Shown piece by piece: positions 1-64,000 of a stretch of DNA of 64,000 bases. Within the stretch, counting starts at the first letter, position 1; every line of letters starts with the position of its first letter. Where the stretch lies: assembly GCA_964247055.1 (NCBI GenBank), contig OZ176051.1, positions 6,076,001-6,140,000 on the forward strand, written 5' to 3'. The position numbers and the translations under genes are program-made. Under the pieces are notes generated by a model, which worked only from the letters and a program-made list of their open reading frames with translations, searched no databases and was not told the DNA's origin. The stretch is from Paragordius varius (lineage: Eukaryota; Animalia; Nematomorpha).

Positions 1-72
1 AATCTGGTAAAAAACAATAATCTATAATTTCCACAATCAATTACTCATAACAAAAAGAGCAGCACTATATAT

Positions 73-126
73 CAATGGTAATAAAACCGCGGCCCACGGG
101 CCTCATCGGGCCCTCAAGATTTGCGG
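73..126 (+). mobile_element. Decayed Buster-type 5' end
   Basis: CAATGGTAATAAAACCGCGGCCC resembles CAGTGATACTCAAACCGCGGCCC at 50991. Confidence 0.45.
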
Positions 127-899
127 TACATATTACGGCTACCAACATAGAAGAAACTTTTCACACTATATATATTTTCAAATCTGAAAAGTAGTCTGAC
201 GACCGATTTGGTTGGTCAATTATGTTAGTTTCCTTTATAGATGTAGTCATACTTATTTTGCACTCATACATTTGGCTCTTGATTGTTTAATAAATTGAGT
301 ATGTTTTAATTTATATGATAATAAAAATGTTGTATGAAAATCATATAATGAATAGTCAGAAAATGGAACTGGTTCCACAACCTTTAACTTATTATCAGAC
401 CCATGTCCCCACTTGATCAGGGACGACCCAGCTTCCGGTAATTTTAACAGTCACCTAGGTTTCATTTTGAAAATCGTAAAACCAAACTGGTTACACCACT
501 TTTTTTGAACGGGTATATATGTATTCTCTTCACCTTTTAAAATAAACGGTATTATCTAATTGGGTGTGAAATAAATGTTTTAGGTGATAAAGAAAAGACA
601 TGACATAAGTTTTTTATCGCCGATCTTAGAGTGCAGACTTGCTGGCTAAAAAACTTGCTGAACTTGCCCTTTTTACTTCAGAGTCAAGTGTGCTTCTTTT
701 ATCACCCCTACTCTTTACAAATCCTTTTTTACGTTCGATACGAATTGGTGGCCCAAAGATCAGTTGTAATGAAGTATTTTATTAAATATGGAAGGTATGA
801 ATCGATATCAGTAGTTTACATTTTAACATTATTGATGCGCCAGAATATGAAGAAAATTTATTCAAAATGACTAGTTCATATATTAAGCTTAGGCAAAAG

Positions 900-1356
900 T
901 TTAGACAGCATTAAAATATTACTTTTTATTTTTCTGTCTTTATATTGTTTAATGCATTAATTGAGCTGTAAAATCTAAAAAAAGACATTTTTCATAAGTT
1001 TTGAGATAATAATGGCGTCGAAATTTTTGTGAAAATATTTCTCAAAATTTACCTCAATAATATAGCTTTAGATTATTTTATGAAGATAAAATCTTAAATT
1101 TGAATGTAGCTCGCTTTAGTAATTTTTGGATCATCAGTTTAAATTACTGGCCTATCCAGTGCCCCTGTATCTAATTGTAAATTATTTTTGTAAAGATAAA
1201 AGCGTAAATTAAATTGAGACTAAATAGTTTTCAAATTTTATCAATTTAAAGATGGCTTATAGAAGCATAAATTTAAATTGGGACCTCAGTAGTTGTTAAA
1301 AAATCCTAACTCAAATTTAGTCTGGGGGATTTAGATGCCCCAAATGGAATCGAAGT
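900..1356. mobile_element. Decayed third copy of the same MITE family
   Basis: Matches AGAAGCATAAATTTAAATTGGGAC...TAGTCTGGGG..TTTAGATGCCCCAAAT. Confidence 0.55.
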
Positions 1357-1435
1357 GTTATAATCTATATCTATATATTGGTTAAAATATAACTTAGAAT
1401 TCACAAAAAAATATATGTATATATATTGATAGGAT

Positions 1436-1993
1436 GGTGCTTTTGGTTTTGTCTTTTACGGGTGATTTAAGAAAGTTATTCTCACTTTTGTGGTTACTGC
1501 TCCATATCACAAAATGGCATTGTGCACATTTTGTAAGATAAAAATTTGGTGAAAGTTAAATGCTTTATTCCATAAATCATTAAAATATATATTTATTCAA
1601 AAACAATATTTTTATCAATCAGAATCATAATTAAAAGGTTAGTTTGCTTTCATATTTGGGAGAATTTTTTAGAAATCCATATATTTAACATCGATTTGAA
1701 GACGAAAAAAGAATTTACTAAATCTTCCTAGGTGGAAATGTCTTAGCATCATCAAATGTATAGAAATATTGTTTGTAGAATATTTAAAGCGTTTTAAACT
1801 GTTTCCAGCTTGCCTTAAAATGGTATGGAGTATTGCTATTTTTTAAATTTAGTATTTAATATATTCAATGATATTATTTGGAATAAAGCATTTAGCTTTT
1901 ACCAAAAACTTTTATCAATATTAATGTCAGAAAATTTTGCGGTTTTCGGAGCTATTACTCTAAATGGGAAATTATCTCAAAACCAAAAGTGCC
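1436..1993. mobile_element. MITE-like element with GGTGCTTTTGGTTTTG inverted ends; relative at 37795-38958
   Basis: 16-bp inverted repeats (14 of 16 match). The internal palindromic core resembles 38040-38340 and the core of element Y. Confidence 0.45.
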
Positions 1994-3699
1994 ATAATAA
2001 TGCTGATATACAGAATGTGTTTTAACACCCCGATGGACGCAGTTTTATATAACAATTTAAAGAGGTTTGCGCTATTATAATTTTGGGTGGAAAATGAAAA
2101 AATTAATTACACATATTTATTATTACCATAGATTTAACAAATTCTTATTAATGCCTAAGTTAACATCTCAAATGATGTAAGCAAATCTTAATATATCTTA
2201 CCAAATTTCGCAGAATAAAACGAAAATTAAAATAATCAGTATAAATATTGTGGCAAATTTACAGTGAATTAAATCCAATAAAATATATTATGTCCATTTG
2301 TTAAATTTTTTGATACGACCCACGAAGTCATTTGTGTTGGATATTCCTGGTGACCAAAAACAAAATGAAACAACATTACGTGACAAGCTATTTGCAAAAT
2401 TTTGGCATGCAGCATTTTTTTGTAAATTTTGAAATATATTTTTATTAGATTTAGAGTTTATAAAGAAGGTAATCGAATTCAACTATTGATACATGTTAAA
2501 TTTTTAGTAACTCCAATAGTATTGGTATTAAATAATTTAATTAAAGGCTTTTTAACATTTATTCAGTTATAATTATTATCATTTATTGAACTCGTTCGAA
2601 TTGTGTAGCTTATAAAATAAAATGTGATAAAATATCAAATTTATATACGTTAATGTATTTAATATTGGTTCTCACGCAAAATGGAAAAATAATTTTATTA
2701 CATATAAGAAGCAATCTTAAATTTAAATTATTTCTTTAACAAAATATTCCCATATACCCGCCCAAATATAATATAAATATTCAATTTAAATATATATATA
2801 TATAGTATATAGTATTAAATCAAAATAAGTATAAAATTAAGATAAAGTTTTTAGAATTATTCTAAAATGAATTTGCATTGCAGGTGTAAGGAGGATAAAT
2901 CACTAATTATATCTATTTATATTTTGTTGGGTTTATAAAACAATTTGGTGCAGGTATAAAAATATAAAAAAAATTGGGAAAATATTGATTTATAATAAAC
3001 TTTTGAGATATAGGGGTAACACAAATGCTTTCATTTTAATTCGGAATAATAATATTTTAAGAGTAATGGTGTAACGGACCTTTGGGTTTTTTACAAATCA
3101 ATACTGTCAGGGTAGAAAAGCATATATTTTACAATGATGTATATGTGTAATACATACAAAAATTAATGACACTCCATTTTTATTTTATTTATATAAAAAA
3201 ATTTAATTAAGTACAAATATGTAAAGTATAAATTCATGCGGTGCTGCTTATGATTATAATGTAAATTAGCACAAAATTAGCATTTTATATCAATAGTTGT
3301 AATAAATAAGTATGTTGGTTGGTTGTTAATACTGCTAAAAATATGATATAAATTATATGTGTATACATATGAAAGAAAGGTGTAGGAATCATATACAATA
3401 ATATCTCTAAAACTTTGTATTGTGTAAGTGTTATAGGTTGAATTGGGAATTATATGGTTTTTTGCATTGTTTATATTACATTTTATAGTTTTGACATCAT
3501 TGGAGGAAAAAGTTGATAATATCCGACAATTTAGATTCAACCTATTCACATATATCTTCTCAAGTATCACACGAGATAATAATAATTAAACTTGAAAGAT
3601 CACAAATTTTTGAGATTTTGTACCGAAAAGGGAACAAAAATTATTATATCACATGTTTAACATTGTGTTTATCAAATCTTTTGCCATTTGAGCCCTGAC

Positions 3700-6600
3700 T
3701 TATAATGTGGTGCCGTCATTCATATTAAGGGGAATCATAATGCTTGAGTCGGCATAAGATTCGTCAACAGCTTCAAGTTTAACCTTTTCATTTTCAGTCT
3801 CTTCATTAATCAATGGTGTTGTTGGGGGTATTAAAGGAATGGAGGATGGTTGATCCAATGTATTTTCGTCGGCAGAACTAGTCAATGGTACGACACCCTT
3901 GTTTGGAACAATGACTGGTACTTTACATTTATGAATACGGAGATGACTTTGTTCGGCATAAGATTTCCCACACCGGTCACAGTTAAAAGGTTTCTTCCCT
4001 GTATGCAGGTAGTAATGTCGCTTCAAATGATAGCTATCACGAAACTCTTTACCACATGCATCGCAGGGATGTAACTTTTTAACGCGACACTTTTTATGAG
4101 CCCCGGGGATCGACGGTTTCTTTTCGCCCGATTTTTTGGGAGTTGGAGTTGTTAAAACACTACTATTGCCACCATCAATACTTGAGGTAATGTTGCACAT
4201 GCTATTTGGGTATGAATACAGTGATGATTCACCATTTACGTGATCTTTTGTAAGAATTGAATTATTATTATAATTAAATACAGGTTTGGGAATATTATTA
4301 TTATTAATGCTTTTAATAGAAGAGTTGTTAGTTTTATCATTATAAAGAGCAAAAGTATCATTTATTAGGAGTGAACTATTGTGACCATTGCCATTAACTG
4401 AGGATGGATGTGGCATTGTAGGATTTTTGTTGATACCATTACTATGACTATTGTGTGTCATATTCATTAAGTTAAGATCAGTCATAATTGGCCAATAGGG
4501 ATTATTCATAGATGCATTGTACATTTGTTGTGATAATGATCGAATCTTTGCTGCAAAATCAGTTATATTGTTGTTTGAAGGGAAAGCGTTTGTTTTGACA
4601 CCTTCTTTTATTGTGGAATTATTGTGACCGAAATTTAAAAAATCATTCATTGTTGGTCGTACGCCTATCATGCTTGAAGCTACTCCATAAGGCCATGCCG
4701 AATTAATAAACGAATTGTATAGCTGATTAGGTGATAAATTTTGTATTGGTGACGTATGAAAGTTGGTAGCAGCGGGACTATCAAAAACTTGTTTACAATT
4801 CGCATCATTAACGAATGATACCTTTTTAGATTTTGATTTAGGTACTGATTTAGACTCTTGTTGCTGGTGAATAGTTTCAGTAAATTCTGATTTAACATTT
4901 TTTTGGTCGTTTCTTGTATCATTTGCGGATTGCAACATTGAATTTAAAACGGAAAAGCTATCCTGGTACGGAGTTTGCTGTTCGCTCGATTTCCAAATTT
5001 CGGTATTATATTTATCATTTGTCGCATCTGATTTTTGTGGTTTGGATCCCAAGATACTTTCGAGGTATGGTGTCGAGGAGCAATTTATATCGTTTGATTC
5101 ATTTTCGGGTTGACCCTCTGTTTCTACAGTGGATAACGCATCATTCCTCGCATGTAACAATTCAATGAATCGATTAAAGTTAGCCTCAGCCATATCATTG
5201 TGTTCGGATTTAATCATGTGATTCTGAGATTTTGCAGTTTTTTTGACAGAAGAATTATTTTGGGTTACTGCTCCTGTGCACATTATAGTTGTTGCAGTAG
5301 AGATGGCATTCAGCGAAGTTGGACTCGGTTTAACACGACAAGTATGGTTAACAAAATGACTTCGCTCAGCAAACGCTTTAAAACAATGCGTACAATTATA
5401 CGGCTTGAGGCCTGTGTGCACGTAGGAATGTCTTTTGAGATGATAACTAGTATTGAATCGTTTCCCACATTCAAGGCATAAATGTTTCCCCTGATTAGTT
5501 GTTTGTCTCCGATTGTTGCCTGCGCTGTAACCATTGGTAACATTGTTGCCGAAACCATTAGGGCATTCATTTGCATTGGAGGAAGGGGGTGGCGTATATT
5601 TCAATGGAGAATACGTGGATGTTGACGTTGAAATGGGTGATTCTTCTACTTTATCTGTCTCATTGGTAAAACCCTTTTTCGAGGCATACGAAATAACAAA
5701 ATCTCTCACATTATTATCTAAATTCATATTATTTGGACCAATTGTCATAAATGAATCAGCAAATCCTGCATTATCTATGCCAACTTGATTCTTCTGTCTA
5801 GATTCCATATTAGTACAGTAATCGATTGATGCACTAGTACGGGTCTTTTTACGGGAAGTGCCATTATGATTTTCGTTCCTATTAGCCTTACCATCGATCT
5901 TATTTGAGTGATTATTGGTTAAAACATTGTTAGTCGAGGGGCGATAACTATTTTGTTCTTGCCCATTGTACATGTTGTAATATTCCAAAAGATTTTGATA
6001 GTACATCATATTCATGGCCATTAGAGATTCCGATTTCATAACGTTCAATTTAGTGGGGGTAGTAGAGACTGAGTGGGGAGAGGAAACTTTAGTCACCGCC
6101 TTACTTTTCTCCCCGTATAAGGTATAATAATGTTGCTTAAGAGTTTCCATATATTCTTGAATACTTTTACTAGGTGATGTGTTATCCTTAGTGTTATTAT
6201 TTGGAGTGGTCCTAATTGCATTTTTATTTTTGCCTTTGACTTGACATTTATCACCACCGTTGAATGTTAAAGACGGCGAAAGAAACGCCATAAGATTTTT
6301 GACTGGCCCATCAGTTTCATCGTCTTTCTGTGTCAATTTTTCTATACAAGCGTTAAATTCTGATTTCATAGTGCATTTCATATCAGCAATAGAGTCATTT
6401 TTGTCAGTGTTGGGGTTAACTGCAAAATAATTTTCCGTCAAAGGAATTGTACTTGCCGCAGACGAATTCTCCGAAATGATCGAAGAAATGGGAGATATGG
6501 CACCATCATTTCGTGGGATATGATGGATAATTGTGTAATTTTTCCGCTTGTTACGTTTGTTATGAGGAGCTGTTACAGTCCCTATGTCTTGGTCCATTTC

Positions 6601-6842
6601 CATATGTTTAAGAGGAGAAGAACCCGTGAGTAATATAAAATTTTTGTTTTTGTTAGCATCATTTGCATTATGGGCATAAATATCTTTGCATTTTTGTATT
6701 ATTTGTGTGTTGTTTTGTTCGCATTCTTGTAACGATGAAGGATATATCGTTTCGACACTTCCATTCACATCATCATCATTATTGTTTACAAAGTCAATCT
6801 TCTCTCTGTCAGCGAAATCTAATTTGGTTGCATTTCGATATG
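3700..6842 (-). CDS. Zinc-finger TF gene, large terminal exon with two pairs of C2H2/C2HC fingers
   Basis: Long ORF with a phase-1 acceptor TTTTTAG|CA. Fingers HLCLECGKRFNTSYHLKRHSYVH-TGLKPY-NCTHCFKAFAERSHFVNHTC and HPCDACGKEFRDSYHLKRHYYLH-TGKKPF-NCDRCGKSYAEQSHLRIHKC have TGEKP-like linkers. The remainder is N/S-rich low complexity. Stop at 3700-3702. Confidence 0.93.
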
Positions 6843-6937
6843 CTAAAAATAATATTAATGTTGTAAGATATGAAAAAATATTCATAAATAACATTTTACA
6901 AAAAATATATCAAAAGTGTTCTGAACATATAAATTAC

Positions 6938-7033
6938 TTTGGCACCAGGACCGATGTCGATCTAATATACGACTTTTTGATGTGAGGAAAGTTAGACAAT
7001 TACGACATTGGTATATACGCTTTTTCCGAATGC
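6938..7033 (-). CDS. Zinc-finger TF gene, coding exon 3 (C2HC-type finger; not in ORF track)
   Basis: TATTTAG| acceptor and |GTAATT donor. 96 nt, phase 1 to 1, encoding IRKKRIYQCRNCLTFLTSKSRILDRHRSWCQ (C-x2-C-x13-H-x3-C). Confidence 0.8.
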
Positions 7034-7449
7034 CTAAATAAATATATTAAAGAGTTTATATGAAATCTAGCATAGCACATACGAGGATTGATTTTAAATT
7101 GTATGATTTTTGCTTAATATTACTAATTTTAAGCTAAAAATATAGTTAAGTCTAAATGTTTTGAGTCCATATATTCAATGTAAAAATATAATTAACCCAT
7201 TAGCATTTAGCAAGTGGGCAGCAACAATCAAGTGAATAACAATTTTATCATTTTAATAAATTGATTTTCTGTTTAAAATAGATCTGCGCCTATTTGACAT
7301 ATCTTAAACTTCACTGATAAGTTTACGCCTGTGAATAAAAATTATGTTTAGCCATAAATATATTTTACTGGTTATCAGATATATGCCAATGTTTGTATGA
7401 AGACGAAAAATCAATGGTAAAAATATATAGTAATGAAAATTATAATTAC

Positions 7450-7544
7450 TTTTCATGTCTTGGTTATTTGGCTTGACAAAATTGGTAAAGTCTTTGTTAA
7501 AAGCCAGTTTTTTTTCGTAGAGGCCCCCCCATACTTTGTGATTT
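7450..7544 (-). CDS. Zinc-finger TF gene, coding exon 2 (not in ORF track)
   Basis: TTTAG| acceptor and |GTAATT donor. 95 nt, open in phase 2 to 1 (NHKVWGGLYEKKLAFNKDFTNFVKPNNQDMK), which exactly bridges the phases of exons 1 and 3. Confidence 0.75.
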
Positions 7545-7829
7545 CTAAATGATAAAAATTAAGTATATTTCAAACAACCAAATAAATAAAAAGGCCATTT
7601 TAATTAGGGGCCCGTACAAAAATTTGGATAAATTAGTAAAGATCCCTCAAACCACCTAGAAGGTCTGTTATTTGGCCCAACTAATTTATAATAAACAATT
7701 TTCTATTTTTTGAGTACAAAAAATCAATGTCCGTTTTATTGAAAGTGAATGCCTAAATATGACTAATAACAATACTTTTTAGTGTTGTTTTGATTATTTA
7801 CTAAAATATTGTTTTTAGCGATAACCGAA

Positions 7830-8440
7830 AAAAACACTATTCGCCATTTTATTTTTAGCACTTCGATTCAAATTGGGGTATTTAAATACCCCAGACTAAA
7901 TTTAAATTAAGATTTTTAAAAAACTACTGAAGAAAACGGTCCCAATTTAAATTTATGCTTCTATCCTGATAAATATTATATAAATATGCCAAAAAATCTT
8001 GATAAATTTTGTTTTGAAAAAAAAAGTTCCATCTCAAACCGGAGCCATTTTTATCTTAAAAATTTTTTGCAAAATATCGTCTTTATTTAATTTTAAGGGT
8101 AAAACTAAAGCTTTTATTTATATAAATTACATCTAACATTTATAGAAATAGAAAAAGCGGTTTATTTTGTATTATTTTTTAATTTTAAAATTTGACACAT
8201 GTCACGTTGACCAAATTTTTACCTTTCGGTTTTAGCTCAAAATAAGTAATATCAAGTATTTTTAAATAAAAATTTTTATATATTTCGGTTTATTAATGTT
8301 ATATAAGTGCAAAATTTTGCCATTGTTTCGATTCCTTCCATACTTTTTAAAGTATTTGATTTTAAACAGGCCTGGGGTATCCAACTACCCCAATTTGAAT
8401 CGAAGGACTAAAATGAGTGTGTTGTATCCAAGTGTTAATA
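7830..8440. mobile_element. MITE family with hairpin-containing TIRs (CTTCGATTCAAATTGGGGTA..ATACCCCAG)
   Basis: Inverted termini. A reverse-orientation copy lies at 43535-44120 and a decayed copy at about 900-1356. Confidence 0.72.
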
Positions 8441-10083
8441 AAACTATCGTAAATGTATAAAAAAGTTTATATTTATATATTTTTTAAGTGAACATTATAT
8501 CTTATAGATGAACAATAAAGGTGGATTTATGATGTGTTGTTAAAAAATTTGAATGAAACATTTGGTAGGTGTTGTGTTAAAAATTTATAAATGGTGATTG
8601 AAATAGATTCTAAAAAATTTAATAAAACATTAACACTAATAATTGATTTACAAAGAGAGGGAATTAGGTATGGTTTTAAAATTTAATTGCTGTGCACATA
8701 AATTCATTCTCATGTAATGGAATATTAATGGGATACACTTTTTATTGACCAATAATCACTTTAGTAGCCAACAATAACGGGATTTACAGCTATGCACTGA
8801 TCTTTTAGAGTTACAACGAAGGTGCATATGAATATCAGGTTGTTAGACAAGTGGTCATGTAAGAGTTTCAAAAGTAAATTGGTATATTACAATCGTTCCA
8901 ATATTTTTGAAAAATAAACACTTTTTTAGCAAAAACTGTTAATTTCTTTGTCGCGTAATGAACATTCTGCAAAAATTAGGAATCAAAGATAAAAAGGGTA
9001 TCAGGTGATATCTTAACTTCTCAAAAAAATATGAAAATGAATTTGGGGTTTTCAGGGAATTTGATTAGAAAAGTGTCATATTTTGCATTATGAATGTTTT
9101 AAAAAAAAGATATATGCATTACTTTAAAATGGTGTTGTAGAGTATCTCTAATTTTATCCGCACACCTACACAACACATTTACACTTTATCATTTTGTAAT
9201 TATTTATTATAATGTTACAATATATGGATGATATGAAACGAATAGAGGAGATATGTCAACCAAAATTATTTTTGACCACACATATCATGGCGTGATAATG
9301 GACTATCCTATTAACATCAAGCGCGCGCACTACACTCACAACCTTTATTTATTTGTCCCACCAAAAACTTTATTTTTTTCATAAATTTATTACTTATAAT
9401 GTCCTTTCCTCCTAATGACATGAAAAATGTGTTTTGCGCGAGGTTTGAAAATAAATAATTTTAAATAATTCATATGAAATTTATGGGGAAAATATAGAAA
9501 AACCCATCGGATAATTACTTTTTAAAAGGGATAAAATTAAACGACAAAGGTGTCGCCAGTTTGCTTTTATATTAAAAATGGCGAATGTTTTGTGATAAAA
9601 TAAAGTAGTTTTCTATGTACCTCAATATTAAACAGGGTCGGTTGTGACCGTATAATTGGATTCATATCCGCTTTTAATAATAATTGCCAGCCAAAGTAAA
9701 CATATGCTCATCATTGATTGTATAAATTTTAAATATAAAATTTAGAAACAAAGTTTTTACGTTTTTCATTAAACTACAACATATGTATTTTTGTTGGATT
9801 GGTTATTTCTATCGAGAATGCAAGGCAAGAATAAGTATTAGACCGGATATATTTATTAAGTCCGAAATCGAACCCATTTAACAGTATAAACTTGCGAAAT
9901 TATGAATAAGTTTTTTTTAAGCATAAACCAAAATATTGATATGATTTTTTGGCTAAAATTTTGCCAAAGATTTTATAAATTTGATTTCATTTCCATAAAA
10001 ATACAAGATATTAATCAGCCTAATAGAGGAATTTAATTAAATTCGTGAAATTTTATAATTATTATAACAAGCAAAGTATCGTT

Positions 10084-10298
10084 CAGAGGCGTAGCTTGCA
10101 TTTCTGGCGCCCCCTTCCCTCCATGTAACCCCTTGCATTTTAAAAAATAGTTAAATTCAAACCGAGGTCATGACCACTCATAAAAGGGTGTATTACTTAA
10201 AATAATAACTTTTTAATACGCATTTTTTAAAATAAATTGAAAAAATTTTAAAATACGGTGGCATCACCCCCCATATTCTTCCCCTAGCTGCGCCTGCG
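10084..10298. mobile_element. 215-bp hAT-type MITE in ZF intron
   Basis: TIRs CAGAGGCGTAGCT and AGCTGCGCCTGCG (10 of 13 match). 8-bp TSD GTATCGTT/GTATGGTT. Confidence 0.7.
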
Positions 10299-10722
10299 GT
10301 ATGGTTTAACTAGCCGCTTTTATTTTTGTTCATATATTACCTCTAAAAGAGTACTTTAAAGAAATTACATTTTATATATACAAAAATATGCGTAATCAAC
10401 CTTTAATTTAATGATATAATATGTGTGTGTGTCGATTAAAAATTGGTTGGTTGTTGGCATTAACATTAGGTGTGTCTCTATTTAATTTTTTTAACGCAGT
10501 TAGCCATTACACTTCATAACATTGTATAAAAATAATTATACACATTACAATTTCGGTTTGATTTTAAACCAAAACTATCACTAACGCTTATTTTGTCCGT
10601 TTGTGGTTAAATTGGTTGGTTATAGAGTAAATTAGGCCTTTAAACTTAATCATTTAGCCAGGGGAAATAAATTTATATATATACTTAATATTTCAATTGT
10701 ATTGTACAGCACTAGTTTAATG

Positions 10723-10726
<4 letters not shown>

Positions 10727-10761
<35 letters not shown>
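10727..10761. repeat. (TA)n microsatellite
   Basis: About 16 TA units. Shorter runs occur near 14075, 14478 and 19877. Confidence 0.85.
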
Positions 10762-10764
<3 letters not shown>

Positions 10765-12636
10765 CACAGGACATTATAGCAACATATATTTGAAAGAAGG
10801 CCTGCTTGCTTGCCTGCCTTTTTGGAGCTTTGCCAAAGGCTAAAAAATATTTTGGCGAACACACACAAAAAAATGGAGATTAATATCGATTTTTCTCCAT
10901 TATTTTTAGTGTTTGTGTGTTGGTTAATATATTATGATTTTGATTGTTATTAGGAGTTTTACATTAATAGCACATACACAATATTTTTGGCGAACTATGC
11001 GAAAAACGCCATAACAAAGTATATCCATCCATATCACATAGAGGTTCTCTGTGTGTTCGTTTATGTTATATCGTGTAGTTTGGAGCAAAGAATTATGACC
11101 AAAAAAAATATATTATTTTTTCGAAATGTGAAGTGCGATTAGAAGCTGGCTAAGATAGGTATAGGGAGAAACATTGTTTTTGAAATTGCTATGTCATAAA
11201 CAAACACAGAAATGCATATACGTAGTAAAAGGCTGTGATGTTGGTTGGACACACTCTTTTTGATATCCTCCATCCATTTAACTTTAGAGAGGAAGAGTAA
11301 GAAATAAAAGATATAAAAACATTTGGAGCCATCCCATATTTCTTATTCAAAAGATTATTAATGTGTGATTGGTTGGTGTATATGCGTTTTATTCTACATT
11401 ACAAATAATTGGCTTTTATGCTTGAAACGCTGTTTCATACATGTAACGATTTCACCGCAAAATTCAAAAGTTTATTGACCTTTTTGTTGATAAAATAAGG
11501 GAGAGTTGGGTAAACATATTAAGCCTTAAAAACCATGTAAGCAGCGTAAATGGTCCCAAGCTATATTTTTTGTCCACACACAAAAATTATAAAGCGTAAG
11601 AGCTCTATTATAAGCCATATCTGTATTTTAGATAGCTAAAAGGGTATTAAATTTAATCGTGTGTTGCCATATATGCGATTTTTCGTTTTTATTAATACAT
11701 TTTAAAACTATGGGGAGAAAAAACATTATACAATTAAATACGTAACTAATAAACTGAAAAATCTCATACATGGCAACAGACAGTAAATTAAATACCCTTT
11801 TAGTCATTTAAATTACAGATATGACCTATAATAATGCTCATTACTGTATTAGGATACCTCAATTCTATTTTGTCGATATATCGTCCGTCCAAAATTATTT
11901 TAATCGTGCTAAAAAGTTACATAAATAAAAATTGCACACAATAAATTATGAAAATTACGGAAAAAAATGTACAAAACATATGTTAAAGAGTAGTTTGTGG
12001 TTTTTTTCCTCGCTGTACAAACAAAATAGCGCATTTACACACACATACATATAGCCAATGGGAAAATTCCTTATGCCAGCCTTTTTTTCGTATATTTTAT
12101 TATTATAAAGAATATCCCCTACAATGAATGCGTCCTTGGTGTGTGCATGAAAAAAAAAGTTGTGTGGAGCGTTTTTATAATAATAATATATCTAACTGTT
12201 GGCTGGCTATATGTGTGTGTTATTACAATTCCAAACGCATGATATCAATAATAAAATTAAATTTTTTATAAAAACAGTTATTCTCTTGGTATGTGATAGA
12301 TATATTTGATAAATTGGGAATTTAAATCTAATAATACTAAAAAATTAATCTTAGAATGCAATGTAGTATATGAAATATGTGAACCATAAAATATTTTTGA
12401 AAAAAAACAACTTAGGCACCAAGTATTAACCCATGTAAAAAGATGGTCCTATTTATTATGATTATGGTCTAAAGTATAAGAAACTCCATGGTTTAATTAA
12501 ATAGTATAGAAAAATGTAAAAATAATATTGCTTATTCTTATTAAGGTTTTAAATAAAGACAATTTAATTAATGCCCACTTCAAAAATTTTTGTTAATGTA
12601 AAAAATATCGGCTAAATACAAAATTTTTATTCGTAC

Positions 12637-13352
12637 CTTTTATTCTTTAACGGCGGTTTTGTGCCGAATTTTCGGCAATGCGTTTGAATGTACAGTTGTG
12701 TCCTTGGTTTATTAGCTGGCGCATTTGCATTGTTGATATTGTTTTTATCCTTGAATATGGGTATGCGTTTAATAATCAATTTTTTGATAACTTGGTGTTT
12801 TTCAACTTTATGTTTTCCGAATCCGTTAACATTTTTATGGCCTGTCTCCCCTTTAAAACGTTGTACGGGATCAGATTTAGAATTATTATCACCGTTTGGC
12901 ATATTGTCATAGGTAGTAGATGATCCGTTACAAGTTGTATTATGATTTGTGCGAATAACAGACAATCTATTAGAGTTGGTTGTGGTGTTGCTATTTACCA
13001 TCATACTTGATGTAACAGTTGGAGCGGAATACTTGATTAGCATGTGACCAGTGAGATTGGTTGTTAGCAAAAAGTTTGACGTTTGCGGTGTTAAAAACGG
13101 ATTTGAATGCCGTAAAGAAGACGAAATTTGTTTATGAGGATGGGGTGTGTCAATGTTTTGTGTGTTGTTGTGTTCAAAATGACAATTCTCATCGGGCAAG
13201 TCATCAGGTCCATTTGAATCTGACGAAGTTATGGAGGATTTGGGTATTCCGTCAAAACTATTATTTGATATTCCATTATAGCCATTACAATGAGTGTTTC
13301 CGCTTGTTGGCGTGGATACAATGATATGGTGACGATCAAAATCGGTTTCCAT
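12637..13352 (-). CDS. Zinc-finger TF gene, coding exon 1 (N/S/T-rich N-terminus)
   Basis: ATG in CCAAATGG context at 13352. 238 codons plus 2 nt, ending at AG|GTACGA donor (phase 2). Upstream acceptor TTTTGCAG| makes this exon start at 13481. Confidence 0.8.
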
Positions 13353-13375
13353 TTGGCTTATATTTTAAGATTTAT

Positions 13376-13480
13376 TTACATTCTCCTTTTGCAAGAAGTA
13401 TAGAGGAGGATAGCACAATGTCTGAGTGAATGTATTCGATGACAATTTAAATTGCAATTTAGCAATGCTGGTTTTTTCAT
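13376..13480 (-). promoter_or_regulatory. 34-codon uORF in the 5' UTR of the ZF gene
   Basis: ATG 1 nt after the acceptor at 13481, encoding MKKPALLNCNLNCHRIHSLRHCAILLYTSCKRRM*. It stops 23 nt before the main ATG. Confidence 0.45.
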
Positions 13481-16400
13481 TCTGCAAAATAAAAAGACAA
13501 TAGCATTATTGTAAACGGTATATGTGCGCACACACACGCATAAATATACAAAACAACAAAATTTTGGTTTGTTTCATTTCTCAATTTTATTTTATGTTAT
13601 GTTTTGTTATTCTTATTACCATTAATCTTAAAAATAGTGGTGCGGTGTAAGGTTTTCGCCATTATATATATGATTCAACACACGTAAAAATAGTGAATAA
13701 ATAACGGTATTTTGTTTCAATTGTTGCGGTTGTTCTCATATCTTTCAAATATTGTTTTGTCTTTTCCAAAACTATAAAAAAAGTTTGAGTTTGAGTTGCC
13801 ATTACAAATTATTTGGTGGTCAATATGCAAATTTGTGGTTATTTTGATATAGGACCACGGTTAACACAAACATATCGTTGATTGATTGAATGATTATTAA
13901 GTATGCGTCCTTTTATATAAAAAAGCGTATTTATGGGATTTGATGGGTTTAAGTCATATGATAAATTCATGGTATAGAAAAATAGCTGTAGTTGATAGGA
14001 TTTCCAAACAATTTCGATGGGCAAAATAAATAGGAAAGATCCTTGATCTATTAGTAAAAATTAGTAGACATATAGATATATATATATATATATATATAAT
14101 TGACATGTGTAGGATTATGAATCTAAATATTATCACAATTTTCTTAAATATACCTGTAACTCTCCAAAGTCTAAACTAGTATGCAGTAAAATAACCCCTA
14201 TCAAAAAGAAGTAAAAAACGAATATTAGAATTGATGTTGGGATAACAGCAAAATTTAAACAGTAAAAATCGAATGTTGGGTAGTTTTTGAAGTTAAAAAG
14301 TTTAATAATGAATGAGGGGAGGATATGAGGAGGGCATGAAATGGTATACGTGAGAACATATAAATAGTTTAATTATAACGTCAGTTAAAAATTCTCAGAA
14401 TGGTGATAATTAGCAAAACACCCCCCATACAAAAAAATAGTGTTTACGTACATAGGTTGATTGTACTTATTGTTAAATATATATATATATATATACAATA
14501 TTTAAAAATGTTGCAATATTATGTAATTAATAATTTTTATGTGTGTATAAAAAACATTTTATACCTTGCGTACGGGCTAGACTACCAAGAAATGCGAGGG
14601 GGTTTCTCCGAAACAAATTTTATTACCATTTTATCGATCGAATTTGGGTAGCATCGAAAATACTCGCTTAAAATATATTCTTTAAAGCATAAAATTGGGT
14701 ATAAGCAATTAATACATTTTAAATATTTAATTTCTATTTATCAAGGAAGGGTATTTATACTTTAAAACTACAATATTGTATAAATATCACTACTAGGTTC
14801 GATGAGGATTGATTAAGAAAGGTATCTATTTGTATGTAGTACCTTTTGTAAAAATAAATTTACATATATTAAAAATTCTTTAGTAATTTTAATAAAAATT
14901 TGTGTGTATACTAATTCTCACACAAATATGTTAATACATGCCCTAAAATTAAATTATAATCAAAAAAATTATAATATTAATTAATAATATGATTTGTGTT
15001 AAAGTAGAAAAAACTTTACATGATTAAATGAAATCGTTCATCTTGTAGAAAAGAAGTACCATAATAAAATTAAAAAATTACCAATCTAAAAAATGTTTCG
15101 TTATCATTTGTTATAAATAAAATGATAAAACGTAGCAAGTAAGATAAAAAATGACCCCTTAACATTTTTGGAGTGCTTTGATCCCAATAAAATAAGGAGA
15201 TTTAATTTTTGTATTAAAGTGGAAGAATGGTTAATGGGCATAACAACATTAAACAACAACTGTTAACTAGGGTTTTTATAAACACTAACCATTATTGTAT
15301 AAATGTTAATGCACTTAAAAATTCATTAATCATACCAATTAAAAATTGCGCGCCCACATAGTTTCGAAAAATTTAATATATCATAAATCTTTTCCCCATA
15401 GAAGCATATTGATTTTAAATTAGAGAGCATACACAACCGAATTTGTAAATTAATTTTAAATTTATTGTTTAGAATGGGCAAAAGTACAAATAAATTTATT
15501 AATGTTAGAGGAACCAAAAACGGCGGACAAACATTAATTTATTGTGTGTTCGCCTATTTTCATTTTTGTGTTTAAAAAGAATATTTTTAACAATAAAAGT
15601 AGTATATTGTACATAGATAATGGTCATTAGCATTAATATCCAACCTTTTCTCATATTTAGGAAAGGACTGAAGAAGAAATATCTATATTTAAGAATATTT
15701 CAACTGTGTTGTGTGTTGTATGTACCCCATTTTTATTTTTAAGGTTCACTCAACTTTTGTTTGCACACTCACTGGATTTGTACGTAAATTAAACTTAACT
15801 AACCCATTTAAATTTTATTGGGAAAATAATCTCTTTAAATTTAAGTATTATATGCGTTTAAATTTTAGATAGAAGAATATTTTTATGGGAAAATTATTCC
15901 TAGTATTACATATTACACATCTTTCATGATATGATAAATTTATGGTTGGGGATTTCGTGCTATATATTTGATTTACAGGAAGTTTACAAACTGTTTGAAA
16001 CTTTATTAGCTAAGTGGGATAGCGGATGAATTTAGCTGTAATTTTTGGAAGAAGAGCTTAATGTAATTAACTTCCCACATTGTGAGTAGCAAAGGCAAAG
16101 ATGGTGTGTTATATGGATTTCGTATGCATGTATGCATGATGTAAATACCAGTATTAGTAATAAAGAGATGAAAAAAAATGGGTTCAAAAACCTTATCCCC
16201 TATTAAGCCTTTTTTCTCCAATGGTGCATTTACAATACAACTTATTTATTTACGTAAATTACAAATTTACTGACTGACTAATAAATAAGTTAACGGTCAA
16301 CAACAAAAATTTAAATAAATATTATTTAGAAATATATTCCAAAAAAAATTTGTCAATTACGAATACAATGGGAATGTGTATATCAAAAAAGATAATCTTA

Positions 16401-19400
16401 ATCATTCAATATACCTTTCTTATGAATCAATTCACGCTTGAAGAAATGGGATTTTAGGTATATAATTTTAAAATCAAAATCTGTTTTTTTTCATTCACCA
16501 TAAAAATCAATCATAGTTCAATAATAGGTTATAGCTTGTAAAGAAAAGAGAAACCAAATTTTTCGTGTAAATATAAAATTATATGTATGGCCTCCTAAGA
16601 GTTAATTTTAATAAACATACACATAAAATCAAACAACCAACCAGCCACCAACCTTATAAAAATTAAGAGTAAAACTTCAAATTATTTTCTACACAAATAA
16701 GTTCACTCTTCACTAATGTCAAAGGGTCAATCTCATTTTTGAATATATATATAATAATATATAAAAAGAAAATAAAGTGCCAAAAGATGTGAAAATATGC
16801 ACACAGCCTTAGACATAGACCTATTTTAATAAGAAACTTACACACAACTTTTTTTTGTAAAAAATTCTTAATTTTGATACAAATTTTGCTATAAATCATG
16901 TCCCATATTTATATATAAATGTTAATGTGTTTATGTAAAATATCATTCTCCATATCACCTTATTAAGAATATTTATAAGTACTTAAAAATAATTAATGGG
17001 TATAATTTTTATACATTACACACTTTTTTGCATTGATGTAAAAAGGCTAAGCAGGTAAAAAACAAAATTGCATCAAAGAATAAATATATTCTGATTTAAT
17101 TAAAAAGCTTGAAATTTTTGTTTTGTAAGGTGAACCCCTAATTTATATTCATAAACCAATAATTATATGACAATGTTTGAATAATGTTAATTATAACTTT
17201 GAATATTATTATAATATGTATTAAAATAATACATTATAAAACTATCAACAAAATATTGCGAAGTTATAACAAATTAACTTTCAATGATTGGGTCATGTAA
17301 GAAATTTATTGATTCATAATGTCTCATAATGTACTCGAAATATCAATCAAGATTGTTTTTATAAAAAACTACCATTCGGATAAAGTATTGGTTAAAATTA
17401 AAACCATAAGCTAAAACAACCCTAAAATTGCAGTCTCCCTAAAACCATTTAAGTTACATTAGGCAAACTTAGAGCTTATTCAAAAAAAAACGATATATAA
17501 TTTTCAATTTTTATGGTTTTTTAAAATTAGAATATATATACCTTCTTTTCAAGGAACAAGTAAATACTATATAAACGCACCTAATATCACTCATCTATCA
17601 GAAGGTAAGAGGTGTATGATGGAGTAAACATTTAGGCATGACCTGGTTCAACTAGAGTATAATAAGAGGTGGTAGAAATTTTATATCTATCGTTAAATAA
17701 AGGGGGAGAAAACCTTTTTAGGAATGGTGGTGAAATAATTTGATTTGATTCGATTCAATATGAATATGGAGAATGGAGAAAGAATATATAGTAAAAAATC
17801 CCAATTTCTCAATAGATTACATTTTTACATAATAATAATAAAATGTAATGTCCCTTTTGTGGTAAAACTTTATTTAACGCGCACGCATTTATAAAAAACG
17901 AATAAATAAAATAACCAAAAAAACAAGGAACATATAAAACCAAAACCACCATTTTGCCAATTATTATTATTATATGTAATGCATAAAAAACTTTTTACCT
18001 CACCTTCAAAAATTGGTTTGAAAATAAAAAAATCGCATAAGTGTGCAATTTTTAGCTTGTTTTGTTTATGTATAAATTATATCTTTTATGCTGAAAAATC
18101 AATCACCTAGTCCTAGTCTCGTTCAATATATACAAATATATTTAAAAAATTGCCAATACATAAACCAAGATGAATATGTGGCGAGCTTATTTATGTTAAA
18201 ATTAATACAGTCATGTAACATTTTGTTTAATCAAAAATTTATTTTTCGTTAAATGGGTATAAATATTTGTTGAATGGAAAGAGCACTATGGTAATAACAA
18301 TATTATATTCATCAAAAAAGTATAAGAATTACCACAGAGCTCTTGTTTTTTCCATTCTTTACCAAATTTATACCCATTTAACAAAAAAATATAAATTTTT
18401 GATAAAAGGAGACATGACTGTAGTTTAATATATGAACCAGCCTAAAGGATGTTTAATTTTTCCAAATAGCCCTTGATAGAAATAAAAATATCAATTTTCT
18501 TATTATATTCACCTAAAAATTGTTTTACTATACCTTTTAGAATAAAAACTTGGGGATTTTTTGTTTGCATAATATCTAAGAATGACGACTGAGTATACCT
18601 CTTTCCTCATTCGACACAAAGGCCACAAGTTTTTCATCTTTCTAAGTAAAACTCACTCACTATACAACTTTTTTTCATTGAACAACACAACACAAAAATG
18701 TGATTGTCGATTAGATAATAACAAAGGTATATATAATATATATTCTCATCCCTCCCTGAACTTCGTTAGGTAAAAAATTATATAAAATCCACAAAACGAA
18801 AGGGGGAAAAGGGATGTTTAAGTATGTATGCAGAATCGTGAAGAGAAATAATAGTTTTTCATCGTCAATTAGAAAAAAAAACTCCTTGTTCATACTTTTG
18901 GTGTCGCGCTACTGCTCAGTTCTGTTCTGTGCCTCAAATAATTGCAAACAAAGAAAGTAAAAAATAACCATAATAATTACATATTATATAATAAAAGATT
19001 TGAATAAGGGGGAAATAATATTTTTTTTCCAGAGCATTACTAAAAGTAATGGTGAAAAAAGTTTTTTTTTTGGTTTCGATGCCATAGAAAGTTTAGATAA
19101 ATAAATTACTAATAATTATATATAATACATTATGTAATCACACATATCATAGGGGAGGGGAAAATGTTTTTTATACACATATAAATTTAATGATAGGTAT
19201 GTGAAAATAGTTTCGTATATACTCCACAGATCAAATCAGATCTGATCACATCAAAGACAAAGAGGGAATATAGGGAAAGAAGGTCAACCTATTCGTGCCT
19301 ATTTAACGAACAAACAAAGTTTAAAAGTAAAAAATAGTTTAATTATATGGGAAATAAAAATCAATTATGTGTATAAGTTTGTATGTAAAAAATAAATTAA

Positions 19401-19559
19401 TCGAAAAAAATATATATTTCTATAGTGCTTTTCGGTAGAATCCTAAATTTTTTACTGACCCTCATACATGGCCCTATTTTTAGTTTGGTTATTTTTTTAA
19501 AAAAATATTTAAAATCTATATACACATTTAAGAATATCGCCCTAAAAATCAATAAACTA

Positions 19560-19870
19560 AGGTGATATACCATTTACGATTCAAATTCACCCAAATAGTG
19601 TAAATTCACCCTCGAACAATTCGATTCACCCTAAAAATAAATTATGTGTTTTCGGGCTAATTTAACTCATTATTAACATGAAATATGTTTAAATGGCATA
19701 GATTATTTTTCAGTATATTTAAACAAAATTTTATTTTTTGAAAATATAAAAAAATATAAGTAATTTTTTATCTTAAAAAACACCTAATATATTTTAGGGT
19801 AAATTTGAATTGTTCGAGGGTTGATTTGAATTGTTCAAGGGTGAATTTAATTTTCAATGGCGAAACTGTA
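19560..19870. repeat. Small palindromic MITE with tandem subrepeats in its arms
   Basis: AATTCACCCTCGAACAATTC on the left against GAATTGTTCGAGGGT on the right. A solo arm fragment lies at about 39950-39980. Confidence 0.55.
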
Positions 19871-20908
19871 ATAGGTATATATATATATATATATATAATA
19901 TATATTATAGATGTTTCGTTGATTTGCGTTTTACCAAAGCTTTCAAATATTTAAAAGTTAATACTTTAAATTAAAACAAATCCTAAATATGATAGCATTA
20001 GGAAATAGCCAACCCAAAAAATTTTCCCCGACATTTGATGGCTAATACATGTGACTCATTTTATTTAATAAATTTTGATGACAAAATAATTCCTATATAA
20101 ATGATCAAATAACTAGTAATTATATATTTAGTTTTAACTTAAGATTATGTATACTTTAAAACACACAAAAAACACCGTAAAAAATATATATTTTAAACTA
20201 TCTGACTCACACACAAAAAGACAATATGAAGCCAAATTATATGACCATTGTATTGCAAATATATGAGCGTTGTTATGTAAGAAAGTATAAAAATAAAAAC
20301 GGTTTTCGTTATTCAGTTGTTATCCAAGGGGACAAAACACAATCAAACAACATTTTCATTTTTTGGCACAAAAACCTGTTTTATTGTATAACTAAACTTC
20401 AAATTTCACACTTAATTGTTTTGTGTGTGTTGGTTGGTGTGACTCTAAGTGTCGAGAATTTTTAATATCCTACATTTACGTGTAAGTTGGTAAGTAAAAG
20501 CTTTAAAATAAGTATAAATAATATATGTTAAACTAAAATCCGTTTTTCCATTGTTGTTGAAAATAAATTAAATTTCAATTTCGACGACAACTTTTGCCAC
20601 CATTCACAACAATATATGGCAAGTAAAATAAAAAAAATGCCGCAAATATATATGACAAAACCTAACTTGAAGCAAATCCAAAAAACCCAATATTAAATGG
20701 AAGGGGGGTTAGTCAAATCATGTTTAATGGGGAAAATAGCCAAAATTATTCATAGTTTTAGCATAGAATGATTCAAATTAAACAGTTGAAAATTTTCGAA
20801 TTATATTAAAATGATATATTTTGATGCAAGGTTGTCCAAATTAAACGAAATATTAAGATCCTAGCTCAAAGATGTTTGATTGTTGATCCTAAACAAATAT
20901 GCCAATTA

Positions 20909-22010
20909 CACTAGTCGACAAATTTCGACATTTTTGAGCACCACCACTCTAACTTTTAAATTATGACTAATTTCAGTGTTTTAAAACCGAATGTGAAAAA
21001 ATTTTTGATCCCGCCAATCAGAATTTTGAAATATTATAGGTTTTTTAATTTTTCAAAATCAAGAGAAAATCGAGAGAAAATTTAATATAACTTTATAATA
21101 AAATGTTATTATATTATAAACTTAATATCATTTAATAAAGCGTTAAACTCTATCTTTTGAATATAAATATGTCATTTAAATATCAGAGACAAAAAAATAG
21201 TACGGACTTAAACGTCAAAATTTAGTCTTTTTCTTTCAAGTGAATTTTTAATACGTAAAAAAAATTTTTAAAAAAATACTAAAAAAGGCATTCTATGGTT
21301 TAAACCTTCGGCTTTCAGATAGGCTATATTTTTTTTGTTAGTTTTCGTTCTTTCGGGTACTTATTAAGCTTTTTTTCTTGAGTTGGTTCTTACAAAAAAT
21401 CCTTTATTTATACCTAGTGGATATACTTTATTTTTTAAAATTGGTTGTTTAGTATTTTTAATTTCAGATGGATGTTGTGTAGCCACTTTTAGTAGAATTT
21501 ACTATTATGGGATTGGACCATTTGTATTTACCTAATCTTTTTATTCAATTTAATTGTAGAATTTATCTAACTTTATTCTGTGAATTGGTTAATTTGACAT
21601 GTCAATTTGCCTGGATTTTGCTTGCAAGTCTCTCTTATCGGGCTTTACGATTACTTATTGTTATCTTTGCCATATCTGGCATAATGGGGGATATGCAGAT
21701 CACACTATACATAAGCCCCTTTTAGATTTTTAATACTTTGGCTCTTAGCTTGTTTAGTATCTTATTTAATACCTAGAATTTTGTTATTCATGCATGGAAT
21801 ATTACTTGTATCGACTTGTTCGTTTGAATATTTAAACATATGTACACGAGGAATGATTGTTATTTTTAAATAAAATACAAATTTAAAAATTAAATTTCGG
21901 AAAAACCCTATTGGTGGCCTCAATTTTCTTTTTTGTTTTGGCCTTTCCATGCCATTAGGTATCAGAAAATGCAAAAATAATGGGGTGGTGCAAAACCTTG
22001 TTGAGCAGTG
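20909..22010. mobile_element. Non-autonomous CMC/Chapaev3-like DNA element, copy 1
   Basis: Termini CACTAGTCGACAA... and ...TTGTTGAGCAGTG, with 3-bp TSD TTA. Near-identical to 36637-37776. Confidence 0.75.
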
Positions 22011-25000
22011 TTATTTTAATTCTCATTAAATATAAATCCATATACATTTAACTGAGATTATTTATATAAAAAAATAATTGACTTCTATTAAACAAAAAGT
22101 CCACTTCAGCCTACACCCATTAACGTCTCTAATATGAAAAACTAAAAATATTTTTGCGCTAAAACACACCTAAAATTGTTCCTTATCTAATCACACCTTA
22201 CATATTACACTATCTAAATTATTATGTGTTGAATGGAGAATATATTTGGCTGGCTATTATGGTTTCACCACCACCTTTCAAGGTCATTCATGTCAGTCCA
22301 TTAAAAAAAATTAACCAAAAAAATCATCTCCATTAGCATTTTGTTTTTCATAAATATAATGTCCAAAAGACATTTTCGTGTAACATTTTTTATATCAATT
22401 TTAAATTTTCTTCCTTGTTAAGAGATGGATTTAATGGAATGCGGGTGGGGGTATTTTATAAAATATTTCAAAAAATTTAAAATCAGATTGATTTAAAAAC
22501 GTTATCCAAATTATATATTAAACAACGGTGTAAGGCACAATAATATTTAAAATTGTAGAGAGAACGAGAGAGAAATAGAGTAGTTTAAAAAATAAAACTG
22601 AGCAAAAAAACCATTAACCAGAAACCAATGCACAAATACTAACCAATTAACTCTATAAAGAAGGTTATAGACCCAGAGAGGAAAGATAAAAAAATTATGT
22701 GTGCTTATGCTATAGCTAATTCACAAATATTATTACCAAACAAAAACACACATATTACGCAGGATACAAAAATGTATTCATAATTGCAAAAAAATTGAAT
22801 TTTATTCGAAATACAACAATACATAAATCGGAAAAAATCATTATACAGTATGAGTAGTATAGTATACATTGCTACAAAGTTATCAATTATTGCCAAATAG
22901 CATATACAACAAAGGGCAGTATTATTGGCTTATAGTTATTTTTTTTACTTTTTTAACATTATTAGCCAATATGATTCTTTTTGACTTTCTAGCCATATAT
23001 ACTCACTCTACTTTAAATTTCGAATAAGCATACAAATCATAAATTTGACTAATAATGATAACTAATATTCATTTGCCCTAAATATTTAATATTAAAATTT
23101 TAAATTTTGAGAAATATAAAAGTACACACAAAGTGCTAGCAAAACTTTTATTCAAAAGGACATCAACGAACAAATTATATTATATAAAACAAAGGGGATA
23201 GAAGATATGTAAAGATAAAAACAACAATAGCCCTAAGCACATAAAATTATGTTTTTAATGTCCGTCCTCCTGATGTCCAATAACACACACATACATCAAA
23301 CGTATATTGAATAAATTAAATATTAATTAAATTCAACAAATCTTATTAATTTTTTGTATTGTTTATCTAAGAAAAGGGTTATTGAATAATTATAATTTAC
23401 AATATTTATACTAAAAAATCTTTTATATTTAAATGCCCAACACATATTGATTTACATATAACATTATAAGTAACAAGGGATAATTTCCAATGATAAGAAA
23501 ATAGAATGTGAGTTAAAGGGGAATAAGAGTTTTTTTCAAGAATATAATGGAATATCAATAAATATATATCGTATATAAAATATACCCCATATTTTCCTAC
23601 AATAAACTATGTATTTAATGGTTCTAATAAAACCACAGAAATATCTCCAATGGAGGGGAGAATATGGAATATATAAGGATAATAACATTATTTTGTTTTA
23701 TATAAGTTGGGTACGAGTTAAAAACATTAACAACATAAGGAAATATTATAAAGTATTCAGAGAAAAATAAAAAAAATCGTTAAAAAAATAAAATTTCTTT
23801 TAAAAAAATAAATTAGTATGAAACACCACAATACATAAAGGTTTAAATATATTATGAACATATGAATAAGGTAAAAAATTATTGAGGAAAAATTTAAAAA
23901 AGCTTACCCTTTTTGAATTTCGTGTTTAAATCATATGAATTTATGCTATGTTAGAAATTCCGCATTTATATAAGATAAAAAATATATTTATTATTTTATG
24001 CGAGGATAAAAATTCAATATCTTGATTTTGTCAAACAGATATTTCACATATTTTAAATAATAAATAATATAAAACAAAAGATAAATATAGATTTAAAAAT
24101 CAGATGCTGAGAGTTTTAGTGTATATATGCCATCTCTTGGGTAATTTTTATGGGGCTTAAATGATATAATTAATGGGTTAAATTTTGCTTCTTCAAAATT
24201 ATGTAGAAAAAATGCTAATTTAATTATTTAAAATAATAGTTGCATAATATTTTTAACAAGTTCTTACTATGTGGTTTATTAACTCAACCATTTGAATAAT
24301 TATTTAAATATCTATGAATAATTTAAACATGCATTTGACGCTTTGAACGCATTGAATAGTTTTGTATACGAAAATATTGTTAAAAAATTATTATCTTGTT
24401 ATACCGCTTTGTTTTGATTAGCCCCTTCTTTCTACTCCTATGTAACTTCCCCATGGTTAATATTGTTGCGTAGCACTTTTCTTCGTATATTCTAAATTGT
24501 ATTTTTATATATATTGATAAATTGTATCAGTCCCATTCACTAGTCAACAAACAAATATTAATTTGAAAGTAATATCGGAAGGTTGGCCTATTTATATCCT
24601 AAACCCTAAAATCACGGTTTCTGCAAAAATACATTTCCCCCAAAAAAAATTTTAAGAAATTCTTTATTGGTCTTATTTATTTGTTTTATAAAGGTAAAAA
24701 TATTCGCTGGCCCTTTTAATTATCCGTTAGGGTTCCACCCTATGCAAACCACGCCTATAAATAAAAATATCGTGTTGCAATTCGAGCCTCATTCTCATAC
24801 ATTACCTCCATATCAGTTATCTTAGATCAATTTCAGCTGTGTAAATCAATAAATTATATTTTGGCCACTGAGTCAATTTTTGCATGTAGTTAAATATATT
24901 TCTAATATTAATTTCAAGTATATTCTTTTTAGCGAAATATATTTGGATTATACTAATATATTATGTCGAATTCCTAGATTTATAGCATATTTATATTGAT

Positions 25001-25152
25001 GCTATTAATTATCATTCAACGTAATCACATCGGTTGACAGCGGCAAGATTTTAGAAAATATTACATCACTCATATAAAGTGATTCTCTCACCGCGACCCT
25101 AAAAGTGCTTTTTTACCTGAATCAAAATTAATTTTTTTGATCTCTTATAAAT

Positions 25153-26646
25153 TAATGTAACCAGATAGGCTGTTTTTTGCAGTACAGTACTGGGTTTTCA
25201 GAAAAAAATACGCATGTACTGAGTCCACTTTTGTACTGCTTTTTGAAATTTAAGAAAAATTTAATGTTTTATAAACATATATTAATTACCTCTTATTGAT
25301 TCAAAAAAAATATTTTACCCCAAAAATAATCCCATAATTTAAAAGAATAGGTTCATTTTGCTGTTAAAAAACTAAGATTGGCCCATTTTTAATTGGTGGT
25401 TAATATTTTATTTTCTTCCCGAGTTATATATAAAACTTAGAATAGAAGCCTTTCGCGCAGTACTATAAATCTCTCCACACCGTAAGATTCAGGCTAATGG
25501 CTCTCTCGCTCAGGGCTTGCGCAAAAAATGGTGCCTCAAAATTAAAAATAACAATATTATTTTAATGATATTTTAATAAATGTTTGATCAGGGTTAGAAA
25601 GTTTATTTTTTGCTATAATAATCAAACGTAAAATTATAAAAATTGTTATTACCGTAACATATTATATAAAAATTATTAAGATGGCATATTATTTCGTAAT
25701 AACTATTTTTCGTATCTAAAAATTAAGAGGTTTTTACGTGTTTTATAATGTTAGGTGGGTGGTATGATATTTCTTAATTTTTTTTTCTATTAATTTTTAG
25801 TTTTTTTATAAACCAATTTAAGATATTTTGTTGAACCGTACTTTAAACTATTTTGAAGCATGATGAAAACGTTAAAACGCTTGAAGATATAATAAACCCC
25901 CTTTTATAAATGATTCGTTGATGTTGAACATTACTATAGAGTGAATAATTTTCAAATGTTTGTTTGCATGAAAATTTTGGTGAATTTTTGCAAAAAAACA
26001 CAATTTTATTTAACATGATTTTGACGAATGAATATTATCAAAAATCTGAGTGAGAAAAATATACAGCATTGTCGAATTTTATAAAGTGTTATAACATCTC
26101 AACCGTTTATATCGTTTCCAGATGCTGAAAAGAGTGTGAAGTACGTTTTAACAAAATTTTGCTAAATAAATTTTTGAAAGTATGCATCTTTTTAAAAATT
26201 TTAGTTGATATCAAAATTTAGTATATAATTATTGCACAATGTCGGAACTCCGTGTTATTTAAAGAACAATCCATTTAGAAAGAGCCGAAAAAATTAGGAC
26301 TTTGAGAGCCCACATCTAAAATTTAAAATTTTCAAAAACTTTGTTTTATTTGTATATGTAGTTATTTTATTTAGTGTTGAAATATAGCCTTTAGCTTCCA
26401 CCAAAAAATATATTTAAAAAAATTGCGCACCTTTTGCATATAGGGAGCCTTTACCCTAAAAATGTAAATATCTCTTAAATAACTCGTAAAAAACAAAAGC
26501 ACCATGATAATCCTTTTCCTATTAGAATATATATATTTCATCATATTTTTTTAGAATATGTGTATAATACCACAGCGATGGTGTAAAAACAGGCAATGTA
26601 TGTTTTAATTTAGTACTGCGACCAAGTTCGAAATATATGGTCATTA
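25153..26646. mobile_element. Non-autonomous hAT (Blackjack-type TIR) element Y, copy 1
   Basis: TIRs TAATGTAACCAGATA and TATATGGTCATTA, with perfect 8-bp TSD TTATAAAT (25145-25152 and 26647-26654). Internal imperfect palindrome at about 25860-26120. Confidence 0.8.
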
Positions 26647-27029
26647 TTATAAATAATTGATTAAATTTTAAGTTGATCAATATTTATTTGTTGTTAGTAT
26701 TAAAAACTCCTTTAAATTTGGTATTTCTAATTATGAAATTTAATATATGAAAATTATTTTAAATTTTTTTCTTTGAAATTCATACTCGATCATAGGCATC
26801 TTGAAATATATCAATCATACTGATTGCGATTGCAGTTTAGTATTTAGACACAAAGGTTTATATGTAAATCTAGTTTTGGCATGATGTTCCAAATAAATAA
26901 TAAAATATAAAATGTGCTAAAGATATATTGTTTTTCAACTTACATCAAGGCAGCATATTCAAGAATATAATATGTTAATAACATAGGCATAAGGCGTTAA
27001 ATTGGTCTCTTATGATAATCGGAGTTGTC

Positions 27030-27229
27030 TTAAAATACTGGTTTATATTAAAATATGTTGTATTTTGTTGAAGATTTCATTATTAAAATATTTGTGTATC
27101 CGCTTAATTTAAGTGTACTGTGTTTTATTATTATATGCATATTAAACTATGTATAATTTATCCCTATTATATTTATAACAAAAAAAAACTAGTTTTAATC
27201 GGCCCGTCAAATATTTTTGATCACCACTG
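27030..27229 (+). mobile_element. Solo Buster-type 3' end upstream of copy A exon 1
   Basis: GGCCCGTCAAAT...TCACCACTG matches the 53364-53395 terminus and is followed by CCTTAGAT (TA at positions 4-5). It lies in a segment absent from copy B. Confidence 0.55.
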
Positions 27230-27514
27230 CCTTAGATCTCTTACACCTTTATTACACAATTATATAATAATTTGATTGAAAATGAAAAATTATTTGATTT
27301 AAATCCTTAAAATTTTTTGGCTTAAATATAACACTATTTTTAAACATATAAATAATATATTTAGGCTGTTAAGCCCCTATGACCTTTGAGTTCATCTTTA
27401 TATTATATATGATTGATACTCTCTGTTTATAAATAAATGTTCTTAGCCTTTATATTTCATTTATCCATTTTATTTTTCAAAAATTTTTATAAAATATATT
27501 TTGTGTTGTGTATA

Positions 27515-27621
27515 ATGGTAAAACTATTTATAATATTTTATTTAATTCCATATGTCGGAGCTGGTAAAGTTTGTATGACTGAAGCTGATAGGGCTGCAAT
27601 GCAAGCCATATTCCCTCTCAA
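27515..27621 (+). CDS. Secreted protein copy A, exon 1 (signal peptide)
   Basis: MVKLFIIFYLIPYVGA-GKVCMTEADRAAMQAIFPL, with donor AA|GTAATA (phase 2). Same length and donor as the paralog at 59234-59340. Confidence 0.8.
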
Positions 27622-28234
27622 GTAATATTGTGTCAAATTAGGTTGAAATTTTAGGACAGTATGAGTAAATATAAATGGCTATTTTTCAATTGAATATTGA
27701 CAAAGAGTAAACAAGTTAGAATTTTTTACATTTTCTGCTTTTAGCCGTTATTATTTCTTTATATTGTCTTGTCACTCAGAGTAATTATTTTTGGTTTGGG
27801 AATTATCCTTTTAAACCCAAAAAATTTGGGTTTACTTTGCTACTCTAATAATTGGCAATAATTTGTTCTTAGGGATTAGTATTCATTAAGTTCTACTAAC
27901 AAGGTTGGGAAATACCGTTAAAGCAAATTTTTATGTAATATTTTAAAAAACATGTGCTTTTTTGTGAACCAGCTACTTAACAAAAAGTTGCTCAAAGCTT
28001 TTTCGCATACATCTACATAGATAGATATATTAGACACGAATAAGCAAACCATTGAAAAATTTAATTTTGATTAGTATTTATCAATTTAACCGTAATATCT
28101 TTAATGCTTTTGAATTATGTAACATAACAAAGGTGCTTAATCTTGTTTGCCATACTGCTATAATGGCAACTTAAGTAATCAAATTCAAGCTTTTAGATCC
28201 TGAATTTACAATTATGTTAAATTCTATCAATTAG

Positions 28235-28379
28235 CCACGTTCAAATGCTAAATTCAACCGATAACTCTTATAAATGGTCCTTTGATTTGGTGGCATATCG
28301 ATCAGAAAATATTGCAATTTACGGCATAAACGAGACCCTAAAATCTTTATTCAATTATATATATGATCAGTATCCTGGC
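28235..28379 (+). CDS. Secreted protein copy A, exon 2
   Basis: TTAG| acceptor, phase 2 to 0, GGC|GTAAGT donor. 48 codons, collinear with the paralog at 59753-59897. Confidence 0.82.
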
Positions 28380-29479
28380 GTAAGTTTCTTAAATTATTAT
28401 TATAGTTGTTTAAATATCATATCATATTAAATGTCTTTAATATTTATTAATTACAGATTCAATACTATTTTTTGCCAATATTTGATAAATTATTTTCACC
28501 GTCTGAAATTATATCATATATAGTCTTAATGTATAATTATCGCATTTTAAAATAGAGGCTAATTTTATAAATTTAACATCATTTCATTTCCATAAGGCTC
28601 TGAAGACTGTCATCCGAAGCTGCTTATTTTCATTTTAAATATAACAAAAATTAAAAAAAAGCTTCTAAGAGAGAATCATGAAAAATTAGAAAATTAAATT
28701 ATTATTATAGACATGCGACAACCATGTGACGATGGGCCATTTTTAAAATTATTTTTTTGCGGGCGGACATTTATATGTTACATTTGAAATACACTATACA
28801 TTGTATACCCACATTTACTAACCATTCCCAAAATTTATTTTAAAATAAACCCTTCGTATATGCGTGCACATTAATTATGATTCGATACAACGTATATCAA
28901 TGTTAATTTTTGTCAAACTTTAATAATAATTTTTTAAGAATTAGGTTTTCTGAATCGATTCCATTATACAAAGCACACAAAATAATATACTAATAAATTA
29001 TATTTGTACATATATAATTTCATTATGTTTTATTTGTAGCTTACGAGTGATTTATGAAAGTTAATTGTGGTGAATGATTATGACCAGACGTCCCGCTTTT
29101 GGCGGGACAGTCGGGCTTTTTTACACTTTGTCCCGCGTCCCGCTACCTTTTTAAAATTTCCCGCTTTTTCACGATATAAAAAAATATTTTAATACAAATA
29201 AATTTTTTTTATTCGTTATTTTTTAACATTAAATATTAATATCTATATAATTTTTAATTTAAAATTTTTTATTTTTAAATTAATATTTATTTTTTTCGAA
29301 TTTATATCATATGATTATACACTTTCCTTCCTACTACTGTCATCATCATAAAAAAGCCAAGTTAATACCACAAATCTCTAGATTAAAAGACAAATTGATA
29401 TCACAAATCAGTACCTTACACGTTTATTCCAGAAAATTAATGTAATATGATATTTATTTTACTAATAGTAGTGTAAAAA

Positions 29480-31290
29480 TATGAGACAAAAAAAGTAATT
29501 TCAACGATGAATAAATGATAGATTTTCCTTTTATCAAAATAACGAAGAATGAATCATCTGTTAAATGTCTTATATGCAAGGGGAAATCACCCTAGCACAT
29601 GGCGGCAAGCATGATATAAAGCTTATGGAAACACAGAAACATAAAAAATGTTTAGATATGGCGGCATCATCTTACAAAATGAGCGATTTTTTTCGAAAAA
29701 CCGCTTTTGGAGAGAAAGAAAAGAATTTGGCACTAGCTGATGGCGTGTTATCTTTTCACGCCGTTAACAATCATTCCTTTAGATCTATGGACTGTACCTC
29801 ACAGGTTATTCGCACGTTTTTGCATAAAAAATTTACATGTGCCCATACAAAGGCTGAAGCCATTGTGTGCAATGTCCTTTCGCCACATGCATTTTCTGAA
29901 ATTCAAAAAGATTTGCTGAAAATTAATTTCTTGTCCCTATACTCTGATGCATCAAATTACCATTAAACAAAATTATTTCCCACTTTAATAAGATATTTTG
30001 ATTCTGAAACCGGAGTAAAAATTAAAATTTTAGATTTAATTTTTCTACCCGATGAAAATTCCGAAATAATATTTTCTTCAATAATGCATATTCTAGAAAA
30101 AAATAATTTTAAAGACAAAATTATCGCATACTGACAACACCCATACGAACTTTGGTGGATAAGCAAGGAGGGGAACAAAAAATATTTTTCATAAATTAAA
30201 AGATAATCTTAATCAAAACATTATTGGCGTTGGGTGTGCAGCGCACATAATACACAACGTTATTCATGATTTGTTAACCCTAGATGTGGAAAATGTAGTT
30301 GTTAAAATATATTCCTATTTTTATATATACACGGTGCGTGTTGAAACGCTTAAACTGTGAAAATGCAGAAGTTCAATATCAAAAAATGCTTGGATATTGT
30401 AAAACTCGTTGGTTAGCTTTTATGCCAGCTATCGAAAGAATTTTAAAATTGTATAATCCTTTAAAATATTTTTTTTTTATCACAGAACAAATGTCCTGCA
30501 ACTTTAAAAAAGTTTTTTGAAAGTGATTCTTCAAAAATATGGTTAGAATTTTTACATAATCAAGCTTCTCTCTTTCAAAATGTTATTAAATTGATAAAAG
30601 GTGACAGAATTTCGGCAATCGAAGTAGCCAATTAAATTAGTAACGTAAATTCCAATGTCAAGAACGGTTAGAAAATAATTATAACATACCATTCGCAATA
30701 CAATAAATAATTTAGAAAAACAAGGCTTGTTAAATCGCCAAGATATCGTGTACCATATAAAAATGTTTTATACAAACTGTAAAGATTATTTGGAAGATTG
30801 GACGACGCAATTAATGAAAGTGATCATTTTCATTGGATAACATTAAAATCAAAATTTAATTAATGGGATGTTCAAAAAATCATTTGATTATCTCTGCTCC
30901 CAAAAATTCTTAAAAAGTAATCCATTAGTTAAAATATATATTAATGAAAAAGTTAAATTATGGACAAAAGAAAATTATACAGTAGAAAAGAAATGGTTGG
31001 AAATATTTCGTCATTTTGAAGTCAACTATATTACATACAATAATATATTTAAAATTGTGGAATTTGCACTATCTTTACCTGGAACCAACGCTGCTACTGA
31101 GCGCGTTTTTGCCACAGTAAATCAGCTAGGGACATCGAAAAAATCAAATTTAAATGTTAAAACTTTAAAGGCCGTTTTATTTGTCAAAAATTTGACTAAT
31201 TCTTGTGAAGACTTCTACAATAATTTAAAAAATGATGACAATCTGCTAAAACGCATTCACTCAAACAAAAAATATACCAAAAAATATTTA
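29480..31290 (+). pseudogene. Disrupted hAT transposase
   Basis: Fragments carry the motifs VKCLICK, YSDASN, LGYCKTRWL and LSLPGTNAATERVF (dimerisation domain). Multiple frameshifts and stops. Confidence 0.85.
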
Positions 31291-31310
31291 CTTATATTTA
31301 TAAAGTCTTT

Positions 31311-33815
31311 GACCCATGTTCGGGTAAGTATTACTTGCATCCTTATGCTTAAATCCTTATGCTTAATTCCTTATGCTTACGTCCTTATGCTTAAATCCTT
31401 ATACTTACGTCCTTATGCTTAAATCCTTATGCTTACATCCTTATGCTTACATTTTTGAATAAAAATCATAAGTCTGCTCCTAGTAGACTTATTAAAATTT
31501 CAAAGTGGCATAACTTTAAAAATATTGTGAATTTTTTAATTCTGTAAATTGGAGGGAGGAAAGTAAAGTATATTTAACAAATAATTTATAGGTTTGGGTA
31601 ATGTTGCTTCAATCTTTTGGCATTAAAAGGAGTTTACACAACCCCTGTTAAAAAATAGAAAATTCCTAAAATATGCATACAAAATCAAAAGTTTTTTAGA
31701 AGAAATAGGGCATTTTATCCAACTATATTTTTTAGATTTATTTGAGTCATGGAAAACGAAATATTTGCATACTTTGTGAAATAAAAAAATCAATCCAGTT
31801 TTTCAAATTCTTTAAATTGGAGGATAAAAATAATGTATATATAATAAATTTTCATAGGTTTTAGAAATTGAAAGATCACATACACATCTTAGTGAACTAA
31901 GCTTCTTGAAAAAATATATCTGGAACATACATGTAACACCCAAAGTTTTTTACAAGATGTGCAATTGATTTAACCATATTTTTTAGATTTCGATGTCATG
32001 GCGATCGAATCGCACTTTTTGCAATTTGAGGATGAAGCTTTGAAGAATCTACTTATTTTATTGGATTTTCATAAAATTTTTACTATTTGATATATAAAAT
32101 TATATATTTATGTTTATTATTAATAAATATATGATATTTTGAATTTACTTTAGTTGCAAGCGTCTAAAAATCATTTTATCCACAGTGCACAAAACCGGAG
32201 GCTATAAAAAATATTATGATCAATAAAATATAAAGTATATTAGGAGTATCATGGTGCTTGGTTTTAGGTCTAACGAATAATATTGAGGTATATCCAATTT
32301 TGTGGTAATTGTTCCTTATCGAAAGGTTGCAAATTAGGCAAACTTTTTTGGAGTCTACGCTTAAAATTCTAAACTTCATTTTGGTTTTCAAATATTATAA
32401 TTAAATGATATTATTAAAGGAAATTAAACTTTGACCAAAAAAGACCCCTAAATATATCCCCAAATTTAAAGCAAAAGCTAATCAAAATTTTGAGTCGATA
32501 GAAATGTTAAACATCAAGAAATTATATATAAAAAGTGTTTTGATATCTTAAAGCACCATAAAATACGAATGGCAAAATAATTAAAAAATCTATTATATTG
32601 TCAAATTCTAATTTATATAAGAAATATTATCGCGCATCGGCTTTTTGAAAAAACTGGCCCATTTTAAAGAAGTCCAAAAAGTTGTATTATAGCCTACGAA
32701 ATTTAAATATTTTTGTTTTCGAATATAGTTCATATCATAATATAATGGTATTTTTAAAGGGAAGCATTTAGCTTTCACCAAAAAAATTTATAAATTTATT
32801 TAATTTGCAACCTTTCGATAAGGAACAATTACCACAAAATTGGATATAACTCTAAATTATTCGTTAGACCTAAAACCACGCACCATGATACTCCTAATAT
32901 ACTTTATATTTTATTGTTCATAATATTTTTTATAGCCTCCGGTTTTGTGCACTGTGGATAAAATGATTTTTAGACGCTTGCAACTAAAGTAAATTCAAAA
33001 TATCATATATTTATTAATAATAAACAAAAATATATAATTTTATATAACAAATAGTAAAAATTTTATGAAAATCCATTAAAATAAGTAGATTCTTCAAAGC
33101 TTCCTCAAAATGCAAAAAGTGCGATTCGATCGCCATGACATCGAAATCTAAAAAACATGGTTAAATCAATTGCACATCTTGTAAAAATTGGGTGTTACAT
33201 GTATGTTCCAGATATTTTTTCAAGAAGCTTAGTTCACTAAGATGTGTATGTGATCTTTCAATTTCTAAAACCTATGAAAATTTGTTAATACATCATTTTT
33301 ATCCTCCAATTTAAAGAATTTGAAAAACTGGATAGATTTTTTTATATCACAAAGTATGCAAATATTTCGTTTTCCATGACTCAAATAAATCTAAAAAATA
33401 TAGTTGGATAAAATGCATACCTATTTCTTCTAAAAATTTTTTGATTTTGTATGCATATTTTAGGAATTTTCTATTTTTTACCAGGGGTTGTGTAAACCCC
33501 TTTTAATGCCAAAAGATTGAAGCAACATTACCCAAACCTATAAATTATTTGTTAAATATACTTTACTTTCCCTCCTCCAATTTACAGAATTAAAAAATTC
33601 ACAATATTTTTAAAGTTATGCCACTTTGAAATTTTAATAAGTCTACTAGGAGCAGACTTATGATGAATGTATTATTTTTGTTCAAAAATACAAGCATAAG
33701 GACGTAAGTATAAGGATTTAACCATAAGGACGTAAGCATAAGGAATTAAGCATAAGGATTTAAGCATAAGGAGTTAAGCATAAGGACGCAAGTAATACTT
33801 ACCCGAACATGGGTC
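31311..33815. repeat. Long inverted repeat / foldback: arms 31311-32336 and 32801-33815, spacer 464 bp
   Basis: The arms are near-exact reverse complements (about 95% or more by eye). The outer ends carry a 14-bp tandem repeat CCTTATGCTTA(A/C)NT, with 8 units on the left (31341-31452) and 7 on the right. Confidence 0.92.
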
Positions 33816-33849
33816 TTTATGTTAAAAAATAAACAAAATTACTTAAAAT

Positions 33850-34560
33850 ATTGTGTAAGTCTTCATAGCTTGTCAAATTATATTTGAACACATAAAATAA
33901 CTTTTATTCAACATTTAAATTTGTTTCCGTGTCCTTACTTAATTTACTGTGGAAAAAGGCGTTCAATAGCAGTGGTTCAGGTAAAGATAATTCAAATTCT
34001 ACAATTAAAATATTATTGTATGGAACATAATTTGTTTAAAAATGATTATTTTAACCATTTCTATCCTACGTATTTTTTCTGTTGTCCGTAATATAAGTTT
34101 TTATTCAATAGATTTATTTAATAATGAAACTTCATAAAAAAGTGTCATTGTGCATCGTCTTGTCTTCCAAATAATCGTTTCTGTTTGTATAAAACATTTT
34201 TATATTATGGCTATTCATTGAGCCTTGTTTTTCTGGATGCTTTATAATATTGCGATTAGGAAATGGTATAAATTTATTTTCTAACCTTTTTTGACTTGAA
34301 ATTTTGACCTTTGTCCTGTGATAAAAAATAGGATTCTAGGAGATCACATTTTTAATTTCAATCGCTGGCAAAAGAAGTAACCAACAGTTCGACAATATCC
34401 AAGCATTTTAACATCTAAATATTCCCCATGGGGTAACAAATCAGTAGCTGTTTGAATAGCGTTGTGTATCTGCCAATAATGTTTTGATTATGATTATTCG
34501 CTAAGTTTAAAATATTTTTTGTGCCACTTCTTGCATCATCGAGCGCACTTTGTGATGATT
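33850..34560 (-). pseudogene. Second, more decayed hAT transposase C-terminal fragment in inverted orientation
   Basis: The reverse complement aligns to 30200-31220 (e.g. AAAATGCTTGGATATTGT and CTATCTTTACCTG/TTATCTTTACCTG anchors). Roughly 70% identity with deletions. Confidence 0.8.
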
Positions 34561-35035
34561 TCGTCTTTATTATTTTACAATCACTTCCCCCTTTGTTCGT
34601 GCACATGTAAATTTATTAAATAAGGTACAAACAACCTGTAAGGTACAAATTTTTTTATATTTATAATGTATTTGTGTTAAAAATAAATATATTACAATAA
34701 ATTTTTTGTATAAAAATTTTTGGTTGTAGACCCCAATACCCCCCCCCCCCCCCTGTCCCGTTTTTTCTTTAAAAAATCTGGTCACCTTATGAATGATCGA
34801 TCTAATAAAATTGGTAGTGCACATTATACCAATTAAATTTTTTTTATCGAAATCTATATACTTCACCAAAAAATATCATCATATATAATTATATTTCATA
34901 GAGAAAAAAAACAATATTTATATAAAAAATAGAAGTAGGCCATGAATTTTGCAAATTTTTGGACCCTTTTAAAATGTGTTTATTTTCTTAAATAACAATA
35001 CGCCCGAAATCGGGGGGTATAAAATAATATATATA

Positions 35036-36600
35036 TATTATTACATTACATGTTTTCACTAGGAGCGGTCATGTTATACAACCTGTCTCGCCATAGAACT
35101 CTATCTATGGCGTTTCTGCACTAAGCTCTTCTGCTAGCTCTCTTTTTACACTATCTATCCATTTCGTTTAGGGCCACCCAGGTCCTCGTTTTCCCTCTAT
35201 ATGAATATCTATCATTTTTGCGAAACAGAATCTGTCCTTTCAATGTGCCCGAACGTAGCCTATTTTTCGACATTCTTTCCACTATTGGTTTAACATCTGT
35301 GCTCCCACGAATAAATCTATTCCCAATTTTGTCCTCTCCTGTTACCCCACACATCATTCTAAGCATTTTCATTACAGTCACGTTAAAATGTCGTTCTTCG
35401 GATTTTTTGACACCTCACGTCTCTGAATTATTCATCATTGTGGGTTGAACAACTGAATTGTATATCTTAACTTTCACTCTAACATCAATATTTCGATCAT
35501 ACAACACGGTTGACATTTTCTTACAATTTACCCAACTGCTCTTTATTCTTAGATTAATATCATCGTTCAACAATCCGCCTGAACTTAACATAGCCCCAAA
35601 ATATTTGTAACTTTCTTTACCCTTCAGAACCCAACTATCATCAACTTCCATTTCATGTTATGGACCCCCGAAAGTGATAAGTTCGGTTTTTGTTTTGTTT
35701 ACTTTTAACCGTATTGTTGCAGTATAATAACCCATCTGTTCACCGTTAGCTTTAACTCAGCCAATGAATTAGACAAGATGATTATGTCATTTGCATACAT
35801 TAAGTTCCAACCTAACCTTACGTTAAAGACCTTAGCTATCTCGTCCATCCAAATTATAAACAATAGGGGCTGAGTGATGAGCCCTGGTAGACTCCATGCT
35901 TTATTAAAAAGTGCTCTGATAAACCTTGTGAAGTTTTAATCCTTGAGGTGTGGGATTCGTACATTATTTATAATAACCTAATATAACTTTCTGGCACCTT
36001 TTTACGACGGAGACTCCACCAAATAATATCTCTAAGAATCCTGTCAATTGCCTTCCTCATGTCAATTAAAACCCCGTTTTATTCTTTCTTATTTGCAATG
36101 TATTTTTCAATCAACCTCCTAACCGCATGTATAGGGTCTATTGTTGGCTTTCCTGGCATGAAACCAAGTTGATTTCCTTCTATAGATATCATTTTCCTGA
36201 TTCGTTTTTCCATTATTTTTTCAAACAATTCATAATATGGGACATTAGTTTTATCCCTCTATAGTTACCATTCATTTATATCACCTTCTCCTTTAAACAA
36301 AGGCAAAGTTAAACTTTCCTTCCATTCAACTGGTATTTCATAAGTTGAAACAATTTAATTAAAAACACGCTCCATGAAATTTAATCTAGCGTTTCCAATC
36401 ACTTTCCAACAATGTATTCTCGTCCGATCCAACAGCCTTGTTGTTTGGCCTTTTTTAACAAATTGGATTCTACCTTTTTTCTGTAATTGCTTGTATTGGT
36501 CTATCAGTAGCTTCAACTGTGTTTGGCAAAAATTTGTCTACCCCTTCATCCAAACTCACGAAATACTCTTTCCATCTTTTTAATATTTCGACATTTTCGC
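35036..36600 (-). mobile_element. 5'-truncated RTE-clade LINE (decayed reverse transcriptase)
   Basis: Motifs QLGFMPGKPTID, GVYQGSSLSP, LMYAND, YKYFG and KMLRMMCGVT. 3' tail ATGTAATGTAAT. Confidence 0.9.
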
Positions 36601-36636
36601 ACAAGTTTCCACATATATAATATTCTAATAGGAAAA

Positions 36637-37776
36637 CACTAGTCGACAAATTTAGACATTTTTGAGCACCACCACTCGAACTTTTTAAATTATGACTAAT
36701 TTCAGTGTTTTAAAACCGAATTTGAAAAATATTTTGATCCCGCCAATCAGAATTTTGAAATTTTATAGGTTTTTCAATCTTTCAAAAACAAGAGAAAATC
36801 GAGAGAAAATTAAATATAGCTTTATAATAAAATGTTATTATATTATAAACTTAATATCATTTAATAAAGCGTTTTAAACTCTTTCTTTTGAATATAAATA
36901 TGTCATTTAAATATCAGAGAGAAAAAAATAGTACGGACTTAAACGTCAAAATTTAGTCTTTTTCTTTCAGGTGAATTTTTAATACGTATAAAAAATTTTT
37001 AAAAAAATACTAAAAAAGGCATTCTATGGTTTTAACCTTCGGCTTTCAAATAGGCTATAATATTTTGTTAGTTTCCGTTCTTTTGAGTACTTATTAGACT
37101 TCTTCTCTCGAGTTGGTTCTTATAAAAAATCCTTTATTTATACCTAGTGGATATACCTTATTTTTTAAAAATTATTGGTTGTTTTGTATTTTGAATTTCA
37201 GATGGATGTTGTGTAGCCACTTTTAGTAGAATTTACTGTTATGGGATTGGACCATTTGTATTTACCTAATTAATATTCAATTTAATTGTAGAATTTATCT
37301 AACTCTATTCTGTAAATTGGTTAATTTGACATTTCAATTTGCCTGGATTTTGCTTGCAAGTCTCTCTTATCGAATTTTACGATTACTTATTGTTATCCTT
37401 GCCACATCTGGCATAATTATAGGATCGCTTGGGGGATATGCAGAGCTTGTGCAGCCGCCCGGATCTATCACACTATACATAAGCCCCTTTTAGATTTTTA
37501 TACTTTGGCTCTTAGCTTGTTTAGTATCTTATTTAATGCCTAGAATTTTGTTATTCATGCATGGAATATTACTTGTATCGACTTGTTCGTTTGAATATTC
37601 AAACATATGTACCGAGGAATGATTGTTATTTTTAAATTAAATACAAATATAAAAATTAAATTTCGGAAAAATCCTATTGGTGGCCTCAATATTCTTTTTT
37701 GTTTTGACCTTACCATGCCATTAGGTATCAGAAAATGCAAAAATAATGGAGTGGTGCAAAACCTTGTTGAGCAGTG
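36637..37776. mobile_element. Non-autonomous CMC/Chapaev3-like DNA element, copy 2
   Basis: Same termini, flanks AAA/AAA. Carries two short segments near 37416-37467 that copy 1 lacks. Confidence 0.75.
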
Positions 37777-37794
37777 AAATGTATCAAAATTATT

Positions 37795-38958
37795 GTGCTT
37801 TTGGTTTTGGCCCTTATGATAATTTAAGAAAGTTATTACACTCTTGTTTTTAGTTCTCCAAATCAAAAAACACAATTTACGCAACTTTTTTCAGTAAAAT
37901 CGTAAAAACCCGTATCGCACAATAATAACATTTTAGGCAAAAATGTTGATATCAATTAAAATTAATTTTAAAAATGCCATACCCTTTTCAAAATTTAATT
38001 TTTATTAAATATTGTAGCATACGTCATACTATTTTGAGTCATGATGGAAAGCGCTTTAAAAACATCTTTTCCATATAATTTGATGAAGCTAAACACTTTT
38101 ATGGCCTCATGATTATTCATTCGTCGTCAAATATAAAATTTTGAAGCGATAAAATGTTTAGCATCCTCGAATTATTTGGCAAAACTTTTAAAATGTTCTA
38201 AAGCGGTTTTATATCCTTTGCATCATTCTTAAACAGTATGAAGTACGTTTTAAACAAAATTTGTTAAAAAATAAATTTTAAATAAATGCATTATAGAAAT
38301 TTTATTTGATATTAAAATTTAGCCTATATTTAACCCTTTTGTCGCGCAATATCAACATTTTTGTTTTTGTTAAAAAAAATCCACTTTGCAGCCAAATTTA
38401 AAATTATAATTTTTTAAATTTTTGTACTTTATGTAGTTAGTGATATTTTTGAAAAAATTGAAAAAATGTGCGCAAATTTTCCCATTTTTTAGATGGACCT
38501 TACTATAAAAGTGTAAATTACTTTCTTTAATTTCTCGTAACGATCACAACACACTATGATAATCCTGATCCATTTTTTTATCAGAATATATATTTCATCA
38601 GGTTATTTTTTGTGAAACAAATAGTAGATAAAAGGCTACTTTTATTTAAAATTTTAAATTTGGCGCTTGAAGCGTTTTTCCTGGTTTGAACCATGGTGTA
38701 ATCTGTTATTCTATATAATTCAATGATGCTGAACATTTCTATCACTTTAAAATTTGGTTAAAAGGTTAGTTATTATAAAATCTGTTTTTTACAAATTATG
38801 ATTTAATATTATAATTTTTGAAATGAAGCATTAAACTTTTATCAAAAAACAATTTATTTGATTTACTGTGGGCTAACCTTGAGCCTTTTCGAAATAAAGC
38901 AATCATAGAAGCGATAAATAACTATTTTTCAGATCACTAGGCCCAAAACCAAAAGCCC
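37795..38958. mobile_element. MITE-like relative of 1436-1993 and of the element Y core
   Basis: GTGCTTTTGGTTTTGG and GCCCAAAACCAAAAGCCC inverted ends. 38215-38620 resembles 26115-26560. Confidence 0.45.
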
Positions 38959-40149
38959 GATGCTAATACTGATACATTTTTCCATTAAAATATATAAAAT
39001 CACAGGACATTTATTATAGCACCCGATTTTGTGTGCCGTGTTATTGTATTTTGCTTTTAGTGTGTATTGGTGACTCAAATTCAACAAATACATTCAAAGG
39101 TTCTTTGTAAATTAATAATATAACTACTTTTGATAATTCCTAGTTTATAATTTGCCTAGATAAAAAATATATCCGACTGTTACCGAATATATACAGTCCC
39201 ATACGCTTTTCAGATTAATGGATTCTAAGCTTTTGTAAAAAACGTTAATAGTAGCTAGAACGATTTTAAAAAAGTATAAATAGGTAATAAATTTTGCGAC
39301 CATTTTACAAAATAGTTTAGAAGCCTGAATTTAAGGTGCAATGTAGAAAATGAAGATTAATTACAAATCCGTGATGTTTTTTATGGGCAAACCTATTTTT
39401 TTAAACTCTCATTTTCAGACTGAGGAACTTAACTCAGGGGCTAATACAAAATTATATATTTTTATTAATATAAACCATTTGCACTTCAGGACTGTCCATG
39501 GTTGGACATTAAACATTTCATGATGTCCTTAAACACCGTATTATTTTTATTATTCAAACTTTTGAATCAATCAAAATCTTCTCTTTTTTAAGCCGTATAA
39601 TTTTATTTATTTTTTCAAAATATTTTATTGTTAATATTTTACGCGTAATTAAATAAGTCTGGGGTTGCCATTTTTCATAATAATTGTAATATATTAATAA
39701 TTTTGTAAAATTATAAAAAATTTGGTTCAAAGTATAAATGTTTTTAAAAATGAAAAATTTTGTATAATAAAATATTGATAAATATATTAGGGTTAAAAAA
39801 TAAAAATAATAGATGAATATATACATATGTTACTGTTAGCATTCTCAAAAAATTTATGGATCAATTTGAAGTGTTTACGGACTCTCTCCAAATAGGACCA
39901 AAATATTTGAAATCAATGATGATGAGTTATAGCCCGAAAGTACATAAATATTTTTGGGGTGAATTTGAATTGTTCGAGGGTTTAATGTTTAAATATTAAT
40001 CTTTTTGGTAATTGAAACACTAAATTTCTACAAAGGTACAGATTATGCACCTATTATATAACTTTCAATCAAATATTCTTATAAGACCAAAATTTATTTT
40101 TTTATTCATTCTACTATTTTAAATCTAAAGAAATATATTTTTTGAAAAG

Positions 40150-40335
40150 GTTTCATTCTATATCGACATCGTAACAACGTGTAAATCCAGTTGGTTGTTG
40201 TGCCAAAATCGATTCGATAATAATAATTACGATAACACCTTCTTATTAATGAATGTTAGAAATTTTACAGATTATAACTGTACGAATACCGAAATGCATC
40301 TGCACGAGCGTTATAGTTCAAATCGGCCAGATTTT
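40150..40335 (+). CDS. Secreted protein copy A, exon 3
   Basis: AAG| acceptor, 62 codons, TTT|GTAAGA donor. Against the paralog at 62543-62728 there are 5 synonymous and 5 nonsynonymous differences and no indels, while the flanks are much more diverged. Confidence 0.82.
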
Positions 40336-40574
40336 GTAAGACTTTATTTATTCCATGAACATGTTAATAAAATTTGAGAAAATTTTTTCTTTACTAACAT
40401 ATATATTTATATATAATAAAGGGTGAGTTTGTTTTAAACAGTTTTTACCATTATTCTGTAAAAGTATTTAGCTTAATTCTTAAAATTGGATACTGGAACA
40501 TAAAATTTGTAATAATATACAGTTTAGTTCTTTTTTTATTTAAGGGTAAGGATTTAAATTATATCCGGACTTTT

Positions 40575-40684
40575 GAAAGCTTTAACACTCGCTTGCCCGG
40601 TTGACAGTGATGATGAATGTGCGTAGTTTCGGAATTCGAACTGGCATGTAGTGTAGGAGTCAGCACCCTACCTACTATACCCGC
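40575..40684 (-). mobile_element. Possible tRNA-derived SINE fragment
   Basis: The minus strand has a B-box-like GTTCGAATTCC and an upstream degenerate A box. It is GC-richer than its flanks and absent from copy B. Confidence 0.35.
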
Positions 40685-41452
40685 TTCTTTTAAAAGATTG
40701 TAATCATGGTCACGATACCAATGCAAAGCGTGATACATCTAGTAGCTCTCACGGTTAAGAAGTTAATCACTAAAAATTAAAGAATCAAATAAAATATAAA
40801 TAAATTTAGTGAAAAAGCATGGTTAATTCATTTTGTTTAGTTTTTTTAAAGAATATATTTTTTGATATTATTAATGATCATTTATAGTTAGGAATGGCTG
40901 CAAACATAATAAGAGGTCACATGGCTTATGCTTTTTTGACCGGTTAATCCATCCATATTTGTATCACATTTTTTTAAGTAAATGGGAAAATCTTTTTAAA
41001 AGTCTCTAGGTTTATCCAGGATGCAACTCATTACATAAAACCTTAAATGATTTTCAAAAATACTGGCATATGCCCACAATATACTGATTTAGTTAGGTTA
41101 AAATTTTGACACAGCACTAGTATTATTAGGCCTTAAATTGTTTTATCTTAAAAGATTTTTCGTTAAAAAGATTTGGCGTGGAAATTCTGAGATTGTTAAT
41201 GATATAGCGATGCTGAAGCACGTTTTGAAAGACCTATATGTAAGACGTATCATTAAAAACATCAAAAAATATTTTCATCAAAGTGAAAATATCGAAATTC
41301 AACCATATTGATAAAACTTATATCGTTTTTGTTGGTGTTTTTGATTGTTTTTAATAAACTCGTGCACACAGGGAAGAATCATATACCTATTTTATTTTTT
41401 CTGTTCACCAAATATAATTGTGATATAATATGGAAAATATGAGGATATATAA

Positions 41453-42921
41453 TCTACATATTTATAAATATGGAAAATGCTGACTTTGTGATCTGGTTAG
41501 ACCCATTCAAATCCAAATATCGAAAAAGTATAATCATTAATCAATGCCCCGACATTAGCCTTGCCCTTTTAGGCCTGTTCGGGCTCACCCCATGTAAAAA
41601 ACGCGCTTTTTTGAAAACAGAAGTCCACAAAATTCGTGTCTTTGAGACAATTTTCCGGAGAACGTGTTGGACCATTCAATTTCAAATATGATTTTTATTT
41701 AGTTATTTTCGATTGCGCCGAACATAGTCGTCTCGCTTTTTTGATTAGGCCCTCTTTTTACCCGCTCCCCCCGTAAATGGCCACCTTTTTCAAAAAATAA
41801 AGTCCACAAAAATATTTTTTTGAATTGATTTTTTGCCCAAGGTATGAGACCGTAAAAATTCAATATGAATTCCACGTATTCCCTGTTAAAAGGCAAAATT
41901 TTAGTCAGGCGTTTCTTTGAGTATAGCTGCTGGGTAAGGAGCTACCCGCTAAAAACTGATTCCTCATGTAACTTTGTGATCTGTTTCCGAAAAACCGGTG
42001 AACTTATTCAAATCCAAACATCAAAAAAATATAATCATTAAATGTCCCGACAATAGCTTCGCCCTTTTTTGGAACTAGGCCCCCAGTTTGGGCCTATCCC
42101 GTGTAAAAAAAATGTTGAGACTATATTCCGGAAAACGTGTTGGACCATTCAATTTCAAATATGATTTTTGTTTACTTATATTTGCTCGCGCCGAACATAG
42201 TCGACTCACTTTTTTGATTTAGGCCCTCTCTTTACCCGCTCCTCCTGTAAAATGCCATTTTTAAAAAAAAACAAAGTCCACAAAAATAATTTTTTGATTG
42301 TGTTTTTTTGCCTAAGGTATGAGACCGTAAAAATTCAATAAAAATTCCACGTATTCCCTGTTAAAAGGCAAAAAATTTAGTCAGGCGTTTCTTTGATGAT
42401 AGCTGCTGAGTAAAGAGCTACCCGCGAAAAACTGACCCGTCATATCGGAATAGCGTGCTTTTGGGGCTTAATTTAAGAAAACATATCAGGCCATATGAGT
42501 TATAGCTGCTTAAAGTATTACCCGTAAAGAGTCAAAAATTTTAGTCGAGCGGAATATTATTAACCGTTAAATAGGCCTTACTCCTTAAAAATGCGCTATC
42601 ATTGAACTATTATTTAGTTTCAAAACCATTCTTCCATAAACAATTAGGAATGAACGATTATTCCAGATATAAAGGCAAATTTTTTATCTAACTACATTTT
42701 TATATTGGCCTCTGGGTAGGGGGATACCCGCCTTTAACTGCGCATTCATATCCATACAGCATGTCTTTGGAGCCAAATTTCAGAATATGACACTATGTGA
42801 AATATTTTAAAACTTCGTGCCGCATACCAAAATTGCTTATAAAATTAAAAATGCCCCCTCCCCCCCACCAGAAGTCCGAAGAACTTCCTCAAGCTGCGTA
42901 GCAGCACGAAATTTAAGCTAG
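41453..42921 (+). mobile_element. Non-autonomous Helitron H1
   Basis: 5' A|TCTACATA..., 3' hairpin GCTGC-GTA-GCAGC followed by CTAG|T. Internal tandem duplication of about 490 bp. Confidence 0.8.
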
Positions 42922-43534
42922 TAGTATTATAACTATTTTTAGCATTAATTAATCGGAAGAAATTTTTTTTCACATTTTGAATAAAATGGTCAATTGGTTT
43001 CATCGATTTAAAATAATTGATAGCACACACATGCATATCTGTTAATTTGAAGTTAATATATTTTGGAAGGTAAATAATGGATTTTTTAATCGAAAAAATG
43101 GGGGTTAACGCCATATAAAAGATATAAATGCCAAAAAATTAGCCAAAATGTTCATTTTCGGTAATATCAAAATATGTATCTATATTGATAAAATGACTTA
43201 AATTGTTAGAAATCCAATGTAGCTCCAATAATACACAAATTTTAAAGATGTTTTACGGCTTTGCTAAAATTAAGGGTGGTTTAAACTCATAAATTTTTAC
43301 TTTGTTAAATGCAGCTTCATATATGAAAAGTTTTTGATGTACTTCCCTAGCTCGTGATAATTTAAATACATGGGCAAATTAATAAATGTAAAATTAAAGT
43401 GTATGAAATAAATAACATTTTCATATTTTACATGTACTCTTATATTTTTTTAACTTTTGCGATATTTTTTGTAAGTTATAACCAAAAGTAATTTGTAAAA
43501 TTAAAAAGGGAGGTTGTTATCACATTTATCCGTG

Positions 43535-44120
43535 ACTATTTTAATACTTAAATACAACACACTCATTTTAGTCCTTCGATTCAAATTGGGGTAGTTGGAT
43601 ACCCCAGGGATGTTATAAATCAAATACTTTAAAAAGTATGGAAGGACTCAAAACCATGGCAATATTTTGCACTTATATAACATTAATAAACTGAAATATA
43701 TAAAAAAAATATTCAAATATACTTGATATTACTTATTTTAAGCTAAAACCGAAAGGTAAAAATTTGGTCAGCGTGACATAGGTCAAATTGTAAAATTGAA
43801 AAATTATACAAACTAAACCGCTTTTTCTATTTCTATCGATGTTAGATGTAATTTATATAAACAATTAGCTTTAGATTTACCCTTAAAAATAAATAAAGAC
43901 GATATTTTGCAAAATGTTTGTAAAATAAAAATGGCGTCGAAGTAGTTTGAGATGGAACTTTTTTTTGAAAACAAATTTTTATTAAGGTATTTTGGCATGT
44001 TGATATAATATACATCAGGATAGAAGCATAAATATAAATTGGGACCGTTTCCTTCAGTAGTTTTTTAAAAATATTAATTCAAAATTAGTCTGGGGTATTT
44101 AGATACCCCAATTTGAAGTG
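43535..44120. mobile_element. Second copy of the 7830-8440 MITE family (inverted)
   Basis: Collinear reverse complement over about 570 bp. Confidence 0.72.
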
Positions 44121-44305
44121 TATATATATAGTAAAATTTCAAGCCCATTACTTAATATCATACAAATTATAGCGAAAATACCGATCAGTTGTTTGGTACG
44201 TTTGAATTTTGCATTTATTTTATAGAGCCATCATATTAAAATCCTTAAAAAAACCTATCTAGGCATTTGATATTTACCAATATAGCATGCTTTATTTTTT
44301 AACAG

Positions 44306-44528
44306 TTTAGACTGTATATACAACACAAATTTAATGGATATTATTCACTTGAAATTTGGAAGAATGGTAATGCTTTGTACCAGATTGTAAACGAGATTTA
44401 TTCTAACCGAAAATTGAACATTCTGTATGAATATAGTGAAATATCAGACTTAAGACAACAGTACAACACTTCTATAACGGGTTATATATCGTTTACAAAG
44501 TGCAACACCAAAGCTTCTGAAGACAAGA
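44306..44528 (+). CDS. Secreted protein copy A, exon 4
   Basis: TTTTTTAACAG| acceptor, open phase 0 to 1 (FRLYIQHKFNGYYSLEIWKNG...KCNTKASEDK), A|GTATGT donor. Confidence 0.75.
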
Positions 44529-44919
44529 GTATGTTTACTTATTTGTTAAAACATTTGGTGTGCAATAAACTTTCAAAACAAATATTTTTTTTAAAAAAAC
44601 CTGTTTCGTAGGTATTCTAATATTAGTTGGTAATTATTAAAAATATTTCTTATAATTTCAAAATCTCATCTTCAAAAACCTCAACTTAAAAATAAAATAA
44701 GTCATAATTAACTGCAAATATTTTGGGGGCAGCTTATGATATTTATTACCCCGGTGGCAATTTTATTTAAATACCATTTTAAAATTGAACAATCATTTAT
44801 GCTCATACATTTTCATAATTATAAAAAATTTAATAATTTTTTTATTTTTGTTACTTTTAAAATTGAATTTTAATCAAAGTGCTAATTTATTTATTTTACT
44901 CTTTTTTTTGAAAATGCAG

Positions 44920-45013
44920 GACTGCTGTACTTGGAAGGATTGTGTTCTACATTTTTTGTTGATGGTCAAACGTATAATGTGATATCCATATCACATAGTG
45001 TTAGGCCAAGACG
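44920..45013 (+). CDS. Secreted protein copy A, exon 5 (donor position uncertain)
   Basis: TGCAG| acceptor in phase 1 (LLYLEGLCSTFFVDGQTYNVISISHSVRPR). Two weak phase-2 donors end the exon at 45013 or 45028, and either fits exon 6. Confidence 0.62.
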
Positions 45014-45124
45014 GTTCAGATTATATCAGTATAATGATAAAATTAGTTTATAGTTAATATAATTTACAATTTTGGTTTCCCAAATTTCTTAACATTTTTT
45101 AATTTTACTTAGATTAATATAATA

Positions 45125-47026
45125 TCTATATATTTATATAAATGGAAAGTGGTGGCTTTGTGATCTGTTTCCGAAAAACCGGTTGACCCATCCAAATTCA
45201 AATATCGAAAAATATAATCATTAATGAATTCCCCGACAATAGCTTCGCTCTTTTTTGAATTAGGTCCCCAGTTGAGACCCACCCCGTGTAAAACGGCTTT
45301 TTTGAAAAGTCCACAAAAATCGTGTCTTTGAGTCAATTTCCGGAAAACGTGTTGGACCATTTTATTTCAAATGTGATTATTTTACTTATTTTCGATTGCG
45401 TTGAACGTGGCCGGCTCGCTTTTTTAATTTAGCCCCTCTTTTTACCCGCTCCCCCCGTAAAATGCCATTTTTTCAAAAAAAAGTCCACAAAAATTATTTT
45501 TTGAATCTATTTTTTGCCCAAAGTATGAAACAGTGAATTAATAAGGATTCCAGGTATTTCCTGTTAAAAGGCAAAAATTTTAGTCCGTTTCTGTGATGAT
45601 TGGAGGAGATACCCGCTAAAAACTGACCCATCATATCAAAATAGCGTGCTTTTGGGACTAAATTTATAAAAACCTCTCAAGTCATATGATTTCAATTACT
45701 GCTAAAATATTCCGTAACAAGGCAAAAATGTAGATCGTATAGTTTTTTATAATAAGCCGTAAATTAGGCCCTTCTCACCCTAAAAAATGCGCCACCATAG
45801 AATAATTTTTTAAACTTTGAGACAATCATTCCGAAAACTAATGAGAGCAAATGGAATTAATTATGATTCCAGGTATTCTCCAGGAAAAAAATTTCATCAA
45901 GCGCTTTTTTGTATCAGCTTCGGGTAGGGAGCTACCCGGCTATAACTGCACCACCATATCATAGCGTTGTCAGGATTAATTTTCAGAAATCATTCGATAT
46001 AAGTTTTAGGGCCTGAAATATTACCCGTAAAAAGACAAAAATTTAAGTCGAGCGAATTTTTTATAATACAGGTTAAATAGGCTGGGTAGGGAGCTGTCAC
46101 TATATCGATACAGCTTGCCTTTGGAGCCAAATTTCAGAAAACTTATGAGACTATGTGAGTTTAATAATGGCCCTTAATATTTATTACTCTTTAAAAAAAT
46201 ATTTTAGCATAGGGGGTTATTTCAATGAGCCGCTAAGAAAGGTTTTACGCCCTGAAAAATTTGCCGCCATAGAACAATTTAGTTTTGAAGCAATATTTCC
46301 AAGATCACGAACATATGGACATTATAATTACAGATAATCCCCATATAAAGACAAAAATTTTGCCCGACGCTTTTTTATACCTTGGGTAAGTACCCGACAA
46401 AAACTGTAATATAGAAATTGCGCTGTTTTGAAATTAATTTATATCTTATGCCATATGTGCTTATTTAAAGCGAAATATTACCCTTAGTTATGTATAAATT
46501 AAGGAGTTTTTTTATAAGCCGTTAATTTAGGCCCTTTATACCCTAAAATACGCCATAACAATTATTGAATGTGGAGGTATTTTTTCGAATAACCCAAGAC
46601 ACTATAAGGATGATTCCAAATATTTTCCCTATAAAGGCAAAAAAATCAACTTAGCGCTTTTTCTATATAAACTTATGGGTATAGGTCTACCGGTTTAAAA
46701 CTGCGTCATACAAAAATGGCTTTTTGGAGCTAATTTTCAAAAAGCCTAAGAAGCCCTACGAGTTCAATAAATAAATATTGCCCATAAAAAGGTAAATAGC
46801 GGTTTTTTCCGTCTTCAATTTGGGGCCCATACACCAGTAAACAATATATTAGTATGAATGCACCGGTTTGAAAATCCTATGAGATCATAGCTATTAAATA
46901 ATGTTTCGAAATAATCCACATATATGGATCATTTTATTGTCCTTTTTTTGAAATAGCCCCCGCCCTCCCCCCGCCCCAGAAGTAAGAACTTTCTCGGGCT
47001 GCATAGCAGCATGAGATTTACGCTAG
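45125..47026 (+). mobile_element. Non-autonomous Helitron H2 (same family)
   Basis: 5' A|TCTATATA..., 3' hairpin CTCGGGCTGC-ATA-GCAGCATGAG then CTAG|T. Internal array of about 300-bp subunits. Confidence 0.8.
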
Positions 47027-47373
47027 TATCATATAATTTCTTTGCAATAATCTTTTCACATAAATGAATATATATTTATATATAAATATATATCATAGTT
47101 AGTAGAAGTTTGGCATGTTATGCAATTTTTAAATTTAAAATGCATTTTCTGGTGATTTTCAAATTTAATATTCATTCTCTAGTTCCAAAAAATTGATTAG
47201 AAAATACAAATAAACTTAAAATATCATTTAACTCAAAATTATTGGTAATGTAAAATGAATAAAAGTCTTATCTAGCAACAAATCCATATTATCTTATAAC
47301 TATTATTATTATTTTGTTTTCAAAAAATTGCTTAAAATTTAGTTCAATACATTGCGAATATATTGTATTTTAG

Positions 47374-47539
47374 CAATTTGGAGTTATACCATTACCAAAA
47401 TTATGTTGTGATGTTTGTATCAGCTGACTTTAAGCATGTTATAGAGCCAAATCGAGAAGGATTCGAACTTCTACCAAGACGATTAGATGTTGTCCAGTTT
47501 GTATCCGTTGCCGATGTCTCCATTTTAAACCTCAAAAAG
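47374..47539 (+). CDS. Secreted protein copy A, exon 6
   Basis: TATTTTAG| acceptor, phase 2 to 0, 55 codons (NLELYHYQNY...SILNLKK), AAG|GTTTGA donor. Confidence 0.75.
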
Positions 47540-49265
47540 GTTTGATTTACAGCAAATTTATGGCTATATGTGCACTCTTCAATTTAATAATTAAATTTAG
47601 TATCGTATTTAAGCATGATAAAAAGAGGGGAAGCAAAATATATCGTGGTTAAATGATGGAATGATATCTCTAAATTTGATATTAAAATTAGGTTATAGGA
47701 GCTGATAAGATCATTTATATGTAAATATTATTGTTTGGTCAACAATTTAAACAATATTTTAAAGTGCCATATTAACACATCCTTTTGGGGTTGTCGTATA
47801 CCACAGGTATTAATAAGCATAGACAAAATTTAATTATATGTATTTTGTATTCTACGTGCATCATACTTAAAAAACATTTTTAATAGAATCATAAAGAAAA
47901 TATCAAAGTACAGCCAAAATTTTGGGGTTATGATAAATTGCAAAAAAATAATGGAATCAATATGTAATAATTTAATGAACCTAAATCAAAAATCGATTAC
48001 ATCAGCAAATTTTAGCAATTTGCTTTTATTTATTGGTTTTTCAAAAACCAAAATCCGGGTCATTGACCAAGGTATATCTTGTATCTTAACAATAAATAAT
48101 TCAATTTAGCTCATATATCTGTAAGCAATAATCTTGTATTGTATAATTAATAATAATCACCTTTTTAAAAAAATATAAAGTTCATAGGTTGTTTTTGTAT
48201 GTGATGAATTTACGATGAAAACAATAAATTAATCAATGTTATATCATTTTTAGTACTGCCTGATGCTTTTTTTAAAAACTTCAATCCCTTAAAATATCTA
48301 CTAAGGAAAAAAGTCGCGGTTGGTAAAATGTTAAAATCATTACGCCATTTTTTGCATATTACTTTTAAATAATAATTTATGAAAAATATTTAATATATAA
48401 CATATTCTGGTTGATACATTGCCTTTTATTTTTTGGACGATTACGTTTTGGGGTGGTACACTCCACAGAGCTTAAATTTATTTTTTAAATAATTGTCATA
48501 CAATGTTATACTGTAATGATAATTAACCTCCATGTATTTACAGTTTTTTAACTTCCTTAAAACCCGATTAAAACGAACAGATGATTTTAAAACTATCAGG
48601 TATTCAATGGTTAAATGTTGCCTGTAAGTTTTTTCAATGATTACTTACATATTCTAACCATAAATATTTTTATTTACTTGTTGAAATAATAGCGGCGAAA
48701 AAGTTGAGATAAGGTTTTTTACAATTTTATATTAAGGAATTTTTGAAGCATGCGCCAAAAAACTAAAGAAAGCATATTTTTAAATATGATCTAATACCAT
48801 TCTAAGACAATACCCCAAAAGGTAAGGATGTGGTAATTTGGTATAAATCAATAAACAATCCGATGCTGCCCAGAGTCTAAGAACCTTGATAAAAAAAATT
48901 TAGCCTTGAAACGATATAAGCGTCTGTATGATTATATATACTGATTTTTTCACATTTTAAAAATTGTGTTTTCTGATATAATGCACCTAGAAGTCTAATG
49001 CATTGGAAATTTAATATAATAAAGATTTTAATAGTTATTCAGATTTTAAATACGAAACACAAGTTAATGAATTGTTACTCTTGCTTGAGCACCATTTGAT
49101 AATAAAACCCTACATATTTACTACTGTAGAATGAGTTGCATGAACCCGAAATATTTCTATAAAAATAGTAGTATTTGTAAATTCATGCTTTAAATAAATT
49201 AAATTATTGCTGAATTTAAATAATTTTACTTATTATAAATTATTATTTGTGGTTTTTTATTCAAG

Positions 49266-49364
49266 TTTCTGATCGGCGTACCACCAAGCTTCACTGGAAC
49301 CTGTACTCTAAAACTTTTTGAAATGGACACCCATAATTATATCAACATGACGCTTAGTAATATA
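49266..49364 (+). CDS. Secreted protein copy A, exon 7 (not in ORF track)
   Basis: TTTTTTATTCAAG| acceptor, 33 codons in phase 0 to 0 (FLIGVPPSFTGTCTLKLFEMDTHNYINMTLSNI), |GTAAGT donor. Confidence 0.75.
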
Positions 49365-49858
49365 GTAAGTTTTATTTATATTAGTTAACAGAATTATTTA
49401 ATTTAAAATTGATTTGTGTATAGCCATATAATAGCAATAAAGAATTGATGATGGTTTTTTAGTGAAGATTACATAATTATAAAAAAGTGTTTTGATTACA
49501 GTTTTTATAAGCGAAACAGTTTTGTTCTTGTTCGAATTTTTTATCCCATATTTAAAAAAAAAATTGCCAATCAAATAATTTAGTTTCCAATAATTTTTAA
49601 TTTGGTTCCGATTCCATTAATATATTTTGATTAAATACATCAGGTGTATTTTTTGATGAATTCCTAAACACAAGTGTGAATAAATATAGCCAAAAAGATA
49701 AAAATTAAAACGGTATTTTGTGCCCTACTTTTCTATGTATAATATATATTTTTTAGGTCTGTATATAAAAATAAAAGATTGAAAAAATATTAATTAGGGT
49801 TTTACCAAAACGGTTTCAATTTAAATATATCTGGTGTTGACCTTTATTTTTATTTCAG

Positions 49859-50083
49859 TTTAGCATAAGGCAAAGTATGGATGATGTTTTGATATTTGAA
49901 GGCCATTATCCCAATCCAAGAAATTATTCGATTCCTCACGTATTGCTAGATTCCATTTGGTGTCCAAAACACGATACTCCAAATTTAATCATACAATCAT
50001 TGGAGGGAGCCGATAACTATAATTTTACCATTGTCAGATACATCCGTCATTGCCCAAAACCGAAAATCACTACATCGCAGTAA
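49859..50083 (+). CDS. Secreted protein copy A, terminal exon 8
   Basis: TTTTATTTCAG| acceptor in phase 0, 74 codons to TAA. AATAAA at 50141. Confidence 0.78.
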   Translation, partial: FSIRQSMDDVLIFEGHYPNPRNYSIPHVLLDSIWCPKHDTPNLIIQSLEGADNYNFTIVRYIRHCPKPKITTSQ

Positions 50084-50140
50084 TGATTGAAAAAGTCAAC
50101 TACTTGCTAAATTTGATATTTAATGTGAAAAGCATTAATT

Positions 50141-50146
50141 AATAAA
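50141..50146 (+). terminator. Candidate polyadenylation signal of copy A
   Basis: First AATAAA 57 nt after the stop codon, just before the duplication junction. Confidence 0.45.
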
Positions 50147-50225
50147 TTAGCTACCTTTATCATACAGTATTCAGAACAAAGTGGGATGAAATTATTTCGC
50201 AGAATATACCAGTATGAGTAAATAC

Positions 50226-53200
50226 TAATGTGACCAGATAGGCTGTTTTTCGCAGTACAGTACTGGGTTTTTAGAAAAAACTGCGCATGTACTGCGTCCA
50301 CTTTTGTATGCTTTTTGAAATTTATAAAAAATTAATTTTTTATAAATATATATTAACCTCTTTTAAAAAAATTATTTTACCATCTGCAAAAATAACCCCT
50401 AATTTAGAAAGAATACGTTCATTTTGTGGTTAAAAAACTAGGATTGGCCCATTTTGAATTGGTTAATATTTTATTTTCTGCTCGAATTATATATAAAACT
50501 TATAGCAGCCTTCGCGCACTATAAATCTCGGACTCAACACTGTGGGATTCAAGCTAATGGCCATTTCGCTCAGGGCTTCTGCAAAAAATGATGCCTCAAA
50601 ATTTAAAAATAACAATATTAATTAATGATATAAATGTTTGATCAGGCTTAGAATGTTCATTTTGTTATAATAATCAAACGTAAAATTATATAGAAAATTG
50701 TTATTCCCGTAACATAATATATAAAAATTATTATAGATGGCATATTATTTCGTAATAACCTTTTATCGTATCTAAAAATTAAGAGTACATATTCTATAAT
50801 CATTAGGTGGGCGGTATAATATTTCTTTTTTTAATAATAATTTTTATTAGTTTTTTCATTTTTTTATAAACGAATTTGAGTTATGAACGTACTTCAAACT
50901 ATTGTGAAGCATGATGAAAACCCTATAACGCTTGAAGATATATAAACCCTATTTTCTAAATAATTCGATCATGTTGAACATACTATAGAGCAGTGATACT
51001 CAAACCGCGGCCCGCAGTGTGCTTTAAAAATGCACTATGACTGATATTTAATTTTTTTTAAATAATATTTATTTTTTACCCAATTTGAAATGTAGAAAAA
51101 TTTTCTACATTAAAATGATTTTAAAATTTATGATTTATGGGCACACGTTGTTTCGTCTTCTTTTCTTTTTAAAATTTTTATTGCATTTCTTTTTTGTTTT
51201 CACCCATTGCACATACATTTCATTGCTATCCTGCATCATTTTTAAAACTCATTCTCATAAAATATTTTCAACTCAATATCATTATTCGACCTGTTTTTTA
51301 TAGCATAATTCAATTTATATTCCTATCTTTTTTACATAATATTTAAACATAAATTCAAAGGATGACATCTAATGCCAAAAAACGTAAATTATCCGATGAA
51401 AATCGCTCCTTTAAAAAAGAATGGGAAACTAATTTTTTTGTCGTTTTAAATAACAATGTTGCTACCTGCCTTATATGCAAAGACCAATATTGAAAGACAT
51501 TTTAAATCCATCATTCTCATAAATTACCAGAAAATCTTGAGGAAAGAAATGAAAAATATAAAAATTTTAAGGAATTATACGAGAAAGAAAAATCTATTAT
51601 GGCCATAGCTTTTTCCCAGGAAAAAGCTGTAACATTAGCTTCGTATGAAATATGCTATATTTTAGGAAAAAAAATGAAACCGTTTACTGATTCCCAACTA
51701 ATAAAAGAATGTTTAATAAATGGTTGCACTTTTTTATTTGATAAATTCCATAATAAAGATCAAATCATGAGGCAAATTAAAAAACTTCAACTTTCTGATT
51801 AAACATGTGCTCGACGCATTGAAGATATGTCTAAATATATTTTTAACAATACATAATTGCCTCTGAAAAATTGCAAATACTTCAGTATTGCCGATTCTAG
51901 CACTGATATAAGTTCAACACCTCAATGTGCTCTCTTCGTGAGATTTTGCAACGACAACATAATCAACGAGGAATATTTGAAATTTTTACCAATGAATAAT
52001 ACCACAAAAGGCAGTGATTTTCTTGAAGTAATTAGCTTTTTCGATAATAATGGTATATCTATGAAAAAATTGGTTTCGATCTGCACAGATGGCTGTCCCT
52101 CTATGATTGGAATAAACAAAGGGTTTATTTCTCTTTTAAAAAACAAATATAATTTGCAAAATCTATTATCCTTTCACTGCTTTATTCATCAGCAAAACTT
52201 GGTTTCGCGTGTAAAAGAGAATCACTAAATTTAGTAATTAAAACGGTTGTGGATATAGTTAACTACATCCGTGGCAGAGAATTCAATCACCGTAAATTCA
52301 AAAACCTTCTGAAAGATATCCACAGTGAGTTTGATGATATTCTTTTGTACACCGCTGTGAGGTGGCTAAGCCTTAGCAAAGTATTGAATAGATTTTTTGA
52401 TTTAGGACATGAAATTCTATTATTTATAAAAGATAACAGAAAGTTTGACGAGGAAATTAATAGTGACAAATGGTGGGTTTTATTAGCCTACCTTTGCGAC
52501 ATTACTTATAAACTTAGTACTTTTAATACAAGTCTTCAAGGGAGCAAAATAATAACCCAATTTGCTAATCATATATTTGCTTTTGAAGAAAAATTAATAA
52601 TATATAAACAGGATTTTATAGATAAAACACTCCTACATTTTCCAACACTCAAAACGATTCATAAAGAAAATATGGAATTTACCGCGGATATCAATTTAAT
52701 AATAGACAATCATTTAACATTTTTATTTAATGAGATGAAATTCAGATTTTAAGAATTAAAAAATATAAAAAATTGCTTAAAGCTAGTGGAAAATCCATGG
52801 CATATGAGTATATCCAACATTAAGCAACTTGAGCTTTTCGGTTTTGATCAGGCGGTTATCATTAAAGAATTCGTTGATTTTAAAAATGATTCCAATTTGG
52901 AAGCTATATTTAAGGAAAACCGTAGAGAAGAAAGATATGTAGAGTTTTGGCAAGTTGTGCCAAATAAATATGAAAATATAAAAAAATGTGTTCAAGTTGT
53001 CTTAACTATTTTTCCATCAACTTACACATGTGAGACGGCATATTCAAAAATGAAGTATATTAAGAATACTTACAGAAATCGCTTAACTAATGATCATATG
53101 GACGACATATTAAGAATGGCCTGCCATGAGGCGAAACCAAATTTGTCAAAAATTATTGGTTAATATAAAAATAAATGTTGTTATCAATATATTTTAATTT

Positions 53201-54115
53201 TTAAAACTAAATGGTACAAAACGAATTTTTAGCTGGATTTACATGCGACCCGCAAAAAATATATTGTGCTGATTTAGAGTATAATTATGTGCGTTGTCAA
53301 ATAGCTGTGGAATATTTGCCATTATAAGGTTCATGGCCCTCGAAAAAAAAATATGTTTTATTTGGCCCGTCAAATTTTTTTGGTGAGTACCACTGCTATA
53401 GAGTGAGTAATTTTTAAAGGTTTGTTTGCTTGCAAATTTTGGTGAATTTTTGTAAAAAAACACAATTTTTATTTAACATAATTTTGAACGAACGAATATT
53501 AAAAGTCTGAGTGAGGAAAATATACAGCATTGTTGAATTTTATAAAGTGTTATAACAACCGTTTATATCGTTTCCACATGCTGAAAAGAGTGTTAAGTAC
53601 GCTTTAACAAAATTTTGTTAAAAATTAAATTTTTGAAAGTAAGCATCTTTATAAAATAAATTTAGTTGATATCAAAATTTAATATATAAATTATTACACA
53701 ATGTCGGAATTATTACGTTTTTAAGCGAAAAATCCATTTAGAAAAAGGCAAAAAAATTGGGACTTTGAGAGCCACATCTAAAAATTAAAATTTTTAAAAA
53801 CTTTGTTTTATTATTAGTTTTTTTATTTAGTGATATTTTTTGGAATATAGCATTTACACCAAAAAATATATTTAAAAAAATTGCGCACCTTTTGCATTTA
53901 TAGGGAGCACTTACCCTAATAAATAACTTTCTTAAATAACTCGTAAAGGTTAAAAACAAAACCATAATAATCCTATATTTTCCTATTAGATTATATATAT
54001 ATTACATCAGGATATTTTTTTAAAATGTGTTTATTACCACACCGATGGTGTGAAAACAAGCAATGCATATTTAAATTTTGTACTGCGTTTAAGTTCAAAA
54101 TATTTGGTCACATTA
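50226..54115. mobile_element. Element Y, copy 2 (interrupted by a Buster hAT)
   Basis: TIRs TAATGTGACCAGATA and TATTTGGTCACATTA. Collinear with copy 1; TSD degenerate. Confidence 0.78.
50991..53395 (+). mobile_element. Near full-length Buster-type hAT with disrupted transposase (about 51362-53163)
   Basis: TIRs CAGTGATACTCA and TGAGTACCACTG, with perfect 8-bp TSD CTATAGAG (nnnTAnnn Buster target). Motifs ATCLICK, ICTDGCPSM, YTAVRWLS and FPSTYTCETAYS, with frameshifts between ORF pieces. Confidence 0.93.
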
Positions 54116-54163
54116 AAGTATACATTGCTAGAAAGTTATTAATTATTGGCAAATAGTATATGC

Positions 54164-55329
54164 CAGTGGTTGTTATACTATGGGTCGAGACCCTAGGGGG
54201 CGAGTGATAAAAAACAATTTAACATAAATGTTTTTAACTTGTAAAATTATTGAGATAAAGAAAAATAAACATCATCGTAAATAAATATTTTGTTTCGAAA
54301 AGTATGTTTATCCCAGCTAAATTCCATTCATGTATAAATTTTAAGGATGAGATTGAAATATTTTTAACTGAACGAAAATGTGAATTTGCTGCTTTTTTTC
54401 CAAAATGTCTTGTTATCCAAGCTGTGCTATTTTTCAGATATTTTCGCGAAGTTCAACGATTTTAACTTCTCTCTTCGAGGAAAAGGTTGGGATAAAGATA
54501 AAATTGAAAGTTTTATTAAAAAGATCTGCATTTAGAAAAGAAGAATAATAAAAAATTTCGAGTGTCGACAATTTTGAATTGAGAAAATTCATTGCATGAC
54601 TTTTACTGCAAAAACTATTGTAGATACTTAAAAACGCTAGAAATACATTTCCGTTATATTAAATATTTTACAAAAAATAGTGATTTAAAAGCCGTTTGGC
54701 TTAAGTGAAATAGATGATTTGTGTCTTAAAGCTCAAAAGGAATTTTCTCCGCTTTCGTGCAACTTAAACTTAAAACTACAATTTCAAAGTCCTTGACTGA
54801 AATCTGGATCGGAACTAGAACTGAATTTCCCACAATCGCCGATATGGCTGTAAATATACCTCTGCCATTTAACACCACATATTTTTGTATTGATTTTCAG
54901 CTTTAACACATAAAATCCCCATATTGTTCAGCGATGAAAAAAATGTTGAAGAGGGCTTACGTCCAGAAGTTTCAAACATTATACCAAAATTTGATTTGTT
55001 AGGCAATAAAAACAGGCACATCCATCTCATTAATAAGGTAAACTTTAATTAAATATTTACCGCGCAACTACTTGGTTATATTAAGAGAATGAAGACGGTC
55101 AAAATTCACTTTTGTTTTTTTAAATAAAAACATTTCTATAACATTTTGTGCAAATTTCAATTTTCAATTTTAATATGTTTCAAACAAATTATTATATATT
55201 TTCATATGCATAGGTATATTGTCACCTAATAAATATATCATCATATTAATTTTTTTTTTATATTTGTTGGGGTCGTTAAGAAACTCGCAATCATAAATGG
55301 GGTCGGGAACAAAAGTTTAAGAAGCCCTG
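54164..55329 (+). mobile_element. Internally deleted Buster/Charlie-type hAT
   Basis: TIRs CAGTGGTTGTTATACT and AGTTTAAGAAGCCCTG. TSD GTATATGC/GTATATAC. Remnants LCYFSDIFAKFNDFNFSLRGK and WIGTRTEFPTIADMA...LPFNTTY. Confidence 0.85.
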
Positions 55330-56255
55330 GTATATACAACAAAGGAAACTATATTGGCTATTTTCACTTTTGACTATTAGTAGCCAATAATTCTCTTGCA
55401 TATGTTATTTAACAATAATTAATAACTTTCTAGCTATATATACTTACTTCTACTGTAAATTTCGAAGCATACAAATAATAAGTTTGATTAATTAATATAT
55501 ATTTGTCCTAAATATTCAATATTAAAATTTTTAATTTGGAGAAATATAAAAGTACATAAAGTGCTAGAAAACTTTTCAAAAGGACAACATTAATATAAAA
55601 CAAAATAAATATTCATTTATTATGCGGGAATAAAAATTATCTTGATTTTGCAAACAAATTAAATATTTTACACATTTTTAATGATAGATAATAACCAAAT
55701 CAAATATGAATTAAAAAATCCTGCTGAGAGTTTTAAGTGTATATAAATAATGAAAACTCTTAATTAATTCTTACGGAGTAAATGTAAATTAAGAGCTGAA
55801 TTTGAATTTTTCCAAATTACATGGACAAATGCCAATTTAAATATATAAAATAATAGTTGTGATTTTAACATTTTCTTACCATGTGGTAGTTTAACATGGA
55901 TCCACTTAGATTCAATTAAATATTTATGAACAAGTCAAATATACATTTTGACACTATTTCCAAAAATATATTTTGAATAATTACACTGTAACACAACTTT
56001 TTTTGGATCTAATTTTCTTAATATCTGATTTTTTATGGTAATGTGATTAGATTTGCGTATTTATTTACCCAGCTCGTTTTCGAGATATTGAACTTTTTCC
56101 ATATTTGGACATATTCAAAATTTTCTTGTTTGTAAATATTTTTCGCTATTTAAACAAATAATATGTGGATAAGTATTTTTACAACAAATAACCAATTTAT
56201 CTTCAAAATAAAAAAATAAATCTCAAAATATCCAATACTTTTTGTTTTGGTGGGT

Positions 56256-58219
56256 AAAAACCCTCAAAAATTGGGTAACTTAACATTTGACACAAATATT
56301 TTTATCAATTTATTAAATAAAACAAATATTATATGTTCTTTGATGTTAATAATGTTTGATTAAGTATAAATATCACTTTGTAATAGCTTTGTGGACTTTG
56401 ATTTTTAAAAGTAAATTTAATTTTTACAGCTTTTTTGCTGTTTTTTTTATGTAAAAAAAGATTTAATTTATCAGCTGTAAATACTATATTCATTTTTTCA
56501 TCTGAAATTTTTAAATATTTACCATATATGAAGTGTTCAACAATACTAAATTTTATGCCATAAAATATAATCCTAACCAAATATTTTTTTATTTTAAAAC
56601 TTAGGATGACTGACGAGTTGTTATGTTTAATTTAATTGTTTGGGGTGAAAAAGGACATATGCCAATATATAGCTTGGTTGTGAATGCTTTCATTTAAATA
56701 TAAATGCAACCTTGCTCTAAAACTATATATAATAATGCAATATATTTTCTACACGATATATGTATTTTTTTATGCTATGATAAATTCTTTTTTTCGCTTA
56801 TTACACGGGTAAAAATATTGTATCTCACAGCAAAAATCTATGTAAACTATTTAGAGGGGGGGGGCTTGGGCCGTTCTAGTAGGAAGTACTCATAGAGAGG
56901 GTGAATATGCCATAAATGCTTTTCTTATCGTATCGTCTTTGTGTAATGACTAGCCATTGTATCCGTATAGAAGCTGTCTGTAATATTTGCGGTCCTGCCA
57001 GGCGTTATCATCTATGTTGGCAACATTTATATCATTATTTATTGTTTTTTCCTAGTAAGTAGTTGGTCTACCCCTGTTATTGTTACCTTCGAGAGTAGTG
57101 TGTATTATTATGAAAAAATTTTGCATCCGATTTTCTATGTTCATTAGTTTTTTCTCCATTAAATCTGTCATCGGCCAAGTCTCGCTTCCATACAAGAGTA
57201 TGGGACGTATGTTGGCTTTATAAAAACCTTTGTTTTTTGCTGATATGTGTTTATTTTAAAGCACAAATTTGAGTTAATGATATTTTAACCAAGCCTGTTG
57301 GGATTTATATTTATTAATTTATTCTACCTAGGCAATGTATGACATCGCCCAAGTATTTAGAATTATTTACCAATTCGATTTTGGCGTCTGCCATATAAAA
57401 GTATTTTAATGATTTCTTTCATTCATTTTTATAAAAATAATATATCGATTTGCAGGTATTTATACCATGACAAAGTACTTAATCGCAACAATTTGTTCAC
57501 ATCAGCTAATAGATCAGCTTTCACTATGGACGACTGTGCAGAGAAAATTGGGGAATATGCCATATCTTAATTAAAGCGTTTAAATACATTAATAAATAAT
57601 TTCATCATAATATATTGTATGCAAATCCTAATTATAATCATTTATTAGAGTGAATAATTAATATATTTTTGGTCAGGAGATTTTAAGACACGGATTATCT
57701 ATTTAGACTTTAAAAGTAAATTAGGGAGAAAATAAAATAATAATTTATTTATTCATATATATTCGCAAATTAAATTTATATTGTTTCGATAGGTTTTTTC
57801 GAAGGGTTTCAAAAGTTGATGTCCCTTTTCACCCCAAACAATTAAGTTATTAAACATAACAACCCGTTAGTCATCCTAAATTTTAAAATAAAATTACTTG
57901 GTTAGGATTTTATTTTAAGGCATAAAATTTAGTATTGTTGAACACATCATATAAAGTATATATTTAAAAATTTCAGATGAAAAAATTTAATACTTACAGC
58001 GTAAAATTAATCTTTTTTTACATAAAAAAACAGCAAAAAAGCTGTAAAAAAATTTATATTTATAAATTAAAGGCCACAAAGTTATTACAAGGTGACATTA
58101 AAACTTAAACAAACATTATTACATCCAAGAACATATAATAAAGTTTGTTTTTATTTAAAAAATTGATAAAAAATATTTGTGTCAAAAATTGTTAAGTTAC
58201 CCAATTTTTGAGGGTTTTT
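56256..58219. mobile_element. Foldback/Mutator-like element with about 400-bp TIRs
   Basis: 56256-56657 is the reverse complement of 57821-58219 (about 85% by eye). No clean TSD. Confidence 0.72.
56890..57245 (-). mobile_element. RTE LINE 3' fragment inside the foldback spacer
   Basis: The reverse complement encodes YKANIRPILLYGSETWPMT, a typical RTE C-terminal motif. Confidence 0.75.
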
Positions 58220-59233
58220 GCACATTTGCTTATGAACACTCCCATCCCTTGAGCGAATGTGTCAGAGGTTTTGATTGTTGTGATCGATTAAAATTATTAC
58301 CATTGCTATAATTGGTATTATTATTATATTTTTTTAATGGACATGCTGGTAATATTGGCAATTGACATTGTCATGGTTGTTGCACTTTGGACTCTATCTC
58401 CACGATTGTTGTGTTAGATTAGTTTGGATTCGCTTGGCTAATAGATGTTCACTTGAAGAGATGAGGGAAGATAATTAAGAAATGTGAAATGAATTTATTC
58501 GGTTTTTTTAGGATTTATATACACTAATTTTAGTTGCACATAATTTGCATTATAACAATAAAATTTCAAGTAACAAAGGATATAATATATACATAGTACC
58601 AAAAAAAATATAGAAAATATTACAATTAATATACGCTGAAGATTATGATATACAACCAAGGTATGTATTTCCAATTTGCATGTACCACAGAAAATTATGA
58701 TATAAAAAGAAAATTTATATTTCTTATTTGCATAACAATGTCCCTAAATTAAAATATTTTTTTTGTTGCCATATTATTAATTGGTCAAATTATAAGATAA
58801 TCGATTTTTTGGTTTGTTATTAAAAATACCTTAAATTAGGTAATTCCTAATTATGGAATATTATTGCATGAGAACTTTCGATTTTTTTGCACATACTTTG
58901 GTTTCGATCATAAACATCTTACATTAGTATTTAGAGGAAACCGCAAAGGATTGGTATACTTAGTTTTGGCATGAAATAAATATTAAAATATATAATGTGC
59001 TGAAAATATATTGTATTTCAATATACATTAAGGCAGAATATTCAAAAAATAAATGTTAAAAACATAGCGATAACTCGTTATGGTCTGTTATTATAATCGG
59101 AGTTGTGAGTTCATTCATTATATATTATTGATACTCTTTGTTTATAAACAAACTTAATGTTGAGTCTTTTCTATCTAAATTATCCATTTTATTATTTACA
59201 ATTTTTTATCAAATATATTTTGCGATGTTGTTA

Positions 59234-59340
59234 ATGATACAACTATTGATAATATTTTACTTGGCTCCATATATCGGAGCAGGTAAAACCTGTATGACTG
59301 AAGCAGAAATAGTGGCAATGCAAGCCATATTCCCTCTCAA
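59234..59340 (+). CDS. Secreted protein copy B, exon 1 (signal peptide)
   Basis: MIQLLIIFYLAPYIGA-GKTCMTEAEIVAMQAIFPL, with AA|GTAATT donor. 26 of 35 aa are identical to copy A. Confidence 0.8.
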
Positions 59341-59752
59341 GTAATTATATAATGTGTTGAAGGTTAAAGTTTTAGGACAGTAGGAGCAAAAATACATTGC
59401 TAATTTTTAAATATTGACAGAATTTATAACTGGAAATATTAAATTAAAATTGTTATTTTTTTCCTTTTTCTGCTTTTAGGCAATATTTTTTTCATAGCAA
59501 TATGCTATATAAGTAATTTTAAATCGGATTGCATTTTGAAACTTCTAATGGGGATATATAAGCTTTTGACAACTCACGGTCTTAATCTTTAATACATACA
59601 TTAAGGCAAACCAATTAAGAAAATTCTTATAATATTTTGAGAAATATGTGCTTTTTAATAACCAGGTATTTATCAAAAGGCTTTGTTTAAACTTCTCGAG
59701 TGGCCATATATTTATATAGTTATATTTTAATATTAAAATCTAATTATTTAAG

Positions 59753-59897
59753 CCTCATTCAAATATCAAATTCAACCGTTAACTCCTATAAATGGTCCTT
59801 TGATTTGGTGGCACATCGATCAAAAAATATTGCAGTTTACGGCATAAACCATACCCTAAAATCTTTATTCAACTTTATATATGATCAGCATCCTTGT
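59753..59897 (+). CDS. Secreted protein copy B, exon 2
   Basis: AAG| acceptor, 145 nt as in copy A, TGT|GTAAGT donor. 36 of 48 aa are identical. Confidence 0.8.
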
Positions 59898-60949
59898 GTA
59901 AGTTTTGAAGTTGATTTAAAAGTTTTTTTCTTCCAAAATATTTATTAGCAGGTAAATATGGCTTTATAATTAAAAAACCATGATTGAATAATGTTTTTTT
60001 ACCATTTTACTGATATATTATATTAAATCTAATTAATGTATAATTTTGTGTATTATGGGACGAATTTGCCATATTTTAGATTAAAGATCAGTTTTAAAAA
60101 TTTTAAGAACGTTTAAACGTGAGGCCTAAAATTATTTTTAATCGACCAAATTGTTTTAAATGGTTATGTAAAATATGAACTGCTAACTTGGATAAATGCG
60201 TAAATCAAAATTATTAAGTATCTATGAGAAATAATTTTTTGCGAGCCGACATTTAATTGTTTGTTAAAAAGGGCATTTATATACATTAGAATTTTTTAAT
60301 ATCACATTAACTAACTCCAAAATCCATCTTCAAATAAATCCATGCGTTAATGTGGGCATAATTAAAAATCGTATTTATATATTTAAACTTTTATACAAAT
60401 TTTTTCATCTAAAACCGTATGTTATTATTTGATTTGGAAAAATATTTTATTATTAATTAAATTCGCGATTTAATAAATATTTAGTTATCTTGGGTCGCCA
60501 TTTTCTTATGTAGAATTATGAAATGATAAAAAATAGTAATAAATTAGTTTAAAAAATAAATAATGACAAAACGTAAATATATAAAAACAAAAAGACAACA
60601 CTTTTTTAGGCTTAATTCAACCTATAAAATTATTTCAATACATTAGTAAAATACACAGTTAATTCTGCAATTATCTTTATTTTAAACTTTTCAGTTGTAA
60701 AACAATCATTTATATTTAAAAAAAATTCAACAAGTATGGATGCCTTGTTTTGTCTGTATCATTTTTTTACTCTACCTATTGTTTATATTTTATTAAAAAC
60801 TTGTAATACCTAATATTAAAAATTATCTATGCCATAAAAAAATATTCACTATGAACACTACATTTTGGAATAGTTTCATATCCCTCAAAAAGTTTTATAC
60901 TTTTAGTCGAATTCGAAAATATACTTTCTTTAGTCTTTTGCGCGTATTA

Positions 60950-62047
60950 CACTGTGTGCAAAAAAAATTTGACAATATAATTTTATTTCTGATCAGCTTA
61001 TGACCAGCGTATTCCTTCGCCGTAAAAATTTTTATTTGTTTGCTGCCTATTTTTATATTTAGATAAAATCAAAATCGGTTAAATAGTGAAAATTAAGGAT
61101 AATTAAGGATACTTTAAAAAATAATCATTAAAGTTAGGATATTATAGTTTATTTTCTATTCATAAGATATTTTTATTATATATAAAGCCTAAAATCATAC
61201 ATATATAATTTCTATAAAAACTCAGCTCAAAAGATGGCGGTGTTTTAACACGCTTAAAAGTCACAAAAAATTACAAAACTAATTAAACTCAATAAAAAAA
61301 TGCCAACATTCATATTATATTTAGTAAAAAAGGTTTATATCAAAATAAAACTATAAATATTTTTTTTACTTTTTGTCATCTTGTTTATCAGTGAACAAAA
61401 AACATACTGTTTTGCGAATGTTGTAATGTATATAACTTATGCAAAATAGGATAAAGTAGTGTATCAACCCACAATTCCAAATCCTTGTAATAAGTTTTAA
61501 CACAAATTATTATTTTACTGGGATATGTAGGAATTTTTGGTTGATTTTCCACTACTAGATACTTTAAAAATCTCGTACCTGAAATTCCAAAATAAGAGAA
61601 AAAATTATTATACCGTCATACACCAGTTCGCAAAAAAATGAAAAAAATAACACTATTTTTTTGTTTTTAATATAGAATTTTTTTTATTGAATAAAAAATA
61701 ATGTTAAGATTTTAATAGTGAGTTTAGCTATACTAAAAAATTATTTTAATTTAGATTTAAAAACATTTTTTAGTGCGTTAAAAAAACGCCATTTCTTGAG
61801 CTGGGATTTTACAGACACTTTAACTATATACTTTTAGACTAATTATATATTGAAAATATTTCCTAAAACGATGTGATTATATTTTAAAATATTCTTAATT
61901 TTTACTTTTTGGCCGATTTCGATTTTTTCTAAATATTTTAAAAACTAAGTCCTTAATAAAAAATATTTTGGTGCAAACAAATTCACTAGTCATAAGCTAT
62001 CTTTGAAAAATTTTAGGTAAAAAAATAACCTCTTTTTGCAAACAGTG
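60950..62047. mobile_element. Foldback-like CACTG...CAGTG element with about 330-bp imperfect TIRs
   Basis: Termini CACTGTGTGCAAAAA and TTTTTGCAAACAGTG, with TTA flanks on both sides. The arms match through CAGCTCAA...ATGGCG...TTAAC. Confidence 0.65.
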
Positions 62048-62542
62048 TTATGCAAATAAAATGTAAAATTGTAAAATAAACTATATCTTAAATTTTTTTG
62101 CTGCCATTTTTTTATACAATATTTAGATCCCTAATGTAACAGGCAATTAAATGTATACTGCGGTTAAAAATGTAAATAATTAACTTTAAGAATCAGGCTA
62201 TATTTTACTAACGAAAACTTGAAATATGTCTGTTTTCTTATCAGCTGTTTGTTTCAAACGTTTTTTTCCAGTTGTCCCAATATTAGACTCTAGAAGTCGC
62301 AAAACTGCTAAACATTGTTGGATGATTCAATTTTATCTAAATGAATGACACTTTAGTTTAGAAAATTGTGCATATTTGGACAAAAAAACTTTTTTACTCT
62401 TTTTAATAGTCTGGATTATAAAATTTCGACAAAGGTACAAATTATGCGCCCATTAAACTTTAATCAAATAAAATTCTTCCAAGGTCAAAAATTATCTTTT
62501 TATTCTTCTACTATTCATAATAAAGTGTATTTTTTTAAAAAG

Positions 62543-62728
62543 GTTTCATTCTATTTCGACATCATAACTACGTGTAAATCTAGTTGGTTGTTGTGCGAAA
62601 ATCGATTCGATAATAATAATTACGATAACACGTTCTTATCAATGAATGTTAGAAACTTTACAGATTATAACTGTACGAATACCGAAATGCATCTGCACAA
62701 GCGTTATAGTTCAAATCGGCCAGATTTC
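62543..62728 (+). CDS. Secreted protein copy B, exon 3 (gene continues beyond the window)
   Basis: AAG| acceptor and TTC|GTAAGA donor. 57 of 62 aa are identical to copy A. Sequence near 63950 resembles copy A intron 3 near 43130, so exon 4 should lie just past the window end. Confidence 0.8.
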
Positions 62729-64000
62729 GTAAGACTTAATTTATTTTATAAACATATTTCAACATACCGATAAAAATTTGAGAATTTATTCTTTATATAT
62801 TATATGAAAATCATTTTAAAAATAATTTTTTCAACATTACATAATATAATTTTTGCAAAAGGTATTTATTAAGGCTTATCCCAAAAAATTGGATACTGGA
62901 ACATAAATATTAAGCTTCGAGTGTCCACCTCAACCGCTACATTAAAATTGTATACTTGCGATACTAAAGCGTGATATATCCAGAGATGGCTCTCATAAGA
63001 ATTTAATCACCATCATTACAAAATTAAATATTTAATACAATAAAATTAAATTTAATGTAAAAAAAGTGTAATATTTTATCAAACTCTAATCCTAATTTAA
63101 TATAGTTAACTTTTTTTGTTTTATTTTACAACATTTTGAATTTTAATAATGATTGTTATGGCTGCAATCATAATAAGCGGTCAGAAAGCATAATGTTTAT
63201 TGACCGATTTATATACATTTCTTATTTGCATCACAATATTATATATAAACTTTATAAATCTTGAGAGAAGACAATAGCCAGGAAATGCGACCCATCATGT
63301 CAAAATTTTAAAAATTATTTTCACAAAAAGTGTGCACCATATAAAAATGCCCACATTATAGCAATTTAATTAGGTTAAGAATTTTGATGCAGCATTAGTA
63401 ATATTTCGCTTTAGATTGTTTTAACTTTTTAAGAAAATTTCGATAAAATGATTTGGCTTTAAAATTCCGATTTGAATTGTTCATGACATCTTAATTAAAA
63501 TCATAGCGAATTAGAAAACCTATATGCATGACTTATAAATAAATATTTAAAACAATAAAAAGAATACTTTTACCATAAGAATATTTACCCATACCTTTAA
63601 TAATCATATCGTTTTGGCTAGATATTTTGATTGTTGGTGGAAATAGTGTGATTTAGACTCTTGCACAGCTAAAGAACATTAACTTTTATTTAGTATATGA
63701 GGGAAAAATCGTATGCGTATTATATAAAATAGATATAGCACTAATTTTGTAGTGCACCAAATACTATTATATATAATATGCAAATATGCAGATATTTTAT
63801 ATGCAATATAACATTTTTAGCATGTACAAGCAAGTTTTTTTATTACTTAACAAGTTTAAGGGTTAAGGTATATCGATTAAAAGTTTGTCGTTTTGGAGAG
63901 TAAATGGAAGATTTTTGAATAATGAAAATGCAGATTGAACGCCATTTAAACAAATTGAAAATTAGCCAAAATGTTGATTGATGACCATAACTTTGTTAAT

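Follow-up and report, generated by a model that had tools for sequence, protein, structure and literature searches.

A gene occupying positions 27515–50083 of the window (the whole stretch of DNA analysed, 64,000 nucleotides) and a tandem paralogue downstream of it, here called gene B and gene C, are best explained as two functional genes that probably encode a secreted, beta-rich, non-enzymatic protein, either lineage-restricted or diverged past recognition. The precursor of ~419 aa would carry a short cleavable signal peptide, whose removal would leave a mature chain of ~402 aa (~47 kDa). Aromatic and beta-branched residues are abundant in this chain, which contains nine conserved cysteines, and the product may be disulfide-bonded and act extracellularly. 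We propose that it has a binding or structural role rather than an enzymatic one and is made of beta-rich modules; this role is suggested by the composition of the chain together with the lack of a match to any catalytic family. The family would be confined to its own lineage or would have diverged beyond what sequence comparison can recognise.

Exon structure of gene B

The earlier note described eight exons between 27515 and 50083, joined with intron phases 2,0,0,1,2,0,0 into a single open frame, and the same structure emerged when the model was rebuilt from the sequence, with AG/GT at all exon borders. All exons lie on the plus strand. Exon 1 (27515–27621, 107 nt) contains the start codon, the predicted signal peptide and the start of the mature chain, and ends in phase 2; its ATG at 27515 is kept in gene C, and the donor CAA/gtaat (the slash marking the exon border) is found in both copies. 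Exon 2 (28235–28379, 145 nt), with the sequons NST and NET, is bounded by an AG acceptor and a GTAAGT donor kept in both copies. Exon 3 (40150–40335, 186 nt) encodes three cysteines and the sequons NFT and NCT, and ends at the donor TTT/gtaaga common to both copies (GTAAGA at 40336). A donor at 40362, using the alternative GT at 40363, was rejected because that GT is lost in gene C while the GTAAGA at 40336 is kept.

Exon 4 (44306–44528, 223 nt) contains the sequon NTS and ends in phase 1; its acceptor cag/ and donor AGA/gtat are kept in gene C, where a second AG (44309–44310) is missing. A stretch at 40914–41001 was also considered as exon 4, and is assigned to an intron because it has only 48% amino acid identity to gene C, contains indels and offers no fitting phase. 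Exon 5 (44920–45028, 109 nt), which is entered in phase 1 and left in phase 2, is the sole conserved open stretch of the required phases between exons 4 and 6, and its border was marked there because a stop codon in gene C lies directly 5' of the acceptor. A 94-nt exon 5, implying a donor at 45013, had been proposed previously; the exon itself stands, but the donor at 45028 looks better. The latter reads GTATAA (GTAATT in gene C), the alternative at 45013 reads GTTCAG, and conservation between the gene copies extends to 45031. The joined frame is open over 419 aa with the 109-nt exon 5 and over 414 aa with the 94-nt version.

The remaining exons are exon 6 (47374–47539, 166 nt), exon 7 (49266–49364, 99 nt; sequon NMT) and exon 8 (49859–50083, 225 nt with its TAA stop codon; two cysteines and the sequons NYS and NFT). 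Their acceptors (tttag/, caag/ and ttcag/, respectively) are kept in both copies, as is the exon 7 donor ATA/gtaagt. A pattern scan located an AATAAA polyadenylation-type signal at 50141–50146 on the plus strand, 58 nt 3' of the stop. Counting in the joined frame gave the nine cysteines and eight sequons (NST, NET, NFT, NCT, NTS, NMT, NYS, NFT) reported before. GC content is 34.6% in exons versus 28.1% in introns.

Gene C and copy number

Gene C begins at 59234 and extends 12 kb beyond the window end; the whole copy was retrieved, and its coordinates are given as window-equivalents, to which 6076000 is added to obtain contig coordinates. On the plus strand, exon 1 (59234–59340, 107 nt) aligns without gaps to exon 1 of gene B, with ATG and donor kept, and is followed by exon 2 (59753–59897, 145 nt; sequons NST and NHT) and exon 3 (62543–62728, 186 nt). 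Past the window end lie exons 4–6 (65188–65410, 65820–65928 and 67536–67701) and exons 7–8 (75334–75432 and 75875–76102). Gene C is intact: its frame is open over 420 aa, all exons are ungapped against gene B, all borders are AG/GT, and the first AATAAA occurs 78 nt past the stop. It retains eight of the eight gene B sequons (NET becoming NHT) and gains two, along with a tenth cysteine in exon 2 at residue 84. The exon lengths, splice sites and four comparable sequons that the paralogue was said to keep are all found in the full copy. The pair spans 27.5–50.1 kb (gene B) and 59.2–76.1 kb (gene C, window-equivalent).

In the 110 Mb genome, exons 3, 4, 6 and 8 are present in two copies each and no more, and no other relatives of these exons were found at E <= 1. 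A third gene copy upstream, suggested by the likeness of 25.1–26.6 kb to 50.2–54.1 kb, was rejected, as the region is a hAT-type repeat that is also present in intron 6 of gene C. Rfam gave no match on the whole window.

Selection between the copies

Genes B and C share 85% amino acid identity, with a dN/dS of 0.33 at a dS of ~0.23. Nonsynonymous change is depleted relative to synonymous change (pN < pS, Fisher P = 3e-8), and the differences fall 43/24/57 over the three codon positions, a third-position excess (P = 0.001). No indels occur in 1260 nt of exons, whereas 52 would be expected at the rate seen in the aligned introns (P ~2e-23). All nine cysteines, four of four tryptophans and 16 of 16 prolines are conserved between the copies, although at 85% overall identity the kept sequons and cysteines alone are not significant. 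Taken as a whole, this pattern of coding-sequence change shows both copies to be real, functional protein-coding genes under purifying selection. Function had been argued earlier from conservation of the paralogue, and the dN/dS below 1, with frames and splice sites intact in both copies, bears this out.

The introns of the pair are full of transposon debris. This repeat-rich setting, and an exhaustive search with exon 8 in which the public protein collection returned no homologue, not even an annotated self-match, would fit a pair of unexpressed relics or chance open frames. We regard that account as highly improbable, as two frames of ~420 codons with zero indels, 28 of 28 splice dinucleotides kept and a dN/dS of 0.33 are incompatible with neutral decay at a dS of ~0.23; stop-type triplets make up ~8.6% of triplets, as estimated from a GC content of ~26%.

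Rates of evolution differ between the halves of the protein, with a dN/dS of 0.48 in the N-terminal half (exons 1–4) versus 0.17 in the C-terminal half (exons 5–8). Exon 2 is the fastest-evolving exon (dN/dS ~1.0), while exon 6 is the most constrained (dN/dS 0.07, dS 0.55). Amino acid identity to gene C is 92% in exon 3, 97% in exon 7 and 91% in exon 8. In the proposed model, the C-terminal half would form a conserved scaffold and the N-terminal half would hold whatever separates the two paralogues.

Predicted secretion and glycosylation

The predicted signal peptide corresponds to the first 17 codons (27515–27565), MVKLFIIFYLIPYVGAG/K, the slash here marking the cleavage site. The N-terminus, divided into its regions, reads MVK-LFIIFYLIPYV-GAG/K in gene B and MIQ-LLIIFYLAPYI-GAG/K in gene C. 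The hydrophobic core comprises 11 residues, the mean Kyte-Doolittle value of the h-region is 2.4 in gene B and 2.3 in gene C, and the small-residue cleavage motif that follows (VGA/GAG) fits the −3/−1 rule in both copies. By heuristic scoring, both copies thus display the features that serve as a rule of thumb for signal peptides: a short n-region, an h-region of 7–15 residues, small uncharged residues at −3 and −1, and no downstream transmembrane span. Beyond the leader, the best 19-residue hydrophobic window scores 1.46 (Kyte-Doolittle), so that no transmembrane span is evident, and the protein contains no C-terminal anchor, retention motif or KDEL-type tail. A signal peptide with VGA cleavage and no transmembrane segment had been called from the same DNA before, and the leader and window scores agree with that call. 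From these features we infer that the product of the gene pair enters the secretory pathway.

It is distinctly unlikely that a signal anchor or an unseen upstream start instead keeps the protein bound to the membrane or resident in the ER/Golgi lumen. The leader is short and was scored by heuristics, untranslated or extra 5' exons are possible, and use of an in-frame upstream ATG at 27437 in gene B would lengthen the hydrophobic N-terminus to ~43 residues. That ATG, however, is absent from gene C, whereas the one at 27515 is kept; the fit of both cleavage motifs to the −3/−1 rule, past the 11-residue core, and the lack of a KDEL-type tail or second hydrophobic span likewise speak for secretion.

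The eight sequons compare with 5.0 +/- 2.0 expected from composition (P = 0.11) and are not enriched. On the proposed reading, the product would probably be N-glycosylated.

Searches for a known family

The earlier note recognised no domain, and at the level of single exons the searches of Pfam, PDB sequences and the ESM Atlas and the exhaustive exon 8 search likewise identified no family. At E <= 1, hmmscan of the eight exon peptides against Pfam returned no domain match, with nothing for fn3, Ig or CUB, and PDB sequences searched exon by exon gave no family match. In the ESM Atlas, exons 8 and 4 retrieved only composition-driven phage hypotheticals or nothing (low recognition). Exhaustive HMMER (phmmer) comparison of exon 8 with 1.84 billion representative proteins yielded only three repeat-inflated chance matches, and a word search with exon 3, covering proteins of 76–241 aa, was blank. 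No internal repeat was detectable within the protein; an internal duplication was considered on the basis of a Y-N-x-[ST]-I-x-x-Y-I motif in exons 4 and 8 and a weak similarity between exons 5 and 7, and was rejected as neither is significant. AlphaFold2 prediction of exon 8 alone, from a two-row alignment, gave four strands and one short helix at a mean pLDDT of 55, which makes the model unusable for a fold search.

The pair could instead encode a protein that belongs to a known extracellular superfamily of beta-sandwich type (FN3/cytokine-receptor-like, Ig-like or CUB) but has diverged so far that exon-sized queries fail to recognise it. We consider this possible but doubtful. Exon 8 aligns weakly with a receptor tyrosine phosphatase, in one type of its FN3 repeats (~30 bits, 30% over 54 aa), and the alignment falls on the E-F strand motif. 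The exon 8 motif L-x-x-x-L-x-G-x-x-x-Y-x-F-x-[IV]-V resembles the E-F hairpin of FN3 (PF00041), a beta-rich composition is common to both, and the strands modelled in exon 8, at low confidence, point the same way. The HMMER score of 65 bits that had suggested FN3 identity turned out to sum a single weak match over seven near-identical repeats. When exon 8 was compared by hhalign with a profile of all 23 FN3 repeats in the phosphatase, the probability was 3%, over 26 columns. Exons 4, 6 and 7 scored <= 0.4% against the same profile, which is background. The gene pair protein also differs from FN3 in having neither a Pfam match nor an internal repeat, and its conserved cysteines are not typical of that domain. 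FN3 membership is not supported by these exon-by-exon sequence comparisons. In the PDB search, exon 4 matched the ectodomain of IFNAR1, which is built of FN3 domains, at a sub-threshold E = 0.44; the match was lost when the two-paralogue profile was used, and this candidate was rejected.

A likeness to CUB (PF00431) was noted by eye, as exons 7–8 resemble the pattern C-x-W-I...I-x-L-x-F...D-x-[LV]-x-I-x-DG and the exon 7/8 boundary is where CUB domains of the same genome are split. The third CUB cysteine is missing, however, with no cysteine before D-x-[LV]-x-I-x-DG. Profiles of the two CUB half-domains were derived from 17 such exons of the same genome, and hhalign gave 0.3% for exon 7 with the first half and 0.1% for exon 8 with the second half. 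CUB identity was rejected, the profile tests being at background and a Pfam match lacking. Were the protein a divergent beta-sandwich member after all, it would be nothing unusual: a secreted protein of several domains, resembling adhesion molecules or receptor ectodomains.

Relation to orphan secreted proteins

Returning to the reading of an orphan secreted protein, the nearest known class is that of the orphan secreted-protein families of arthropods, which are often tandem duplicates and include salivary, seminal-fluid and immune-induced classes. The gene pair has in common with these families a signal peptide (predicted here), the lack of a recognisable domain, tandem duplication, one part of the protein evolving faster than the rest, and no homologues among the public proteins searched. 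The roles put forward in the earlier note (reproductive, salivary or venom protein, or immune effector) are speculative, as that note itself stated. Unlike typical young orphans, it is larger and more structured, and its 419 aa, eight exons and nine conserved cysteines suggest an old, diverged gene rather than one that arose de novo. The pair is probably an ordinary lineage-restricted orphan and not a new kind of system. We consider it unlikely that the two genes are the sole members of an unseen, lineage-confined extracellular family, possibly with a new fold, in which a scaffold is joined to a fast-diverging N-terminal half. Such a half would possibly resemble, by analogy, those of host-interaction, reproductive or immune recognition proteins.

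If expressed, the two genes would add a well-defined, probably unannotated pair to the genome and provide structure prediction with a clean orphan family; otherwise they would be one case among many lineage-restricted putative secreted proteins, and no long-standing question is opened by them. The unequal rates of the two halves hint at a conserved scaffold that carries a variable surface.

Exon structure of the gene pair

The gene family has two tandem members, gene B (27515-50083) and its paralogue gene C, which begins at 59234 and continues past the 3' end of the window; E3, E4, E6 and E8 each match these two copies and nothing else genome-wide at E ≤ 1. After a listing of open frames and of every AG/GT site, copies B and C were aligned base by base, with 20 kb holding the complete paralogue taken in. 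In the resulting model, gene B comprises E1 (27515-27621, 107 nt), E2 (28235-28379, 145 nt), E3 (40150-40335, 186 nt), E4 (44306-44528, 223 nt), E5 (44920-45028, 109 nt), E6 (47374-47539, 166 nt), E7 (49266-49364, 99 nt) and E8 (49859-50083, 225 nt with the stop), each supported by both copies and separated by introns of 613, 11770, 3970, 391, 2345, 1726 and 494 nt. The earlier note had proposed exons of 94-225 nt joined in phases 2,0,0,1,2,0,0 into one open protein of about 414 aa; the rebuilt model gives identical phases and agreeing sizes, and the nine cysteines and eight sequons that had been listed are all present in its open frame. The length of 414 aa is obtained with a 94-nt E5 ending at 45013, but on sequence grounds we prefer the donor at 45028, which yields 419 aa, because A occupies its +3 position (GTATAA in B, GTAATT in C), while the 45013 donor reads GTTCAG, and because B/C conservation extends to 45031. 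Two early candidates, the open stretch 40914-41001 as an exon and an E3 donor at 40362, were dropped after the B/C comparison.

Exons E1-E3 of gene C lie inside the window (59234-59340, 59753-59897 and 62543-62728), and E4-E8 lie beyond it at window-equivalent positions 65188-65410, 65820-65928, 67536-67701, 75334-75432 and 75875-76102. Every acceptor has AG and every donor GT, and the frame is open over 420 aa. Conservation of exon lengths and splice sites in the paralogue, as claimed earlier, extends to all eight exons of the full-length copy: the exons align without gaps and at equal lengths except for one additional codon ahead of C's TGA stop, since the TAA stop of B is TAT in C. Intron sizes differ strongly, those of C being 412, 2645, 2459, 409, 1607, 7632 and 442 nt. 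Gene C retains B's start codon (ATG at 27515) and lacks the in-frame ATG that B has further upstream, at 27437. Beyond the stop codons, AATAAA occurs at a distance of 58 nt in B and 78 nt in C.

Selection on the two copies

The aligned intron and flank sequence of B and C contains 155 gap openings in 3738 nt, a rate that predicts 52 in the 1260 nt of exon, where none was observed (P about 2e-23). Identity is 90.2% in exons and about 83% in ungapped intron columns (74-80% in the intron alignments when gaps are counted). Differences at codon positions 1/2/3 number 43/24/57 (P = 0.001), the Nei-Gojobori method gives dS 0.228 and dN 0.076 (dN/dS 0.33), and pN is below pS (P = 3e-8). Conservation of the pair exceeds chance, and two intact tandem genes are maintained by selection. 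The lack of exon indels, the third-position excess and the dN/dS ratio bear out the suggestion that paralogue conservation supports function, and the core reading of an unrecognised protein with a secretion-type leader encoded by a tandem pair is supported.

Constraint is uneven. Exons 5-8 have dN/dS 0.17 (E6 0.07, E7 0.08) and exons 1-4 have 0.48, with E2 alone at about 1.0 (28235-28379 in B against 59753-59897 in C; 13.5 replacement and 3.5 silent changes, a small number of sites). All 9 Cys, 4/4 Trp and 16/16 Pro are kept between the copies; in gene C the change G84C, in E2, adds a tenth Cys and so makes their number even, and this copy carries two sequons more than B.

Properties of the predicted protein

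The B protein begins MVK-LFIIFYLIPYV-GAG|K and the C protein MIQ-LLIIFYLAPYI-GAG|K, and in both a short n-region precedes an 11-residue hydrophobic core with small residues at -3/-1. A leader-type N-terminus is present in both copies, in line with the signal peptide predicted earlier. In further agreement with the earlier note, no transmembrane segment is evident, the strongest 19-residue window outside the leader scoring 1.46 with no further hydrophobic span, and a search for a hydrophobic or KDEL-type C-terminus found none. The predicted mature chain has about 402 aa, 47.4 kDa and 14% aromatic residues, with a pI of 7.0 in B and 8.0 in C. The description of the product as a glycoprotein carries a caveat: eight sequons are present, but shuffles of this Asn-rich protein yield 5.0 ± 2.0 (P = 0.11), within compositional expectation, so the label rests on predicted secretion rather than sequon number. 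We infer that the protein is secreted and disulfide-bonded; it is probably N-glycosylated.

Search for relatives

Homology searches were run with single-exon queries. All eight exon peptides lacked a Pfam match at E ≤ 1 apart from one chance match, and E2, E3, E4, E6, E8 and a two-row E4 profile found nothing below E = 0.2 among PDB sequences. ESM Atlas gave low recognition and no usable match for E8 and E4, and a word search with E3 in the paralogue's 138-aa stop-free frame came back blank (eligible candidates 76-241 aa). One exhaustive search, by phmmer over 1.84 billion representatives, used E8, which among the well-conserved exons is the longest. Three proteins matched: a receptor tyrosine phosphatase (2606 aa, 22-23 fibronectin type III (FN3) repeats), an FG-GAP repeat protein (1891 aa) and a 902-aa protein whose sole Pfam match is a below-threshold DUF4176 stretch and in which E8 matched five separate stretches. 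The phosphatase match was rejected as homology: by BLASTP it is a single weak alignment of ~30 bits (30%, 54 aa) that near-identical repeats multiplied sevenfold, and in a library of 2.4e11 residues such an alignment, taken once, falls well short of significance. The 1.84 billion representatives yielded no annotated protein with E8 in it, self-match included, so the gene seems to be missing from the public protein collection.

Two folds were weighed. All 23 FN3 repeats of the phosphatase were excised and built into profiles; E8 reached 40% with the already-matched repeat type alone and 3% with all repeats or with the other 16, E4, E6 and E7 were at background, and the FN3 lead was rejected at exon level. 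Exons 7-8 resemble the CUB pattern by eye, and CUB domains in this genome are split into two exons close to the same point; against profiles from 17 CUB exons of this genome, E7 with the first half and E8 with the second reached at most 0.3%, and this lead was also abandoned. Neither Smith-Waterman comparison with shuffled controls nor an hhalign run of E8 against E4 detected significant internal repeats, and an AlphaFold2 model of E8 alone showed strands, at a pLDDT (55) too low to support a fold search. Apart from its leader-type N-terminus, the product shows no domain that could be recognised at exon level, the Pfam, PDB, ESM Atlas and E8 phmmer searches having yielded no family, as the earlier note had it.

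The pair is an ordinary orphan gene pair for a predicted secreted protein. With eight exons, nine fixed cysteines and a B/C dS of about 0.23, it resembles an established gene, either one diverged beyond recognition or one from a poorly sampled lineage, and not a newborn one. The product would be a beta-rich extracellular protein without a catalytic-family signature, and for that reason its role is most likely that of a binding or structural component. The reproductive, salivary, venom or immune roles proposed in the earlier note are conjectural. The C-terminal half, which is strongly conserved, may serve as a scaffold, with the N-terminal half as the site of differences between the paralogues.

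Repeats and neighbouring sequences

The assembly totals 110.5 Mb in 44 contigs and was taken to be that of an arthropod-like, non-human animal. In 2-kb blocks of the window GC spans 22-36%, most blocks being near 26%, and the GT-AG introns reach 11.8 kb and hold hAT-type transposon debris. A palindromic hAT-type insertion occupies 29565-34790 in intron 2 of gene B, its arms (about 30685-32400 and 32770-34335) being inverted copies of 85-97% peptide identity; its ORF at 30847-31419 encodes a hAT C-terminal dimerisation domain (E = 1e-5). It is missing from intron 2 of gene C, and a related piece sits directly downstream of that gene. Copies of a dispersed repeat, about 1.5-3.9 kb long, lie at 25153-26643, at 50226-54116 and at window-equivalent 72620-74322 (gene C intron 6). 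The repeat mimics a duplication boundary, but three ORFs (51857-53163) in the copy between the genes match DUF4371 and the hAT dimerisation domain, identifying it as a second hAT-family element.

A minus-strand run of short ORFs at 35100-36650 resembles by eye the C-terminal part of a non-LTR reverse transcriptase in a decayed state; two pieces of it gave no Pfam match. An unclassified ~1.1 kb direct repeat (85-95% peptide identity) lies upstream of gene B (20960-22048) and in its intron 2 (36689-37890). Several copies of a ~150-250 bp element in both orientations, which looks like a MITE, occupy 41443-42340 and 45112-45680 (introns 3 and 5), and inverted repeat copies of 60-95% peptide identity lie at 7794-8483 and, just upstream of E4, at 43383-44120. 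On the minus strand at 3700-6894, one Asn-rich open frame of 1064 aa, for which the gene-position collection has no exact entry, carries C2H2 zinc fingers (near residues 472-493 and 942-988) and is apparently a genuine gene of transcription-factor type, poor in introns.
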